Shown in pieces: positions 1 to 64,000 of a stretch of DNA of 64,000 bases (position 1 is its first letter; every line of letters begins with the position of its first letter). Position numbers and translations under genes: made by a program. A model generated the notes under the pieces. It was not told the origin of the DNA. It did not search any database and worked only from the letters and a program-made list of their open reading frames with translations. The stretch spans positions 62,001 to 126,000 of IMG/VR virus record IMGVR_UViG_3300012988_000001, one strand, 5' to 3'.

Positions 1-1030
1 TTACATGCGTTGTTCACTAGTAGATACTAAAACTATTCGTAACATTGATTTTGCAACTTACGGATATGCAGTATCTGAAACTAAGATGGATGGTCAGTAC
101 TTAAACCATACAATCATCAATAACCAATTGACCTGTACTTCCCGTAATGGTAAAGTATATGACTTCCTCGGTGCTCGTGATGAGCTAATGGCAAACCTAG
201 CACAGTCCGTACAGAAGCGTGATAATCGTTTCGGTAGCGGCGTTGTGTTCAACGGTGAATGCCTAATGATGGACGAAAGTGGACGTATTCTACCTCGCGA
301 AACTGGTAATGGTATTATCCAGAAAGCGGGCAAAGGTACTATGACACCATTTGATTCTATGCGTGTGGTATTCGTTCTATGGGATGTTCTACCTTATGAT
401 GCATTCCAAGAAGGTATTTGGGAAGTATCCCGTAAAGAGCGTCGTGAGCTATTAGAATCGGCTATTCAAGATATCGACTCTGAGTTTATTCAGATGGTTG
501 AGTACCAAAAAGTACTAAACGTTACGGAAGCATTCGAGCATAACACACTTCTAATGGAACGTGGTGAAGAGGGTTCAGTACTAAAATGTGAAAGTGCTAT
601 TTGGAAGTCTCACACATCTCCTAAGCAGTTGAAGATGAAACTCAAGATGCAACTCGACCTACGTATTGTCGGTTTCAATGAAGGTGAGAAGAAGCGTACC
701 GGGATGCTTGGTTCATTGATTCTAGAATCTGAAGATGGTCAATTGACCACAAACTGCGGTACTGGTATCAAAGAGAAAGATGCTGAGTGGACATTCAAAA
801 GTATCTGGGAAAAACGCGATGAGCTAATGGGTAAAGTTGTTACTATTGAATGTAACGAACTAACCAAAGACAAGAACTCTCTAATTCCAAAAGTGTTCCT
901 ACCTGTATTCGTGGAATTCCGTTTTGACAAAGAAACCTGCGATACGTATGAACGTATTCTAGAAATCCGTGAAAGTGCAGTAGAAGTATTTGCTCAGACT
1001 ATTTCGGAGTCACTAAAAGGTAAAAAATAA
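1..1030 (+). CDS. ATP-dependent DNA ligase, 5'-truncated by the window edge
   Basis: Motif I SETKMDG (KxDG), FNGEC, VLWD, EGSVLK, C-terminal OB domain with CGTG and FLPVFVEFRFDK; frame is open to the window start. Confidence 0.95.
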   Translation, partial: YMRCSLVDTKTIRNIDFATYGYAVSETKMDGQYLNHTIINNQLTCTSRNGKVYDFLGARDELMANLAQSVQKRDNRFGSGVVFNGECLMMDESGRILPRETGNGIIQKAGKGTMTPFDSMRVVFVLWDVLPYDAFQEGIWEVSRKERRELLESAIQDIDSEFIQMVEYQKVLNVTEAFEHNTLLMERGEEGSVLKCESAIWKSHTSPKQLKMKLKMQLDLRIVGFNEGEKKRTGMLGSLILESEDGQLTTNCGTGIKEKDAEWTFKSIWEKRDELMGKVVTIECNELTKDKNSLIPKVFLPVFVEFRFDKETCDTYERILEIRESAVEVFAQTISESLKGKK

Positions 1031-1485
1031 TGCAAGTATTCACCGTGTATATTTTCAATGAACGATTGAGAAGTGATAAAAAGCAAGGGGATTTGGCAAT
1101 CGTCGTCCCCTTTGCCATGATTGATAAGTACTCTGTTCCAATTCCCGGTTATTCTAAAATGGCTGCAATGGCAGATGCTGTGTACGGGTATGATATTGAT
1201 AAAGGTCATTTCACTACGTATAAGAATCGTCAAATCGGTTCTGGTTACAATCATAACGTACCTTTTGAGTACTTAGTAAATTCTCGTAGTATCTGGTTCA
1301 TGAATGATTACATTGGTGAAGGAATGATGCTTAACCAATTGCTTGTGGGGCAACCAACGCCCCCACAAATGTATGGTAAAAAATATTGTGAAATATCACT
1401 TGCTGGGATGAGCCATATTGAGCTATACTTGTCAGCATTGAGTGGCTACTATGGAGAAGACGATGAAATTTGCAGTGATATCTGA
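1030..1485 (+). CDS. hypothetical protein
   Basis: 151-aa ORF coupled to the ligase stop (TAATG). Confidence 0.7.
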   Translation: MQVFTVYIFNERLRSDKKQGDLAIVVPFAMIDKYSVPIPGYSKMAAMADAVYGYDIDKGHFTTYKNRQIGSGYNHNVPFEYLVNSRSIWFMNDYIGEGMMLNQLLVGQPTPPQMYGKKYCEISLAGMSHIELYLSALSGYYGEDDEICSDI

Positions 1486-2251
1486 TATTCACGGCGGGGT
1501 GGACTATCTTCATAGCGGAGACTTCAGTGATGTAGTACTAATCATTGCTGGAGACTTCGATGAAGCAAAGCGTTCCCGTTATCGGACAGAAATTGAAAAG
1601 TTGTGTGCTGTATTCAAGAATGTAGTACTAGTTCCCGGTAACCACGAGTACTATGGATCTAACATTCATAAGACTCACAAAGTACTGGAGCGTATGGATA
1701 TCGAAATCGATAACTTTATTTTTCTACAAAATAACTTTGTGTGGATTGATGATGTACTGGTTGTTGGTTCCACATTGTGGACGGACTACAACAATGATCC
1801 ATTGGTGAAGTTTGATGCTCGTATGAAGATGAATGATTACAAGCATATCCGTCATGGTACAGAATCTGAACCGTGGAAGAAAAAGCTCACAGTCGATGAC
1901 GTTGAGTTTATGCATTATGTTTCTAAGAAATATATCAAAGAAACTATTGACAGCATACGGATTCGGGTGCATAATGATATCAAGGTTGTGGTCGTCACAC
2001 ACCATGCACCAAGTTTTCAGAGTGTATCACCGAAGTACAAAAATGATTCACTAAATGCGTGTTATTGTAGTAATATGGATCAGTACATCGAAGAACTAAA
2101 GCCGAATGTTTGGATTCACGGACATGTGCACAGTAACTTCGATTACACCATTGGTGATACACGTATCATTTGTAATCCACGTGGCTATGAGTCATTCAGT
2201 GGTGCAAGTGAGAATTTTGATTACAATCCTAAATTTATTTTTGAAGTATAA
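1463..2251 (+). CDS. calcineurin-like metallophosphoesterase
   Basis: SDIHG, AGD, PGNHEYY, THHAP, HGHVH motifs; start re-assigned to ATG 1463 behind GGAG. Confidence 0.92.
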   Translation: MKFAVISDIHGGVDYLHSGDFSDVVLIIAGDFDEAKRSRYRTEIEKLCAVFKNVVLVPGNHEYYGSNIHKTHKVLERMDIEIDNFIFLQNNFVWIDDVLVVGSTLWTDYNNDPLVKFDARMKMNDYKHIRHGTESEPWKKKLTVDDVEFMHYVSKKYIKETIDSIRIRVHNDIKVVVVTHHAPSFQSVSPKYKNDSLNACYCSNMDQYIEELKPNVWIHGHVHSNFDYTIGDTRIICNPRGYESFSGASENFDYNPKFIFEV

Positions 2252-2264
2252 ACGAGGAAAACAA

Positions 2265-2942
2265 ATGAATAATACAATCGTAACACAACCACAAGCTCTA
2301 TCTATTCCTATGGTTATTGAAACTTCCCCAAATGGTGAACGTGCGTATGACCTAGGCTCCCGTCTACTTCAAGACCGTGTTATTTTCCTTGATGCTGGGT
2401 TCGATGATAATATGGCACACATCATCAAACAGTCTTTGTACTACATGGATGCACAGAGTCGTGAGCCAATCACACTATACATTACGTCGCCGGGTGGTTC
2501 TGTTCACGCAGGTCTAGGCATTGCGGATATCGTATCTATGATGAAATCCCCAATCCACACTATTGTACTAGGTATTGCGGCATCTATGGGTTGCTACATG
2601 CAGTCTACTATGGGTTCAAAAGGTATGCGTCTAGCTGGTAAACGTGCACAGATTATGGCACACCAAGTATCTTCAGGAACTCAAGGGACTCTAGCAGACC
2701 AGAAAATCTCTCTAGCTCACAGCGAACTACTAGATGAAATGCTAGCACGTGAAATCGCTGAAGCAGTAGGTGTAACTTATGAACAATACAAACAAGATAC
2801 TATTCGTGATATGTGGATGACTGCTGAACAAGCACTAAACTACGGCGAGAAAGGTTTCATTGATGGTATTATTATTGGTGACCGCAACGAAGATGGTAAA
2901 CTACTCATCGAACGTCGCGGCGGTGTGCAGGAGTACATTTAA
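2265..2942 (+). CDS. clpP: ClpP-family serine protease subunit
   Basis: SRLLQDRVIFL, YITSPGGSVHAG, catalytic AASMG (Ser), MAHQ (His), RDMWMTAEQA (Asp); RBS GAGG before ATG 2265. Confidence 0.95.
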   Translation: MNNTIVTQPQALSIPMVIETSPNGERAYDLGSRLLQDRVIFLDAGFDDNMAHIIKQSLYYMDAQSREPITLYITSPGGSVHAGLGIADIVSMMKSPIHTIVLGIAASMGCYMQSTMGSKGMRLAGKRAQIMAHQVSSGTQGTLADQKISLAHSELLDEMLAREIAEAVGVTYEQYKQDTIRDMWMTAEQALNYGEKGFIDGIIIGDRNEDGKLLIERRGGVQEYI

Positions 2943-3238
2943 TGTCGGAAAAACTACTAGTACGGGGCTTAACCGCCCCAGTTGAAGCAGAAGTTGTTAG
3001 TACTTCAGAGTTTGAAACTCTAGCGTTTGATCAAATCTCTCAAATCGCACTAGACCTTTCATTCAGCAAAGAAGCTGGTGAAGTACTAGAAGGTATGAGC
3101 GATATGCTTGAACTAATGAAAGCGATTCTTGAAGCTAAGAACATCGCACCAATGAATCTATTCACCACAGCAGAGCGTCTTCGTACAGAAGAAGGGACAT
3201 TTGCTGATAAGAAAGCAGTAAGTCAGGAGCAGGAATAA
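2942..3238 (+). CDS. hypothetical protein
   Basis: 98-aa ORF, coupled start, CTA-rich phage codon usage. Confidence 0.75.
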   Translation: MSEKLLVRGLTAPVEAEVVSTSEFETLAFDQISQIALDLSFSKEAGEVLEGMSDMLELMKAILEAKNIAPMNLFTTAERLRTEEGTFADKKAVSQEQE

Positions 3239-3684
3239 TGAGCAATACAAACCAACAGTTCAACGAAGGTTATCAGTACTTCAAACAAAACGGTGCTATG
3301 GATATGGACCTACTAAAACAACGTAGTCCACTATTCCGTAATGGTTACCGTAACGCACAGGAAGAAGCAGCACGTAAGACTGTTGGACCATTCCCTACAA
3401 CTCTATACGACATTCCTCGTCGTCCAGAGAACTACAAACCAACGTGGAACGACATTATGGCAGCTTGCCGTCGCCCACGTATGATGAAACTACAACAAGA
3501 GCATCTACAACCACTACTCGTTGAAATTGTCCGGGCTGTGGAAAAGAATTGTTCAGATTGTCATCGTTACTCTGATGTACTTAAAAAGGTTGACACCGCG
3601 TTTGATATCATGCTACAGTATGGTTATGACGAAGGTATTCTTGATGAACGTGATCTAAAACAATACGATTACGTGCCAAAATAA
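3238..3684 (+). CDS. hypothetical protein
   Basis: 148-aa ORF, coupled start, followed by terminator. Confidence 0.75.
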   Translation: MSNTNQQFNEGYQYFKQNGAMDMDLLKQRSPLFRNGYRNAQEEAARKTVGPFPTTLYDIPRRPENYKPTWNDIMAACRRPRMMKLQQEHLQPLLVEIVRAVEKNCSDCHRYSDVLKKVDTAFDIMLQYGYDEGILDERDLKQYDYVPK

Positions 3685-3690
3685 TCAATA

Positions 3691-3716
3691 AGGCCGCTTC
3701 ATGCGGCCTATCTTTT
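3691..3716 (+). terminator. intrinsic terminator
   Basis: AGGCCGC-TTCAT-GCGGCCT then ATCTTTT. Confidence 0.75.
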
Positions 3717-3726
3717 CGAGGTGTAT

Positions 3727-4248
3727 ATGAAACTAAAAAAGTTTACACAAGTTGAAACAAATGAATTAATTGCCGACCTTAACCAGTACTGGAAACTATG
3801 TGCAGAAATTACTGCCATTGCTAAATTCCGCATTGAGGAAGCGTATGCAGGGCATATACGCGATTTCAAGTGGAGTTGGAAACACCCCTTCACCTATCGT
3901 ATTAAGTCCGTAGAAGACCTTACATACAAGATTTGCGGAGGTCAATTCCGTTCAGTGTATAATCAATTTATATTTGACAAAGGCTTCACTACTTTATTAT
4001 CATGCTGGTTTGGTGATTCTGATGCTGACTATGCTTTTGTACAGCAACATTACGAAGATATTACCGTAGCAGCGGCAAAGATTGGTTATTGGAAACATGA
4101 CCATATTGGTATTTTCCATGAGCTAGTGGAAAAGTATGCCGAACATCCTCTAGTACCGGACGCAGATGACATTGAACTAATCAAAGAAGTTCGCTCACGT
4201 CTAGAGACACTTCAAACTTATTTGGATTCCTATAACAATGCAATATAA
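3727..4248 (+). CDS. hypothetical protein (first of three similar-sized tandem ORFs)
   Basis: ATG 3727 behind GAGGTG. Confidence 0.75.
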   Translation: MKLKKFTQVETNELIADLNQYWKLCAEITAIAKFRIEEAYAGHIRDFKWSWKHPFTYRIKSVEDLTYKICGGQFRSVYNQFIFDKGFTTLLSCWFGDSDADYAFVQQHYEDITVAAAKIGYWKHDHIGIFHELVEKYAEHPLVPDADDIELIKEVRSRLETLQTYLDSYNNAI

Positions 4249-4765
4249 TCTAACTGAAGAACAAAGTACTAAATTTTATAACGATCTTAAAGATGCAGTA
4301 GCCCTAATTGATGAAGTTCAAGCAGCAGCAATTATTGCATTCGAAGGTTGGTATCAAGACTATCTAAACAACCATCATAGTATCTTTGGTTTCAAACCAA
4401 TGAGTATTGAAAAGTTTGGTAAGAAGATTACTCTTACTAAACGTATTCAGATTGTTACGGATCACAATGATAAACGCTATATTGAAAACCTAGATGGATG
4501 GAGTGCTAATTTACGCCCAAAAACTATTTGTAAACTAACTGGTAATGAATACCTAGATATTCTAGGTGAAGTAAATGTAGTAAGTGCTGCATGTACTGCT
4601 TCAATGATTCGTTATCGTGAGTACAATGAATGGTCTGAAATGATCAAAAAGATGGAAACGTACATGCAAGTACCTTATACTATTGATCAGGAATGGTTGG
4701 ATGTTCTAGAAGCACTACCACGTAATATTATGTACTATGAACTAGTCATGAGGAAGGTTAAATGA
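4238..4765 (+). CDS. hypothetical protein
   Basis: 175-aa ORF overlapping the upstream stop. Confidence 0.75.
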   Translation: MQYNLTEEQSTKFYNDLKDAVALIDEVQAAAIIAFEGWYQDYLNNHHSIFGFKPMSIEKFGKKITLTKRIQIVTDHNDKRYIENLDGWSANLRPKTICKLTGNEYLDILGEVNVVSAACTASMIRYREYNEWSEMIKKMETYMQVPYTIDQEWLDVLEALPRNIMYYELVMRKVK

Positions 4766-5262
4766 TTTTAGAAACACTAACACCAAAGCAAACGGCAGTT
4801 TGGATTAAGAATCTAAACAAAGTTATTGATTTGCGTTGTGCGGTTAAAACATATCATAATGATCACTACAAGCGGAATGAAAAACTATTCAATGACAGTT
4901 ACGGTTCTTTATATAAGTCATGGCATAGTATTTCAGATTTCGGTGACGTGGACATTTGTTGGGACGGACATTATCGGGTTCCCGGTTCTATTTGGTTTGG
5001 TGTTATTAAAAAGCTACCACCAATACCAGAACGACTTTTGAACTATAAATTATTCCTACGCTTCAAGTACAAGAACACTCGTGATACAGTACTAGCACGG
5101 TTGAAGCAGAAATGGGAGCGTTACGCAACTAAACCATTCCAAATCCAAGAGGGTGACTTAGAGATGTATCAAACCCTATTCGAATGGCACAGTGAATTGA
5201 AAGCTATCCTAGTAGAAGGAGGGGTATACGATGAAGCATTCGACTTGGATGAAGATCGCTAA
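4762..5262 (+). CDS. hypothetical protein
   Basis: 166-aa ORF, RBS GAGGAAGG. Confidence 0.75.
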   Translation: MILETLTPKQTAVWIKNLNKVIDLRCAVKTYHNDHYKRNEKLFNDSYGSLYKSWHSISDFGDVDICWDGHYRVPGSIWFGVIKKLPPIPERLLNYKLFLRFKYKNTRDTVLARLKQKWERYATKPFQIQEGDLEMYQTLFEWHSELKAILVEGGVYDEAFDLDEDR

Positions 5263-5701
5263 AGCGGTTGCTGATGAAAGTAAATGCATTTCACAACATG
5301 TAGGTGCTGTGATTGTCCAGAACGACCGTATTGTGAGTACTGGCTATAATGGAACACCAGAGAAGCAGCCTAACTGCTGTGACGTGAATAAGCACTTGGT
5401 GAACGGTGGGAAATTTCAGCAATGGAATACTGAGGAAGCAAAGCTAACTCATCACCACTGGAGTCAAATGCATGAGATTCATGCTGAGATGAACGCACTA
5501 TTGTACAGTGCACCTAAAGATCGTATTGGGGCAACACTTTATAGTACTCTTCAGCCCTGCTACACTTGTTCTCTATTGATTGCTGGAAGTGGAATTACAC
5601 GTGTAATTTATGAAAATGAATATCCTCGTACTCCTAAAGAAGCAATTGCAGTACTAAAGAATGCTGGGATTACTGTTAACAAACTATCTGATTTGGAGTA
5701 A
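5231..5701 (+). CDS. dCMP deaminase
   Basis: SKCISQHVGAVIV, STGYNGTP, HAEMNA and PCYTC zinc motifs. Confidence 0.93.
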   Translation: MKHSTWMKIAKAVADESKCISQHVGAVIVQNDRIVSTGYNGTPEKQPNCCDVNKHLVNGGKFQQWNTEEAKLTHHHWSQMHEIHAEMNALLYSAPKDRIGATLYSTLQPCYTCSLLIAGSGITRVIYENEYPRTPKEAIAVLKNAGITVNKLSDLE

Positions 5702-5704
5702 TCG

Positions 5705-5989
5705 ATGAATCCAATACTTCTTCTTATCATTACATTTTGTTTCATGGGTTGTTGTGGATTCTTAGTATTCATGATGAACCATTTCATTGAACGTGGTACA
5801 CGTATTGATTTAAACCGTGGCCGACAAAACTACAAAGTACGGTTCAATCCAAAAAATAACAAATACTATCTAGCCAATGCATCAAACTTTGGTGATATTG
5901 ATGTTGTACGCTTTGGATTATTCCGGGTGTATTATAAGAGTAAGATTGATGCCGATTTCGTTATGCAGAAACTAAACGATCCATCATAA
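5705..5989 (+). CDS. small membrane protein
   Basis: N-terminal hydrophobic segment; 94 aa. Confidence 0.65.
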   Translation: MNPILLLIITFCFMGCCGFLVFMMNHFIERGTRIDLNRGRQNYKVRFNPKNNKYYLANASNFGDIDVVRFGLFRVYYKSKIDADFVMQKLNDPS

Positions 5990-6017
5990 GAAAAGGGAGC
6001 CAATGGCTCCCTTTTTT
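5990..6017. terminator. bidirectional intrinsic terminator between convergent genes
   Basis: AAAAGGGAGCC-AAT-GGCTCCCTTTTTT. Confidence 0.9.
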
Positions 6018-6030
6018 GATTTAATTTAAA

Positions 6031-6705
6031 TTATGGTGCTGCTGTTACAGTAACTGCACAAGTAGCGGTATGAGAACCATCAGTTGTGGTTACAGTAATA
6101 GTTGCTGAACCTGCACCAACGAAAGTAACAAGACCAGTACTAGAAACTGTTGCTACACCGGAAGCACTAGTTGTCCAAGTTACTGATTTATCTGTTGCAT
6201 TTGCTGGTAACACAGTAGCCGCTAGTTGTTGTGCTGCATCACCAACCACTGCTGTAAGAGTAGTAGGTAGAACTGACACACTAGTAACATTAACTACTGG
6301 TGGAACTGGAACTGAAGTTTGTGCATTAAAATCAACTACATCAACTTCTTTACCATTGGAAAGAATGATTTTGTTAGGGAAGAATTTGTATGCATATCCA
6401 AGAACATCACCTGAATCTAGGTCATATACTTTAACTGCAAATTGATTCTTAGCTAAACCATCTTCAATTTCTGATTTAGTTGCATCAAGAGCAAGATCTT
6501 TAAAATCTTTATCTTTACTAACCATTTTCATGAAGTCGTAAACAGTACTGGTATCTTCGGTAACAAGATCGAAAACACGAGTAGAACGTTGACTGATGAT
6601 AAACAAATCATCAGCGATTGCTTGTGTATCGTTATCAACTGCGGCAAAAACACTAATACCACCAACATTAAATGGTAATTCTCCAAATTTAGCTATAGGC
6701 TTCAT
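6031..6705 (-). CDS. virion surface protein with C-terminal bacterial Ig-like (Big_2) domain
   Basis: C-terminal VTSVSV...LAATVLPANATDKSVTWTTS...ATVSSTGLVT...GSATITVTT is a typical Big_2 repeat; RBS AAGGAG and TAAATA upstream. Confidence 0.85.
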   Translation of the reverse strand: MKPIAKFGELPFNVGGISVFAAVDNDTQAIADDLFIISQRSTRVFDLVTEDTSTVYDFMKMVSKDKDFKDLALDATKSEIEDGLAKNQFAVKVYDLDSGDVLGYAYKFFPNKIILSNGKEVDVVDFNAQTSVPVPPVVNVTSVSVLPTTLTAVVGDAAQQLAATVLPANATDKSVTWTTSASGVATVSSTGLVTFVGAGSATITVTTTDGSHTATCAVTVTAAP

Positions 6706-6736
6706 TGGTTTCTCCTTTATAAAAAGTACTTTAGTA

Positions 6737-6742
6737 TATTTA
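6737..6742 (-). promoter_or_regulatory. putative late promoter TAAATA
   Basis: T4 late-promoter-like core about 30 nt upstream of the Ig-domain gene; the motif is short and AT-rich. Confidence 0.5.
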
Positions 6743-6747
6743 TTATA

Positions 6748-7782
6748 TTACAGGTAGGATGCATCCAACATAACTTTAAGTTCAGTAACATCACCAGTAA
6801 CTAAATGTCTTGCAACAATAGTTCCAACAAATAAACCAGTTGGAATTTCACCCGGTGGTGGAGAGATTTCTAAGTACTGATTAAAGAATTTATAACGTTC
6901 GATATTCTGAATAGCAGTGAAATTAGAATTAACAGCACTATCAGTTATATCACGACCAAATTTATAATCTTTGAATACGTACTTACCATTAATGAATTCC
7001 AATCTCCAAGAAATATTATTATCATTAATTATACCTTGGTTATTTCCATAATAAGTCATAGTGACACCATACAGATCGGTAATTTTACCAATGAATTCAG
7101 TGGATACAATACCAATACTAAATGGTAATGTATATTCTTGATTTTTTGTTTTATCCATTTTAATAGTATAAGTACTGTCAACTGGAGCAACCACTGGATT
7201 ATACGCACCTGTTCCGTTTGGTTGCCATAACCTTGCTGCCATTGCAACTTCAATAATTCCATCCGTCGCGGTGACCATGCTTAAATTTGAATTACCGGAA
7301 CCGATCATTAATTCGTTGGGTTTACCAACTTTATGGAATGCAACTTGTGCACCATCAGGCTCAAATGTAGGAGGAACTGGAACTGGCATTGGAACATAAA
7401 AGATGCTATAATCAGGAACGAAAAACGTTATGTCGTTAGAAAGGTGGATTAGATTTGATTGTAGTTTTATGCAGTACCCAACAGTTGCACTTGTATCATC
7501 AATTGCACGTATAAAGAAAGTTCCATTGGAAATAGAAGATAGTACTTCATCATCTGTTGCAGTATTGGAAAGTACTTGTCCAGAAGTTGACATACCAGTG
7601 ATGGTTAGTTTAATATGTAGTGTGTTGGTTGCAACATCTAGTAAATCAAAACGTTTGTTAGAACGCTGCTTCACTATACGCAAATCTTTGATTGTAGTTC
7701 CATCTGTCAGTTTTGCTCCAGCAACAACCATACCAGTAACACCGAATGGCAGTTGATAACTACCCGCAATAGGTTTACCCAT
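6748..7782 (-). CDS. putative virion protein; N-terminal domain paralogous to 6031-6705
   Basis: KPIA...LPF.V.G...I..QRS...FDL shared N-terminus; RBS AAGGAG and TAAATA upstream. Confidence 0.75.
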   Translation of the reverse strand: MGKPIAGSYQLPFGVTGMVVAGAKLTDGTTIKDLRIVKQRSNKRFDLLDVATNTLHIKLTITGMSTSGQVLSNTATDDEVLSSISNGTFFIRAIDDTSATVGYCIKLQSNLIHLSNDITFFVPDYSIFYVPMPVPVPPTFEPDGAQVAFHKVGKPNELMIGSGNSNLSMVTATDGIIEVAMAARLWQPNGTGAYNPVVAPVDSTYTIKMDKTKNQEYTLPFSIGIVSTEFIGKITDLYGVTMTYYGNNQGIINDNNISWRLEFINGKYVFKDYKFGRDITDSAVNSNFTAIQNIERYKFFNQYLEISPPPGEIPTGLFVGTIVARHLVTGDVTELKVMLDASYL

Positions 7783-7814
7783 AATTTTGTCTCCTTAAAA
7801 GAGTTATATAAAAA

Positions 7815-7820
7815 TATTTA
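7815..7820 (-). promoter_or_regulatory. putative late promoter TAAATA
   Basis: Same core about 30 nt upstream of 7782. Confidence 0.5.
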
Positions 7821-7840
7821 CTAAAAAATATTGATTTCTC

Positions 7841-7870
7841 TTGACATACGCCGGGGTAAAGATCTATAAT
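7841..7870 (+). promoter_or_regulatory. sigma70-type promoter
   Basis: TTGACA-18 nt-TATAAT. Confidence 0.75.
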
Positions 7871-7920
7871 TTCACACATCGCAGAAAACTGTGGTAAAAA
7901 ATATTGCATTCAAAAATGTT

Positions 7921-7948
7921 GGGACAAACGAAAAAAATGTGATATAAT
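7921..7948 (+). promoter_or_regulatory. GGGACA-class promoter (copy 1)
   Basis: TTGGGACAAAC...TGTGA-TATAAT, 16-nt spacer. Confidence 0.8.
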
Positions 7949-7957
7949 AATGATGTA

Positions 7958-7975
7958 GACAGCGATGTAGCTGTC
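7958..7975 (+). promoter_or_regulatory. GAUGUA-loop leader hairpin (copy 1)
   Basis: GACAGC-GATGTA-GCTGTC upstream of NadM-Nudix. Confidence 0.65.
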
Positions 7976-8006
7976 GGTAATGAAATAACTAAGGAGTACT
8001 TAGAAA

Positions 8007-9116
8007 ATGAAAGAAAAAGTCTATGTTTATATTGGTCGCTTCCAAATGGCACACGTTGGTCATGAAGCAGTAATTACACACGCAGCATCTAAAGCAGACC
8101 GTCTAGTTCTACTAGTAGGTTCCGCAGATCTTGCACGTGATCCAAAAAACCCGTTCACTTTTGAAGAACGCAAATCCGTGCTAGAAGCAATGGCACAACG
8201 TATTGTTACTGAGCAATGGTCACAAGGCCGTTCAGTGAAGGTTGATATTCTACCAGTTCACGACTATACGTATAACAATACTAAGTGGTTAAAAGAAGTA
8301 CAAAACCAAGTACGTTCAGTTACTAACAGTACTGATATTACTTTGGCAGGTTGCCGTAAAGATGGCGATACCAGTACTTTCTACCTTGACTTCTTCCCGC
8401 AGTGGAAACAAGATTTTATCAATGAAGTATCAGAAGTATCACTAACCAAAGTTAGTCGTTCTAGCGGTGAAAAAACCGATTTGGGTTCTGTTGCCATCAG
8501 CAGCACTAAACTTCGTAATCAATACTTCAGTACTAAACAGGTTCCATCAGATCTCCCACAAGAAACTGCTGAGTTCCTAGAAAAGTTCAAAGTTCGTTCT
8601 CCTGAGATTCTTGACAATCTCGTGAATGAGCATAACTTCGTAGTACGTTACAAAGAACAAATGAACACACAGCTTCCTTACAACAACATTCCATTCCTAA
8701 CGGGTGATGCTCTAGTTGTATGTGCTGGTCACGTTCTACTTGTGAAGCGTCGTACTTATCCGGGTAAAGGTCTATGGGCGTTACCGGGCGGTTTCTTCGA
8801 TGCATGGGTTGATCAAACTCAAGTTGATACGGCTCTACGTGAACTAAAAGAAGAAACTAAGATTCAAGTACCTTACAAAACTCTAAAAGGTTCTATTGTG
8901 AAGGTCGATGAATTCGGTGATTTCGAGCGTTCTCTACGCTGGCGTCTAATCACCAAGTGTGCTTACATCAAACTTGATGGTTCCACACTACCAAATGTAA
9001 AAGGCAGTGATGACGCAGAGAAAGCGTTCTGGGTTCCTCTATCTGAGATTACCAAGAATCGCCACATGTTCTTTGAAGATCACTACTCAATCATTGACAC
9101 TATGATTGGTTTATAA
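8007..9116 (+). CDS. nadM: bifunctional NMN adenylyltransferase / ADP-ribose pyrophosphatase (NadM-Nudix)
   Basis: YIGRFQMAHVGH (HxGH), NPFTFEER, SSTKLR; Nudix box GGFFD...TALRELKEET; GSDDAEKAFW; FFEDH. Confidence 0.95.
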   Translation: MKEKVYVYIGRFQMAHVGHEAVITHAASKADRLVLLVGSADLARDPKNPFTFEERKSVLEAMAQRIVTEQWSQGRSVKVDILPVHDYTYNNTKWLKEVQNQVRSVTNSTDITLAGCRKDGDTSTFYLDFFPQWKQDFINEVSEVSLTKVSRSSGEKTDLGSVAISSTKLRNQYFSTKQVPSDLPQETAEFLEKFKVRSPEILDNLVNEHNFVVRYKEQMNTQLPYNNIPFLTGDALVVCAGHVLLVKRRTYPGKGLWALPGGFFDAWVDQTQVDTALRELKEETKIQVPYKTLKGSIVKVDEFGDFERSLRWRLITKCAYIKLDGSTLPNVKGSDDAEKAFWVPLSEITKNRHMFFEDHYSIIDTMIGL

Positions 9117-9117
9117 T

Positions 9118-9663
9118 ATGCTATACTGTCTCTCACGTGATATATTTGACGATTTGATGGCAGTAAAGCATCATGAACATAGCAAGTACGATGGAACAAA
9201 TGCTTGTCATTTCGTACTTGACAATCAAGCAAAAGAGTGTAAACTAGTCAGTACTTTACCGATGATCTTAGCTGCTGCAAGGCAGTTAAGGGATAAGAGG
9301 GAATGGCAAAATGCATCTCTTATAGCACGAATGTGGGTATCAACAGTGTACCCATTCTCATCCGAGGTTATTGACTTGGACTTTAAACACCAAGACATTG
9401 ACGAAGGATACTGGGAGTACTGGTATGCTAGTTTAGGAGCTAAGAAGCTCTTTATTAGTAAAGGATACTTCTCAAACGCAATTAAAGTTAACGGTGGAGT
9501 TCCCCGCTACTGTATAGACGATGGGCTATCAGTTAAGGAATATACGTTATCTGAGATTGAACAAAGTAATCAGTATTTTAAACTGAGTGCTGTCTTCCCA
9601 GCAGAACCACGAATGTTCGCAGACGACAACGCGGAATATATGATTCCTTACAACATAATCTGA
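9118..9663 (+). CDS. hypothetical protein within the NAD operon
   Basis: ORF between the two NAD genes. Confidence 0.7.
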   Translation: MLYCLSRDIFDDLMAVKHHEHSKYDGTNACHFVLDNQAKECKLVSTLPMILAAARQLRDKREWQNASLIARMWVSTVYPFSSEVIDLDFKHQDIDEGYWEYWYASLGAKKLFISKGYFSNAIKVNGGVPRYCIDDGLSVKEYTLSEIEQSNQYFKLSAVFPAEPRMFADDNAEYMIPYNII

Positions 9664-9681
9664 AAGGCGATGTAGCTTTTC
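9662..9681 (+). promoter_or_regulatory. GAUGUA-loop leader hairpin (copy 2)
   Basis: GAAAGGC-GATGTA-GCTTTTC upstream of Nampt. Confidence 0.65.
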
Positions 9682-9710
9682 TTAACACTTTATCCGAAGA
9701 GGAAACAACC

Positions 9711-11189
9711 ATGAAAAATCTAAACGTAAACTTCATTCTAAACGTAGACAGCTACAAAACCGCTCACGGTATGATGATGAAAGAAGGTGTAGTTGCACTT
9801 GAATCAAACATCATTGCTCGTAAGCCTACTCCTTATGCTACACACGTAGTCATGATGGGTATCCAAATCTACCTACAAGAATATCTTGATATTACCATTA
9901 CAACTGCTGATATCGATGAAGCTGAAGAAGAAACCGCATCTCGCGGGGATTATTTCGACCGCCCATTCTGGGAACATATCGTAGAAGTACACAAAGGTCG
10001 TGTCCCTCTACATATCCGTGCTATTCCTGAAGGTACTGTTGTACCAGTAGGTATGCCACTAGTACGCTCTATGAGTACTGATCCAGCAGTATTAGTAATT
10101 GCTAGCTACATTGAAACTCAACTTCAACGTGCTATTCAGTTCCCAACAACTGTTGCTTCTAACGCTCGCAGCATCAAGTCCTTCTTGGCTGATACAATGG
10201 AACGTCACAGTGGTCAACGCTTCGTTGATTACCATCTACACAACTTTGGTGATCGCAGTGCATCTTGCTACGAAGCAGCATGGCTAGCAGGTGTTTCACA
10301 TGCTGTAGTGTTCAGTGGTTCTGATTGCCTAATGGCAAACCGTTACATTAAACACTACTATCACACTAAGAAAAACTATCTAAGCAGTGTGATGGCAACC
10401 GAGCATAGTGCTACCTGTTCTAACTCCGACGCAGACAAACGCGACGACTTCAATATGGCCCTAAAAATGGTTCGTATTTGGGAGAAAATGTGTGATGATT
10501 ATATTGCAAAAGGTTCCGTTGGTATTCCACCAATTGTATCAATTGTAATCGATACATATGATGCATATCGCTTTGTTCGTGAGTTTATCGGTACTCGTCT
10601 AAAAGCAACTATCCAAGAGATCGCTGCTAAATGTCCGGGTGCTAAACTTGTAATGCGTCCAGACAGTGGTGACCCAACAACTATGCCTATTGAAATCCTA
10701 GAGATTCTAGCAGACAAGTTCGGTACTACTCTAAATGCTAAAGGTATGCGTGTTCTACCATCTTACATTGGCGTAATCCAAGGTGATGGTATCGAAGAAG
10801 ACTCTATCCGTGCAATCGTTGCAAACCTTGACAAACACAATCTATCCCTAGAGAACATCGTGTTTGGTATGGGCGGTAAGCTAGTACATCCACCTAAAGG
10901 TCGCGATACATACTCATTCGCCATGAAAGGTTCTGCACAACAACTATCAGAAGGTACTTGGGAAGACCTATTCAAAGACCCAATCACTGACGTTGGTAAA
11001 CGTAGCCTACGTGGTCGTGTAACTACTTACAAGTGCAAACAAAGTGGTAAAATCATGGCTGAACGTGTAGAGCTAGCAGCAGTAAATCCATTCCTAGAAG
11101 ACATGATGGTTGATGTTTATAAGGATGGCGTAATTATGAACCTAAGCACTTTCGATGAAGTTCGCGAACGTGCAAACAAAGGTCTATAA
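9711..11189 (+). CDS. nadV: nicotinamide phosphoribosyltransferase (Nampt/NadV)
   Basis: DSYK, HNFGDRS, ATEHS, VIDTYD, MRPDSGDP, IQGDG, FGMGG, KDPITDVGKRS. Confidence 0.95.
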   Translation: MKNLNVNFILNVDSYKTAHGMMMKEGVVALESNIIARKPTPYATHVVMMGIQIYLQEYLDITITTADIDEAEEETASRGDYFDRPFWEHIVEVHKGRVPLHIRAIPEGTVVPVGMPLVRSMSTDPAVLVIASYIETQLQRAIQFPTTVASNARSIKSFLADTMERHSGQRFVDYHLHNFGDRSASCYEAAWLAGVSHAVVFSGSDCLMANRYIKHYYHTKKNYLSSVMATEHSATCSNSDADKRDDFNMALKMVRIWEKMCDDYIAKGSVGIPPIVSIVIDTYDAYRFVREFIGTRLKATIQEIAAKCPGAKLVMRPDSGDPTTMPIEILEILADKFGTTLNAKGMRVLPSYIGVIQGDGIEEDSIRAIVANLDKHNLSLENIVFGMGGKLVHPPKGRDTYSFAMKGSAQQLSEGTWEDLFKDPITDVGKRSLRGRVTTYKCKQSGKIMAERVELAAVNPFLEDMMVDVYKDGVIMNLSTFDEVRERANKGL

Positions 11190-11196
11190 TCTTTTA

Positions 11197-11223
11197 GGGG
11201 AGTCTAGTACTCCCCATTTTCTT
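11197..11223 (+). terminator. intrinsic terminator of the NAD operon
   Basis: GGGGAGT-CTAGT-ACTCCCC-ATTTTCTT. Confidence 0.8.
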
Positions 11224-11234
11224 AAGAGGTTTAT

Positions 11235-11459
11235 ATGTCAGTAGCTATAATTATTATTTGTACTATACTATCCATTGCAGCATGTGCTATAATCACTCCA
11301 GTACTTGCAATCTTAGCAATGGCAACTGTATCTGCAATGGGTGGGCCAAATGTCCCTCTAGTAGTACGAGTATGTCTTTCTGCTGGTATGATTGGTGTAG
11401 GTTTGCTATCATACATCGGTATCCCTAAATTAATATTTGCACTAGGAGAACTAATATGA
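11235..11459 (+). CDS. small membrane protein
   Basis: Hydrophobic 74-aa ORF, RBS GAGG. Confidence 0.7.
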   Translation: MSVAIIIICTILSIAACAIITPVLAILAMATVSAMGGPNVPLVVRVCLSAGMIGVGLLSYIGIPKLIFALGELI

Positions 11460-12127
11460 GTTGGTCTGAACTAAAAGCAAAACTAGATAGTTATGTCATC
11501 CCACTTCATGATATGAATTGGGTTAAAGAGGAAATTCGTAAAGGTGTAATTGAAATGTCTGATTACGACCTAAACGATCCGGTTGACAAAGAAGAATATG
11601 AAAATGATACACAGTATATTGAAACGTACACTGGTATCATCATAGGTCTTCGTGATCCAGAAGAATTTGAGGGCTTCCCGTTTGGTATGAAAACTGCCGA
11701 AGGTTGGCTTGACGACCAATCTGTTATAGAGTATATTACTCAGCGTCACTGGCAAGAACTATCAGATTTCGATGTGGTAGATTGGCGTTGTATGGAAAGT
11801 TATTCCCAAATCTCATACGAAGATTATTACCAAAAGACACCAGAATTATCTCAGGTACAGCGTAATAAAGAACTAGATGCATTCTTTAGTACTCTTCTAG
11901 GTAAGTCTCTTACTGCCCCGGATGCTGTTGATGTGAAAAGTACAGCAGATTGTAAGAAATTCATCGAAGCTAATTATGGCAAGAAGGTGAAGCGTACTAA
12001 AAAACAAAAATGGGGTAACATGGAATTCCGTTTATTCCAAGATGAAGATGGTGAATATGTTTCTATTGTCAGCTATGACAACAAACTAATTTCACATTAT
12101 GGTTTCCCTTATGGTGAGGAATATTAA
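11456..12127 (+). CDS. hypothetical acidic protein
   Basis: 223-aa ORF, RBS GGAG. Confidence 0.75.
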   Translation: MSWSELKAKLDSYVIPLHDMNWVKEEIRKGVIEMSDYDLNDPVDKEEYENDTQYIETYTGIIIGLRDPEEFEGFPFGMKTAEGWLDDQSVIEYITQRHWQELSDFDVVDWRCMESYSQISYEDYYQKTPELSQVQRNKELDAFFSTLLGKSLTAPDAVDVKSTADCKKFIEANYGKKVKRTKKQKWGNMEFRLFQDEDGEYVSIVSYDNKLISHYGFPYGEEY

Positions 12128-12128
12128 A

Positions 12129-12329
12129 ATGGCTTGGTTTATCGTAATAGTAATGTGGGTTGTAGCCTTTGTATCAACATGGGTATGTACAATGGCAACA
12201 ACAATGGGCTGGACTCGCAACGGTAAGATGGATTGGAAAGGATGGTTCATGGAGTTTAAGAGTTTCCTTATCCCTCTTTGGATTGCAGCGATCACAATCT
12301 TTGTACTAGCACCTTATTGCTTCTTGTAG
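12129..12329 (+). CDS. small membrane protein
   Basis: Two hydrophobic segments; ATG 12129 behind GAGG. Confidence 0.65.
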   Translation: MAWFIVIVMWVVAFVSTWVCTMATTMGWTRNGKMDWKGWFMEFKSFLIPLWIAAITIFVLAPYCFL

Positions 12330-12386
12330 TTGATAGGAAGATTATGGGGATGTATAATCCCCTATTAATTAATCAGGAGATACCTT

Positions 12387-12629
12387 ATGTTAGCAACAGC
12401 TTTATGTACTTTTGCAATGATAATCTGGTGGTTCGGTGTTGGTCCATTTCTGATGGTATTCAACGGAATAGCACACAGTGATACAAACTGCCTCATCTCA
12501 TGGGCTAAACATGAAGGTAATAGTACTTTTAAATTACGTGTATACCAAGTACTACATTGTATTGGATACGCAGTTTGGTTAGCTGGGTTAATCGTAATTC
12601 CAGTACTTTTCAAAATCTATATGAAATAA
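12387..12629 (+). CDS. small membrane protein
   Basis: Two hydrophobic segments, RBS AGGAG. Confidence 0.65.
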   Translation: MLATALCTFAMIIWWFGVGPFLMVFNGIAHSDTNCLISWAKHEGNSTFKLRVYQVLHCIGYAVWLAGLIVIPVLFKIYMK

Positions 12630-12638
12630 GGAACACAA

Positions 12639-13232
12639 ATGACTTGTATTATCGCTTATACTAATGGGGAATCATCTTTCATCGCTGGTGACAAACTAGG
12701 TTCCAATGGTTTCACTAAATCAGTAATGGTTGAACCAAAGATTTTCGAAAAGAAATTCATCAAAGAAGATGAGAACGGTATTAACCGCACAGAAGAAACT
12801 CTTGCAATGGGTGGTACAACCTCATTCCGTATGTTGCAACTACTAGACCATAATTTGGTCCTCCCAACTCAGGAGAAAGGTACAACCACTATTCAGTACC
12901 TAGTACATAAGGTTATCCCAGAAATCCGCAAACTATTCAAAGAAGAATGGGGTTCTCGTGATAATACACAAGAAGTTGGTGGTGGTCAGTTCATTATTCT
13001 TCACGACCATGTGATTTATGAAGTACAAGAAGACTTCTCGGTACTTCAGCCTAAGACTGACATTACTTCAGTTGGTAGCGGTACTTATCATGCAATTGCT
13101 TCTATGCAAGCATTTCTAATTGCAAATGAAAGTACTGGTAATGATCTAGTGGATCACGTTACTGATATTTTCAAAATTGTTAGTGATAATGTTACGAGTG
13201 TGTCAAGTGAATACGATATCTTCACCTACTAA
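12639..13232 (+). CDS. HslV/proteasome-like Ntn-hydrolase peptidase
   Basis: N-terminal M-T-C-I-I-A (Thr nucleophile after Met removal), AGD, conserved K in EPKIF, GG, SVGSG. Confidence 0.75.
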   Translation: MTCIIAYTNGESSFIAGDKLGSNGFTKSVMVEPKIFEKKFIKEDENGINRTEETLAMGGTTSFRMLQLLDHNLVLPTQEKGTTTIQYLVHKVIPEIRKLFKEEWGSRDNTQEVGGGQFIILHDHVIYEVQEDFSVLQPKTDITSVGSGTYHAIASMQAFLIANESTGNDLVDHVTDIFKIVSDNVTSVSSEYDIFTY

Positions 13233-13620
13233 GGGCGACATTGATTATGAGCGGCGTTTAGTCGTCGCTCGACTAATCAATGAATCAATTCGTAATATAG
13301 ATAATAAGCATATTCGTTCTTTTGAAGGTGCAGCTATCAATATACGTTTTGGTCTTATGAAACCTTACATTAGTTTTCGTGGTGTGTCCTTCAGTAATGG
13401 TACTTACTCAGGTGATGGTTGTGATTTTGAATTTGGTGCAGCACAGATGACGTTCAACGTAAGTACAGATTGTCGTGTTGAACATTTTACTGCTAGATGG
13501 ATAGATTTTATGTTCATTCATCACATTCCATTTTCACACTTAAAAGACTTGATTATCATCGCAGACAACAAGGTATTTTCATACCGGGCCTGCTCAATTG
13601 AAATCAAAGACTATGATTAA
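13177..13620 (+). CDS. hypothetical protein (start uncertain)
   Basis: ORF fills the gap; true start likely downstream of 13177. Confidence 0.55.
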   Translation: MLVIMLRVCQVNTISSPTKGDIDYERRLVVARLINESIRNIDNKHIRSFEGAAINIRFGLMKPYISFRGVSFSNGTYSGDGCDFEFGAAQMTFNVSTDCRVEHFTARWIDFMFIHHIPFSHLKDLIIIADNKVFSYRACSIEIKDYD

Positions 13621-13633
13621 ATAAGGGTATAGA

Positions 13634-13849
13634 ATGACAGGAATATTGTTTGTACTTGTAGTACTACTTTGGGGAATGGGGTGTATTGTTGCATACCGTG
13701 ACCACAAGCAGGAAAAGCATTTCTTCTTCCACGGGCGTGATACTAACAAGTTTGATCGTTTCATGTGGGGCTTGATGGGAGTACTTAAGGTCTTATTTTG
13801 CCTAGCTGTATTTGGTGGCATTCTAAGGTTATATTTCATAGTAGGATAG
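13634..13849 (+). CDS. small membrane protein
   Basis: Two hydrophobic segments. Confidence 0.65.
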   Translation: MTGILFVLVVLLWGMGCIVAYRDHKQEKHFFFHGRDTNKFDRFMWGLMGVLKVLFCLAVFGGILRLYFIVG

Positions 13850-13853
13850 ATAA

Positions 13854-14300
13854 ATGGCAGGAAACGGATTTGTCGCATTGAAGCTAGATGCGACACAAGG
13901 AAAAGAAATTAATAAAATATTTAAGACAGCAGGATTAAAATGCTTGACACCCTCAAAGTATCATGTTACTGTTATGTACGACGAGTCAGATCCAGAGATC
14001 GAATTGCTAAAGAATTCAAAATCGTACACAGCAACGATCACAGGTGTCGAGCGTTTGGGGAAGAAAGGGGCTAAGTATGAAGCCATTGCCCTCATCTTGA
14101 AGTCGCCAGAAATAGAAAAACGTCATAAAGAATTAAAGAATGCAGGATTTAAGCACAAGTACCCTGATATTAAAGTTCACATGAGTATTTTGTATCAACC
14201 AAAGGAAACCGATCAAGATATCATTGAACTTATATACAAGTTAGGAGTACTACCTAAAACTTTAAAATTTGGACAGGAATATATGGGAAAAACCAAGTGA
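13854..14300 (+). CDS. 2H phosphoesterase, T4 gp57B/Acb1-like anti-CBASS nuclease candidate
   Basis: YHVTVMY and VHMSILY (HxT/HxS) with GFVALKL, LILKSPEIEKRH and QEY positions matching the Acb1 layout as recalled. Confidence 0.8.
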   Translation: MAGNGFVALKLDATQGKEINKIFKTAGLKCLTPSKYHVTVMYDESDPEIELLKNSKSYTATITGVERLGKKGAKYEAIALILKSPEIEKRHKELKNAGFKHKYPDIKVHMSILYQPKETDQDIIELIYKLGVLPKTLKFGQEYMGKTK

Positions 14301-14309
14301 GGTGAAACA

Positions 14310-15071
14310 ATGGATTTACAAAAGTTTTTAGATAACAAAGGTAACCGTCGCATACTAGTAATTAGTGGTGCTGGTCTATCAGCAGAATCTGGTATCAGTA
14401 CTTTCAGATACGACGAAGATGCGTTATGGGAAAATACCAATGTAAACCATGTTTGTAATATCGCTAACCTTTCTACGCACTACTACAAAGTTCATTCCTT
14501 TTACAATACATTACGTGTGAACTTAGGAAGCAAAGAACCAAACGCTGCTCATTATGCTATATCAGAGCTAGAAGCAATTTATGGTGATGAGAAATTCTTA
14601 CATATTACGACGAACGTAGACGATCTATATGAACGTGCTGGCGGTACTGCTATGCACCTTCATGGTAATCTCCGTGAAATTGTAGAAGGATATTCTCTCG
14701 CTGATAATGCATACAATGTAATTGATGTTGGCTATACTCCTTATATCCCTAAAGAGGATGTATTTGCTAAACCTAATATTGTAATGTTCGGGGAGTCCGA
14801 ACGTTACGTTGATGGTAAACGTATTCCATTGTATGAAGATCGCAATAAAGTACTTGCATCCTTAACGGATCTAGATATGGTAATTGTGGTTGGAACTTCT
14901 GATTTAGTAGTCCGGTGGTCTGGAATGGTTGGAATGTCACCCGCTTATACATATCACGTCAACATTCGTAAGAATGAAAATGATTGGATGTTTACTGAGA
15001 AAGTGTACAAACCAGCTACCGAGGCCATACCAACAATAATTCAAGATATAAAGTTGAGGATGGAACTATGA
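14310..15071 (+). CDS. Sir2/CobB-family NAD-dependent deacylase
   Basis: SGAGLSAESGISTFR, EPNAAH, TTNVDDLYERAG, HLHG, KPNIVMFGE, VVGTS. Confidence 0.92.
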   Translation: MDLQKFLDNKGNRRILVISGAGLSAESGISTFRYDEDALWENTNVNHVCNIANLSTHYYKVHSFYNTLRVNLGSKEPNAAHYAISELEAIYGDEKFLHITTNVDDLYERAGGTAMHLHGNLREIVEGYSLADNAYNVIDVGYTPYIPKEDVFAKPNIVMFGESERYVDGKRIPLYEDRNKVLASLTDLDMVIVVGTSDLVVRWSGMVGMSPAYTYHVNIRKNENDWMFTEKVYKPATEAIPTIIQDIKLRMEL

Positions 15072-15436
15072 GTGTAGTTATCAGGACGTATATTCTATAC
15101 GGAGCTAAAGTAGATACAAGTAATTATGATAAAAATCGCTTTGAAGATGAACAGGACTTCATCGATTACATTTATGATGTAATCAACATTGATGACTGCC
15201 CGTACAAAGTAATCTATAATGAGATGGACAATTCTTATTACTACGGTTATATTATTGACGAAGCAAGTGATTCACATTGGGATACAAAGTACTTAAGTTC
15301 TCGTACTTTCGATGAGATCATTAGTGAAGTTAGTACAGAAGTGAAAGAATCCCTTGATTGGATGTTACATATTCACTTCAACATGCGTAGCGAGACTAGC
15401 GATATTAATTTCAGAATATTGACAGTTTATTGCTAA
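15068..15436 (+). CDS. hypothetical protein
   Basis: 122-aa coupled ORF. Confidence 0.7.
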   Translation: MSVVIRTYILYGAKVDTSNYDKNRFEDEQDFIDYIYDVINIDDCPYKVIYNEMDNSYYYGYIIDEASDSHWDTKYLSSRTFDEIISEVSTEVKESLDWMLHIHFNMRSETSDINFRILTVYC

Positions 15437-15445
15437 GAAGGTAAA

Positions 15446-16003
15446 ATGGGTTATGAACAAGTTCCATTCGGTACACGTAGCCAACAAGGTGATTGTGTAT
15501 TCGTTTGGATATATGCAAAAAACTGTACACCTTACCAAAACTATCCATACAATGACATTCCTAATGTAACTCTAGTACTATCAGAGTTACGTTGGGATGG
15601 CCTAATGGGTGCAGTTGGTGGGGCAGTAGAAACAGATGATGTTTCGTTAGAAGAGGCCGTTAAACGGGAAGCGTGGGAAGAGATTCACTATGATCTACCG
15701 ATTGACAGATTAGAACCACTACAAACGTTGAAGAACCGTTATGGATCTCACAACCATAGTTTCTCACTTGAAGTATCGTATGAGGAATTATTAGAGATTC
15801 GTAACCATGCTCATTTGGGCGAGCACTTTAGTGCTGAGAACGCTGGTGTAAACTTAATGCACATTTGCCGTTACCAGAAGCCTAATAAAGTTGAATGCGG
15901 ATATAATATCCTTTTGGAACAGTATTTCGTGGGTTCTTCACGTGAAGAGTTACAGTACTTAGTAGAGTCTAAGAACTTACTCGTAAATTACACGGACAAA
16001 TAA
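15446..16003 (+). CDS. Nudix hydrolase, NUDT16-like
   Basis: LRWDGLMGAVGGAVE...SLEEAVKREAWEE Nudix box plus YEELL, H..ENAG and LLEQYFVGSSREEL resembling NUDT16 RFDGRLGFPGG...LEELL...FLENSFIGSAREQL. Confidence 0.8.
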   Translation: MGYEQVPFGTRSQQGDCVFVWIYAKNCTPYQNYPYNDIPNVTLVLSELRWDGLMGAVGGAVETDDVSLEEAVKREAWEEIHYDLPIDRLEPLQTLKNRYGSHNHSFSLEVSYEELLEIRNHAHLGEHFSAENAGVNLMHICRYQKPNKVECGYNILLEQYFVGSSREELQYLVESKNLLVNYTDK

Positions 16004-16005
16004 TC

Positions 16006-16338
16006 ATGTATAAGATGTTCCTAGATGATTTGAGGGATGCTGAGAAGTACTACCCAAATCAGGGCTTCGTCACCATGAGAACGTATTATGACGCAGTTGA
16101 ATATGTCAAGGAACATGGTGTTCCCACCTTCATCTCGTTTGATCACGATCTTGCTGACGATGCTGAAAACGAAATGACCGGATACAGTTTTGCAAAATTT
16201 ATGATTGACTTCATCATCGATAATGAGTTAGAATGTATCTTCGATTATGTAGTGCACAGTGCCAACCCAGTGGGTAAGGCGAATATTGAGTGCTATTTGT
16301 ATAATGGTTTCAAATTCATTAGGAGCAATCATGATTAA
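16006..16338 (+). CDS. cyclic-phosphate-processing receiver-like (cREC) domain protein
   Basis: MFLDDLR, ISFDHDL, TGYSFAKF, HSANPVG. Confidence 0.8.
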   Translation: MYKMFLDDLRDAEKYYPNQGFVTMRTYYDAVEYVKEHGVPTFISFDHDLADDAENEMTGYSFAKFMIDFIIDNELECIFDYVVHSANPVGKANIECYLYNGFKFIRSNHD

Positions 16339-16639
16339 ATTTTTAGTAGCAGGTATTGTAACAGCAGGTATTTGTTTCCTTGTCTCATCTTGTGATGAAC
16401 AGATCGAGAACACACGTAAAAATAACATCTATTACAATACTGCAACAGTTGTAAGTATCGGTCAATGTCGTGACAGTAAATGTGCATATTCATATAAAAC
16501 CAGCGAAGGTAGTATTGAATACGGTACATCTGAAACTCCATTGACAACAGGGCAGATTGTCTATCAGCAATGCTGGACAGAGAAGGTTAAAGGCCCACAG
16601 TGTTATGTAAACTATGAACCTTCAAAACGCAACGATTAA
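16331..16639 (+). CDS. putative lipoprotein
   Basis: MIKFLVAGIVTAGICFLVSS-C signal with lipobox-like Cys; RBS AGGAG. Confidence 0.65.
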   Translation: MIKFLVAGIVTAGICFLVSSCDEQIENTRKNNIYYNTATVVSIGQCRDSKCAYSYKTSEGSIEYGTSETPLTTGQIVYQQCWTEKVKGPQCYVNYEPSKRND

Positions 16640-16692
16640 TCGTACCTAAATACGATTGAAGGGGCAAGGAAAGCCCCAATACATAGATAAGG

Positions 16693-18147
16693 ATGTTTAT
16701 GAAAAAATATGCTCTAGACACAAACGTTTTACTAAGCGACCCATCAGCTATTCAAGCATTTGATGCCGCTAATGTAATTCTACCATTCACAGTACTAGAA
16801 GAGTTGGATTCTATTAAGAGTCGCAATGTTGACGTGAGTCGTGATGCTCGTGTTGCAATCCGCAACATCTCCGATATTCTCGAAACTGCTTCTCATGAAG
16901 AAATCTCAGATACTGGAGTGGACGTTTCTAAGGTTCACAAACATATGAACCCAGCGAGCCGTCTATTCGTTATTACTGTCGAAGAAGCTGAAGCACTAAT
17001 TCGAACTACCCAGTTTGAAGAAGAACAATTTGCTAAAGTGCAAACTCTAATTAAGAGTACTGTACCTGATGACAAAATTATTCTAGTTGCTCTAGCTACT
17101 AGTTCAGTACTTGTAACTCGTGATATTAACATGCGTATTAAAGCACTAGCATATGGTGTTGAAGTACAAGATTATCGTCACGATGTAACAATCGAAGACT
17201 CAGACCTAATCCACACAGGCCACCATGAACTAGATTTCAATCTATGGGATACGGTTGGTGATTCTGTAGTATACAGTGCTACAGCAGGTCGTCGCACTTT
17301 CCAATATATTCCAGAAGACGCTATTAAACATCTTCTACCAGATAGCCTCTGCATCGGTGATTACCTCTACGATACCGCAGACGTATTATTTGTTTACGAT
17401 GGTTATGGTCGTCGCGAAGACGTTGATCCTACTGCGATTGACGACGATACTGATTACATGGTCTTCCAAGACGTGGGTCAAGCTCGTGCACTACGTGCTA
17501 AAGTATGGGATATCAAAGCCAAAAACATTCAACAAGCAATGGCGATTAACAGTATTCTAGATCCTGAAGTACACATTACTGTACTACTTGGTTCTGCTGG
17601 TACTGGTAAAACCTTAATCACTATTGCAACAGCACTAGAACTAACCCTAGAGAAGCGTTTATATGATCGTATTATCTTCTCTAAAACTCAAGACTCGCAG
17701 TTCGAAGAGATTGGTTTCTTACCGGGTACTGAAATGGAAAAAGTAATTCCATTCTGCGGTGCTGCAATTGATGCTCTAGAGTATCTACACAAAGATGATG
17801 CTAACCCACAAGGTAGTATCGAAGAGATCATGAAACGTAACGTCATGCAGTTTAAAGCATTGAACTTCATTCGTGGTCGTAGTTTCATCAACACGATTCT
17901 AATCGTTGATGAATTCCAAAACATTACTCCTGCACAGGCCAAAACAATCTTGACACGTGCTGGTGAAAACTGTAAAGTAATCATCATGGGTAACCTAAGT
18001 CAGATTGACTCCCGCTTCATCTCTCCAGTTAACAGTGGTCTAACCTACGTTACTGAAAAGTTCAAAGATTGGGAAGGTTGTCGCGTGATTGAGCTAGAAG
18101 GTGTTGTTCGTTCAGCCCTAGCAGCTTTCGCAGAAGAAAATCTATAA
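16693..18147 (+). CDS. phoH: PIN-PhoH (PhoH2/YlaK-like) protein
   Basis: N-terminal PIN LDTNVLL...EELD...DDKII...TRDINMRIKA; P-loop GSAGTGKT, RGRSF, DEFQN, GNLSQID, RSALA. Confidence 0.92.
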   Translation: MFMKKYALDTNVLLSDPSAIQAFDAANVILPFTVLEELDSIKSRNVDVSRDARVAIRNISDILETASHEEISDTGVDVSKVHKHMNPASRLFVITVEEAEALIRTTQFEEEQFAKVQTLIKSTVPDDKIILVALATSSVLVTRDINMRIKALAYGVEVQDYRHDVTIEDSDLIHTGHHELDFNLWDTVGDSVVYSATAGRRTFQYIPEDAIKHLLPDSLCIGDYLYDTADVLFVYDGYGRREDVDPTAIDDDTDYMVFQDVGQARALRAKVWDIKAKNIQQAMAINSILDPEVHITVLLGSAGTGKTLITIATALELTLEKRLYDRIIFSKTQDSQFEEIGFLPGTEMEKVIPFCGAAIDALEYLHKDDANPQGSIEEIMKRNVMQFKALNFIRGRSFINTILIVDEFQNITPAQAKTILTRAGENCKVIIMGNLSQIDSRFISPVNSGLTYVTEKFKDWEGCRVIELEGVVRSALAAFAEENL

Positions 18148-18153
18148 TTATTT

Positions 18154-18180
18154 GGGGGCAGCTATTGCCCCCTAGCTTTT
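18154..18180 (+). terminator. intrinsic terminator
   Basis: GGGGGCA-GCTAT-TGCCCCC-TAGCTTTT. Confidence 0.65.
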
Positions 18181-18193
18181 GAAGTGATATAAT

Positions 18194-18424
18194 ATGTCTC
18201 AAGAAGTGATAGTTTTCGGTTGTCCATGCTGTGGTTCAAAAGCCCACTGGACACCGGGAAATAAAGATGTTAAAATGAATGACAGAGTTCAATGTTACGA
18301 ATGCTTCCTTGAAATGGAAGGTGATTACGAACCTCAGTCAGCAGTGAAATCGTGGAATTTTCGAGTACTCGATAATTACATTCAAGATACGGTCTACGAC
18401 ATGGACGGAAATATTATCCGATAA
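18194..18424 (+). CDS. Lar-like zinc-ribbon protein
   Basis: CPCCGS...VQCYEC...AVKSWNFR, typical of the Lar restriction-alleviation family. Confidence 0.6.
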   Translation: MSQEVIVFGCPCCGSKAHWTPGNKDVKMNDRVQCYECFLEMEGDYEPQSAVKSWNFRVLDNYIQDTVYDMDGNIIR

Positions 18425-18429
18425 ATGTT

Positions 18430-18458
18430 GGGACAAACCCGAAATAATGTGATATAAT
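18430..18458 (+). promoter_or_regulatory. GGGACA-class promoter (copy 2)
   Basis: TTGGGACAAAC-...-TGTGA-TATAAT, 17-nt spacer. Confidence 0.8.
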
Positions 18459-18470
18459 AAGAGCATAACA

Positions 18471-18881
18471 ATGACTAAGATTGAAGAGTTATATGTCGAG
18501 ATGACCAATCCAGATGCGATTAAAAAATTCGAATCAGATTATGGTATGTGTTTTTTACAGGAATCTGCAAGAATCGTATCTCATGGGTTGACATTCGGAT
18601 TGAATCACACTCTAATGTTTATACACAACTCATATGATGAAGATATGAGTGATGAAGAGTATTTAGACTTTACCGACGATTATGTATACTTTGATGATTT
18701 TGGTAAAGGAATTGAAGGATTACCATTTGATTGTACTGAAGAAGAATTCAATGCAGTTAAATTAAACAACTCTCATATCGTTTACAGTGATATGAAAGTA
18801 CTTGAAACAATGTACAAGAACTTTGAAAAGTATCTTGACATGGATGCAGTAAAACGTTATTCAAATAAGAGGAAATTATAA
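18471..18881 (+). CDS. hypothetical acidic protein
   Basis: 136-aa ORF directly after the promoter. Confidence 0.7.
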   Translation: MTKIEELYVEMTNPDAIKKFESDYGMCFLQESARIVSHGLTFGLNHTLMFIHNSYDEDMSDEEYLDFTDDYVYFDDFGKGIEGLPFDCTEEEFNAVKLNNSHIVYSDMKVLETMYKNFEKYLDMDAVKRYSNKRKL

Positions 18882-19129
18882 TGGAACAGAACAAGAAAGA
18901 AGTACAGAACAACCGCCGTGCACAAATGGACAAAGCATCTGCACTAGAGGGCTTCAAGAAGCTACGTGCTGCTGGTATCCTAACCCGTCAGCAGTTCCGC
19001 ACCATTACCTTTGACAAAGGGCTACAAGGTAGCACCAAAGGTTCCCCTCTAATCACTACCTATGAAGTGGTGAAGCAAGGCAAGAAAAAAGTGCTAGAGG
19101 TTAAAACCCAGCAATGGACTCGCACTTAA
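18881..19129 (+). CDS. small basic protein
   Basis: 82 aa, K/R-rich, RBS GAGG. Confidence 0.75.
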   Translation: MEQNKKEVQNNRRAQMDKASALEGFKKLRAAGILTRQQFRTITFDKGLQGSTKGSPLITTYEVVKQGKKKVLEVKTQQWTRT

Positions 19130-19202
19130 TAGTGCCTGTTTACGACAGCATTGATAAATAATGTTATAATAATAATAACATTTTTGACTCCATGTTGTTT
19201 TG

Positions 19203-19232
19203 AGGCCACTACTTTAGTGGCCTTTTCTTTTT
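19203..19232 (+). terminator. intrinsic terminator
   Basis: AGGCCACTA-CTT-TAGTGGCCT-TTTCTTTTT. Confidence 0.85.
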
Positions 19233-19242
19233 GGAGAATACG

Positions 19243-19947
19243 ATGGACATATCAGAAATATCCCGACGCATTCATAATTACATGATAACAAACTTCAATA
19301 GTAATGAATACGTTATCTATGGTTCGTTCGCTGAATACAAAAGCGGTTACATTGTGGAACCACAAGATATTGATATAGTGATATCAGGTTCTATCATTCA
19401 ACTTCCTGAAAACTATTCAGTACAAGTTGATGGTATCCCAATCCCACTTCAGATAAACACAATGACTAAAAAAGAGTTATTTGCTGAAGTAGAGCGTCTA
19501 GAACCAAAGTACTTGGACGTTATCTATCCAGTGTCTGGGTACGCATTATATAGTGAGATTGAAGATATTCTTGACCGCAAAACTGCACCAGAGATTCGGA
19601 GTGCTATTAGTTCTATTAGTTCTAAAGCATTCAATAAAGGCAAGAAGAAACTTATAATGGCTGATGACTATGATGAGTACTTAGGTCTTAAAAACATTTA
19701 CCACGCATTCAAGTTCGTTCACAATGCAATGCGACAGTTTGAACGTTTGCCACATTCCGATACCCAGTTCGTGAAGGACAAGGATATTATGGAAATGTAT
19801 GATATCAAACGTTTAATATTTGACACGTACTCTGGTAGTACTGGAACACTAGAAGAACGTTGGAAAACCCTTGACACCATTATCAAACCTCTATATAATA
19901 CCTACATGACGCAATTTCGTAAGGTATTTCCAAAGGAGATTAAATAA
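19243..19947 (+). CDS. pol-beta superfamily nucleotidyltransferase
   Basis: YVIYGS...PQDIDIVI (GS/DxD) motif and helical C-terminus KNIYHAFK. Confidence 0.65.
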   Translation: MDISEISRRIHNYMITNFNSNEYVIYGSFAEYKSGYIVEPQDIDIVISGSIIQLPENYSVQVDGIPIPLQINTMTKKELFAEVERLEPKYLDVIYPVSGYALYSEIEDILDRKTAPEIRSAISSISSKAFNKGKKKLIMADDYDEYLGLKNIYHAFKFVHNAMRQFERLPHSDTQFVKDKDIMEMYDIKRLIFDTYSGSTGTLEERWKTLDTIIKPLYNTYMTQFRKVFPKEIK

Positions 19948-20084
19948 TGGCAGATACGATTGTGGGTTTTATTGTTTTCATATGTGAGCTACTAACAGCT
20001 AACAGGAAGACAGCCCCATATGCTTTAGTACTGATGGTATTAATACTAATCGGTGCAACTGTATTTTGTTTCATTGGAGCATAA
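19947..20084 (+). CDS. 45-aa membrane peptide (below the ORF-track cutoff)
   Basis: MADTIVGFIVFICELL...LVLMVLILIGATVFCFIGA; coupled TAATG start, RBS AAGGAG. Confidence 0.65.
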   Translation: MADTIVGFIVFICELLTANRKTAPYALVLMVLILIGATVFCFIGA

Positions 20085-20150
20085 ATGAAAAAGAATTATA
20101 AAGGACGCATGACTTTCCATTAAGGTACTTTAACTTAATAGGAGAAACAT

Positions 20151-20714
20151 ATGTTTTTTGACCAAACTTTCGTGATCTACCACGACTCAGGAAAAACTGA
20201 GATTGTAGATGATTTATACACTTACGTTTATACATCTGGTGGTATCCAGAATTTTCATAGTCGTATGAAATTCAACTTGGGTCCATACAAGAAAGCAGAT
20301 GACTCAATGTACGGTTACAGAAGCTGGTGGTATAGCCGTCCAATTTCTGACAATCACATCGGTTTCTACTTGTATACCGAAAGTGGTTTGATGATTTCAC
20401 CAGACTTACTATTCGCGGAGTACAACAAAAAGTACAATGAAGGTCGCAACTGGTACATCTACCGCAGCCGTTACTACTGGACTCGTCCAATGACTACTGC
20501 TGGTAACAAACATACCACTCGTCGCGATAAACGTCCATTAAACCAGCAAGCTCGCCGCATGGCAGCAGGTGTGGTAAAAGAGGATGGGGAACCACCATTC
20601 CGTGGTGCTCGCTCCCACAAGGAGCTACGTACACATTGGGATGATATTTCTGTAAGAAGAAGCTGTTCTTGGAAGAACTGCACTAAACGTAAAAAACAAT
20701 ACAAAGGGAGCTAA
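20151..20714 (+). CDS. hypothetical phage protein with basic C-terminus
   Basis: 187 aa, RBS AGGAG. Confidence 0.75.
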   Translation: MFFDQTFVIYHDSGKTEIVDDLYTYVYTSGGIQNFHSRMKFNLGPYKKADDSMYGYRSWWYSRPISDNHIGFYLYTESGLMISPDLLFAEYNKKYNEGRNWYIYRSRYYWTRPMTTAGNKHTTRRDKRPLNQQARRMAAGVVKEDGEPPFRGARSHKELRTHWDDISVRRSCSWKNCTKRKKQYKGS

Positions 20715-20731
20715 ATGCTCCCTATTTTTTT
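20705..20731 (+). terminator. intrinsic terminator
   Basis: AGGGAGC-TAAAT-GCTCCCT-ATTTTTTT. Confidence 0.8.
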
Positions 20732-20743
20732 GAGGGTATAAAA

Positions 20744-21091
20744 ATGACTAAACAAATTCGCCACCGTTCAGTATTGTCTCTGCAACTAGAAGATTGTACA
20801 CTGGATGAAATGCTAAAACACTTAAATGAATGTAAAGAGAAACACCCTGACGTAGAGCTACTCATTAGCTACGAAGGGGAGTACATGGAATATAATGGGC
20901 CTGATCAGATGCAGATTCACTACTACAGTGAAGAAACTGACGCAGAGTACAACACTCGTCTTGATTACGAAACTGCAAAGCAAACCGATAAAGAACTAAA
21001 AGAGATGGATCGCCTCTTGAGTTATAAGAAGTTAAATCCTAATAACCAACAACGACTAGACGAACTATTGGAGAAATATCACAATGGATAA
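20744..21091 (+). CDS. hypothetical protein
   Basis: 115 aa, RBS GAGGG. Confidence 0.7.
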   Translation: MTKQIRHRSVLSLQLEDCTLDEMLKHLNECKEKHPDVELLISYEGEYMEYNGPDQMQIHYYSEETDAEYNTRLDYETAKQTDKELKEMDRLLSYKKLNPNNQQRLDELLEKYHNG

Positions 21092-21929
21092 GGAAAAAAT
21101 TCTTTACCACGCTAAACATAATAATGGTTTCACTATCCGGGCGTGTGAGTATCAAGGTAAGTGGACTGAACATTTGGACTACCTAATTCATCATAAGATG
21201 CTTAATTGGGTAACTAGTGGACTATGGAGTGAGTACGAGTCATGTGGTCAAACCGATCTATATGACCAAGCTATTCATGAGTACAAGATTACTCCTGATG
21301 GTGAAGTACTACTATCATTGTATCGCCTTGCTTATGCACACAAGAATCATCTAAACGAAGAGAAACATCTTCGTCGTATTGATGAATTCTATCATTTACT
21401 TGAAGTCTGTGGAAAAGAATCACAGTTCTTTGAGAAACACCTAACAAAGAATCAAAAGAAAGCACTTGAGTACGCTCGTAATGTTCGTGAGTTGCCAAAA
21501 ATCGATGAATCTATCCAAGAACCAGTTCTAAGCCCATATAATATCGTTCCCCACGATGAATGGGTTAAAATGGAAAAACCAATGAGGATTGCCAAGATTG
21601 ATTTGGATGAGCCAGTACTAAAATCTATGTTCAATATGAGTGTAGGTCTAGGTTCAAAAAACTCTGATGAATACCGTACTGAGAACTATGTTTTACGTAA
21701 AACGAATGAAGAACTAGGAGAAATGACTTTAGAGATGAACATCGCTGATGGTCTATCCTATAAAGAAGCTGGTAAAGACGGGGTGAAGGGCGAAGCAGTT
21801 GACCTAGCAATTTGTGCTATGGATATGTTCGCATTACAATGTCCTATGATGACTCCTGAAGAGATAGAGCGTGAATTCCTTACGTACATGCTTGTTAAAC
21901 TTAACAAATGGCGTGATACTTTAAAATAA
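21084..21929 (+). CDS. protein with C-terminal MazG-like NTP pyrophosphohydrolase domain
   Basis: KTNEELGEM...GEAVDLAICAMD matches the EExxE...ExxD pattern. Confidence 0.65.
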   Translation: MDKEKILYHAKHNNGFTIRACEYQGKWTEHLDYLIHHKMLNWVTSGLWSEYESCGQTDLYDQAIHEYKITPDGEVLLSLYRLAYAHKNHLNEEKHLRRIDEFYHLLEVCGKESQFFEKHLTKNQKKALEYARNVRELPKIDESIQEPVLSPYNIVPHDEWVKMEKPMRIAKIDLDEPVLKSMFNMSVGLGSKNSDEYRTENYVLRKTNEELGEMTLEMNIADGLSYKEAGKDGVKGEAVDLAICAMDMFALQCPMMTPEEIEREFLTYMLVKLNKWRDTLK

Positions 21930-21932
21930 AAG

Positions 21933-21966
21933 TTGACAGGGGAGTGTAGATTTGCTATACTCCCTT
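21933..21966 (+). promoter_or_regulatory. sigma70 promoter interlocked with a hairpin
   Basis: TTGACA-17-TATACT; GGGAGTGTAG/CTATACTCCC stem overlaps the spacer and -10. Confidence 0.75.
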
Positions 21967-21991
21967 CATACCAAACAAACGGAGAAACAAC

Positions 21992-22489
21992 ATGAAAATT
22001 TTGCTCGCGGTAGACGCATCTGGTTCTTTCACTGACAACGATCAATGGCATCATCTTAAGAAGATTGTTAACGAAACGGTATATGCTCTGTCAAAGACAG
22101 CAGAAGTTCAGATCGTTAAAGTTACTACCAAACTACACTTCTGTTCTCTCGAAGAATTCAACGAAGGTTGGAACTGTGCAGTGGGGGATGGTGGTGGTTT
22201 GGTTGAAGACCTATTAAATGGTCTTGAGTACGACAAAGTACATTTCATCACTGACGGCTTTGTTAATCTCAAAGCATTCGATGATTATGTTTCAGTTATG
22301 ATTCTCGAAGACCCAGCATATGTTAAAGATCCGAACCCAATCGTGGACTTCAAATGTGCTGTATGTGGTAAAGAGCCTAATCTACATCAGGCACAAGATA
22401 AGTTCTGCCCGGAAGGTAAAGGGTACTTCCACAGTACTAACAAATTCCGTCCAGATCCTAATCAACCAATTCGTCGCTTCACTATCTAA
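21992..22489 (+). CDS. small vWA-like protein with C-terminal CxxC
   Basis: LLAVDASGSF (DxSxS MIDAS), FITDG, CAVCG. Confidence 0.65.
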   Translation: MKILLAVDASGSFTDNDQWHHLKKIVNETVYALSKTAEVQIVKVTTKLHFCSLEEFNEGWNCAVGDGGGLVEDLLNGLEYDKVHFITDGFVNLKAFDDYVSVMILEDPAYVKDPNPIVDFKCAVCGKEPNLHQAQDKFCPEGKGYFHSTNKFRPDPNQPIRRFTI

Positions 22490-22498
22490 GGGTAATAT

Positions 22499-23608
22499 AT
22501 GTCTAAATTAGTAAATGCAAGTCCAGAAGAAATTCGCGAGTACTTTAAAGGTCATGGTGTTCGCTGGGTTGAAACGTTCAATAACAATAACGTTCCTGAT
22601 GAAATCATTATGGAATTCAAAGATCGCATCTTCCGTGGTGATAGTTTTTCTCGTGCAGATGCAATCATTAATATGATGGTTGCAAACAATCGTCAGATGC
22701 CAAAAGAACTATTTGATATCATTGATGCGAAGTTTGGCAGTATTCGCTTCTATCACATTGATAAGGTGTACGATTTCGTTGGGTATCTAATGGGTTTACC
22801 TGTTGAACAGGTAGCTCGCCAAAGCTATCATGCGTGTACTACACTAGAACGTGTACCAAACGTACCACTAGAGTTTGTTGAAATGGTTCTTGGGCTTGAA
22901 TCTGATTCGCGTATGAAGCATGATGCAGTAGATAAGATGTTATCCAAACCAGAACATCCTATTCTACCAGAAGTCTATGATTATCTCGTTGAGTACTTAA
23001 AAACTCATTACCATCCGTATTACCTAAATGCACGGTCATACGAAGCTGGTAACATTGAAGTGCAATTGTTTACAGTTGAAGAATACATTTCACTTGTATC
23101 ACCACATCGTATCATTTCATTCTTTGATTATGGTCACGTATTATTTGATAGTGAGAGTATTTTAAAATCAGCATATAACACACCAACTGTTATTCAACTA
23201 GTGGTTGATAAAATAAACGAAATGATTGATGATGGTAAAGCTCGTCCACTATCTAACAGTGACTGGGTTATTACCAAAACATTGATTAAAGATCATCCAG
23301 ATTTTGAAAAAATTCGTGATGCGTTTACTTCACAACGTGAATTGTATTCGCGTAATGAACTAGTTTGGGATGATGTTGACAAACATATCGAATCTGGTAA
23401 AATGGAATCTGAAGTACTAGAAGCTGTACTTCTACGCCTAGATGCACCTTTGTGGTTCACTGATAAGTATCAAAGTAAAATTCTACAAATTATGACTCGT
23501 TTCCAAATGGAAAATAATGTTCATAATAATGTTCTTGAATCATTTGGTCGTGCGTTCAATCATCTTCATGAACCACTAGATCCGTGGAATGTAATCCGTC
23601 CCTACTAA
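22499..23608 (+). CDS. hypothetical helical protein
   Basis: 369-aa ORF, RBS AAGGG. Confidence 0.8.
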   Translation: MSKLVNASPEEIREYFKGHGVRWVETFNNNNVPDEIIMEFKDRIFRGDSFSRADAIINMMVANNRQMPKELFDIIDAKFGSIRFYHIDKVYDFVGYLMGLPVEQVARQSYHACTTLERVPNVPLEFVEMVLGLESDSRMKHDAVDKMLSKPEHPILPEVYDYLVEYLKTHYHPYYLNARSYEAGNIEVQLFTVEEYISLVSPHRIISFFDYGHVLFDSESILKSAYNTPTVIQLVVDKINEMIDDGKARPLSNSDWVITKTLIKDHPDFEKIRDAFTSQRELYSRNELVWDDVDKHIESGKMESEVLEAVLLRLDAPLWFTDKYQSKILQIMTRFQMENNVHNNVLESFGRAFNHLHEPLDPWNVIRPY

Positions 23609-23746
23609 AAAATACGAAAAGTACTAAGCCGTGCTTCTGGCAAAATCCAGTATAAGTCCGTACCGCACAGCGAATTTGTTGATATCCCTACTCAAGCGAT
23701 ACTACCAATCAACAGGCGAAGTACTTTTCCCTTTAAGGATAAATTT
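23609..23746 (+). other. structured, in-frame open intergenic spacer
   Basis: GAAAAGTACT 23616-23625 pairs AGTACTTTTC 23720-23729; inner helices; 46 sense codons in frame with both flanking genes. Confidence 0.5.
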
Positions 23747-23965
23747 ATGAAAGCAAAAGAATTAGCCAAGTTTCTAATGGAACATCCAGAAGCAGAAGTT
23801 GTGATGGATGAGTATGCAGGTCTACATTTCACAGTTGATGTAAACGTTGCAGTACTACACACTAAAGGTACACACCTCCCGGATTTTCACAATTCTGGAA
23901 CAAACTCTATTCAAGACAATGGCAAATGCAAAGTAGATGTTGTACACTTAGGGAGGACAGGTTGA
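23747..23965 (+). CDS. hypothetical protein, MKAxxLA...P.AEV family
   Basis: 72 aa, RBS AAGGA. Confidence 0.7.
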   Translation: MKAKELAKFLMEHPEAEVVMDEYAGLHFTVDVNVAVLHTKGTHLPDFHNSGTNSIQDNGKCKVDVVHLGRTG

Positions 23966-24594
23966 ACGCATGTGACAAGTACTATTGGATTATCGATCAT
24001 CCAGCTTTCATCAATAAAGGTTTCGTAAAAGTAGAACTCGATGTTGATCCACATATGGTATGTCCAACAACCAACCGTATCGAAGATTTCTCCCGTCTAA
24101 ACACCAAGCACCGTCTATGGGTAGAGTTAATGGTTCCATATTTCGATACGGACATAAATGAATGGCGGCACTCGCATGATTACACGTGTGACACTGGTGG
24201 TGACACATGGGAAGAGATGATCGAGAGTCTCTATTCTTTAGTTCTGAACAAATACGGTTCATACACCGACGATGATGTTGCTAAGAAAAACTTCGAAGTA
24301 CATGGTATTCGTATACACAGGCAGACTGTAAAATCGAAGACTCGAAGACTAAATGTTCGCTGGAATTTAAATCAACCCAAATGGAGTGATGACATTCTCA
24401 AAGAACATTACATCGAAACCATTCAGGAAGAGGTGAAAGAAGTTCAAGGTACGATTTTAGCCTTGACAGAATATCGGAAGACGTGTAATATATCCGAATA
24501 CGCAGACGTGGATGCCGAAATGGAAAAAATGCAATTCATTCTATTCGAACAGCAACTATCACTTCAAACAGGAATCGACTTGGTGAGGAAATGA
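23962..24594 (+). CDS. hypothetical protein
   Basis: TTG start behind GGGAGG. Confidence 0.7.
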   Translation: MNACDKYYWIIDHPAFINKGFVKVELDVDPHMVCPTTNRIEDFSRLNTKHRLWVELMVPYFDTDINEWRHSHDYTCDTGGDTWEEMIESLYSLVLNKYGSYTDDDVAKKNFEVHGIRIHRQTVKSKTRRLNVRWNLNQPKWSDDILKEHYIETIQEEVKEVQGTILALTEYRKTCNISEYADVDAEMEKMQFILFEQQLSLQTGIDLVRK

Positions 24595-24965
24595 CAGATA
24601 TTCAGAAATTAGTACAAGTACTGAACAATATGCCTAAACTGGAGCAGGATGGAGATCGTCGTCGTTTTCGCGTCATCGCACGTGCTCTGGATAAAAAAGG
24701 ACGTGTATTAGCTACTCGTACTAATTCCTATACCATGTCACATCCAGTACAGAAACACTTCGCTGTTCTGGCTGGGCGTCCTGAAGCAATCTTTGTACAC
24801 GCTGAAATCGCCACTCTAATCGCTTGTAAGGCTGCAAATAAAAATGTGCACACTTTGTTGATTGCACGTGTTAATACCGCTGGTGAGCCGATTAAGGCCG
24901 CTCCTTGCGAGATTTGCAGCATAGCTATCCAGAAGTTTGGCGTTAAAGAAATCATTCATACATAA
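24591..24965 (+). CDS. zinc-dependent deaminase (CDA/dCMP/TadA superfamily)
   Basis: HAEIA and APCEIC zinc motifs. Confidence 0.85.
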   Translation: MTDIQKLVQVLNNMPKLEQDGDRRRFRVIARALDKKGRVLATRTNSYTMSHPVQKHFAVLAGRPEAIFVHAEIATLIACKAANKNVHTLLIARVNTAGEPIKAAPCEICSIAIQKFGVKEIIHT

Positions 24966-24975
24966 GGAATCTACA

Positions 24976-26214
24976 ATGAATAATGCACTAGCAGAACTAA
25001 TCAATCGTGGTTTAATCAAACAGAGTACAGATATTGCTGTACTGGACAAGATGATGAATGAGAACAAAGCTATCTATTGTGGCTTCGATCCTACTGCTGA
25101 TTCCCTACACGTTGGCTCTCTTCTGCCTCTTACAGTGATGAAGGTTCTACGTAAGCATGGTGTCCGGGTAATCGCCCTTGTTGGTGGTGCAACTGGTCGT
25201 ATTGGCGATCCTAGCTTCAAAGCTCAGGAACGTAACATGCTGGATGAAAGTACAGTTGAACGTAATATTGAAGGTATTACTAAGGTAATCCATCAAGTAC
25301 TCGGTGACGATGTTAAAGTAGTGAACAACTACAACTGGGTCAAGGATATCTCTATGCTTGAGTTCCTACGTGTGTACGGCAAGTGCTTTACTGTGAATAA
25401 CATGGTAAACAAAGAGTCAGTACGCCAACGTATCGAACGTCCAGATCAGGGTATCTCTTTCACTGAATTCTCTTACCCAATCCTACAGGGTCTTGATTTT
25501 GAACATCTGTTCGAAATGCACGACTGTACCATGCAAATGGGCGGTTCTGACCAATGGGGCAATATGGTAGCTGGTATGGAAGTAATTCATAAGCTACAGG
25601 GTAATGACAAAGAATGTGGTGTCTTTACTCTTCCATTACTAACCAAAGACGATGGAACCAAGTTTGGTAAGTCTGAAAGTGGTGCAGTATGGTTGAGTGC
25701 TGATAAGACTTCCCCATTCGAAATGTTCCAGTTCTGGAAGAATCTTACTGACGCAGAGACTGTTAAAATGTTCCAGTACTTCAAACCTCTTGGTGGCTCA
25801 GTTGAAGACTTTGAAGTACGTATGAATAACAATCCAACTAAAGTGAAGACTATGTTTGCTTTGAGTATGGTCGAGTTGATTCATGGTGAACGTACCGCTT
25901 GTGACGTAATGGATCTCGCATACGCACTATTTGAAGGTAAGTTTAGCTTTGAAACTGATGAACTAGAAAAATTCATCGGTGCTGGGCTTGAAGAGTGTGA
26001 ATGGACTACTAACCTAGTTGAAACGCTAGTTAGTTCTGGTCTAGCTACTTCACGTAAGATGGCACGTGAGTTCATCAAAAACAATGCAGTAAAAGTAAAT
26101 GGCGAAGTCGTTGGTGAAGATTTCGATGTAGAGTCTATCTTGGCTATTCCATCTGAACTATTCCTACTCCAGCGTGGTCGCAAGAATTTTGTGGTAATCC
26201 GCATAGGAGAGTAA
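24976..26214 (+). CDS. tyrS: tyrosyl-tRNA synthetase
   Basis: YCGFDPTADSLHVGS (HIGH), GRIGDPS, QMGGSDQWGN, KFGKS (KMSKS), C-terminal S4 domain SRKMAREFIKNNAVKVNG. Confidence 0.97.
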   Translation: MNNALAELINRGLIKQSTDIAVLDKMMNENKAIYCGFDPTADSLHVGSLLPLTVMKVLRKHGVRVIALVGGATGRIGDPSFKAQERNMLDESTVERNIEGITKVIHQVLGDDVKVVNNYNWVKDISMLEFLRVYGKCFTVNNMVNKESVRQRIERPDQGISFTEFSYPILQGLDFEHLFEMHDCTMQMGGSDQWGNMVAGMEVIHKLQGNDKECGVFTLPLLTKDDGTKFGKSESGAVWLSADKTSPFEMFQFWKNLTDAETVKMFQYFKPLGGSVEDFEVRMNNNPTKVKTMFALSMVELIHGERTACDVMDLAYALFEGKFSFETDELEKFIGAGLEECEWTTNLVETLVSSGLATSRKMAREFIKNNAVKVNGEVVGEDFDVESILAIPSELFLLQRGRKNFVVIRIGE

Positions 26215-27267
26215 ATGTTATTAGCAGATCTACTAAAAGAAGTAAAGTACGGAAATAGTAAGAAAGGTGTCAAGTACGCAGAAGAAATTGCTACTGATGT
26301 TCAAAATTTCATTGATGTTAGTACAGCGTTACTTGACACTTCCAAAGCACTAGGAAGTACTAAACGTTCAGAACTATCATCTGTTATTTCAGAACTAACT
26401 GATAAGTTCAATGAAAAACTAAGTGCTAAAGATAAAGATGTTAACTATTTGGAATTCAAACCAGTTGATGTTATCAATAAAGTTGAATACAGTACGTATG
26501 GTTCCAGCTTTTCCAAATATGCAAATGACAGTAAAGTATTGAAATCTGCACGTACTGATGTTAAAGGAATTCTCGACGTGGCTGAAAAGCTAGGTCTACT
26601 TGTAATTCCACATCAGTACGTAAAGTTTGAATTAGTGAAGAATGAAACAATTTATACAGAAAAATATGGACGGTGTAATGTACACCACGCATACACCAAT
26701 TTCATCAAACAATGTGAAAAGAACAATCTTAATGCATGGTTGGTATGTCCGATTCAGTACTACGATATTGAACGTCATGCTAAAGACCTATCATATGATT
26801 TCTTCATTCCTTCAGCTATCAGCCAAGCCTTTACTTCAATTAAAATCATTCTACCTATGCTAATTGGTATGATTGACCAGATTGAATCACTAAAGAATAA
26901 GGTAGATAATATCGGCAGTCAACTGGAGAACATGAGAAGTACTTTGAAAGCTCAACAGCAACAAATTGACCGTCTAGAAGCTGAATTAGTCAAAGAACGT
27001 CAACGCCGTGTTGAAGAAGCTATTCGGGTGCGGGAATTAGAAGCTAAGGTTGCTGAACAACGTGCACAGATTCAATGGTCTACATTTGATCCAATTCAAA
27101 TTGCAATCCCATCTTCAGTGAAGGATATCAATTCATATGACGGTAACGCAGTTTTGGGCGTTGCATGGGGTCCAGAAGTTGATGATGTACTTGTCGAGTT
27201 ACTAGGTATGTCTCGTCAAGAAACACGTAAAGATTTCGTCAGTAATCAATTTACGAGGTTCTACTAA
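26215..27267 (+). CDS. hypothetical protein with coiled coil
   Basis: 350 aa; heptad-rich segment near the C-terminus. Confidence 0.8.
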   Translation: MLLADLLKEVKYGNSKKGVKYAEEIATDVQNFIDVSTALLDTSKALGSTKRSELSSVISELTDKFNEKLSAKDKDVNYLEFKPVDVINKVEYSTYGSSFSKYANDSKVLKSARTDVKGILDVAEKLGLLVIPHQYVKFELVKNETIYTEKYGRCNVHHAYTNFIKQCEKNNLNAWLVCPIQYYDIERHAKDLSYDFFIPSAISQAFTSIKIILPMLIGMIDQIESLKNKVDNIGSQLENMRSTLKAQQQQIDRLEAELVKERQRRVEEAIRVRELEAKVAEQRAQIQWSTFDPIQIAIPSSVKDINSYDGNAVLGVAWGPEVDDVLVELLGMSRQETRKDFVSNQFTRFY

Positions 27268-27268
27268 T

Positions 27269-27712
27269 ATGAAACTTGATTTGAATGATATAGTTGGTAG
27301 TTACAAGTATGTAGGTCAAAAGATCTGGATTTGTGACTACCGCAAAGAATTAGATAAGAAAGCTATTCGCAACGTAAAACCAACTGAAGTGTATGTTGCT
27401 GGTCCAAAAGATTTTGAAGCTCAAGGTCTTGAACCACGCATTTATTACAGCCAAGTTGGTTTTGCAAAGCTCAATAAGAAGGGTGAACCTCTCCTTAAAC
27501 AGCTAATTCCACCATTTGACACTACGGGTCACCGTTGGTACACTGGTGTTGGTGTTGAAGCATATGACAACGAAAATGAATGTATTGATGCTTACAATGC
27601 TCAAGTACAGGTAGTCGTTGCAAAGTACGAAGCACGTATTCAAGTTGCTATGCAACATCTAGTTCAAGAGATGCAAGAGATTAAAAACCTCACAGTTGCA
27701 CGTAAGGAGTAA
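27269..27712 (+). CDS. hypothetical protein, paralog of 27717-28085
   Basis: NVKPTEV and AYDNENECIDAYN. Confidence 0.75.
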   Translation: MKLDLNDIVGSYKYVGQKIWICDYRKELDKKAIRNVKPTEVYVAGPKDFEAQGLEPRIYYSQVGFAKLNKKGEPLLKQLIPPFDTTGHRWYTGVGVEAYDNENECIDAYNAQVQVVVAKYEARIQVAMQHLVQEMQEIKNLTVARKE

Positions 27713-27716
27713 TTCA

Positions 27717-28085
27717 GTGGAACACGGTCCATTATTGAATTTCATCATGAAAGAAGTGGGTGAAGGTACTGAATTCTGGGTTAGTGGTTATGCTAACCCA
27801 ATGTTACGGAACACCCCAAAAACAAACGTTAAACCAACAAAAGTTACGATGACTCGTAATCCAAAAGAAAGACCTTACCGGGTAGGAGTTTATAACTCTG
27901 ACAAAAAGTGTGAGTTCTTTTTAGCGGAAGATGCTAAAGGGAAAATCATATCTGCTAATCCTGACGTTTATGTGTATGATACCGAAGAAGAGGCAATTAC
28001 AGGATATAATGACGGTATTGAACTAATCATCCATAGTTACAATATGCGTATCATGAAAGTAATGGGGAACAAAATTGCAAACTAA
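27717..28085 (+). CDS. hypothetical protein, paralog of 27269-27712
   Basis: NVKPTKV and VYDTEEEAITGYN; GTG start behind AAGGAG. Confidence 0.75.
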   Translation: MEHGPLLNFIMKEVGEGTEFWVSGYANPMLRNTPKTNVKPTKVTMTRNPKERPYRVGVYNSDKKCEFFLAEDAKGKIISANPDVYVYDTEEEAITGYNDGIELIIHSYNMRIMKVMGNKIAN

Positions 28086-28629
28086 AATTATCAATTTAGT
28101 CGGCGGTCCTTGCTGTGGTAAAAGTACTACAGCAGCAGGTCTATTCGCCGCCATGAAACTAAAAACAGAGCAAAAAGTAGAGATTGTTACCGAAGTAATC
28201 AAAGATTATGTCTATGATGAAAACAAAGGGGCAATGCACGACCAGATCCTAATTACTGCTCAACAAAACCACAGACTACGCCGTTTGAATGGGAAAGTGG
28301 ATTTCGTTATTAGTGATGCTTCCCTACTAAATGCTGTGATTTATAACGAATTCTACAAGGATTCTAATAATCTCAGTACTCGATTGTCAATTGATCTCTA
28401 TAACGAGTACGATGACAATTTAGTATTCTTGCTACCTCGCAAGCCACAATATGACCAATATGGTCGTACTCAAACTCTAGAAGAAGCACAAGAGCTAGAT
28501 CGTCTATTTGTTGACAAATTGATTGATTTAGACGTGGATTACTTCGATATGCGACAGTATACACATGAAGTAATGCCAGAGAAAATTCTTCAGATTCTCA
28601 GTAATGTTTACGGATTTGGGATCAAATAA
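28075..28629 (+). CDS. NadR-kinase-like/AAA_28 P-loop nucleotide kinase
   Basis: INLVGGPCCGKST, ISDASLL, YDQYGRTQ. Confidence 0.75.
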   Translation: MQTKIINLVGGPCCGKSTTAAGLFAAMKLKTEQKVEIVTEVIKDYVYDENKGAMHDQILITAQQNHRLRRLNGKVDFVISDASLLNAVIYNEFYKDSNNLSTRLSIDLYNEYDDNLVFLLPRKPQYDQYGRTQTLEEAQELDRLFVDKLIDLDVDYFDMRQYTHEVMPEKILQILSNVYGFGIK

Positions 28630-28630
28630 T

Positions 28631-28813
28631 ATGAAAACTACATTCCACAAAGAATATGATGGCGAAAGTATTTGCGATGTGGCTCGCGACATAATGGAGT
28701 CATTCGACGACCGTTTTAACCCGGAAGTGAAAGATATTCCAGTTGATGAGAATTTTATTCAAGAAGGGCGTTTCATCGTTACGGTACAGTGGACTCCTTA
28801 CGAGGACGAATAA
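28631..28813 (+). CDS. hypothetical protein
   Basis: 60-aa ORF. Confidence 0.6.
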   Translation: MKTTFHKEYDGESICDVARDIMESFDDRFNPEVKDIPVDENFIQEGRFIVTVQWTPYEDE

Positions 28814-29259
28814 TGTTACAACAAGAATGCAATAACATAAAAGTTAATCCATTCTACATGGATCGCAACGCAAGCGACTTTTTAGGGTTTTTGCCAGTAC
28901 TTGACCATGAAGAGAACAGTTATTACACTGTTGAAAATATTCATCCAGAAAAGAACTACGAACGTGTTTCACCAGTATTTGGTGAGTACAACACCGATGT
29001 TAGAACTGAGAAGGAATGGTGGTACGAACAGGAACAATTACCCAAAGGAAGCCGGGAAGTGCACGTTTTAGACCATGAATTCTATCGTGGTGAGGTGTTG
29101 GAGCGTATTGCTCGTTGCCCTTACTGCGTGTGGTTTGTGGGCTGTGATGACGGTGACAAGTTCATGCGGTTCGAGAGTAAAGAAGCAGCCCTAGAGTTCT
29201 TCAAATACATCGATTTCTACGACGAAATTGATGCACATCCCCTTTGCCAGTACTGGTAA
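28813..29259 (+). CDS. hypothetical protein
   Basis: Coupled TAATG start, followed by terminator. Confidence 0.7.
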   Translation: MLQQECNNIKVNPFYMDRNASDFLGFLPVLDHEENSYYTVENIHPEKNYERVSPVFGEYNTDVRTEKEWWYEQEQLPKGSREVHVLDHEFYRGEVLERIARCPYCVWFVGCDDGDKFMRFESKEAALEFFKYIDFYDEIDAHPLCQYW

Positions 29260-29260
29260 T

Positions 29261-29285
29261 AAAAGCACCCATCGGGTGCTTTTTG
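29261..29285 (+). terminator. intrinsic terminator
   Basis: AAAAGCACCC-ATC-GGGTGCTTTTT. Confidence 0.88.
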
Positions 29286-29318
29286 TGTTTCTAATGCATT
29301 GAAATATGTGACATTTTA

Positions 29319-29332
29319 TTGATCTAGGTCAA
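29319..29332. promoter_or_regulatory. FNR box upstream of nrdDG
   Basis: TTGAT-CTAG-GTCAA, 9/10 to TTGAT-N4-ATCAA, abutting the -35 element. Confidence 0.7.
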
Positions 29333-29361
29333 GGGACAAAACGGGTTTTGGGTGATATAAT
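29333..29361 (+). promoter_or_regulatory. GGGACA-class promoter (copy 3), nrdDG
   Basis: GGGACA-17-TATAAT with TG extension. Confidence 0.8.
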
Positions 29362-29408
29362 AATGGGGTACTATCTAAATAAATCACCACAATGACACGG
29401 AGAGTCTA

Positions 29409-31217
29409 ATGAAAAAAGATAATTTATACAATGACGTAACTAGTTTTTTAAATCAAAGCAACCAAGATTTGCTAAATGAAAACGCCAATAAAGATGCAAA
29501 GATAGTCAACACACACCGAGATTTATTAGCTGGTATCCTTTCCAAACACTATGCTGAAGAAGTTATTGCAGAAGATTTAATGCAATGGCATAATGATGGA
29601 TATGGACATATTCATGATCTAGATTACTATATTAGTCCATTAACCAACTGCTGTTTAGTTAATTATGAAGATATGTTAGCTAACGGTTTTAAAATTGGTA
29701 ACGCACAAGTTGGTTCCCCAAATAGTATTGGCGTGGCAAGTACAATACTAACACAAATAGTACTAGCAGTTTCAGCATCACAATACGGTGGTCAATCCCT
29801 ACCACACATTGATCGTGGTTTGGAACCATATGTAGAGAAATCCTATCAAAAACTATTACAACAACAAAAAGAATTTAATCTTAGCGATGAGTATGTTGAG
29901 TATGCATTACGTAAAGAAGTTTATGATGCAATGCAAGCGTTGTTGTATCAAGTGAATACAATCACATCAAGTAATGGGCAAACACCATTCGTCACTATTA
30001 GCTTAGGATTGAGTACTTCTAAGTTCGGTAAAATGATTACTGAATCATACTTGGATGTTCATGAAAAAGGATTAGGAATAGACGGTGCTACACCCGTATT
30101 TCCTAAAGTTGTGTTCTTCCTTCAGGAAGGTATCAATATGAGTACTGAAGATTGTAACTACGATTTAAAACAAAAAGCACTACAATGTGCAGCTAAACGT
30201 ATATATCCCGACTTTGTTTCAGTTCCATTAAACTTGAAAGTAACCAAGAGTACTTCAGAAGCTGTTACTCCTATGGGTTGCCGATCCTTCCTATCCAACT
30301 GGGTTGATGAGAATGGTTCGGAACGTTACAACGGACGCTTTAACTTAGGAGTGGTGAGTATCAATCTTCCATTATTAGCCCTTGAATCGACCTCTGACGG
30401 AGATTTCTTTGCTAAGGTAGACCAGCATATGCAAATGGCATATCGTGCTCAGATGAACCGTGTAGAGCGTTTAAAGAGCATGAAAGCGAAGCAGAACCCT
30501 ATTCTTTTCACTGAAGGAGTTCTTGCACGTTTAGACCCAGAAGATACTATAGAACAGCTATTTTACGATGGGTATGCAAGTATTAGTATTGGATTTGTAG
30601 GTTTAGCAGAATGTTCAGAAATACTCAAAGGTAATGTTGATAAAACGTTCTGTAAGTCTATTCTATCATATATGAAATCTAAGTGTGAAGATTTCAGAGT
30701 GAAGAGTAGATTATCCTTTAGTTTATATGGAACACCAGCAGAGAGTCTTTGCTACAAGTTTGCACGTTCAATTGAGAAGAAATACCCTTCAGTACTAAAA
30801 CGTGATTATATCACTAACTCATTCCACCAGCCAGTATGGATTGAAAGTTCTCCACTAGAGAAATGGAATTATGAAGAAGGTTTTGCATTCTTGAGTAATG
30901 GTGGAAATATTAGTTATGTTGAGACACCAAACCTTAAAAATAATATAGCAGCCTTAGAAGCATTGGTCAATTATGCATATGAACGTGTACCGTACTTTGG
31001 TATTAACCAACCAGTAGATAAATGTTATGAATGTAATTTCGAAGGTGAGTTTGCTGTAGATCGTGATGGTTTCCATTGCCCTAACTGCAATAATAGAAAT
31101 GATAAATCAATGTCGGTTATCCGTAGAGTATCTGGTTATCTTGGAAACCCAACTTCCAGAGGATTTAACAAGGGCAAACAACAAGAATGTGTTGAAAGGA
31201 CAAAACATACAAAATGA
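29409..31217 (+). CDS. nrdD: anaerobic (class III) ribonucleotide reductase, no N-terminal ATP cone
   Basis: HIHDLDY, TNCCL, GQTPF, FPKVVF, TPMGCRS, NLGVVSINL, YGTPAESL, CYEC/CPNC, RRVSGYL glycyl-radical motif. Confidence 0.97.
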   Translation: MKKDNLYNDVTSFLNQSNQDLLNENANKDAKIVNTHRDLLAGILSKHYAEEVIAEDLMQWHNDGYGHIHDLDYYISPLTNCCLVNYEDMLANGFKIGNAQVGSPNSIGVASTILTQIVLAVSASQYGGQSLPHIDRGLEPYVEKSYQKLLQQQKEFNLSDEYVEYALRKEVYDAMQALLYQVNTITSSNGQTPFVTISLGLSTSKFGKMITESYLDVHEKGLGIDGATPVFPKVVFFLQEGINMSTEDCNYDLKQKALQCAAKRIYPDFVSVPLNLKVTKSTSEAVTPMGCRSFLSNWVDENGSERYNGRFNLGVVSINLPLLALESTSDGDFFAKVDQHMQMAYRAQMNRVERLKSMKAKQNPILFTEGVLARLDPEDTIEQLFYDGYASISIGFVGLAECSEILKGNVDKTFCKSILSYMKSKCEDFRVKSRLSFSLYGTPAESLCYKFARSIEKKYPSVLKRDYITNSFHQPVWIESSPLEKWNYEEGFAFLSNGGNISYVETPNLKNNIAALEALVNYAYERVPYFGINQPVDKCYECNFEGEFAVDRDGFHCPNCNNRNDKSMSVIRRVSGYLGNPTSRGFNKGKQQECVERTKHTK

Positions 31218-31684
31218 ATTACCAAACAATAATTAAAGATGATTTAGTTAACGGGGAGGGCATACGTTGCTCTCTTTTTGTTTCTGGTTGTAGTCACGGT
31301 TGCGTTGGATGTTTCAATGAAAGTGCATGGGACTATAGATCAGGTTCAGAATATACCAAAGAAACTGAACAAATAATTCTAAATGAATTAAACAAGAAGT
31401 ACGTAAGTGGATTAACTTTATTAGGTGGAGATCCACTAATGAAGAAAAATATAGATGTAGTACTTAACCTTTGTAGAACAGTTAAAGAAAAATATCCAGA
31501 TAAGAATATTTGGTGTTGGACCGGATACACATTAGACGAAGTTCAATCAAATCATGCGAAAGACATATTGAAATACGTTGATGTATTAGTGGATGGGAAA
31601 TTTGAAGAGTCCCAAAAAGATTTAACATTACCGCATCGTGGTTCCCGAAACCAGAGAGTACTCAAACGTGGAATAGACTACTAA
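31214..31684 (+). CDS. nrdG: anaerobic RNR activating enzyme
   Basis: NGEGIRCSLFVSGCSHGCVGC (CxxxCxxC), LGGDPL, VLVDGKF, RGSRNQR. Confidence 0.97.
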   Translation: MNYQTIIKDDLVNGEGIRCSLFVSGCSHGCVGCFNESAWDYRSGSEYTKETEQIILNELNKKYVSGLTLLGGDPLMKKNIDVVLNLCRTVKEKYPDKNIWCWTGYTLDEVQSNHAKDILKYVDVLVDGKFEESQKDLTLPHRGSRNQRVLKRGIDY

Positions 31685-31705
31685 GCACCCTATGGGTGCT
31701 TTTTT
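31683..31705 (+). terminator. intrinsic terminator of nrdDG
   Basis: AAGCACCC-TAT-GGGTGCTTTTTT. Confidence 0.88.
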
Positions 31706-31715
31706 CGTTTATGAA

Positions 31716-31721
31716 TAAATA
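31716..31721 (+). promoter_or_regulatory. putative late promoter TAAATA
   Basis: About 30 nt upstream of the tail-gene trio, right after a terminator. Confidence 0.55.
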
Positions 31722-31752
31722 TAACAAGGATACCTTTAACTAAGGATATAAA

Positions 31753-34458
31753 ATGACTAAAAAGATATATGGCGGGATGGATGTTAAAAACAATCTAACC
31801 GCACAGGGTAACCGTACAGTACAAAGTATTGACGGAACAGCACTATTCGATAGTAATGGTAATATGTTACTTGATGGTTACACTCAACAAGAAATTAATG
31901 AAATCGTGGGGGTTCTCCCACTATCACACTATGGTACACATAACTATCTCCCTGCTGGTGTAAGTGGTGATTTCGTTGGTGCATCAGAAAACCCAAATTA
32001 CAGAAGAGTAAAAAACTTCATTGAAGATGATGGTACTTTTGTAGCATTACGTTCTGGGTCTAATGGTTCTACTATTGGACTATATTATTCGTACTTAACT
32101 GATATATTGAATAAAACCAATATTAGTACAACATCTGTCAATACAAATAAACAATATGCACCCGGATTTATCCCATCAGGAAGAAAAGTAGTTTCATGTG
32201 TTAGTACTGATGACAAAGTTTTATGCGGTCGAGTTACACTAGCAAACTCAGAAACTGTAGATAATTCTTTATTTTACACTTCCATGATGAATGGTACATT
32301 GGATGATTCACAACATACTGGTTTTATGATCAATGCAAGCACTGTACTTCCTGATGGTGGAGAACTAATTTATTGTATGCGTTTAAATGATGGCTCAATA
32401 TTGTATTTTGGATTGATTTCAGATGCAACACATTTTGATCTATCATTAGTTCAAGTAGTTTTCAATCAAAGTGCTGGTACATTTACGTCATCAAGAATAA
32501 CTGGTTTTAACGGATCGGTTTTCTATCCAATGACAAATACGAATAATATTAAAATTGCAGGTACTCGTTTAAGCTCGACCACTGCCGCACAACCATACCT
32601 TCTAACGGACCCGGCATTAGTTTCTGCTGAACCATTTATGGTTACGTATGATGTATTTGCAGTACAAGATACATCTGGTTCAATTCGTGTTCGTATAAAC
32701 GGAGACTGTTATGTTGCAACAACAACAGATAACATACGTCCACAACATGGATTTAGTTTTGTATTCAATCCAACTTCTAAAGTTGTTGCTTTGGATTCTG
32801 GATATGCACCAAGTGGGGCAGCACCAATGGTGTGTACTGTAACTTCAGGTGTACCTACGGTTACTGGAAATGTAATAACAACGGATGCATTTTATATTCA
32901 CCAAAGTACTGGTAATATCGGATGTGCATATTATTATACCAACTTGAATACCGCAATTTGCGTATATACTCGTAATTTACAATTACCACCAATTATTCAA
33001 ATTTGTAGATATAATACAAATATAACACCGTATCAAATGCAAAACTTTAAGCAATACACTGCCAATATTGAATCTGTCCAGACTGGCCTTTTAATTCAAT
33101 CTTTTGGGTCTATTATTGGTTCATATATTACCGGTACTGAATTGTTAACAAATACTAGTACTAAACAACTTTCAACTCAGGCCGATGGTAATATTGCAAA
33201 TAGTTATGCAATACATGGTTCTGCACCAACATTCTCATTCAAATCGGTAGATTTAGGAACAGTAAATGGATATCAACCAACAGTTCAACGTGCAGAGATA
33301 CCAAATAATAATTCATACAAAATGTTTATGACAACTGTTGATGGTTCAACTGTAACAGCAAATGGTGGCATTTTCGTTCAAGGTGTGCGTGAAAGTACTG
33401 CATTAACTTACAATGCTCAAGGTGGTGGAACTGGAACTATTACAGTTGATTCAACAGCATTGTTGAATTTCAAAAATTCCGAAGTTGCAAAGATGACATT
33501 TACAACTATATCACCAACAGCAAGTAAAGATTGTACATTATACGTACCTAGACAAAGTGACATGCCAGCGTTTGCTATCATAAGTACAGTAAACACCTCA
33601 TTACAATACGTTTATCGTTTAGTTGAAGTTAGTGTTAACACTAGAACTGGCAACATTACTACTATTACGTTTAATAGATTAGTACAGGAAGATGTTCGAA
33701 ATGCTAATCACTATGCTAATGTTCAGGCTAGTATTAGAAATTCTAGTACAGGTGTTACAATTTATAATGGTGGAACATTCTATTTTGTTGCTGGTGCAGA
33801 TCCAATGGTACGCCAAACAATCGGTAATGATTTAGGATTTTATTTCCGAGGTATTGTTAACAAAACCACTTCACAGTTTACACGTCTAGATGTTGATTAT
33901 ACATATACATCATATTCATCATCGTTGCAGCCGTTTGCATTACCGGGACAAGGTTTCGGAATATTACAGCAACAGGATTTAGCATGTAAGATGGTTTTCC
34001 GTTCGTATGGTACTACGATTGCTGATTATGATGCATGGACGGCGGTTGGTTCTCCAATCAACTTAGTATCTCAAGATGTTGCTGAAGGATTCATTGTTTA
34101 TTTCACAGAACCAACTCCAGTTATGTTAAGTGGTAAATCATTTACATTACCAGTTACTAGTATAGATTTAACAACTGTCACTGCATCCCCAGCTAATAAA
34201 ACATTTTATGTTTATGTACAAATGGTACAAGGTATTGCACGTTATACTATTAGTGAATCTGTAATTGCTGAAACTGGGACAACTGCATATAATCTATTCT
34301 GGATTGGAACAATACAAACCAATGCAACACAGATTACAAATATTAATGTACTAAAACGTTCAAGACTTGATATATTTGGTGAATCGTTAACTGCTGCGGG
34401 ATCATCATTCCCAGTAAGTTATGGAACACCAGCAGGTACTGGAACAATTAGTTGGTAA
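31753..34458 (+). CDS. putative tail fibre/baseplate structural protein (901 aa)
   Basis: T/S/N/G-rich beta-strand composition; N- and C-termini paralogous to the next two genes. Confidence 0.75.
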   Translation: MTKKIYGGMDVKNNLTAQGNRTVQSIDGTALFDSNGNMLLDGYTQQEINEIVGVLPLSHYGTHNYLPAGVSGDFVGASENPNYRRVKNFIEDDGTFVALRSGSNGSTIGLYYSYLTDILNKTNISTTSVNTNKQYAPGFIPSGRKVVSCVSTDDKVLCGRVTLANSETVDNSLFYTSMMNGTLDDSQHTGFMINASTVLPDGGELIYCMRLNDGSILYFGLISDATHFDLSLVQVVFNQSAGTFTSSRITGFNGSVFYPMTNTNNIKIAGTRLSSTTAAQPYLLTDPALVSAEPFMVTYDVFAVQDTSGSIRVRINGDCYVATTTDNIRPQHGFSFVFNPTSKVVALDSGYAPSGAAPMVCTVTSGVPTVTGNVITTDAFYIHQSTGNIGCAYYYTNLNTAICVYTRNLQLPPIIQICRYNTNITPYQMQNFKQYTANIESVQTGLLIQSFGSIIGSYITGTELLTNTSTKQLSTQADGNIANSYAIHGSAPTFSFKSVDLGTVNGYQPTVQRAEIPNNNSYKMFMTTVDGSTVTANGGIFVQGVRESTALTYNAQGGGTGTITVDSTALLNFKNSEVAKMTFTTISPTASKDCTLYVPRQSDMPAFAIISTVNTSLQYVYRLVEVSVNTRTGNITTITFNRLVQEDVRNANHYANVQASIRNSSTGVTIYNGGTFYFVAGADPMVRQTIGNDLGFYFRGIVNKTTSQFTRLDVDYTYTSYSSSLQPFALPGQGFGILQQQDLACKMVFRSYGTTIADYDAWTAVGSPINLVSQDVAEGFIVYFTEPTPVMLSGKSFTLPVTSIDLTTVTASPANKTFYVYVQMVQGIARYTISESVIAETGTTAYNLFWIGTIQTNATQITNINVLKRSRLDIFGESLTAAGSSFPVSYGTPAGTGTISW

Positions 34459-34467
34459 GGATAAAAC

Positions 34468-35040
34468 ATGTCATATAAAATTTATGCTGATGTAAATGCA
34501 GCAAGAAATATTGTTGTTCAAGGAAAGAACACAGGTGTTTCAATTACTCAATCAGATGGTACAGTATATAATACGAACAGTGCAGGGGCCATAACGGTCC
34601 CTCTAGCTGATGAGGATTTTACTAATGCGATCATAAAAGATTTTCCACTTTCACAGTACGGAAACCCTTATAGTCCTGCGTTAAATATAACAGTGTCTGG
34701 ATTGAACTTAGTGTTTAACTCAAGTATTCCTCTTTTCATGGGTGGATTATATCTTATGGTTCCAACACAAACATTAACATTGGGTGCTAATAGTACATAT
34801 AATATATACGTACAAACTATTCAAGGTGTCCCATCATATAAATTTAGCCTAAGTGAAGAACCTGAAACTAGTGTTAATATGTTTATTGGGAAAGCAGTTA
34901 CAAACGCATCAACAATAACATCTAATACAATTACTATTGTTTCTCGTTTTAGTATGTATCGTGCTAGTACTACACAAAGGGGTGGTTCATTCCCTGTAAG
35001 TACTGGTCACCCTTCACAAACAGGTTCAATAGGCTGGTAA
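34468..35040 (+). CDS. short paralog of the flanking tail proteins (190 aa)
   Basis: Contains only the shared N-terminal (PLSQYG) and C-terminal (GGSFPVSTGHPSQTG) modules. Confidence 0.75.
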   Translation: MSYKIYADVNAARNIVVQGKNTGVSITQSDGTVYNTNSAGAITVPLADEDFTNAIIKDFPLSQYGNPYSPALNITVSGLNLVFNSSIPLFMGGLYLMVPTQTLTLGANSTYNIYVQTIQGVPSYKFSLSEEPETSVNMFIGKAVTNASTITSNTITIVSRFSMYRASTTQRGGSFPVSTGHPSQTGSIGW

Positions 35041-35049
35041 GGATAAAAC

Positions 35050-37785
35050 ATGTCAAAGAAAATATTTGGTTCTGCTGAAATTAAAGGGAACCTTCAAATT
35101 AATGGAAAGTACGCTATGCGTACCTTCAACGGTATTGCACCAGATGCAAATACTGGCGATGTAAATTATCCCTTCTATCGAAAAGCAGAAGTTGATACAA
35201 TTTTGGGAATGCTACCTGTATCTCGTATCGGGACTATGGACTACTTACCTATAAACGTAAGTGGTTCATTTATTGGTGCATCAAACTATTCATATGTAAA
35301 ATATGTTCAACCTATCATCGTAGAAGATGATGGAACGGCTGTGTATCTTCGTTCTGGTACAAATGGTAGTACATATGGCTATTATTACACTTATGTGAGA
35401 AATATCAGATCTGTATCCAGTTTACAACAAAGTGACGTTGTTACAACCAACACTGAATATAGACCTGCATTTTTTACTGCTAATCAATTAATAAGCCAAT
35501 TCTATGCATCTAATGCATATGAAGTATTATTCTATCAAACAACTGGTGGTACATCGGGTGATACTTATGTACTTGCAATGACAAATAGTACATTGAACCA
35601 AGTATCACATCAATCTGCACAATTTGCATTGAGTACATTTACGAATTTCGATCCAATAAATGCATCAGTTGTTGGTTCGAATATATTCATATGGGGTAAA
35701 GATACAACTGTTACTGATAACGCATATGCGTTAGTACTATACACTGTCCCGGTTGCAAGTATTCGTGCAGGTAATATAAATTCAATGACTAGAGTTACTG
35801 GATATAATGGAAAAACAGTGCGTAATACTACATATACTAATAGTACAAATATTAGAATATGGGATATGTTCAGCAGCTATAGTTCATCCGATCCAGCACT
35901 TTATACAATAAACAATAATGTTAATTATGTTGAAAACTGGCAAAATTTAGAAAAGTACAATATATATTGCGTACCTAATAGTAATAATACATTAGTTCGC
36001 GTTGCAATGTGGTTTAGTACACGTGCTTTGACTAATACTAGTGTTACTAACATGTTAGGTAGTGGATTTAGTTTTACATATAATATCAGTACTAAAACTA
36101 TAACTTACGACCAAACCGTAGGGAATACGATTTCCATTTCTGCTGATGCTGGTGGTACTAATTTTACACGTGTAGATCCATATCAAATAGATACTGTTAA
36201 CATAACAGGTTATGGTTTATCGTTGGGTAACACAGGTAGTGTATGTCAAACTGAAGATGGATTTTTGGTTAGTAATAAATCAAGATGGTCATCATCTCCA
36301 TCATATGGTTTATCTATCGCAAGAGTTACCCCAACCAATACTTATGATTCATGGAATTTGGTTAATAGAACTGCTTCACGACAATCAGCCAATATCGATC
36401 CAGTGTTCGGTTCTGCAATTGGTGAAAACTTATTAGGTGTTAGATTCTTAACTAAAACCAAATTGGTTCTAGCATGTGCAGGTACTGAATCAGGATCTAC
36501 ATCATCATATAATTCATATAGTACAACTACACTAGGAAGTACTAGAACTTACACATATAATTCACTACAGCATGGAACATTAACTGGTTATGCACCACAA
36601 ACTAGGTCAATCTTAGGCGATGGAGCAAATACAGATCAATACACAGCTATGATTTCATTAATAGAAGCAAATGGAGATGTTAGTTCTTATGCGTCATCAT
36701 TCGTAGAAGGTTACGACAAACCAGTACAAGGAAAATACAATACCAGTACTGGTGTATTTGACGGAACGTATACGATGACTGATACTGTTATGCAAAATAT
36801 AAAAAATGCTATCATATCTAGTGCTGGTTTAACCGGATTAACTAAAAGTTTAATAACGATATTTTATGTTCCTGATTCTACATTTGGTAATTCCATTGCA
36901 GTTGTTAAATCACAAAGTAATTCAAACGTCGGTTCAATAGTAACTGCTGAAGTATCTTTGACGTTGAGTTCCAATGCAATTACTGGCGGTAGTGTTATTA
37001 GTACAAATATAAGTACTGGATATAATAATGTTACAGGTGTTGACTCTGGTAGAACTGCACGTAGATTTAATGGGTTAACAATTGCTAAATTTAGTGGTTT
37101 TAACTACATTGGAGTTAGTAGTATTCATTGCTTCAATGTTCCAGCTAATACAACATGGTATTGTTTTATTGGTAAAATAAAAAGTGGTACTATCCAAAGT
37201 GGTCGCACATTACAACAATCATATGTTCAAAGTGGGGCTTTCGAACCGGGTGTGCTTCCGGGAGTTGGTTTTGGAATTTATGATCATACATGGAGTGATG
37301 TTGCAACCAAATCCGTATTTGGATTGTATGGCACATCTGAAGCACAAATGGATGGTTTGATTGCAAATACAGGTTCTGTTATCGATAGAATTGTAGTGGC
37401 ATCACAAGAGGTTCCACAAGGATTTAACGTGTATATAACACAAGAAGTCCCAGTGTTTTTAGGTGGAATATTTGACAAAATAGCCCCAGTGTCGTATAAT
37501 CTAACATCAATACAGGCAAACCCAGCAAACACTACATTTTATCTGTATGTTCAGATGGACAGGGCTACAAGAACAGCATCTTATGTTATTTCTACTAGCC
37601 TCATCACGGAGTCCTTGACGACTTGTTATATTGGTAGTATAGTTACTGGAGCAACCAGCATTGATACGATCACAACAGAAAAGGTGACTCGTTTCCAAAC
37701 ATTCAGACCAAGTGTTACTAAACGTGGTTCTGCGATACCTGCTAGTACTGGTGTCCCTTCAGGAACTGGTACACGCTGGCATTAA
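35050..37785 (+). CDS. putative tail fibre/baseplate structural protein (911 aa)
   Basis: Colinear with 31753-34458 (EDDGT..LRSG.NGS..G.YY.Y; SQ.V..GF.VY.T). Confidence 0.75.
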   Translation: MSKKIFGSAEIKGNLQINGKYAMRTFNGIAPDANTGDVNYPFYRKAEVDTILGMLPVSRIGTMDYLPINVSGSFIGASNYSYVKYVQPIIVEDDGTAVYLRSGTNGSTYGYYYTYVRNIRSVSSLQQSDVVTTNTEYRPAFFTANQLISQFYASNAYEVLFYQTTGGTSGDTYVLAMTNSTLNQVSHQSAQFALSTFTNFDPINASVVGSNIFIWGKDTTVTDNAYALVLYTVPVASIRAGNINSMTRVTGYNGKTVRNTTYTNSTNIRIWDMFSSYSSSDPALYTINNNVNYVENWQNLEKYNIYCVPNSNNTLVRVAMWFSTRALTNTSVTNMLGSGFSFTYNISTKTITYDQTVGNTISISADAGGTNFTRVDPYQIDTVNITGYGLSLGNTGSVCQTEDGFLVSNKSRWSSSPSYGLSIARVTPTNTYDSWNLVNRTASRQSANIDPVFGSAIGENLLGVRFLTKTKLVLACAGTESGSTSSYNSYSTTTLGSTRTYTYNSLQHGTLTGYAPQTRSILGDGANTDQYTAMISLIEANGDVSSYASSFVEGYDKPVQGKYNTSTGVFDGTYTMTDTVMQNIKNAIISSAGLTGLTKSLITIFYVPDSTFGNSIAVVKSQSNSNVGSIVTAEVSLTLSSNAITGGSVISTNISTGYNNVTGVDSGRTARRFNGLTIAKFSGFNYIGVSSIHCFNVPANTTWYCFIGKIKSGTIQSGRTLQQSYVQSGAFEPGVLPGVGFGIYDHTWSDVATKSVFGLYGTSEAQMDGLIANTGSVIDRIVVASQEVPQGFNVYITQEVPVFLGGIFDKIAPVSYNLTSIQANPANTTFYLYVQMDRATRTASYVISTSLITESLTTCYIGSIVTGATSIDTITTEKVTRFQTFRPSVTKRGSAIPASTGVPSGTGTRWH

Positions 37786-37792
37786 AATAATT

Positions 37793-37823
37793 TGAGGTTG
37801 TCTATTGACAGCCTCATTTTTTT
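37793..37823 (+). terminator. intrinsic terminator of the tail operon
   Basis: TGAGGTTGTC-TATT-GACAGCCTCA-TTTTTTT. Confidence 0.88.
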
Positions 37824-37833
37824 CGTCTATAAT
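37805..37833 (+). promoter_or_regulatory. sigma70 promoter embedded in the terminator
   Basis: TTGACA-17-TATAAT. Confidence 0.85.
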
Positions 37834-37853
37834 TTCGGAAAAAGGAGGACACT

Positions 37854-38417
37854 ATGGGTCTAAACAGATTTAAAGCATTGGCGAAGAAGCCACCAATTGA
37901 AACCATTCCTGAAGATGAAGAGTGTCAACTATACACATTAATGTGTGTAAAAAGTGCATCTATGCTACACAAATTCGTCAAGAAGTACGGAGATGATGGA
38001 CGTAGGGTTCTTTTAGAAGTTAAGTACAAACTAAGTAATTGTCCACTTACCTATGGTATGATTCGTGACATTGTTCAAGATTCAAGTAATTGGGTAGTTG
38101 AAAAACCAGCCGGATTTAGTAGCGTTCATTACCGTATAGAAGACAAGCGTAACCATACGGGATTTACTCTTTTCAATCATAGTAAGGGTATAGATCGCGG
38201 TTCGATATACGATAAAGAACGTAAGATATACTCTAAGTTCGAAACTGAACGCATTAAATTGTACTATCGCTCAGAACACGAATTGTTCTGCGATAATGAA
38301 AAGGTTATAGTAGCGAAGGTTCTCTGGACATACACTGAAATGTTAAAGAATCTAGAAGAACTAAAACGTCAACAGAAAATCATGAAAGATTCTGATAAAC
38401 TACGGGGATTATATTAA
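37854..38417 (+). CDS. hypothetical protein (tandem family, 1 of 3)
   Basis: RBS AGGAGG. Confidence 0.75.
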   Translation: MGLNRFKALAKKPPIETIPEDEECQLYTLMCVKSASMLHKFVKKYGDDGRRVLLEVKYKLSNCPLTYGMIRDIVQDSSNWVVEKPAGFSSVHYRIEDKRNHTGFTLFNHSKGIDRGSIYDKERKIYSKFETERIKLYYRSEHELFCDNEKVIVAKVLWTYTEMLKNLEELKRQQKIMKDSDKLRGLY

Positions 38418-39073
38418 TGTCATCATTGTTTGTTATTCCAAATTTGATTTATTCTGGTAATCCATTCCTACTGAAACGTCTTCATGAAGTTGTTGGTGAA
38501 CAAAACAAAGATTTAGCTCGCAAGACTGTTATGAACGTTAAGTACTGGTACGCTTCTATGCCAGATGAATGCAAAAAGGTTCTACACACTCTAATCGACA
38601 ATAATACCTTTACCATTCGTCAAGGTACGTTCCTTCGTGTTTCCCCATCAGAAGCATACAAGCGTGGGTTACACGCACAGCGTTCTTACGATGTTACTGA
38701 TGTTCGTGGTGTTGGTGGGATTCGTCGGGCTGGTGGTATAATTGGTGTTAAATCAAACGAAGCTCGTAGCTACTCCGAAGCTATGGAACGTGCTGACTTA
38801 TTTTCTGTTTCCTGTGGTGATGGTGATGAGTTCTCATTGATTGACACGAAGAATGATTTCGTATTCCGTGTTACTACTAAAACGATTGCATTGATCGATA
38901 AGGTTGGTAATGACATTGTAGTACTAAATGATAACGACAAACACGCTCTAATCATTTATGGTGCTATCCGTGGAATCCAGAAAGTAAAAGAGAATATGGA
39001 TGCATGGGAGAAACTACGGTTCCAAGAATCCCTCAAAGATAAAATCTTAGAGGTGTACAATGATAAAGAATAG
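38417..39073 (+). CDS. hypothetical protein (tandem family, 2 of 3)
   Basis: Coupled start. Confidence 0.75.
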   Translation: MSSLFVIPNLIYSGNPFLLKRLHEVVGEQNKDLARKTVMNVKYWYASMPDECKKVLHTLIDNNTFTIRQGTFLRVSPSEAYKRGLHAQRSYDVTDVRGVGGIRRAGGIIGVKSNEARSYSEAMERADLFSVSCGDGDEFSLIDTKNDFVFRVTTKTIALIDKVGNDIVVLNDNDKHALIIYGAIRGIQKVKENMDAWEKLRFQESLKDKILEVYNDKE

Positions 39074-39566
39074 GAAGCGTCACGAGTACGATGATTATTT
39101 TTACGGTCTAGTACTTGCAAAGAGTAAAGCATTAGTTCGCTTTGTGAATGAACACACGGCTGGTAGTGATTATGCTCGCAAACAGATTCTTCTTGCGAAG
39201 TATGAACTCAGTAAGCTACATCCGGTTTTACGTGGTTTCTTCATTCGTGCTCTGCACACACCTAATTCGTTCAAATTGAGTGAGAATACTTATCTAACAA
39301 GTTCTCGTGATATTGGTGTTATGTGGGAGATTGAAGACCACAAATCTCCCTATGGGAGTCTTCAGTACAAAATCCAAGACAAGAAAATTATGATGGAATA
39401 TGGACGCTTTAGCTTGACAAGCGAACCACAAGACGTTATGATATACAAAAGTGTGTTCAAGGCATTGAAGGTAAAGAAACAGAATGCAGATGCAATCGAC
39501 TTCAACATCCAGAAACGCCAACAAATTGCAGAATACATGAAGAATTACGGAAATGAATATCCATGA
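39060..39566 (+). CDS. hypothetical protein (tandem family, 3 of 3)
   Basis: RBS GAGGTG. Confidence 0.75.
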   Translation: MIKNRKRHEYDDYFYGLVLAKSKALVRFVNEHTAGSDYARKQILLAKYELSKLHPVLRGFFIRALHTPNSFKLSENTYLTSSRDIGVMWEIEDHKSPYGSLQYKIQDKKIMMEYGRFSLTSEPQDVMIYKSVFKALKVKKQNADAIDFNIQKRQQIAEYMKNYGNEYP

Positions 39567-39871
39567 AATACATAACCCCAGTACTCGTCAATCGTCACAA
39601 AGGCGAGTTTGATATCTATATCGGACGGGGTTCCAAATGGGGCAACCCATTCCCTGAAGATAAAGCAAAGGGGCATACAAGACAGATTGTAGTAGAGATG
39701 TATAGAGACTACCTATACACCGGATTAGAGAATGGGACATTTGAAATAGATGATTTCCTTGAACTATCCGGTTTACGCATAGGTTGTTCTTGTGCACCTT
39801 TAGTATGCCACGGTGACGTAATAATTGAAGTTTTCAATACAATAGTTGAGATGCTAAATGACGCAGAATGA
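39563..39871 (+). CDS. DUF4326-family protein
   Basis: VNRH...DIYIGRGSKWGNPF...LGC.CAP..CHGD pattern. Confidence 0.85.
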   Translation: MKYITPVLVNRHKGEFDIYIGRGSKWGNPFPEDKAKGHTRQIVVEMYRDYLYTGLENGTFEIDDFLELSGLRIGCSCAPLVCHGDVIIEVFNTIVEMLNDAE

Positions 39872-40247
39872 TGTGTATAAACTAATTCGTAGTATGAAGA
39901 CCTGTAATAAGGTCTACGAAGAAGATACATTTTATTCCATCAATGACAAGCACATCTTACAATTTGAATACTGTGTGACAGATGATAGTTGTATTAACTT
40001 TGTCTGTCCTAAAGATGAAAATGGTGATTTCATACTAATTGAGATCACTGAAAGCGGAATTGACTTTACTAAGGTAGGTAAAGGAGGTTCGTCATATTCC
40101 GTTGTGGATTTAAGTACTGAAGATAATTTCTTCCAAACTAGTACAGTCATGGACTTAGGATTTACCTACGATGAACTATATGAGATTCGGATGAACTTTT
40201 TAAAGTACTACAACGGTCTACTTGGTGGAATGACTATTTTTATATAA
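39858..40247 (+). CDS. hypothetical protein, FFQxSTV family
   Basis: C-terminal EDNFFQTSTVMD. Confidence 0.7.
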   Translation: MTQNDVYKLIRSMKTCNKVYEEDTFYSINDKHILQFEYCVTDDSCINFVCPKDENGDFILIEITESGIDFTKVGKGGSSYSVVDLSTEDNFFQTSTVMDLGFTYDELYEIRMNFLKYYNGLLGGMTIFI

Positions 40248-40256
40248 GGAGTTACA

Positions 40257-41504
40257 ATGAGTGATGATCACTTAAAAGGCCAGATCGTAAAACACTACGC
40301 TGGTTCCCACGCTTACGGTACGAGTACTCCAGAAAGTGATGTTGACTTTCGAGGTATTTTCCTTGCCGAAAAGAAATTTGTCCTTACCCCGTTCTTTAAC
40401 GTTAGAGAAGTAAATGACCCAAATGAAGAAGATACCAAATTCTTCGAACTAAGTCATTTTATGGAACTATGCGTTGACGCTAACCCAAACATCCTAGAAA
40501 CTCTATGGGTAGATGAACAAGATATCGTCCAACGAAATGAAATGTATGACCATTTACGTTCATACCGGGACGACCTATTGAGTACTAAGATTGCTTATAC
40601 TTACACTGGTTATGCACACAACCAAGCTACTCGTATGAAAAACCATCATGGGTGGATGGCGAAAGAGCAGGTTGCGGAACGCAGACTACGTGAAATCTAT
40701 GAAAAATATCCGTGCAAACAAGTAATTGATTGGATGTATTCTTACTTCCCTCATTACGTTGTTGACCGCATTGATACTTCTGCTGGTCAGAATGTATATG
40801 TAAAAGGTCTAATTGACTTCGATAAGTTCCTTCGCGATAGCTCACTTCAGCTTATCAGTACTACCTCGTTATCACAGCACCACTTCGTGCGTTTAGTGCA
40901 TAACTACTTACCACAGAAAGTACTTGATCGTGATTTCAACCTATTGAATTACAACCACGGCTATGAACTAATTCACTACGGTGATAACATCTTTGCTATT
41001 ATCCAAAACGAAGATACTAAGACTATTGGTGGTCATGGTGAAATTGTTTGGGATAGTAAGAAAGAGCGTACACCTGAAGAATTAAAAGTAATTCCTTCTC
41101 TAATTGTCAAATTCAACAAGAAAGAGTTTGAAGAACTAAACGAAAATCGCAAGCATTACCACGAATGGAAGAAGAACCGTAACACTAAACGTTCGGAACT
41201 AGAATCCCTAAATGGTTATGATACAAAACACGCTATGCATGTAGTTCGTCTACTACGCACTGCCGAAGAAGCATTAGAAACTGGTGTAGTTAATGTACGC
41301 CGTCCTGATGCAAAAGAACTTCTTGAGATCCGTAATGGTGCATGGAGTTATGATGAGATGTTGGCGTACTTCGAAGCGAAGGACAAATACATCAAAGAAG
41401 TAGCGGTGAAAAATTCATCCCTCCGCAAACGTGCTGACATTAAAGTAGCCGCAAAAGTGATGGAAGAGTTATATGAAATGTATTGGTATAAAGGTAATAA
41501 GTAA
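40257..41504 (+). CDS. RlaP/NrdC.11-type pol-beta nucleotidyltransferase
   Basis: AGSHAYGTSTPESDVDFRGIF, ANPNILETLW, KHAMHVVRLL, ELLEIRNGAW. Confidence 0.88.
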   Translation: MSDDHLKGQIVKHYAGSHAYGTSTPESDVDFRGIFLAEKKFVLTPFFNVREVNDPNEEDTKFFELSHFMELCVDANPNILETLWVDEQDIVQRNEMYDHLRSYRDDLLSTKIAYTYTGYAHNQATRMKNHHGWMAKEQVAERRLREIYEKYPCKQVIDWMYSYFPHYVVDRIDTSAGQNVYVKGLIDFDKFLRDSSLQLISTTSLSQHHFVRLVHNYLPQKVLDRDFNLLNYNHGYELIHYGDNIFAIIQNEDTKTIGGHGEIVWDSKKERTPEELKVIPSLIVKFNKKEFEELNENRKHYHEWKKNRNTKRSELESLNGYDTKHAMHVVRLLRTAEEALETGVVNVRRPDAKELLEIRNGAWSYDEMLAYFEAKDKYIKEVAVKNSSLRKRADIKVAAKVMEELYEMYWYKGNK

Positions 41505-41959
41505 TGAACAAGTTTGAAGAATATAAAATGCATCTAGAAGCTATTAAATCTCTAGTCAAATCTGATGGGGAAGCAATGGTTAAAGGTTTCTTTGAAACCC
41601 TATTTGCAGAGAACAAAGACCTTGATATGGTACTTGTGTATGGTTATACACCGGGCTTTAATGACGGTGAACCATGTACACATAGTCAATACTCAAATTT
41701 TGATGGTGAAGAGATTAATGGCACTGTTGATCTATGGGATATTGTGGATATCGATGAAGATGAAGATGATTGGGAAGAAGCATTAGAGAATATCAATAGT
41801 AAATTATCCCGTGATAATATGCAGAAGATTGAATATGCAATTGATAAGATTGATGATCTTCTAGAGCGTGTTTATGACACAAATTTCTATATCTTGGCTC
41901 GACGTATAGAAGATGGTACTATTGTTCTAACTGTTGGAGAATATGATTGTGGCTACTAA
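41504..41959 (+). CDS. hypothetical acidic protein, paralog of the next gene
   Basis: GYTPGFNDGEPCTH...YDCGY. Confidence 0.75.
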   Translation: MNKFEEYKMHLEAIKSLVKSDGEAMVKGFFETLFAENKDLDMVLVYGYTPGFNDGEPCTHSQYSNFDGEEINGTVDLWDIVDIDEDEDDWEEALENINSKLSRDNMQKIEYAIDKIDDLLERVYDTNFYILARRIEDGTIVLTVGEYDCGY

Positions 41960-42419
41960 TTTCGCAAAACTACTAAAAGATATTGGTTCTAAACGTGATA
42001 CCCAAATTGAACTACTACACGAGGGTGCACGTGAACACGCAGTACAACTCCTAGAGCAGTTCTTTGCTGATCTATTCTCCGAGAACCCAAAACTAACTCA
42101 CGTATTCTGTACTGGCTTTACTCCTTCGTGGAATGATGGCGAAGAATGTTTCCATGACACTCGTACTTATATCCACAATGATCTACAAGGTTGGAGTGAA
42201 ATGGCTGAGTTCCTAGAGTGCAATCTAGGATGGGATGTTGATTACGACGATCCAAGCGAAGAACTACTAGCAGTTAACGCTGATCTATCAGCTAGTGAAT
42301 GTCGTGATATCGATGACCTAATCCCTATTGATGCCATGTCCGAAGCATTAGGTACTGATTGGCTAATCATCGCAACACGTGATGGTGTTGAACTACAGAA
42401 GTACGAGTGTGGATACTAA
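41934..42419 (+). CDS. hypothetical acidic protein, paralog of the previous gene (start approximate)
   Basis: GFTPSWNDGEECFH...YECGY. Confidence 0.75.
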   Translation: MENMIVATNFAKLLKDIGSKRDTQIELLHEGAREHAVQLLEQFFADLFSENPKLTHVFCTGFTPSWNDGEECFHDTRTYIHNDLQGWSEMAEFLECNLGWDVDYDDPSEELLAVNADLSASECRDIDDLIPIDAMSEALGTDWLIIATRDGVELQKYECGY

Positions 42420-42444
42420 TCTAAATCCAAAGGGAAGTATACAA

Positions 42445-42966
42445 ATGTGTGTGTTTCATCATGAAGCACCACAACATAGAATCCCGGATTTAGTACTAAA
42501 ATATGAAAAACCTTCTAAAGTACTAGAACAGTGCGATGAATCTCTTAAACCACTAATCGAAAAGATGCTAAAAGTAATGGTGCATGTTGACGATAGAGAG
42601 TGTGTGATTGATTACAAAGTACGTACTTTAAAAGCTGGTGATACTGGTAGTGGGATTTACGGGTATCACCTTGATTGCTGTAATGATATATGGGATGATT
42701 TTGAGCCTGAAACACATCTCATTTACAGCACAGTTGTTGGTACTAAATTTTTGCTTGACCCAATCGACATAACTGGGTATAATTCTGTTCAAGAAGTATT
42801 AGCTAATACTGAATCGATGGAATACAATGCTCCAGTAGAATGGGTCCATCAGTACACAAGTAAGGTTCTTCACAGTTGTCCAATTGTAGAAGAAGATTGT
42901 CAACGTATATTAATCCGCGTAACTGCGGGTTTCAAAGATAGGATAAAACATGCAAAGCGTAAATGA
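42445..42966 (+). CDS. 2OG-Fe(II) oxygenase-like protein
   Basis: YHLD (HxD) ... LHSC (distal His) ... RILIRV (Arg) spacing typical of the double-stranded beta-helix oxygenases. Confidence 0.55.
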   Translation: MCVFHHEAPQHRIPDLVLKYEKPSKVLEQCDESLKPLIEKMLKVMVHVDDRECVIDYKVRTLKAGDTGSGIYGYHLDCCNDIWDDFEPETHLIYSTVVGTKFLLDPIDITGYNSVQEVLANTESMEYNAPVEWVHQYTSKVLHSCPIVEEDCQRILIRVTAGFKDRIKHAKRK

Positions 42967-43375
42967 TCTAATTGAAGCACTAATGGAAATCTATTTTGAC
43001 GAAGAAAACACAGCAGAACGCTATAAAATCTTTGCAGAAGTTGAAAAAGCGATGAATGAAGCTCGTGCTGTTACTGTTGAGCAGATCGAAAATCTAGAAG
43101 AGTTTCGTGCTCAATTTTCATTTCCATCAATTGAAGAAAAAGACGCTAAAGTACTAGCTAAAATGTCGGTTGCAGTTGCAGAAGCTGCTTTACTTGATGA
43201 AGTGATTTTGACTCGTGAAACTACGATCCAAGATATTTCAGAGATGGGAGATATTGATTCTCTCGACATGGTAGAACTTACAATGATGTTTGAAGAAATC
43301 CTAAACATTGATATTGAACAAGCCCCACCGGAGCCTGAAACAACTATCGGTGATCTACTTGACATGCGTAGTTAA
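42950..43375 (+). CDS. acyl carrier protein-like protein with N-terminal extension
   Basis: GDIDSLDMVELTMMFEE...TTIGDLLD matches ACP GADSLDTVELVMALEE...TTV; phosphopantetheine Ser intact. Confidence 0.85.
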   Translation: MQSVNDLIEALMEIYFDEENTAERYKIFAEVEKAMNEARAVTVEQIENLEEFRAQFSFPSIEEKDAKVLAKMSVAVAEAALLDEVILTRETTIQDISEMGDIDSLDMVELTMMFEEILNIDIEQAPPEPETTIGDLLDMRS

Positions 43376-43381
43376 AAAATT

Positions 43382-43406
43382 AACCCAGCCTTGTGCTGGG
43401 TTTTTT
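43382..43406 (+). terminator. intrinsic terminator
   Basis: AACCCAGC-CTTGT-GCTGGGTTTTTT. Confidence 0.88.
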
Positions 43407-43417
43407 CATATCCATCC

Positions 43418-43423
43418 TAAATA
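43418..43423 (+). promoter_or_regulatory. putative late promoter TAAATA for the spanins
   Basis: Immediately after a terminator and about 28 nt before the i-spanin start. Confidence 0.55.
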
Positions 43424-43450
43424 ATTATACGTAAACTAATGGAGGGAAAT

Positions 43451-43804
43451 ATGAATTTCGAGTTTATTAGAAAATTCTGGAAACCAATAGCAGTACTTAT
43501 TATTGTTATTTGTTCATTCTTTGGTGGTATTAAAACTCATATTGTATATGAGGGATATAAAGAAAACCTAGAAGCCAGAATAGAGAAAAAGTTCGATAAG
43601 GGAATTGCCGAAATGCAAGCACAAGGTGCTAAGAATTTGGTAGATTCACAAGAACTACTTAAGAAAAATAAGGCTGAAATCATTGAGAAAGAAGTCCCAG
43701 TAATTGTTGAGAAAAAGGTATATAAAAACCCATCTCTCGATCAAGACGGTGTGGATGTTCTTAAAAAACTCAAAGAAGAATCAGCCAAAAAGAGGACTAA
43801 CTAA
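43451..43804 (+). CDS. i-spanin (Rz-like)
   Basis: N-terminal TM segment then charged helical periplasmic domain; adjacent to a lipoprotein gene. Confidence 0.8.
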   Translation: MNFEFIRKFWKPIAVLIIVICSFFGGIKTHIVYEGYKENLEARIEKKFDKGIAEMQAQGAKNLVDSQELLKKNKAEIIEKEVPVIVEKKVYKNPSLDQDGVDVLKKLKEESAKKRTN

Positions 43805-44136
43805 TGCGTAAAATTATGCTTGCAATCGTAGCAGGTTTCATGTTATTATTCACTCTTACTGGTTGTGCTCCTAAAGTTGAAGTAAAACCTATCATAGTAC
43901 AAGAAGTCCTTCTCAAGAAATGTACCTCTGACACTCCAGTGCCAGAAATCCCAGCACGTGATGCTGATGGTAAAATAATGCTTGACGAAGAAGGTAAACA
44001 GTTGTATGATGGTAAGGAAACGATGAGAGTACTCATTAAGTGGGATGATATCTACACTGATTGTGCAATGACACATGATGCATTAGTAGATGTTATAAGA
44101 AAACTTCAAGAAGCGAATAAAATCGAAACCAAATAG
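43804..44136 (+). CDS. o-spanin (Rz1-like lipoprotein)
   Basis: Signal peptide with lipobox LTG-C, Pro-rich mature part, late Cys and H..L motif. Confidence 0.82.
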   Translation: MRKIMLAIVAGFMLLFTLTGCAPKVEVKPIIVQEVLLKKCTSDTPVPEIPARDADGKIMLDEEGKQLYDGKETMRVLIKWDDIYTDCAMTHDALVDVIRKLQEANKIETK

Positions 44137-44145
44137 AGGTGATTT

Positions 44146-44790
44146 ATGCTGGGTTATAAAGTAAAGACTGCGTTACCATTAGATGTTATGAAAACTCTTA
44201 AAACTTCTGGTCCTATGACCAGTGCTGAAATTGACGGTGTTAAGTTTAACTATTTCCCAGAAAAAGTTGCTACTTTTTTAAAGAATACTAAATGCATTTG
44301 TTGTGGTATTGAAGCACACGAAGTACGTTTGGAGGAAGGTAAAGGTACTCATGCTATCTTTGGTATGATGCACCTGAACGTATACGCAAGGGCTGAAACA
44401 ACATGGGGTGAGTACTGGGAACTTATGACAGTTGACCATAACATTCTCAAATCACTAGGTGGGCCAGATGTTGAATCAAACTTCAACACCATGTGCCGTA
44501 AGTGTAACCAGCTTCGTGGTTCTCGTTACCCGAATCTTGAAGACTTCCTAGCTCGTTACAAAGAGCATGGTCAGTCCTTGATCACAAGTCGTGCAACGTC
44601 CCTACACCATTACCGTTTGCGTAAGCGTGAAGAGGGTTCAGAAGAGTATCAGGCAATCGTGAAGCATCGCAATGAGATGCGTGAAGCCAAGGTTGCAGAT
44701 TATCTCAGCGGCCTATGTGCGAGCCATGTAGGGGCTTATAACCGTCATAACAAGGCGTTGAAAAAAGCCTTGACAGCCGAAACAAAATAA
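44146..44790 (+). CDS. HNH endonuclease
   Basis: CICCG ... TVDHNILKSLGG...NFNTMCRKCNQLRG. Confidence 0.85.
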   Translation: MLGYKVKTALPLDVMKTLKTSGPMTSAEIDGVKFNYFPEKVATFLKNTKCICCGIEAHEVRLEEGKGTHAIFGMMHLNVYARAETTWGEYWELMTVDHNILKSLGGPDVESNFNTMCRKCNQLRGSRYPNLEDFLARYKEHGQSLITSRATSLHHYRLRKREEGSEEYQAIVKHRNEMREAKVADYLSGLCASHVGAYNRHNKALKKALTAETK

Positions 44791-44798
44791 CCTACACT
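44770..44798 (+). promoter_or_regulatory. sigma70 promoter in the 3' end of the HNH gene
   Basis: TTGACA-17-TACACT. Confidence 0.7.
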
Positions 44799-44800
44799 GA

Positions 44801-44827
44801 AGGAGTCCAACTTGGACTCCTTTTTTT
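44801..44827 (+). terminator. intrinsic terminator
   Basis: AGGAGTCCAA-C-TTGGACTCCTTTTTTT. Confidence 0.88.
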
Positions 44828-44840
44828 ATTGGAAAAAAAC

Positions 44841-45221
44841 ATGAAATGGCTTAGAAAAATATTTGGAGAAAAGAACGTGAGTACTAAATGGTTTTCACAA
44901 GATATAATGAAGCAATTGGCTTATAGTTATGGTACAGTTACTGATTACGGTGAGTGGAATGAAAAGACAGAAGAGTTTGCCCCGGATACCGTTCTAGAAG
45001 TGATTCACAATGAGCAATGCGATTCGACCCGATGGAATAGCGTTCACGATCTAGTTTTTGTTGACAAGTCTACTGGTGTGACGTATCATACACGGTATGA
45101 ACAGGGTCTTACCGAATCACAAATGCTCGAACCTTTTTATTATGATAAAGAGGGTGTTGAATGTGATATTGTTGAGACATGGGAAGAACAAATTACAGTA
45201 CTTAGGTGGAAACAGAAATAA
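44841..45221 (+). CDS. hypothetical protein
   Basis: ATG 44841. Confidence 0.7.
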   Translation: MKWLRKIFGEKNVSTKWFSQDIMKQLAYSYGTVTDYGEWNEKTEEFAPDTVLEVIHNEQCDSTRWNSVHDLVFVDKSTGVTYHTRYEQGLTESQMLEPFYYDKEGVECDIVETWEEQITVLRWKQK

Positions 45222-45610
45222 TGATTAAAGATATCGATTTTTCAGGACTTGAATTTGTTAGTGCAGTAAAGAACATTACTGACATGTACGATGAAAAGAG
45301 TGTGATGTGTACTATTACTTTTTTAAAAGAAGAAGATAGTATTGCTGATAAAACTGGAATTGAAGAATTGGTAGCTCGCCTCGCACTGGAAGAGAATAAA
45401 AAGTACATTAAATTGTCGTATACTTATACTATGGTAGAAAATGAGATTGATACGGAACGCCCTGTGAAGGTACTTTTCTCAGGTATAAATAAACCATACA
45501 GAAAAACCTCCCGGTGCACCGAGGACAGTACTGATCTGTTAGAGGACATTAAATTCATCGATATGATGTTTGAACGTTCCCCTAAAGAGTTGAAACGTAC
45601 CTATCTCTAA
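45221..45610 (+). CDS. hypothetical protein
   Basis: Coupled TAATG start. Confidence 0.7.
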   Translation: MIKDIDFSGLEFVSAVKNITDMYDEKSVMCTITFLKEEDSIADKTGIEELVARLALEENKKYIKLSYTYTMVENEIDTERPVKVLFSGINKPYRKTSRCTEDSTDLLEDIKFIDMMFERSPKELKRTYL

Positions 45611-45614
45611 ACTT

Positions 45615-45643
45615 GGGACAAACGGGTTTTTTTGTGATATAAT
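45615..45643 (+). promoter_or_regulatory. GGGACA-class promoter (copy 4) driving the ncRNA
   Basis: TTGGGACAAACGGG...TGTGA-TATAAT, 17-nt spacer. Confidence 0.82.
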
Positions 45644-45649
45644 ATAGTT

Positions 45650-46135
45650 GAGGAATATCCTCAGTGTATAACCAATCCTGAATGACATGCGAAAGCGTGA
45701 GATTTTGAACCTGATCCTATCGAAAAGTAGATGGCAGTTGAGTAGTTCATTCAGTACGATGTGCAAAAGAAACCCGTCAGAAATAAAGCGTAAGTGTTTG
45801 TCAAATCCAACGAGACAGTAAATCACACGCATCACGGCAATGCGGCACAATAAATGCAGTCATCAGACTTGAACTGCACTAGATAGACATATGAGGCATA
45901 CTCACCCAGTCAAAGGGAGTCTCTTTACGGAGAGACAACAGTATTTGTTGCTGAATTAGCGAGTACTGTATGCGTGTGAGGAACACGACCGTTGTATGCG
46001 ACTGTAGTAGATGGAAACCGGACAACCCGCCATCGTTACTTTTATTTCAAATGGATACCTGTATCCAAAATTTGAGTAAATCTACAAATTCAGATTGGTT
46101 ATACTACCAGTGTCAGGTTTATCCTGATTTTTTTT
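45650..46135 (+). ncRNA. putative large structured non-coding RNA (~480 nt), family unassigned
   Basis: No plausible ORF; own promoter and terminator; 17-bp helix 45666-45683/46088-46104; GAAA and UACG tetraloop hairpins; 10-bp helix 45823-45832/45970-45979; many further stems. Confidence 0.8.
46113..46135 (+). terminator. intrinsic terminator of the ncRNA
   Basis: TCAGG-TTTAT-CCTGA-T8. Confidence 0.7.
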
Positions 46136-46308
46136 CGTCCCTCCCTTGTGGGGGGATGGAATTGGATCTCAAACCGTGTCAAATTTAATTAAAGTCAAAA
46201 CAAACAGTAGTTTGAATTAGTACGATTCATAACGAACGATAGTGAGTTATAGAAGAGTACTAATTCTTAGACAATCGAAGATTGGCTAATCACAAATAAG
46301 GAATTATC

Positions 46309-46899
46309 ATGAAGTCACATGACCTAGCTAGAAAATTATTATCTTTACCAGATTTGGAGGTTTATACTGAATTACAGTATCTAGGAAATCCAAATTGGGA
46401 GTTTAAAACAGAAAAACTCGAAGGTGATATCAAAATCACTCCTACTGGATTATTCCTAGAAACAGGAAAGTTCTATGTAAAAGGGCATTCAGATAAAAGC
46501 CCAAATGACGAACCAGTTATTGGGAGTTACTTAGTGTTCTTCAATGACGGAGTGATACTTAAGGATAGATCAGATGAGCGTCGAGTAGTGACACCAACAG
46601 TTAAATCCCTAAGTACTGGTGAAAGTCGTACTCATGAGTATGGTTCCTATAATATGGAAATCCATGACAACTATAAAGTATTCCATCGTTCACATGATGC
46701 AAATGTAGTACTGGTTACTAATAAAGAAACTTATGAAGCTAACCCACTATACAAAAACGATGATCCTAATTTTGAACATCGTTATGTGGATGACATTGAT
46801 TATGTCAAAGTACTTGTTGCGTATGACCCTGATACTTGGTATCCTACCTATCAACACATGACCTATTGGGATGCAGTGAACTATGGAAAAAGTTTATGA
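46309..46899 (+). CDS. hypothetical protein, paralog of 48335-48871
   Basis: MKSHDLARKLL..PDLEVY; DYVKVLV; RBS AAGGA. Confidence 0.75.
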   Translation: MKSHDLARKLLSLPDLEVYTELQYLGNPNWEFKTEKLEGDIKITPTGLFLETGKFYVKGHSDKSPNDEPVIGSYLVFFNDGVILKDRSDERRVVTPTVKSLSTGESRTHEYGSYNMEIHDNYKVFHRSHDANVVLVTNKETYEANPLYKNDDPNFEHRYVDDIDYVKVLVAYDPDTWYPTYQHMTYWDAVNYGKSL

Positions 46900-47281
46900 T
46901 TTAACAGATGAGAGTGATTACTTTTATAAGCTATTGAATCTTTATACTGAATTCCTTTACTCAAATAATAATAATTCATTTGTAACATCATCAATGGTTT
47001 TGCAGTGTAATGAAGTACTTAATTTTTGTACTAAGATCGCAGAGAGTGGAGTGAATGTTTATATTATAGGATTCCCACGCCAAGTACAAGTACTTCGCCG
47101 CCCTGATACTCTTTTCTTCTTGGAACGATGGTCGGATTTTTTGGATATTAGTGATTTAGAACATGCCTTAGCTATTACAGTAGTTAATAGAAACGAATAT
47201 GATCATCATAAGATAAATGATACTTTCACTCATATACAAAAAAATTTTGAATCATTTTGTTCTATACTCATTCATAACTAA
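46883..47281 (+). CDS. hypothetical protein
   Basis: 132-aa ORF. Confidence 0.65.
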   Translation: MEKVYDLTDESDYFYKLLNLYTEFLYSNNNNSFVTSSMVLQCNEVLNFCTKIAESGVNVYIIGFPRQVQVLRRPDTLFFLERWSDFLDISDLEHALAITVVNRNEYDHHKINDTFTHIQKNFESFCSILIHN

Positions 47282-47314
47282 ATACCACTAGAATAACTCT
47301 ATGAGGATTTAATT

Positions 47315-47755
47315 ATGGACGAATATGAAGATATGCGTAGCATGATGGACTATGTAGATAGTACTGAACAAACTGATGATTCTGATATTGCGTTACTAAC
47401 GTTTGTAGACAACAGTTTATTTTTACCATCACTAGGGCATCATTGGCACTTACAATGTCGCTACTATTCAAAGCACATGGAACTTGACGAGTTCTATAAA
47501 GAATTACCAGAATTTGTTGATACTTTCGTTGAAGGTTTAATGAATTCCAGAGGCCCACTACCAATTGGTATGGACACAGACTATTGCTTCCTTCCATTGG
47601 ATAAAGCAGTAGAAACACTTGAGTCATATGTGGCTCAAGCCAAATATATCCACCAGCTATTAGAATCACAAGAAGATTATGGTTCAGTTAATAGCTTAGA
47701 AGATATCATATCGTTTGTAGAAGGGACACTCTATAAACTTAAGTACTTACAATAA
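47315..47755 (+). CDS. Dps/ferritin-like four-helix protein
   Basis: HHWHL...SKHMELDEFY..L.E..D...E ferroxidase-like pattern; TLYKLKYL C-terminus; TAAATA at 47279-47284 upstream. Confidence 0.7.
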   Translation: MDEYEDMRSMMDYVDSTEQTDDSDIALLTFVDNSLFLPSLGHHWHLQCRYYSKHMELDEFYKELPEFVDTFVEGLMNSRGPLPIGMDTDYCFLPLDKAVETLESYVAQAKYIHQLLESQEDYGSVNSLEDIISFVEGTLYKLKYLQ

Positions 47756-47758
47756 TAC

Positions 47759-47786
47759 AGGGACGCTTTTTGCGTCCTTTTCTTTT
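47759..47786 (+). terminator. intrinsic terminator
   Basis: GGACGC-TTTTT-GCGTCC-TTTTCTTTT. Confidence 0.75.
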
Positions 47787-47796
47787 GGGGGTTAAA

Positions 47797-47991
47797 ATGA
47801 CGTTTGAAGATTTATATTCAGTAGTAGAAGAAGTTGAGTTAGAACAGAAGTACATTTTCATTGTTTATAACTATAAGCAAATTGGTATCGATGTACTTGA
47901 TTATGAAACCGAAGAAACTATTGATGGTCAGATGTTTGATACAATCGAAGAGGCCATTGAATTTGTTAAAGAACATGAGGGTAGTTTATGA
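47797..47991 (+). CDS. hypothetical acidic protein
   Basis: 64-aa ORF. Confidence 0.65.
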   Translation: MTFEDLYSVVEEVELEQKYIFIVYNYKQIGIDVLDYETEETIDGQMFDTIEEAIEFVKEHEGSL

Positions 47992-48335
47992 GTGAACAAA
48001 GAGTAACATACGGTTTAGCAGCAATTATTGAAGAAGGTTGTCATTACGATAGTGATGCACGTGAAGATATGTATGATGATCTAGAAGAAGATCACATGCG
48101 TCTAAATTACGATGGTGATCTAGTGTATCTAGAAGCATTTGATGGTGATCCGTGGGATGCAGAAGTTATCTGGGGAATCGGGGAATTTGGCTCTAAAGAC
48201 AAGTTCGTTGCATTGTGCCAGAAGCATGGCGTTCAGATTGAAGAAGACACCATTGACGTGTTCTACGCGAACTGGTATGATGGTTGTGATCCACCAATGT
48301 CAGTATTGACAGCAAAAGAATGGAGAGATCGTTAA
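47988..48335 (+). CDS. hypothetical acidic protein
   Basis: 115 aa, RBS GAGGG. Confidence 0.7.
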   Translation: MSEQRVTYGLAAIIEEGCHYDSDAREDMYDDLEEDHMRLNYDGDLVYLEAFDGDPWDAEVIWGIGEFGSKDKFVALCQKHGVQIEEDTIDVFYANWYDGCDPPMSVLTAKEWRDR

Positions 48336-48871
48336 TGAAAGCAAAAGATTTAGCAGCTTTGCTGCTACAAACCCCGGACGCAGAAGTGTATATTGAAGAC
48401 TACCATTGTCCTGATTTTGACGATGGTTACCATTACACAAATGGAACTACTGGTATTACTCGTACCCCGGACGGTGTTTTTATCGATATTTGTAGTATTG
48501 ATAAGTATCCTAAAGCACCATCAGATAAACCACGCATCGGAACTATCGCTATTATGATGAAAGATGGAAAGTGGTTTAAACTTCGTATGGATGAACACGA
48601 TATTTCAGTACTTGCACAATATGCGGATAGTGGTTATATCTGTAACTACATCAGTTGGCATGATGATTATTATGTCCTTTGTCCAACTGATTTTGAAGAT
48701 GGATGGGTACAAGAAACTATCGCCAAAACTGGCAGTACTCACTATACCCCGGATGAAGTTGATTACGTTAAAATCCTAGTTGGTTTAAACGATGCTGATT
48801 GGAGTCCAATTTATATTCAACTATCATTTGATGAAGCTATCAAATATGCATTGGAGAAACAAAATGGCTAA
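48335..48871 (+). CDS. hypothetical protein, paralog of 46309-46899
   Basis: MKAKDLAALLL..PDAEVY; DYVKILV. Confidence 0.75.
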   Translation: MKAKDLAALLLQTPDAEVYIEDYHCPDFDDGYHYTNGTTGITRTPDGVFIDICSIDKYPKAPSDKPRIGTIAIMMKDGKWFKLRMDEHDISVLAQYADSGYICNYISWHDDYYVLCPTDFEDGWVQETIAKTGSTHYTPDEVDYVKILVGLNDADWSPIYIQLSFDEAIKYALEKQNG

Positions 48872-49226
48872 GTGTCCAGCAGCAAAAATCGTAGTAGGAT
48901 TAGTGGTATCGGATTGGGTCAATATTGACCTATCCAAATACCTTGAGGATTGGGAAGATAGCGATTGTGGTTGGAGTCCAGAAGAACCAGTATGGCAAAT
49001 GTACGAACTCCACGAAGTGAAGTTAGGTCTTGCAATTCTAAACCCACCGGAGTATGATGGATTTGAAGATGACGTAGTTATTGGTGTGGAAGTACTAGAG
49101 GTTTATAGTCAACCTGCTGAACTAGATATCCCAGAACTACTTGTAAAAATTGATGAAGCCAAAGCTAAGTTTAAAGAGTTCTTTGGTTTTGATGGAAAAG
49201 TTTATTGGGCGGGAGATTATTACTAA
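48864..49226 (+). CDS. hypothetical acidic protein
   Basis: RBS GGAG. Confidence 0.7.
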   Translation: MAKCPAAKIVVGLVVSDWVNIDLSKYLEDWEDSDCGWSPEEPVWQMYELHEVKLGLAILNPPEYDGFEDDVVIGVEVLEVYSQPAELDIPELLVKIDEAKAKFKEFFGFDGKVYWAGDYY

Positions 49227-49504
49227 TGCCAAAAGTTATTATCGCAGCAATCCTAGAAAATTTCAGTACTGCATCAGATTTCGTTATTGATGATACTACC
49301 GTAGTAGAAAGTATTGATGAAATGAATACCTATATTCGTGACAATCGTGATGAATCAATGGGCGTAGTATTTGAATTCTTTTTCACCACTGATCCAGAAA
49401 TTAATTATGGTAGTGGCATTGAAGCACAAATGGATGCAATGGTGGATGCAACACCGATATCTTATCAAACTGCTCTATTGACTTTATGCAGTACTGGTGT
49501 ATAA
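49226..49504 (+). CDS. hypothetical acidic protein
   Basis: Coupled start. Confidence 0.65.
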   Translation: MPKVIIAAILENFSTASDFVIDDTTVVESIDEMNTYIRDNRDESMGVVFEFFFTTDPEINYGSGIEAQMDAMVDATPISYQTALLTLCSTGV

Positions 49505-49506
49505 AA

Positions 49507-49986
49507 ATGTATACAGTAATCTTTTTACGGGAACGCTCACAGGAACAGTATAATGGTGCTATCCATGTTGAGTGTTTCGAAACTGAGAAAGAAGTTCGCA
49601 ATTTCATTCGATTCAAAACCTTCTCACAAGAACGTTCTGATAGTGATGCGAACCGATATTTTGGGGACCGTCACTACTACGGCGACTACGGCTTTTTAGT
49701 ACTAAAGGACGGAGAGACTGTTTACAATTCCAACTTTGATTGTTCGATGGATGAAGTAGAGGTTCCAGTATGGTCAGATAACAGAATTGATTGTTATGAA
49801 GACCGTGCAGCGGGTGTAAATCAGAATGCTCGGTTGAATGGAATATTCCATGCATTAGAGAAAGTAGAAAAAGAATACAATGAATCTCTTCAGTCATATC
49901 GCGAAGAGGTTAAAAAACAAGCAGAAATTGCTAAAGAAAAAGCCTTACTTAAGACTCTTCTTGAAAAGTATCCTGATATGAAATAA
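49507..49986 (+). CDS. hypothetical protein
   Basis: C-terminal coiled coil. Confidence 0.7.
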   Translation: MYTVIFLRERSQEQYNGAIHVECFETEKEVRNFIRFKTFSQERSDSDANRYFGDRHYYGDYGFLVLKDGETVYNSNFDCSMDEVEVPVWSDNRIDCYEDRAAGVNQNARLNGIFHALEKVEKEYNESLQSYREEVKKQAEIAKEKALLKTLLEKYPDMK

Positions 49987-50002
49987 TGAGGTAAATACAC
50001 AT

Positions 50003-50374
50003 ATGGCTAGGGGTTATTGGAGTAAACGGGGTCACACTCTTAATGGGTTGAATCCGAATACACGAATTACTAAAACCGATAAAGATGGAAATCTTATTGA
50101 CCTACCGAGTATGTCTCTTACGCAGTATTGGGAGATAAGAAAATTACCTTTTGGTTCTGTACGGAGACAAGCGATTGTCCAGTTGTTACAGACTGGATAT
50201 TTAATTCCTGTAAATGGTATTGGGTGCATTCAATTGAATGCTGACAAAGACTTACAGAAATTGCTTAAAGAAAATAAAATTGAAATCTACAATGAGAGAA
50301 GTAGTAGTCATTTCAAAAGAACTATAGTAAGGTATAAGCATGGAAGCGAAAGACGTAAGCGGAAAAGAAATTAA
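50003..50374 (+). CDS. hypothetical basic protein
   Basis: RBS GAGGT. Confidence 0.7.
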   Translation: MARGYWSKRGHTLNGLNPNTRITKTDKDGNLIDLPSMSLTQYWEIRKLPFGSVRRQAIVQLLQTGYLIPVNGIGCIQLNADKDLQKLLKENKIEIYNERSSSHFKRTIVRYKHGSERRKRKRN

Positions 50375-50540
50375 AATTGATGATATCGTGGCATTTGGTC
50401 ATGACAACGGTAGCACACTAATGAGGGGTAAAATCTACAAAGTTACCCAGAAAAAAGTGTGGATGCACCCTATTATTAAGGGCGTTGTCGGAGACACTAC
50501 TTATTGCCGCGATCATGATCGCGTCAGTAAGGTCGATTAA
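50340..50540 (+). CDS. small hypothetical protein (SH3-like beta pattern)
   Basis: D.SGKEIKIDDIVAF...GKIYKVT.KKV. Confidence 0.6.
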   Translation: MEAKDVSGKEIKIDDIVAFGHDNGSTLMRGKIYKVTQKKVWMHPIIKGVVGDTTYCRDHDRVSKVD

Positions 50541-50725
50541 TGTCTGAAGATGAAATAAAAGAACTAATCAAGAAAGAAATTCTTGAGAACATGTGTGTTT
50601 CTGTTAGTATAACAGCAGAACCATACTCAAATAACGAGTACTTCAACGTAAACGTAGATATCGAATACGATGGAGAAAAACTCAATAGTTACGGTGATAG
50701 TATTCGTATCCCGGACAACAACTAA
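50540..50725 (+). CDS. hypothetical protein
   Basis: 61 aa, coupled. Confidence 0.6.
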   Translation: MSEDEIKELIKKEILENMCVSVSITAEPYSNNEYFNVNVDIEYDGEKLNSYGDSIRIPDNN

Positions 50726-50737
50726 TAGGAGTCAATT

Positions 50738-50962
50738 ATGACTGATATTATTACAAAAATTGCACGTGATGTTGCAAACACTGTTTGGACAGGTGTACAA
50801 GACGTGTTTAGTAGTGCTGGTGGTGCGTTAGTTGCCATCGTCGTTGCTATCATTCTTAGTATCTTCCCAGTGTGGATTCTTTGTGTCGCTGCTGTAGCAC
50901 TTTTTGTTGGAATTCTTTACACCCAATACAAAGAAACGCTTGACACCGAATCCGAAGAATGA
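50738..50962 (+). CDS. small membrane protein
   Basis: Long hydrophobic core, RBS AGGAG. Confidence 0.7.
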   Translation: MTDIITKIARDVANTVWTGVQDVFSSAGGALVAIVVAIILSIFPVWILCVAAVALFVGILYTQYKETLDTESEE

Positions 50963-50968
50963 GATAAT
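50940..50968 (+). promoter_or_regulatory. sigma70 promoter abutting a terminator
   Basis: TTGACA-17-GATAAT with TG extension. Confidence 0.65.
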
Positions 50969-50998
50969 AAGCCCCTACGTAACACTAGGGGCTTTTTT
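50969..50998 (+). terminator. intrinsic terminator
   Basis: AAGCCCCTA...TAGGGGCTTTTTT. Confidence 0.88.
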
Positions 50999-51012
50999 AT
51001 TGGAGAAAAATC

Positions 51013-51453
51013 ATGCTTACTATTATGAACATTATTTCGTTAGCAATATTCTTGGTTCCGGCAGCATATTACGATTGGTTGGGTGAAACTATCCAATATA
51101 AGCTAGTAAACTTTGGTGAAGTGAATGATCAGTATGATCGTGAACTACTACTTGCAATTGCATTAGTACAGGCAGGTAAAGGTCAAGCTGAATTTAGTAC
51201 TGAAGGATTTATTCGTATTAGTACCGAAGATTCTAGTTTTACCATCTATGCACAAGATTACCGTAATGAAATGTTTGGTGTATGTTATCGTTATCAGAAA
51301 AATAACTACAGTCAACGTCGTGAAGGTATTCTATCGTTGAATACTCGTAAGTACTTACGTGAGTTCAAGGAACAACATTTGGGTATTCGTGATCCAAGTA
51401 GTATCCAAAAATCATTATTCAATTTCAAGAAAGAAAAGGTAACAATTCAATGA
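51013..51453 (+). CDS. hypothetical protein with N-terminal membrane anchor
   Basis: RBS GGAG. Confidence 0.7.
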   Translation: MLTIMNIISLAIFLVPAAYYDWLGETIQYKLVNFGEVNDQYDRELLLAIALVQAGKGQAEFSTEGFIRISTEDSSFTIYAQDYRNEMFGVCYRYQKNNYSQRREGILSLNTRKYLREFKEQHLGIRDPSSIQKSLFNFKKEKVTIQ

Positions 51454-51788
51454 GTTTTGTACAAGTAAACGAAGTAGAAACATTTTACGCTAACATTCAC
51501 GTGGCTGGCGATTACGATGTAGCACGTGCTGCGTGTCGTGAAATTGCGTATGGATTTGGCTTCTGCTTCCAGTTACATAAAGTAGATTACATCTACACTG
51601 GTGGTGAGGAAACTGGTCTATTGATTCGTGTAATTAACTATCCACGTTTCCCTCGCAGTCCAGAAGAGATCACGCGGCCAACAGTAGAGTTTGCTAAAAT
51701 TATCGCTGATAAATTATGCCAAAAGAGCTTTACAGTCGAAACGAAGACTGATACAATGTACTTCGAAAGCGACAAGCATACCAAATAA
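51450..51788 (+). CDS. conserved phage hypothetical protein
   Basis: YIYTGGEETG...INYPRFP. Confidence 0.7.
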   Translation: MSFVQVNEVETFYANIHVAGDYDVARAACREIAYGFGFCFQLHKVDYIYTGGEETGLLIRVINYPRFPRSPEEITRPTVEFAKIIADKLCQKSFTVETKTDTMYFESDKHTK

Positions 51789-51796
51789 GGGGTAAT

Positions 51797-52399
51797 ATGT
51801 TAATCACGATTGCATCATATGTTGCGACCGCAGTTCTACCATTCGCAACATACATTGGATATAAACACTATATCAATCGCAATATACCAAAAGTACTTGC
51901 GAAGCCACCAGAACCTTCTGAGGCTGAAGTGGTAGAACTACCAACATCTGGTTTATCGGTGATTGAATACAATATCCCGGAAGAGACAGAAGAAGAGTAC
52001 TTGAAACGCCTGAAGTTCATTCATAGTGAAGCATGGCAGGAGTACCAAAATTACTATAAATCTCGTAAACTACTTGAAGCCCCAGATCGTTTCGTAAACT
52101 TGCTTCTTTTGAAGCTACGCAATGGTGAAGTATCTATGGAGTGTCGCCAGCATACAATGAATTTCTCTGATGGTACTGAAATTTGGATTGCAAACAAGTA
52201 CTACGGTTATGGAAACGTATATGAATGTAAACGTCCCGGCATCAAATTTGATTCCAGTGATGGTCGCCTATCTCCATATACTTTCATGACGATTGTGGAC
52301 TTGAATATGGAACGCACTAACTTCGCAGAGTGGAAACAACACCATGACGATTACTCTCGCCGCCGGGTAAAGGGCATTAAAGCCCTATTGAGAAAGTAA
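51797..52399 (+). CDS. hypothetical protein with N-terminal membrane anchor
   Basis: 200 aa. Confidence 0.7.
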   Translation: MLITIASYVATAVLPFATYIGYKHYINRNIPKVLAKPPEPSEAEVVELPTSGLSVIEYNIPEETEEEYLKRLKFIHSEAWQEYQNYYKSRKLLEAPDRFVNLLLLKLRNGEVSMECRQHTMNFSDGTEIWIANKYYGYGNVYECKRPGIKFDSSDGRLSPYTFMTIVDLNMERTNFAEWKQHHDDYSRRRVKGIKALLRK

Positions 52400-52926
52400 T
52401 GGATAAGTCATTATATTATAAAATAATTGAAGTACTGTACCAGTTCATGGATCTTGAAGTTCAAAACAACTTAATTTGGGGACATCCAAAAGAGTACAGT
52501 ACTCAATTATTCAAAGAATGTGGTTATGAGATTACGGATTGGTCGTGGTACGATGGGCCAATTGTAACTCTAAAATGTACTGAACATCCCCAACTAAGTG
52601 TTAATTACGCAGCATGTGCAAATTCCTATTGCATTGTGAGTGAAGAACCGGTAGAATATATAAATGTTCAGGTTGAGGAAGTTCCTAAACTTGCTTCGGA
52701 ACAAAAACGTTCTGAGTATGATTTCAGGAATATTCAAGTCAAGCAACAATTGGCTGAATCTAAAAATGGTGAATATGACAAACTTGTTGATTTTGTCGGA
52801 TCATATGAATTTGATTGTTTTGTACTAAAATTGCATGAATGGAAAAATTCATTTGACAAGTCAAAAGATTACGATTATGCTATTACTATCTACTTAGGAA
52901 AGGAGGTTGATCTTGGACAAGTTTAA
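52399..52926 (+). CDS. hypothetical protein
   Basis: 175 aa, coupled. Confidence 0.7.
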   Translation: MDKSLYYKIIEVLYQFMDLEVQNNLIWGHPKEYSTQLFKECGYEITDWSWYDGPIVTLKCTEHPQLSVNYAACANSYCIVSEEPVEYINVQVEEVPKLASEQKRSEYDFRNIQVKQQLAESKNGEYDKLVDFVGSYEFDCFVLKLHEWKNSFDKSKDYDYAITIYLGKEVDLGQV

Positions 52927-53074
52927 AGATGTACCGAAGTACATGTTTGCAGCAATTCTTGCTGGTGTTGGTGCTTACGGTTTTATTAACAGTCTTGAGA
53001 ACTGGCAGATATGGTTAATTATTTCAGTACTATACCTTGGAATATCTAAGGGTTGGGAAACGGTGATGAATTAA
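52913..53074 (+). CDS. 53-aa membrane peptide (below the ORF-track cutoff)
   Basis: TTG start behind AGGAGG; MDKFKDVPKYMFAAILAGVGAYG...WLIISVLYLGISKGWETVMN. Confidence 0.65.
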   Translation: MDKFKDVPKYMFAAILAGVGAYGFINSLENWQIWLIISVLYLGISKGWETVMN

Positions 53075-53463
53075 TGGCAACTTCTAAACGTTCACGTAAA
53101 CGTAAAGTAGCTACTTACTTTACAAAATTTGTCGGTGCTGGAACATTTGGTCGTCAATGGTTTTACTTACGCTTAATTCACAAAAATGACTTAAATGGTT
53201 TATTTGAGCGTGAGTTGAGGACGAAACGTATGCGTAACAAATGTATTGAATACCTTGACTTTGAGGCAATTTCACCAATGTTACACCGCTGGTCTGTACC
53301 AGTTGTACATACGAATCCATGTAAGAAAAGTCGTATCAAAAAGCATTGTGATTCTTACCGGATGATGAAAGCTGAAGAAATACCATCACCAGATGGAAAA
53401 TATTCTTATACTGAAGATGAATTGATGAATCTATACCTTTCTAACGGTGGCGAGGATGAATAG
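53074..53463 (+). CDS. hypothetical basic protein
   Basis: Coupled TAATG start MATSKRSRKRK. Confidence 0.7.
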   Translation: MATSKRSRKRKVATYFTKFVGAGTFGRQWFYLRLIHKNDLNGLFERELRTKRMRNKCIEYLDFEAISPMLHRWSVPVVHTNPCKKSRIKKHCDSYRMMKAEEIPSPDGKYSYTEDELMNLYLSNGGEDE

Positions 53464-53710
53464 AGTACATCAAACTAGATTGAAGTGCTTTTTGAATCCT
53501 AAACTCAGGGCAATTCAATTCTGGACTGATGAACCATATGTAGTCGCTTCACGATTTGATAACGGTGTGTTCATAACTTACGTAATAACTCGTGTGAAGT
53601 ATGATAAGAAAACCATTTACAATAACGATTTAGTACTAACTAAAATTGAAGTACATAAACCGTTCTATAAAACTATTAAACACATTTGGAGAAAATTATG
53701 GCAGAACTAG
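53456..53710 (+). CDS. hypothetical protein
   Basis: 84 aa. Confidence 0.6.
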   Translation: MNRVHQTRLKCFLNPKLRAIQFWTDEPYVVASRFDNGVFITYVITRVKYDKKTIYNNDLVLTKIEVHKPFYKTIKHIWRKLWQN

Positions 53711-54954
53711 TAACTGAAGGTCGTAAACTTGTAACTATCCGTAAAATCAATGCGATTGATGCGATTGAGGGTGCTGACCTGATCGTAAAAGCAACCGTAG
53801 ATGGTTGGGAAGTAATCGTGAAAAAAGGTGAATTCGAAGTTGGTGATTTCTGTGTATTCTTCGAAATCGATTCCTTCCTACCAGTACAGACACAACAATT
53901 CGCATTCCTAGCTGGCAGCGGTACTAAACTCGATGAGAAAGAAGTAGAGCGTTTCCGTCTACGTACCAAGAAACTACGCGGTGTTGTCTCTCAGGGTCTA
54001 GCACTACCTGTATCTATGTTCGAAGCAGAACTAGAAGCAATTGATGAAGCTGCGGGTAATCACCCTGATTCTTATAGCCTAGCTATTCGTGATCAGCTAC
54101 TAGCACAGCTAGAAGATTCTCGTGAGGGTATTGAACAATTCCTACACGTAACTAAGTACGAACGTCCTGATGAGCGTAATGGCGGTACTGGTCTAGGTAA
54201 ATGTAAAGCGGCTGGTAACTTCCCTATCGTTATTCCTAAGACTGACGAAGACCGTATCCAGAACGTAATGGGTAAGTACATCCAGACTATGAAGGGTGTT
54301 GGTTTCCGTAAGTCTCTAAAACTAGATGGCTCTAGCCAAACTATTGCTTTCATGAGCAACCCAGATTACTACGTTGAGAAGGTTGATGATGAAGTACGTG
54401 CATGGAACGAAGAAACTCAAGAACTAGAAATCGTTGAAGTTAAACCGTATCCATTCCAGTGGGAAGATGGTCAGATTTCTATCTGCTCTCGTAACCTAGC
54501 ACTAAAATTCGATCCCGAATCTCACTTCTGGAAAGCAGCACTAAAAGATGATATCCCAGCACGTCTAAAAGAGTACTGTGTAGCTCATGATCGCCAGCTA
54601 GCTATCCAAGGTGAAGTAATGGGTCCGGGCATTCAGGGTAACCGTGAAGAACTAGAAGATTACCAGTTCTACGCATTCCGTATCTGGGACATTGACAACC
54701 GTTGCTTCCTTGATGACGGCGATTTCTTAACTCTTTGTGCACTACTAGGAGTAACTACAGTACCACAAGGTGATATTGTATACTTCTTCGATGAATATAC
54801 TTCTATCAAAGAAGCGGTAGAATCTGCTGACCATGCATCTATCAAACACAAGATCGCAGAAGGTGATGTATACAAGAGTGTTACTAAAGTGAATGGCGTA
54901 ACTGTGCACTTTAAAGTGATTAACAATAAATTCTTGCTAAAATGTGAGGACTAA
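53698..54954 (+). CDS. RNA ligase, DRB0094/Rnl5 family
   Basis: N-terminal OB module RKLVTIRKI..I..I.GAD...VDGW..IVKKGEF...VFFEIDS; motif I KLDGSS, QGEVMGPGIQGN, FYAFRIWD, EGDVYK, FKVINNKFLLK. Confidence 0.92.
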   Translation: MAELVTEGRKLVTIRKINAIDAIEGADLIVKATVDGWEVIVKKGEFEVGDFCVFFEIDSFLPVQTQQFAFLAGSGTKLDEKEVERFRLRTKKLRGVVSQGLALPVSMFEAELEAIDEAAGNHPDSYSLAIRDQLLAQLEDSREGIEQFLHVTKYERPDERNGGTGLGKCKAAGNFPIVIPKTDEDRIQNVMGKYIQTMKGVGFRKSLKLDGSSQTIAFMSNPDYYVEKVDDEVRAWNEETQELEIVEVKPYPFQWEDGQISICSRNLALKFDPESHFWKAALKDDIPARLKEYCVAHDRQLAIQGEVMGPGIQGNREELEDYQFYAFRIWDIDNRCFLDDGDFLTLCALLGVTTVPQGDIVYFFDEYTSIKEAVESADHASIKHKIAEGDVYKSVTKVNGVTVHFKVINNKFLLKCED

Positions 54955-54955
54955 T

Positions 54956-55453
54956 ATGCAATACACGTTGAAATCTTACTTTTGTAAGTACAAGATTAAT
55001 GCTCAGGAATTTACTGATATTGAGCTTGAAGCTATTTTGAGTTTGTGTAATAGTTCTGGTATTGAAAATAGTTTTTATACGGCCCAATCATTCCGTAATG
55101 CAGAATTTCATTATTTGACAGCCGTCGATCATGGTGATAAAGTTGCAAAATGTTCACAACATAATACTAAACGTGTAAATGTATCACGTGAGCAAGTGAT
55201 TGATGATTTAAAACTTTATGAAAAAAGTTCGGTTTTTATCAAACAGTCAACGACGGAAACTGATTCTCTAGTAGTATCTGTTTATAGTAGTGGTCACCCA
55301 CACTATTTTACTTATGCTTTTGACTTCAACACAAAAGTAACATACTGTTTAGTAGGAAATCAGTTCTGGGTACGTGCATCACAGAATTTCACTGAAAAGG
55401 AAATATTTAATATGCTTACGATTCAACAAGATGTTGAAATCGTTGTAAACTAA
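54956..55453 (+). CDS. hypothetical protein
   Basis: 165 aa. Confidence 0.65.
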   Translation: MQYTLKSYFCKYKINAQEFTDIELEAILSLCNSSGIENSFYTAQSFRNAEFHYLTAVDHGDKVAKCSQHNTKRVNVSREQVIDDLKLYEKSSVFIKQSTTETDSLVVSVYSSGHPHYFTYAFDFNTKVTYCLVGNQFWVRASQNFTEKEIFNMLTIQQDVEIVVN

Positions 55454-55460
55454 AAAATAT

Positions 55461-55499
55461 GCAGTTTGTTTCAAAAACTTGGGACAAACTGCTTTTTTT
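55461..55499 (+). terminator. intrinsic terminator containing the -35 of the next promoter
   Basis: GCAGTTTGTTTCAA-AAAC-TTGGGACAAACTGC-TTTTTTT. Confidence 0.8.
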
Positions 55500-55509
55500 G
55501 TGCTATAAT
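55481..55509 (+). promoter_or_regulatory. GGGACA-class promoter (copy 5)
   Basis: GGGACA-17-TATAAT, TGTGC before the -10. Confidence 0.8.
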
Positions 55510-55571
55510 TAAGTTATTAAGAAATGAGTCAACACTCAAACCAAATTATCCATTTCTGAGAGGTAGAAAAT

Positions 55572-57106
55572 ATATGTCATTCAAACAAGCAGTTATCAAC
55601 GAAACCACCGCAGCAACCGACAACGTAGCTTTCACGGCTAACGGTGCAGTCTCAAACGCAAGCTCCCTCAACTTCCTAGTTGATCTATTTGCGATTCTAG
55701 GTGCAGTTCGTGGTAAAGATTTCTCTACCTTTGAGAATCTATTCGAACAAGCATATTCCATGAACCGTAAGCTAACGCTTCAAATGGTTCTATGGGTACG
55801 TGATGTTCGCGGTGGTGCAGGTGAGCGTGAAACCACACGTCAAATCCTTCGTCACCTAGAAGCAAACCATCAACAGGATCTAGTAGAACTAATCCCAGTA
55901 CTCGCAGAGTATGGTCGTTGGGATGATCTTCTAATTTTCACTAACGATAATGTGAAGAACTTTGCTTATGCAACTATTTCTGCTAATCTAAAAGCTGGTA
56001 ACGCACTATGTGCTAAATGGATGCCTCGCGTCTATAAGCTCAAAAAAGGTGCTGATGGTACAGTGAACAAAGAATCGGTTGCAAACCAGAACCGTATTGC
56101 GAACAATCAAATTGCTCGTGAGCTAATGCAAGTGATGGGTCTAAACGAACGTCAGTACCGCAAACTACTAGCTTCTCTAAGCACTACGGTTGAACAAAAC
56201 ATGTGTGCTAAAGATTGGTCTAGTATTGAGTACTCTCATGTTCCATCTGTAGCAATGAACCGCTACCGTGCTGCTTTCATGCGTAACGACGAAACTCGTT
56301 TCACTGAATTCGGTAACAAGGTAGAAGCTGGTGAAGTTAAGGTTAATGCTTCGGCACTATTCCCTTACGATGTAACCACTAAGTTCAAGTACGGTCAATC
56401 CGACAAGGTTTTTGTTGGTCAGTGGGATGCTCTACCAGACTACTTAAACGGTGCTTCAATCCTACCAATGTGTGATACCAGTGGTTCGATGGAATGTCCA
56501 GCAGGTGCATCAGGCTCCCTAACTTGTATGGATGTAGCGGTTTCTCTAAGCCTCTATATTTCTGACAAGCAGAAAGGTGCGTTCAAGGACGTGTTCTTGA
56601 ACTTCAGCGAGTCTCCCAACTTGTTCGTACTTAAGGGTAAGAACATCGAAGAGAAGTATCGCGACCTCTGCAAGTACAAGGGTGGTGCGTACTGGGGTGG
56701 TTCTACTGATATCGGTAAGGCTTTCCACCACATCCTAAAAACTGCTGTGAAGCAGAACGTGCAACAACAGGATATGCCTGAATATCTACTAATCTTTAGC
56801 GATATGGAGTTCGACTCTACATATGCTTGGGGTGGTGTAGAGAACAACGGTAACTGGGATGTAACTGCTTATGAGTATGCTAAACAGCTATACGCTCAGA
56901 ACGGTTATGAACTACCTAAAGTTATCTTCTGGAACCTAAATGGTCGTCCGGGTAACAACCCTGTCACGATCCACGATACTGGCACTGCTATGGTATCTGG
57001 TTTCAGTCCAGCAATCCTAACTGCAATCCTAGCTGGTGAGCAAGTAGATCCTGTATCTATCATGCTAGCAGCAATTGATAAGCCTCGCTATCAAGTGATT
57101 GCATAA
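55572..57106 (+). CDS. Ro60/TROVE-like HEAT-repeat plus vWA protein (DUF2828 type)
   Basis: RDVRGGAGER, YGRWDDLL, CAKWMPR, IEYSHVPSVAM, MIDAS CDTSGSM, IFSDMEFD, FWNL; ATG 55572 behind GAGGT. Confidence 0.82.
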
Positions 57107-57113
57107 GATTACC

Positions 57114-57141
57114 GCCCCACACTTAGTGGGGCTTCTCATTT
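57114..57141 (+). terminator. intrinsic terminator
   Basis: GCCCCAC-ACTTA-GTGGGGC-TTCTCATTT. Confidence 0.7.
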
Positions 57142-57153
57142 CAAGGACTAAAT

Positions 57154-57294
57154 ATGAAACAAGTACGCAATTTCCTCTTTGCCTCTTATTTGAACTTTCG
57201 AGTATCTACGGCAATCAATCCTGTACTAACTACTTTACTCGCTGCTGTGAGTGTGGTATTCTTATATTCTGTGTTGAAAATATTCGGACTATAA
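57154..57294 (+). CDS. 46-aa membrane peptide (below the ORF-track cutoff)
   Basis: RBS AAGGA; MKQVRNFLF...VLTTLLAAVSVVFLYSVLKIFGL. Confidence 0.6.
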   Translation: MKQVRNFLFASYLNFRVSTAINPVLTTLLAAVSVVFLYSVLKIFGL

Positions 57295-57297
57295 GAG

Positions 57298-57714
57298 ATG
57301 AAAGAATACATTGAGATCGAAGGTATCATACGATACGACCCTCCCAGACATGGGATGAAACGGAACACGAACTACTGGTGTATTCTAGAATTACCTGAAG
57401 ATTTAGTTAAGTACTACCAGTACTTCGTAAAGACTGATTTACATATTCCCATCGCAGACCCTTCTTGGGGAGCACACGTCAGTATTGTACGTGGTGAGAC
57501 ACCACCTAATCCTGAAGTGTGGAAAAAGTACGATGGAAAGAAAGTAAAGATAAAATACTATCCTTACATTCATGTGAAGAAAGATCCGAAGAAAGAAGGA
57601 TTGTACTGTTTTATTGATTTTGAAGTCCCGTTCTTTCGTCAGATACGAAAAGAGCTAGGACTAGAATGTAAATATACTTTCCATTTTACTATTGGAAGAA
57701 CGCACTATGATTAG
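57298..57714 (+). CDS. 2H phosphoesterase (second copy)
   Basis: AHVSIV and FHFTIG (HxS/HxT). Confidence 0.75.
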   Translation: MKEYIEIEGIIRYDPPRHGMKRNTNYWCILELPEDLVKYYQYFVKTDLHIPIADPSWGAHVSIVRGETPPNPEVWKKYDGKKVKIKYYPYIHVKKDPKKEGLYCFIDFEVPFFRQIRKELGLECKYTFHFTIGRTHYD

Positions 57715-58297
57715 TAAAGACGTATTTTGTATTTTATATCATGGGATGCCAATTGAAGGATTCTCTTCTGCGTCCGGGCATCCCATTTTTACCAGTAATG
57801 ATAAGTTCATCCCAAATTACTCATTCAGTAGCTACGAAAGTGCTAGAGATAGTTTAACTTATATGATACAATCATTACTTGACCAGAATCATGACAGTAC
57901 TGACATGAGCTTAGTCAGCATCGGAAATATCCGAATGGAATGTAGAGAATTTACTCACATTTCTGCGTATGATGAAGCCTTGATGAACATCATGAAAAAC
58001 CAGTATAATAATCCTGCGATGATTGATCGTTATGTAGGAAAGATTATACATTTGTGTGTACGTAAGGGATTCAAAAAAACTCTCCCCCAAATGCACCAAC
58101 AATTACTCAATGACCCACAATTTGTAGAGTTACTTGATAAACATGTTCCTTTCTTTGTTCGACAGAATATTGAAAGATTCATGGATGTAGGAATTAGTGC
58201 TTGCAATGAAGAAGAGATTGCTGCTATAATTCTTACAACAGACGATGAGCTATTAAAAGTGATTCGTATAGATTCATTAAACAATGTTTCGAATTAA
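57707..58297 (+). CDS. hypothetical protein
   Basis: 196 aa. Confidence 0.65.
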   Translation: MISKDVFCILYHGMPIEGFSSASGHPIFTSNDKFIPNYSFSSYESARDSLTYMIQSLLDQNHDSTDMSLVSIGNIRMECREFTHISAYDEALMNIMKNQYNNPAMIDRYVGKIIHLCVRKGFKKTLPQMHQQLLNDPQFVELLDKHVPFFVRQNIERFMDVGISACNEEEIAAIILTTDDELLKVIRIDSLNNVSN

Positions 58298-58396
58298 CTC
58301 TTAGAGTTAAAGTAGAAAGTCCAACGAGGCTTTGTGCAAACACGGCCTCACTGTAGTCCCGTTTGTCAAGGTTTCCAAAACAAAAAGGAGAAATCA

Positions 58397-59317
58397 GTGA
58401 AAGCGATCCAAAAACTGAAAACTTTACTTTTAGTAGGTTTTCTGTTAGCGGTAGCTGCTATTGGATTTATTGGTTATAAACACAATGATCGTACACCGTC
58501 ATCAAATTTAGGTGTACAACAAGTTATTCAAATTCAAAAGCAACCGCCCGTAACGTCATTGCCAGTTCAATTAGCAACTGTCAAAGGAACTAAGACGGAA
58601 AGCAGAAAGCAGTATGTTGTCCAGAAGGGTGACACATTTTGGGTCATAGCCCAAAAAACTAAACCAATGAATGTTGAGATGTATCCGTACATTGATGTAT
58701 TCAAACAAATCAATGGTAGTATTAAAGTACTAAACGTTGATAAGCCTGTACACTTACCAAATGAGAATGATTTGAAGTCTGTTATTCTTCCAGATGTAAC
58801 ACTACATTTCGATCATCTTGACGACGAACTGATAGAGTTCATCAAACAGTCTGAAGGTTCTAAAGAACTTCAATCTGTTTTAAAAAGAAAATTACTTGGT
58901 GGAAAAGTCGGTCCATCATATAAAAATTCAAAGTTCTATCCATATAAAGATATGAAAGGTAACTATACTATTGGTTATGGTCATTATCTAGGAAAGAAAG
59001 AATCCGACGCAAATAAGTACAAAAATGGTATTACTGAGTATCAAGCGAAGAAAATACTAAAAGCTGATATGAAGCGTACTTATGATGACTTCACGTTACT
59101 ACTGCAACGTAAAAACGCAGTAAACCTTACGAAAGACCAGCAACGTATTTTATACGATATGGCTTATTCAATGGGTGTTGACAAACTTGATAAGTTTACA
59201 CGTCTATGGAAAGCTGTACAGCATGGTAATGATCGTAAATTCAAAAAAGAAATTGAAGGTTCTTTATGGTTCAAGCAAGTTGGGAACCGTGCTGAAATCC
59301 TTCTAAGTTCCCTATAA
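58397..59317 (+). CDS. membrane-anchored LysM plus T4-type lysozyme
   Basis: GTG start behind AAGGAG; N-terminal hydrophobic helix; LysM YVVQKGDTFWVIA; lysozyme SEG...YKD.KG.YTIGYGH...MAYSMG...SLWFKQVGNRA. Confidence 0.85.
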   Translation: MKAIQKLKTLLLVGFLLAVAAIGFIGYKHNDRTPSSNLGVQQVIQIQKQPPVTSLPVQLATVKGTKTESRKQYVVQKGDTFWVIAQKTKPMNVEMYPYIDVFKQINGSIKVLNVDKPVHLPNENDLKSVILPDVTLHFDHLDDELIEFIKQSEGSKELQSVLKRKLLGGKVGPSYKNSKFYPYKDMKGNYTIGYGHYLGKKESDANKYKNGITEYQAKKILKADMKRTYDDFTLLLQRKNAVNLTKDQQRILYDMAYSMGVDKLDKFTRLWKAVQHGNDRKFKKEIEGSLWFKQVGNRAEILLSSL

Positions 59318-59327
59318 GGAGTTGTGT

Positions 59328-59648
59328 ATGATTACTATTCAAGGTATCAATGTAGAAGTAACCGATGCTATTAAAGAGCACATTGAACATAATGTAGGTA
59401 AACTTTCTAAGTACAACACTAAAAACGATCTCAACATCAAAGTAAATTTGAAGGTTGAAACTAAAGATACTTTTGACGTAGATGTTATTGTTGAAGGTAA
59501 AAACATTTCTGGTGGTGCTGTTAGTGATGACATGTACACTGCTATTACCATGTCATTTGAAAATGTGGAAACTATTCTAGCTCGTCGTAAGGGCAAAGAA
59601 CTTTCCAAACGTCATGAAAAAATTCAGTTGACAGACGCAGAAGAATAA
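59328..59648 (+). CDS. hpf: ribosome hibernation promoting factor (HPF/RaiA family)
   Basis: ITIQGINVEVTDAIKEHI...KL.KY...SDDMYTAI......L.RRKGK. Confidence 0.85.
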   Translation: MITIQGINVEVTDAIKEHIEHNVGKLSKYNTKNDLNIKVNLKVETKDTFDVDVIVEGKNISGGAVSDDMYTAITMSFENVETILARRKGKELSKRHEKIQLTDAEE

Positions 59649-59657
59649 TGATATACT
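59628..59657 (+). promoter_or_regulatory. sigma70 promoter abutting a terminator
   Basis: TTGACA-18-TATACT with TG extension. Confidence 0.65.
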
Positions 59658-59685
59658 AAGGACATTCCACGGAGTGTCCTTTTTT
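59658..59685 (+). terminator. intrinsic terminator
   Basis: AAGGACATTCC-AC-GGAGTGTCCTTTTTT. Confidence 0.85.
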
Positions 59686-59699
59686 ATTTGGAGGGGAAC

Positions 59700-60107
59700 A
59701 TGGCAGTAGAAAGAATTAGAAAATTATTTGCAATTGACGAAATACCAGTAATTAATGGTTGGATATTAATTGCAGAACGTGAACAATATCGCGTTGATAC
59801 AAAAAGTCGTAATATCTATCATGAATTGTACTATTCTGATGCCGATATACTTAACATTCGTTATAGTGATACTGGTATTACTATTACTTCGTATAATTTT
59901 CGTGAAAATCTTACAACCATGAAGTTTGAATGGAAACTGCACGAAATGATGGACGAGGCAGAATATTTCCAGCTTTGTACGGTTGACGACACCTTTGGTA
60001 TAGAGTATACTGATTACCTTGAAATGTTAAAACAGTACTCCAGAATCATGACATGGGTACGAGAAAACATGGTTTCGAAAGAACCACCACGCCCATTCAT
60101 ATTCTAA
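59700..60107 (+). CDS. hypothetical protein, FFQxSTV family
   Basis: EAEYFQLCTVDD. Confidence 0.7.
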   Translation: MAVERIRKLFAIDEIPVINGWILIAEREQYRVDTKSRNIYHELYYSDADILNIRYSDTGITITSYNFRENLTTMKFEWKLHEMMDEAEYFQLCTVDDTFGIEYTDYLEMLKQYSRIMTWVRENMVSKEPPRPFIF

Positions 60108-60116
60108 GGAGAACGA

Positions 60117-60521
60117 ATGATCGACGAATTAGTTAAAGTACTGGATAATGTGACCAATAATGGGTTGGCAACACTCATCAGTGCAGAATCTGAGTGGTTA
60201 AAACTTTCTGAAATGACTGAACTCAACTACAATACAAATTCATGCCGTTTGGTAGCTAATATCATTACATCTGACGATCATGCAAATGCAGTGACATTAT
60301 GCCTTTACAAAGATATGTTTCGTATGGTCCGTTACACTGGCATCGATCCAGCTAATAATACATGTAAAGATTTGAAGAATACTAAAATTCGAATAGACAT
60401 TGGTTCTGAGGAAGAATTCTTTCAAGAATCAACAGTTGAAGATTTTAACGGATTAGTGTATGATGAATATCATGTAATACAACAAATCATAAGTGTAATG
60501 ACAAAATATCTATGGAGCTAA
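60117..60521 (+). CDS. hypothetical protein, FFQxSTV family
   Basis: EEEFFQESTVED. Confidence 0.7.
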   Translation: MIDELVKVLDNVTNNGLATLISAESEWLKLSEMTELNYNTNSCRLVANIITSDDHANAVTLCLYKDMFRMVRYTGIDPANNTCKDLKNTKIRIDIGSEEEFFQESTVEDFNGLVYDEYHVIQQIISVMTKYLWS

Positions 60522-60522
60522 T

Positions 60523-60699
60523 ATGATAGCAGTCTTAGAAGAAGATTGGGGTGTGAGTGACAGTGATTGCTACCCTCCACGTGACAAATACGGCTGGCGT
60601 GATTATGGTGTAGATAATGACGAAGCGGAAGAACAAGCAAAACTAGATCAAGAGAACAAAGAGAAACGCTCTTGGTGGGAAAAATTCTGGGGGTCATAA
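60523..60699 (+). CDS. 58-aa acidic protein ending WWEKFWGS (below the ORF-track cutoff)
   Basis: ATG 60523 behind GGAG; stop coupled to the next start. Confidence 0.7.
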   Translation: MIAVLEEDWGVSDSDCYPPRDKYGWRDYGVDNDEAEEQAKLDQENKEKRSWWEKFWGS

Positions 60700-60926
60700 T
60701 GGCATCTTTCGATTCAGCTATGGAAATGATGAAAGAAGTAGAAAAAATGCGGAGTGAGTTGGGTGTTGCACCACATTCATTGGCAGATGACGTTGTGACC
60801 ACTTTTTGTAAAGAAAAACGTGAACAAAGTAATGAAGTCACCGTAAGAGAAATTGTAAATGCTTACGTGAATGAACAAAAAACCCGTCCAACTAATCCCG
60901 CATGGGATAAATTCTGGGAGTCATAA
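60699..60926 (+). CDS. small protein ending AWDKFWES
   Basis: Coupled TAATG start. Confidence 0.7.
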   Translation: MASFDSAMEMMKEVEKMRSELGVAPHSLADDVVTTFCKEKREQSNEVTVREIVNAYVNEQKTRPTNPAWDKFWES

Positions 60927-60930
60927 AAAA

Positions 60931-61107
60931 ATGTCTATATCATTTGATGAATTACTTGACCTCATGGATGATGTTGAAGAATTAAACAATGAGGGTCGTT
61001 TACCGACCCATTTGGAAACACACGATTCAGTTGCTGAATTGTTTATTAAGCATTATGGATCAAAGAAATTAGACCGTTCCGAATGGAACTATTTTTGGGA
61101 GAACTAA
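60931..61107 (+). CDS. small acidic protein ending EWNYFWEN
   Basis: ATG 60931 behind GGGAG. Confidence 0.7.
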   Translation: MSISFDELLDLMDDVEELNNEGRLPTHLETHDSVAELFIKHYGSKKLDRSEWNYFWEN

Positions 61108-61108
61108 G

Positions 61109-62233
61109 ATGAAAAAATATATCGTCGGTGGTTTTGTACGTGATAAACTACTTGGCCTAAAACCAAAAGACAAAGACTACGTACTTGTAGGAGCCAAACA
61201 GCGTGATATTGATTATCTAACGTCCCAAGGCTACAAACAAGTAGGTGCTGACTTCCCTGTATACTTATCTCCAGCAGGTGATGAGTATGCTCTTGCACGT
61301 GTTGAGCGTAAGACGGGTAACGGATATAAAGGTTTTACTGTAGATACCGAAGGTGTAACTCTTGAACAAGATCTATTCCGTCGAGATCTCACTATCAACG
61401 CCATTGCCTACGATCCAGTATTCCAAAAACATATCGACCCATATGGTGGTAAGTCCGATCTACAGAATAAAGTACTACGTCATGTTAGTCCTCACTTTGC
61501 TGAAGACCCACTACGTATCCTACGTCTAGCTCGCTTTGCTGCTCGTTATAGCGATTTCACTATTCATAGCAGTACTGAAGAACTAGTACTCAACATGGTA
61601 AAAGAAGGTATGATTGACCATCTTACCCCGGAACGTGTATATGTAGAATTCGAAAAAGCTCTATCCGAGAATAATCCAAGTATTTTCTTCAAGAACCTAC
61701 GTAAATGGGGTGCTCTAGAACGCCTCCTACCGGGTTTGGAAGCCTTTAATAAGGCAGATGGGGAAATGCTCGATAAAATCACACAGACCAGCACAGAGGC
61801 TTACACGAACGATTTTCAGTGGTCTTTCCTACTATCCATGAGTCGTGGTGTAGTATCTAAAGATTATGCTATTGGTCAATTGAAACTACCTGCACAAGCA
61901 GTGAAGTTCTTCAAGTTTGTTACTGCTAACTTTGAAGAGATCAAGCTATTCAGGAAGAAAACACCTGAACAGATGGTTGAAATGCTAACTAAACTAAATA
62001 TCCACAACAACGGTGGTGAGGAATTCTTGTACAAAGTACTTGAGTACTTCAACATTCAGCGTGATACGGATGGTGAGCTAGAAGACCTAATTGTGAAAGT
62101 GTACGATAAATTTGAAGGCACTGTGATTGGTGATATTGACCAGATGTTGAAAGACGGAACTTTAGAGCCTAAAGAAATCCGTGCATATGTGTCGAATCTT
62201 CGCACAACTGAAGTTGCGAAAATGTTCTCATAA
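61109..62233 (+). CDS. cca: class II tRNA nucleotidyltransferase (CCA-adding), no HD domain
   Basis: YIVGGFVRD.LLG...KDKDY, EYALAR.E.K, DLFRRDLTINA, F.EDPLRILR.ARF, LTPERV..E. Confidence 0.93.
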   Translation: MKKYIVGGFVRDKLLGLKPKDKDYVLVGAKQRDIDYLTSQGYKQVGADFPVYLSPAGDEYALARVERKTGNGYKGFTVDTEGVTLEQDLFRRDLTINAIAYDPVFQKHIDPYGGKSDLQNKVLRHVSPHFAEDPLRILRLARFAARYSDFTIHSSTEELVLNMVKEGMIDHLTPERVYVEFEKALSENNPSIFFKNLRKWGALERLLPGLEAFNKADGEMLDKITQTSTEAYTNDFQWSFLLSMSRGVVSKDYAIGQLKLPAQAVKFFKFVTANFEEIKLFRKKTPEQMVEMLTKLNIHNNGGEEFLYKVLEYFNIQRDTDGELEDLIVKVYDKFEGTVIGDIDQMLKDGTLEPKEIRAYVSNLRTTEVAKMFS

Positions 62234-62237
62234 ATTT

Positions 62238-62266
62238 GGGACAAAAAAGTAAAAATGTGATATACT
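62238..62266 (+). promoter_or_regulatory. GGGACA-class promoter (copy 6)
   Basis: TTGGGACAAA-...-TGTGA-TATACT, 17-nt spacer. Confidence 0.78.
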
Positions 62267-62297
62267 ATAGGTATCTGATGATTATTGAGATGAAATT

Positions 62298-62741
62298 ATG
62301 CGATATACTTGCGGAATAATATTTTATCGTGATGGTCAGATACTTATAGGACATACAACCGGACAAGATCATTGGGACTTACCTAAAGGTAAAACTGAAG
62401 GTGAAGAAACATATAAAGAAGCGGCTGTTCGGGAGTGTTATGAAGAAACTGGTTTTGAGATATCCGAGAAGGATTTACTTTTTATTGGTGATGTATCATA
62501 CCGAAAAGGAAAAAGACTTATATTGTTTTTCTATACCGCTAGATATAAGCCTGAACCTAGTGAATTGAAATGTATCAGTACTTACACTAATAAGTACGGA
62601 CAGACTAAACCAGAATTGGATAAGTTTAGATACATTGATGTTGAGGACTGTGAATTGTATTTGACTAAACGAATGTGTAGCAGTATTGTCAAAGCTGTTA
62701 AACAATTCCAGAAAAATAAAGGAAAAGAGAATGGAAGTTAA
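62298..62741 (+). CDS. Nudix hydrolase
   Basis: WDLPKG..EG.ET..EAAVRECYEETG. Confidence 0.9.
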   Translation: MRYTCGIIFYRDGQILIGHTTGQDHWDLPKGKTEGEETYKEAAVRECYEETGFEISEKDLLFIGDVSYRKGKRLILFFYTARYKPEPSELKCISTYTNKYGQTKPELDKFRYIDVEDCELYLTKRMCSSIVKAVKQFQKNKGKENGS

Positions 62742-63003
62742 AATCTACGGACGCCTAACTGGTTGCCCTTATTGCACAAATGCGAAAGCAGTTTGTGAAC
62801 AAAATAAATTCGATATGGAATTCATTGATATGGTTTCCACTGGTATGACTAAAGATGATCTATGTGAAATCGTAGGTAAGCCAGTAAGCACTGTTCCACA
62901 AATCTTTGTTGATGGTGAATATGTTGGTGGTTACACTGAATTCGTTGCTCACCTCCGCTCTCTAAACGAGAAGAAAAAAGAAGATGACACAGACGATCAA
63001 TGA
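62731..63003 (+). CDS. glutaredoxin
   Basis: CPYC, TVPQIFVDGEYVGG. Confidence 0.93.
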   Translation: MEVKIYGRLTGCPYCTNAKAVCEQNKFDMEFIDMVSTGMTKDDLCEIVGKPVSTVPQIFVDGEYVGGYTEFVAHLRSLNEKKKEDDTDDQ

Positions 63004-63232
63004 TTTTCATGCACAGTGTAAAGCACGTGCTGAAGAGTTAGCCAAACGATTGGGGGTAGATTTTCAACCTCTAGATGTAAACTCTATTGAAACTGCTGCA
63101 CGGAAACGTATGGCAGCACTCATGAAATATCGTGAGCGAAAAGAAGAGTATGATTCTCTTCTTGAAACAGTTTTCAAAGTACTAAGTCCAACGGAAGTGG
63201 TTGAAATTCTACGAAATACCCGTAATAAATAA
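62984..63232 (+). CDS. hypothetical protein
   Basis: 82 aa. Confidence 0.65.
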   Translation: MTQTINDFHAQCKARAEELAKRLGVDFQPLDVNSIETAARKRMAALMKYRERKEEYDSLLETVFKVLSPTEVVEILRNTRNK

Positions 63233-63279
63233 TTATGAAGGAACAATCCTTCATGTTATAAAATTTTGGGAGAAATACT

Positions 63280-63522
63280 ATGATTAGTTTTCGTGATAAA
63301 TTAGCTCAAGGCATTTTCGAATGCAAACCAACAGTTGCTGACATTCCAAAGAAATCAGCATTTTTAGGAACAATTACAGAAGATGGTTTCTGTGATTATG
63401 ATGTACCTGAAGATACTTGGTATCTAAGTAAATCAACTGAACGTAGCAATCGCCTCCACAAAAGTACAATAGCCAGAAAACACCGCAAGGAAATGAAACG
63501 AATTCGTTTTGGTTCCGAATAA
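63280..63522 (+). CDS. hypothetical protein
   Basis: 80 aa, RBS GGGAG. Confidence 0.65.
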   Translation: MISFRDKLAQGIFECKPTVADIPKKSAFLGTITEDGFCDYDVPEDTWYLSKSTERSNRLHKSTIARKHRKEMKRIRFGSE

Positions 63523-63528
63523 TAATTT

Positions 63529-63556
63529 AAAGGACTCTATATAAGAGTCCTTTTTT
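63529..63556 (+). terminator. intrinsic terminator
   Basis: AAAGGACTCT-ATATA-AGAGTCCTTTTTT. Confidence 0.88.
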
Positions 63557-63570
63557 CATCCGAGGTAACA

Positions 63571-64000
63571 ATGGGCGTAATAGAACATATTGGTAATCTT
63601 TTTGAAAGATACAGTGATGGTTTTTCTCCTGACCATCTTCATATCATTGTACATGGGTGCAATGCACAAGGTCGTATGGGTTCAGGGTTTGCGAAAGAAT
63701 TACGCGAACGTTACCCGGATGCATACACAACTTACAACGATGCCTACAAGTTCGCCGGACTTAAGCTAGGCTCTACGATTTACCACATAGTCGATGATAA
63801 TTTAGTGATTGCAAACGCTATCACACAGGAGTATTATGGCTATGACGGTGAGAAATATGTTAGCTATGATGCTATCGATACCGTCTTTAAAGACATGAAT
63901 GAGTTTATAGCTCAAACTGGACGGATGACGCACCTCCACTTCCCCCGCCTTGGGGCAGATCTTGGTGGTGGTAATTGGACAGTGATAAAGAATATCATTG
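63571..64000 (+). CDS. macrodomain (ADP-ribose processing) protein, 3'-truncated by the window edge
   Basis: GNLF...IVHGCNAQGRMGSGFAKEL...ANAITQ...YD.I...FPRLGADLGGGNW; absent from the ORF track because it lacks a stop. Confidence 0.9.
   Translation, partial: MGVIEHIGNLFERYSDGFSPDHLHIIVHGCNAQGRMGSGFAKELRERYPDAYTTYNDAYKFAGLKLGSTIYHIVDDNLVIANAITQEYYGYDGEKYVSYDAIDTVFKDMNEFIAQTGRMTHLHFPRLGADLGGGNWTVIKNII

What the first reader, a model, noticed from the sequence alone, without database searches (positions are those of the whole stretch)
53698..57714. RNA-repair cluster: Rnl5-type ligase, Ro/TROVE-like protein and 2H phosphoesterase
Seen: three genes within 4 kb, with the CCA enzyme 3.4 kb further on. 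Established: 2H enzymes open 2',3'-cyclic phosphates, Rnl5 seals 3'-OH/5'-P ends, and bacterial Ro60 genes cluster with RNA ligases and Y RNAs. I see no Y RNA or tRNA adjacent to the Ro-like gene. Inference: a tRNA/RNA healing-sealing-tailing system against anticodon nucleases, with the 45650-46135 RNA as a candidate scaffold.
Basis: inference. Interest (0 to 1): 0.6.

Follow-up and report, generated by a model that had tools for sequence, protein, structure and literature searches.

The report
Jumbo-phage RNA ligase, Ro-like, 2H genes
A giant (366 kb) Rak2-like phage carries a nick-sealing RNA ligase, a Ro60-shaped RNA-binding ring protein and a small 2H phosphoesterase side by side, a plausible but untested RNA repair and quality-control gene set of a kind already described for jumbo phages.

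Summary
All three genes are real and correctly typed. 53698-54954 is an Rnl5 nick-sealing RNA ligase. 55574-57106 is a DUF2828/DUF7788 protein whose predicted structure matches Ro60 over its full length, with an intact MIDAS site. 57298-57714 is a minimal 2H phosphoesterase with both H-x-S/T motifs invariant. The CCA enzyme lies 3.4 kb downstream, and no tRNA or Y RNA is nearby.

- The cluster has no 5' kinase or phosphatase. A T4-like Rnl1 plus Pnkp pair, the classic answer to anticodon nucleases, sits about 65 kb away.
- Characterised Rnl5 enzymes seal nicks in duplexes, not loop breaks.
- Terminator and promoter signals split the three genes into separate transcription units.
- Sister phages carry Rnl5 alone or 2H alone.
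- The 2H fold cannot be told apart from anti-signalling phosphodiesterases such as Acb1.
- The 45650-46135 RNA is a real, conserved, structured RNA, but it occurs in phages that lack the Ro-like gene.

The general idea (jumbo-phage RNA repair with a TROVE protein, 2H and a CCA enzyme) was published in 2021, and a phage Ro60 was characterised in 2025. Verdict: a new member of a known kind, of moderate-to-low interest.

The parts
53698..54954 (+). Rnl5-type ATP-dependent nick-sealing RNA ligase (418 aa): N-terminal OB-like domain plus nucleotidyltransferase domain, motif I KLDGSS
54944..55453 (+). 169-aa ORF of unknown function that overlaps the ligase stop. Only its C-terminal ~55 aa match the short ORF (phrog_23174) found at this position in relatives.
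55461..55509 (+). Intrinsic terminator hairpin (55461-55492 plus T-run) overlapping a phage promoter (TTGGGACA at 55479, extended -10 TGTGCTATAAT at 55499-55509). This is a transcription-unit boundary, not a Y RNA.
55574..57106 (+). Ro60-like ring protein (510 aa), DUF2828 plus DUF7788: HEAT-repeat toroid plus vWA domain with MIDAS residues D301-x-S303-x-S305, T378, D410
57114..57132 (+). Intrinsic terminator-like hairpin directly after the Ro-like gene
57154..57294 (+). 46-aa hydrophobic small ORF, annotated 'membrane protein' in phage PHA46 and conserved between the Ro-like and 2H genes
57298..57714 (+). Minimal 2H phosphoesterase (138 aa), closest Pfam family 2H-SAK; catalytic H60-V-S62 and H129-F-T131
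57707..58297 (+). 196-aa ORF of unknown function that overlaps the 2H stop by 8 nt. It belongs to a narrow family and has no fold or family assignment.
59322..59648 (+). Ribosome hibernation factor homologue (S30AE/HPF), part of the same translation and RNA gene island
61109..62233 (+). Class II CCA-adding tRNA nucleotidyltransferase (head plus RNA-binding domains; no HD domain matched)
62298..62741 (+). Nudix hydrolase
63571..63999 (+). Macro-domain-like protein (matches the DarG N-terminal domain, E 1.6e-8); runs off the window end

Best explanation
The three genes form a lineage-specific RNA-maintenance neighbourhood in a Rak2-like jumbo phage. It is not one operon and not a complete pathway. 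I infer that it serves repair and quality control of structured RNAs (tRNA, rRNA) cut by metal-independent RNases during infection.

Proposed steps (all inferred):
1. The Ro-like ring captures the 3' end of a damaged or misfolded RNA.
2. The 2H enzyme opens the 2',3'-cyclic phosphate.
3. The phage's own Pnkp, encoded about 65 kb away, removes the phosphate and phosphorylates the 5'-OH.
4. Rnl5 seals the break where the ends are held in a duplex (stems, not loops).
5. The CCA enzyme restores trimmed tRNA 3' ends.

Shown here: gene identities, folds, catalytic motifs, synteny and presence/absence patterns. Inferred: every biochemical step and any cooperation between the proteins.
For: - Gene typing: Rnl5, Ro60 fold with intact MIDAS site, 2H fold with both motifs invariant.
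- 35 of 42 members of the 2H family hit only Pfam 2H-SAK, the 2H domain of 'Swiss Army Knife' RNA repair proteins.
- The order Rnl5, Ro-like, 2H..., CCA, Nudix is conserved in nine IMG/VR relatives and in the 7t3, Munch, PHA46, Kae01, GAP32 and Yen9-04 phages.
- In the eight Rak2-like genomes checked, the Ro-like gene occurs only where both Rnl5 and 2H are present.
- The genome supplies the missing kinase and phosphatase, Pnkp, plus Rnl1.
- Elsewhere, DUF2828 genes lie next to RtcB or Rnl5 and inside tRNA arrays.
- The concept is published for jumbo phages (PMC7824862).
Against: - A terminator and promoter between the genes point to separate transcripts.
- Rnl5 alone (EJP2, Hallingskeid) and 2H alone (121Q, SD-15_S21, KP13-7-like) show that each gene works without the others.
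- Only 3 of 71 non-Rak2 DUF2828 loci have a detectable ligase within 10 kb, and none has a 2H.
- Common neighbours in those loci are DnaJ, Nudix and RNase HII.
- There is no experimental datum for any of these proteins.
- T4-type Pnkp can open cyclic phosphates by itself, so the 2H is not needed for the classic pathway (established knowledge).
Confidence: 0.45

Rival explanations
1. The three genes are unrelated neighbours in a mosaic accessory region.
- The 2H enzyme is an anti-signalling phosphodiesterase, degrading cyclic oligonucleotides, 2'-5' oligoadenylate-like molecules or ADP-ribose cyclic phosphates, as Acb1 does.
- The Ro-like ring acts like the Thermus phage phiRo60, binding small RNAs and sequestering or retargeting host PNPase, or it helps phage tRNA maturation.
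- Rnl5 acts on its own.
For: - The best structural neighbours of the 2H model include the anti-CBASS Acb1 (Foldseek rank 1, E 0.011; VIA Z 6.2), a Burkholderia phage phosphodiesterase and the MHV ns2 phosphodiesterase.
- The genes occur independently in sister phages.
- Transcription signals separate them.
- DUF2828 genes associate more with tRNA arrays than with ligases.
- phiRo60 binds Y-like RNAs and attenuates PNPase (PMC12135203).
- Nudix and macro-like genes downstream fit an NAD/ADP-ribose theme.
Against: - The 2H family has no sequence affinity to T4 Acb1 (hhalign probability 2%). Its only Pfam match is the RNA-repair-linked 2H-SAK.
- Distant 2H homologues lie beside RlaP and PTH2.
- In the eight Rak2-like genomes sampled, the Ro-like gene is never found without both Rnl5 and 2H.
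Confidence: 0.35
2. One reading: a self-contained healing-sealing-tailing system aimed at anticodon nucleases (PrrC, colicins, VapC), with the 45650-46135 RNA as the scaffold of the Ro-like protein.
For: - The enzyme types fit loosely.
- A CCA enzyme is nearby.
- The RNA is real and structured.
- Its promoter is of the same class as that of the Ro-like gene.
Against: - The cluster has no kinase or phosphatase.
- A dedicated Rnl1 plus Pnkp pair exists elsewhere in the genome.
- Characterised Rnl5 enzymes are feeble on single-stranded breaks, whereas Rnl1 handles loops (PMC4408790).
- The RNA is present in EJP2 and Hallingskeid, which lack the Ro-like gene.
- The promoter class has about 35 copies in the genome, so sharing it is not specific.
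- The RNA is about 486 nt and matches no Y RNA model.
Confidence: 0.1
3. An NAD-linked, plant/fungal-style pathway. The 2H enzyme leaves a 2'-phosphate that a Tpt1/KptA-like enzyme transfers to NAD. The resulting ADP-ribose cyclic phosphate is then processed by the 2H, macro and Nudix proteins.
For: - 2H, macro-like and Nudix genes lie within 6.5 kb.
- The scheme is discussed for jumbo phages in PMC7824862.
- A language-model search hinted weakly at ADP-ribosyltransferase-like features in ORF 57707-58297 (score 0.85-0.86).
Against: - No KptA/Tpt1 (PF01885) match anywhere in the genome.
- The ADP-ribosyltransferase hint is below the tool's own noise level and was not backed by Pfam or PDB profile searches.
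- Rnl5 is not known to need a 2'-phosphate.
Confidence: 0.05

Closest known systems
Rnl5 nick-sealing RNA ligases (Deinococcus DraRnl, Naegleria NgrRnl)
   Same: - Same domain order: N-terminal OB-like domain, then the nucleotidyltransferase domain, with no C-terminal appendage.
- Motif I KLDGSS is present.
- The protein scores above the NCBIfam equivalog cut-off.
   Different: - Two insertions relative to NgrRnl, at about residues 110-143 and 217-255.
- It is encoded by a phage, next to a Ro-like gene.
- Its activity is untested.
Ro60/Rsr ring proteins with Y RNAs (Xenopus Ro60, Deinococcus Rsr, Salmonella rsr-yrlBA-rtcBA operon, Thermus phage phiLo phiRo60)
   Same: - Full-length predicted fold match: HEAT-repeat ring plus vWA domain with a MIDAS site.
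- The gene lies next to an RNA ligase, as rsr lies next to rtcB in Salmonella (established knowledge).
   Different: - No sequence-level match to TROVE or to solved Ro60 proteins. It belongs instead to the separate DUF2828/DUF7788 family.
- No Y RNA or YrlA model hit here or next to five other phage DUF2828 genes.
- The neighbouring ligase is ATP-dependent Rnl5, not RtcB.
T4 Pnkp plus Rnl1 tRNA healing and sealing pathway against PrrC
   Same: Same overall logic of end healing followed by sealing. The same phage genome does encode this pair.
   Different: The cluster under study has no kinase or phosphatase, and it uses a nick-sealing ligase rather than a loop-specific one.
2H phosphoesterases: 2H-SAK domain of 'Swiss Army Knife' RNA repair proteins, LigT/ThpR, and phage Acb1
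   Same: Two H-x-S/T motifs, the 2H fold, and a small size close to Acb1.
   Different: - The window protein scores just below the 2H-SAK gathering cut-off (24.6 against 27 bits).
- It has no sequence affinity to T4 Acb1.
- Its substrate is unknown.
Jumbo-phage RNA repair complement described by Iyer et al. 2021 (PMC7824862)
   Same: That paper lists RNA ligases, a ROT/TROVE protein in a subset of phages, 2H phosphoesterases, Pnkp-HAD and CCA-adding enzymes as counter-measures to host RNases.
   Different: The paper does not name Rnl5, does not describe this gene order, and does not report the presence/absence mosaic found here.

Membership tests
Rnl5 RNA ligase | N-terminal OB-like domain fused to a nucleotidyltransferase domain, with no C-terminal appendage | tested here: met
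   PF21189 at residues 15-109 and PF09414 at 212-412. The alignment to NgrRnl 5cot runs end to end.
Rnl5 RNA ligase | Lysine adenylylation motif I (KxDG) | tested here: met
   KLDGSS aligns with KLDGSS of NgrRnl.
Rnl5 RNA ligase | Curated equivalog model score | tested here: met
   TIGR02306 scores 230.8 bits against a cut-off of 151.15.
Rnl5 RNA ligase | Seals 3'-OH/5'-PO4 nicks in duplexes with an RNA 3'-OH strand | not testable with these tools
   This needs an enzyme assay. The property is known for DraRnl and NgrRnl (PMC4408790, PMC5397189).
Ro60 / TROVE | Ring of HEAT repeats closed by a vWA domain | tested here: met
   The predicted model (pLDDT 86.7) matches 1yvr and 2i91: Foldseek E 3.5e-8, VIA Z 21.8 over 413 aa spanning residues 13-490. 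This rests on a prediction, not a solved structure.
Ro60 / TROVE | MIDAS motif in the vWA domain | tested here: met
   D301, S303, S305, T378 and D410 are invariant in 34 sequences.
Ro60 / TROVE | Sequence membership in the Pfam TROVE family, or similarity to solved Ro60 proteins | tested here: not met
   Pfam reports only DUF2828 and DUF7788. phmmer and a profile search against the PDB give nothing better than E = 1.
Ro60 / TROVE | A partner Y RNA encoded nearby | tested here: not met
   No Rfam Y RNA or YrlA hit in the window, in about 95% of the genome, or beside five other phage DUF2828 genes. An undescribed partner RNA is not excluded.
Ro60 / TROVE | Binds misfolded RNA 3' ends in the central cavity | not testable with these tools
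   This needs RIP/CLIP or a binding assay.
2H phosphoesterase | Two H-x-T/S motifs | tested here: met
   H60-V-S62 and H129-F-T131 are invariant in 42 homologues.
2H phosphoesterase | 2H fold | tested here: met
   18 of the 20 best VIA matches, including the first 12, are 2H enzymes, Z 6.4 to 3.8. The Z values are modest.
2H-SAK (Pfam PF22547) | Score above the gathering cut-off | tested here: inconclusive
   The window protein scores 24.6 bits against 27. 35 of 42 family members match at E <= 0.01, and no other Pfam family matches.
Acb1 anti-CBASS nuclease | Sequence relationship to T4 gp57B, or a specific structural match | tested here: inconclusive
   hhalign probability is 2%. The structural match (Z 6.2) is no better than to other 2H enzymes.
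Complete RNA healing-and-sealing system (T4 type) | A 5' kinase and a 3' phosphatase encoded with the ligase | tested here: not met
   No such domain was found in any ORF from 53.4 to 62.7 kb. Pnkp lies at G000 51364-52293, about 65 kb upstream.
CCA-adding enzyme | Class II nucleotidyltransferase head plus RNA-binding domain | tested here: met
   PF01743 and PF12627; phrog_2244 at E 3e-110.

The most novel reading that the evidence does not exclude
The DUF2828 Ro-like ring, Rnl5 and the 2H enzyme act as a Y-RNA-independent phage repair particle. In this reading the conserved ~486-nt structured RNA at 45650-46135, which tracks Rnl5 across sister phages, supplies the complementary strand or scaffold that holds broken RNA ends in a duplex for the nick-sealing ligase.
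Probability: 0.05. Interest if true: 0.8.

Novelty: new member of a known kind. Interest (0 to 1): 0.33.

Why it matters
The physiological substrates of Rnl5 ligases and the role of the very large DUF2828 Ro-like family are both unknown. That family has more than 7,500 proteins at E <= 1e-10 and occurs in 710 phage records.

This phage group offers natural genotypes for comparison: Rnl5 only, 2H only, or all three genes. Cultured relatives exist on Salmonella, Klebsiella and Erwinia hosts. The cooperation hypothesis could therefore be tested genetically.

The practical gain for annotation is modest. The 2H gene is still labelled 'hypothetical' in relatives, and the Ro-like gene is sometimes labelled 'structural protein'.

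Tried and rejected
- **Y RNA in the gaps flanking the Ro-like gene.** The upstream gap is a terminator plus promoter. The downstream gap holds a terminator and a 46-aa ORF.
- **Rfam scans.** The window was scanned at gathering score, 44-64 kb at E <= 5, and a further 283 kb of the genome at gathering score. Only tRNAs were found, plus one chance-level sRNA hit over the terminator. Genome positions 343.8-366.2 kb were not scanned.
- **Complex prediction, Ro-like protein with 2H.** Score 0.00; the tool gave no verdict either way.
- **ORF 57707-58297 as a Tpt1- or ADP-ribosyltransferase-like enzyme.** The language-model hint (0.85-0.87) is within noise. Pfam and PDB profile searches were empty.
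- **KptA and RtcB in the genome.** Both absent.
- **Expression data.** No listed run that holds this DNA is on record as RNA; a few are only guessed to be RNA. All holders are kept as assembled contigs, which cannot show transcript ends.
- **Shared promoter as a link between the RNA and the Ro-like gene.** Rejected, because the promoter class has about 35 copies in the genome.
- **Neighbour survey of 71 non-Rak2 DUF2828 loci.** The recurring neighbours were DnaJ, Nudix, RNase HII, a metallopeptidase and unknowns, with no repair signature. The ligase seeds used there (Rnl5, Rnl1, RtcB) would miss divergent Rnl2-type ligases.
- **Burroughs and Aravind 2016.** This paper could not be read because it is not held.

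Full report
**Setting.** The window is bases 62001-126000 of a 366,160-bp phage genome with direct terminal repeats. Almost all genes lie on the + strand. Its nearest named relatives, at about 79% nucleotide identity, are the Rak2-like jumbo phages Salmonella 7t3, SE_PL, Munch and PHA46 and Klebsiella fENko-Kae01.

**Observation.** All three genes are real and correctly typed.
- **53698-54954** encodes an Rnl5 ligase. It has the Rnl5-specific N-terminal OB-like domain (PF21189, E 2.5e-33) and the RNA_ligase nucleotidyltransferase domain. It aligns end to end with the Naegleria Rnl5 crystal structure sequence (E 1.9e-39), with motif I KLDGSS conserved. It passes the curated DraRnl equivalog model, 230.8 bits against 151.
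- **The Ro-like gene** most likely starts at the ATG at 55574, behind a GAGAGG ribosome-binding site, giving 510 aa, against 505 aa for the PHA46 homologue. It matches DUF2828 and DUF7788 and phrog_850 'RNA-binding protein'. There is no sequence-level match to solved Ro60 proteins. However, an AlphaFold model built on 34 homologues (pLDDT 86.7) matches Xenopus Ro60 over its whole length: Foldseek E 3.5e-8, TM 0.59, and VIA Z 21.8 over 413 residues, twice the score of vWA-only hits. It also matches human Ro60, Deinococcus Rsr and the Thermus phage phiLo Ro60. The MIDAS residues D-x-S-x-S, T and D are invariant.
- **57298-57714** encodes a 138-aa protein whose only Pfam match is 2H-SAK, at 24.6 bits, just under the cut-off of 27. 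Both H-x-S/T motifs are invariant in 42 homologues. The model (pLDDT 91) finds 2H enzymes in 18 of its 20 best PDB matches, including the first 12.
- **The CCA enzyme** lies at 61109-62233.
- **No tRNA or Rfam family** is found in the window.

**Anatomy between the genes.**
- The 120-nt gap upstream of the Ro-like gene is an intrinsic terminator (55461-55492 plus T-run) overlapping a promoter with an extended -10 (TGTGCTATAAT). It is not a small RNA gene.
- A second terminator follows the Ro-like gene at 57114-57132.
- Next come a 46-aa hydrophobic ORF (57154-57294), the 2H gene 3 nt later, and a 196-aa unknown ORF that overlaps the 2H stop.
- By these pattern-level signals the cluster is three transcription units: ligase with ORF169; the Ro-like gene alone; and small ORF, 2H, ORF196, LysM-lysozyme and HPF together.
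- The promoter belongs to a phage-wide class (TTGGGACAAA, 10-12 nt, TGTGNTATAAT) with about 35 copies on the + strand. Several of these stand in front of tRNA genes.

**What the rest of the genome adds.**
- The phage also encodes a T4-like Rnl1 with its C-terminal tRNA-specificity domain, and a Pnkp with kinase and HAD phosphatase domains, at G000 49.4-52.3 kb. That is about 65 kb upstream of the cluster.
- This pair is the established counter to anticodon nucleases.
- The cluster itself has no kinase or phosphatase. The genome has no RtcB and no KptA/Tpt1.
- Fifteen tRNA genes lie at 273-312 kb.
- Published biochemistry shows that Rnl5 enzymes seal nicks in duplexes whose 3'-OH strand is RNA and are feeble on single-stranded RNA. 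Rnl1 and Rnl4 handle loop breaks. The physiological substrates of Rnl5 are unknown (PMC4408790, PMC5397189).

**Comparative evidence within the Rak2-like group.** The gene order Rnl5, Ro-like, 2H, then CCA and Nudix holds in the five named relatives, in GAP32 and Yen9-04, and in nine IMG/VR contigs. The genes are nevertheless separable, as whole-record searches show:

| Phage(s) | Rnl5 | Ro-like | 2H | Long RNA |
|---|---|---|---|---|
| Window phage, 7t3 group (7t3, SE_PL, Munch, PHA46, Kae01) and Yen9-04 | + | + | + | + |
| GAP32 | + | + | + | partial (3' two-thirds) |
| EJP2, Hallingskeid | + | - | - | + |
| 121Q, SD-15_S21 | - | - | + | - (78-nt module only) |

A KP13-7-like contig also has the 2H gene at the syntenic site without the ligase or the Ro-like gene next to it. 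In the eight genomes checked by whole-record search, the Ro-like gene is found only where both Rnl5 and 2H are present. That pattern is compatible with an accessory role. The sample is small, though, and the genomes are not independent.

**Comparative evidence across phages.**
- The Ro-like family is very large. More than 7,500 proteins score E <= 1e-10, and 710 phage records hold it. These include Felixounaviruses, KVP40-like vibriophages, Listeria, Staphylococcus, Enterococcus, Bacillus and Campylobacter phages, and mycobacteriophages, where it is annotated 'Ro-like RNA binding protein'.
- In UAB_Phi87 the gene sits directly upstream of the tRNA array. In Klebsiella KP2025 it lies inside the array. 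In Listeria LMTA-94 it lies after tRNAs and 1.3 kb before an RtcB ligase.
- Of 71 IMG/VR loci outside the Rak2 group (31 clusters at 80% identity), 32 have a tRNA within 10 kb and 10 have one within 1.3 kb. Only 3 have a detectable RNA ligase, and none has a 2H. Their recurrent neighbours are DnaJ, Nudix and RNase HII. I had no random-gene control, so the tRNA association is suggestive only.
- No Y RNA model matches beside the DUF2828 genes of five other phages.
- Distant homologues of the 2H protein lie near RlaP (twice, in one lineage), PTH2, or a PARP-like gene, and in one locus no informative neighbour was recorded.

**The 2H ambiguity.**
- The best Foldseek hit is the anti-CBASS nuclease Acb1, with a weak E of 0.011.
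- By VIA, Acb1 (Z 6.2) ties with the MHV ns2 phosphodiesterase, CNPase, Usb1 and LigT-type enzymes.
- The family shows no sequence affinity to T4 Acb1 (hhalign probability 2%).
- Its members match only 2H-SAK in Pfam (35 of 42).
- This leans towards an RNA-end enzyme but does not exclude an anti-signalling phosphodiesterase.

**The proposed scaffold RNA.**
- 45650-46135 is a genuine feature. It has a promoter at 45613-45643, a terminator at 46112-46128 and no ORF over 44 aa inside it. A 72-aa ORF runs through the terminator.
- Its folding z-score is -4.8.
- The same unannotated gap exists in nine phages of three genera, with long invariant blocks. The consensus structure has 97 pairs, 19 of them with compensatory changes.
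- It matches no Rfam family.
- Its 5' and 3' modules recur at other places in the genome.
- It is present in EJP2 and Hallingskeid, which lack the Ro-like gene. Its long form was not found (blastn) in 121Q and SD-15_S21, which lack Rnl5.
- It therefore does not correlate with the Ro-like gene. If it follows anything, it follows Rnl5, which lies only 8 kb away, so plain linkage is the simplest reason.

**Conclusion.**
An RNA repair and quality-control role is the best single reading (confidence about 0.45). However, the cluster is not a complete or co-transcribed system. It is unlikely to be the phage's anti-anticodon-nuclease device, and its link to the 486-nt RNA is not supported.
- A strong rival (about 0.35) is that the three genes act independently, with the 2H as an anti-signalling enzyme and the Ro-like ring acting on PNPase or tRNA maturation.
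- The general scheme is already published for jumbo phages (PMC7824862), and a phage Ro60 has been characterised (PMC12135203).
- This is a new member of a known kind.

Noticed in passing
window 45613-46135 (+); paralogous modules at G000 40919-41401, 187899-187974, 332816-332866, 269388-269463: A conserved ~486-nt structured non-coding RNA with its own promoter and terminator.
- Folding z-score -4.8; 97 consensus pairs, 19 with compensatory changes across nine phages of three genera.
- No Rfam match.
- Its 5' and 3' modules recur elsewhere in the genome, which suggests a family of modular phage RNAs of unknown function.
   Followed up: partly
G000 49416-50633 and 51364-52293 (L007:5417-6634 and 7365-8294), about 10 kb upstream of the window start: A T4-like RNA ligase 1 (with the Rnl1 C-terminal domain) and a polynucleotide kinase/HAD phosphatase. 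This is the classic tRNA healing-sealing pair, encoded apart from the Rnl5 cluster.
   Followed up: yes
whole genome, + strand; e.g. window 7919, 18428, 45613, 55479, 62236: A phage-specific promoter consensus, TTGGGACAAA, 10-12 nt, TGTGNTATAAT, occurs about 35 times. Copies stand before tRNA genes, the non-coding RNA paralogues and the Ro-like gene.
   Followed up: partly
window 58334-59648 and 62298-63999: A LysM-lysozyme, a ribosome hibernation factor (S30AE/HPF) homologue, a Nudix hydrolase and a macro-domain-like protein (DarG N-terminal match) flank the CCA enzyme. Together they form a translation, RNA and ADP-ribose themed island that is conserved even in sister phages lacking the ligase and the Ro-like gene.
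   Followed up: partly
L008 (UAB_Phi87), L011 (Klebsiella KP2025), L012 (Listeria LMTA-94); IMG/VR loci L050, L058, L064, L081, L103: DUF2828 Ro-like genes often sit inside or directly beside phage tRNA gene arrays. In these phages tRNA arrays, not RNA ligases, are the recurrent neighbours.
   Followed up: partly
G000 301949-302034: ARAGORN calls a tRNA-like gene with a four-base anticodon (ctgg) at the end of a run of tRNA genes. Rfam's tRNA model did not list it at gathering score.
   Followed up: no
window 54944-55453: The 169-aa ORF between the ligase and the Ro-like gene is about 100 aa longer than the 63-aa ORF at this position in PHA46 and fENko-Kae01. Only its C-terminal part is shared with them.
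   Followed up: no
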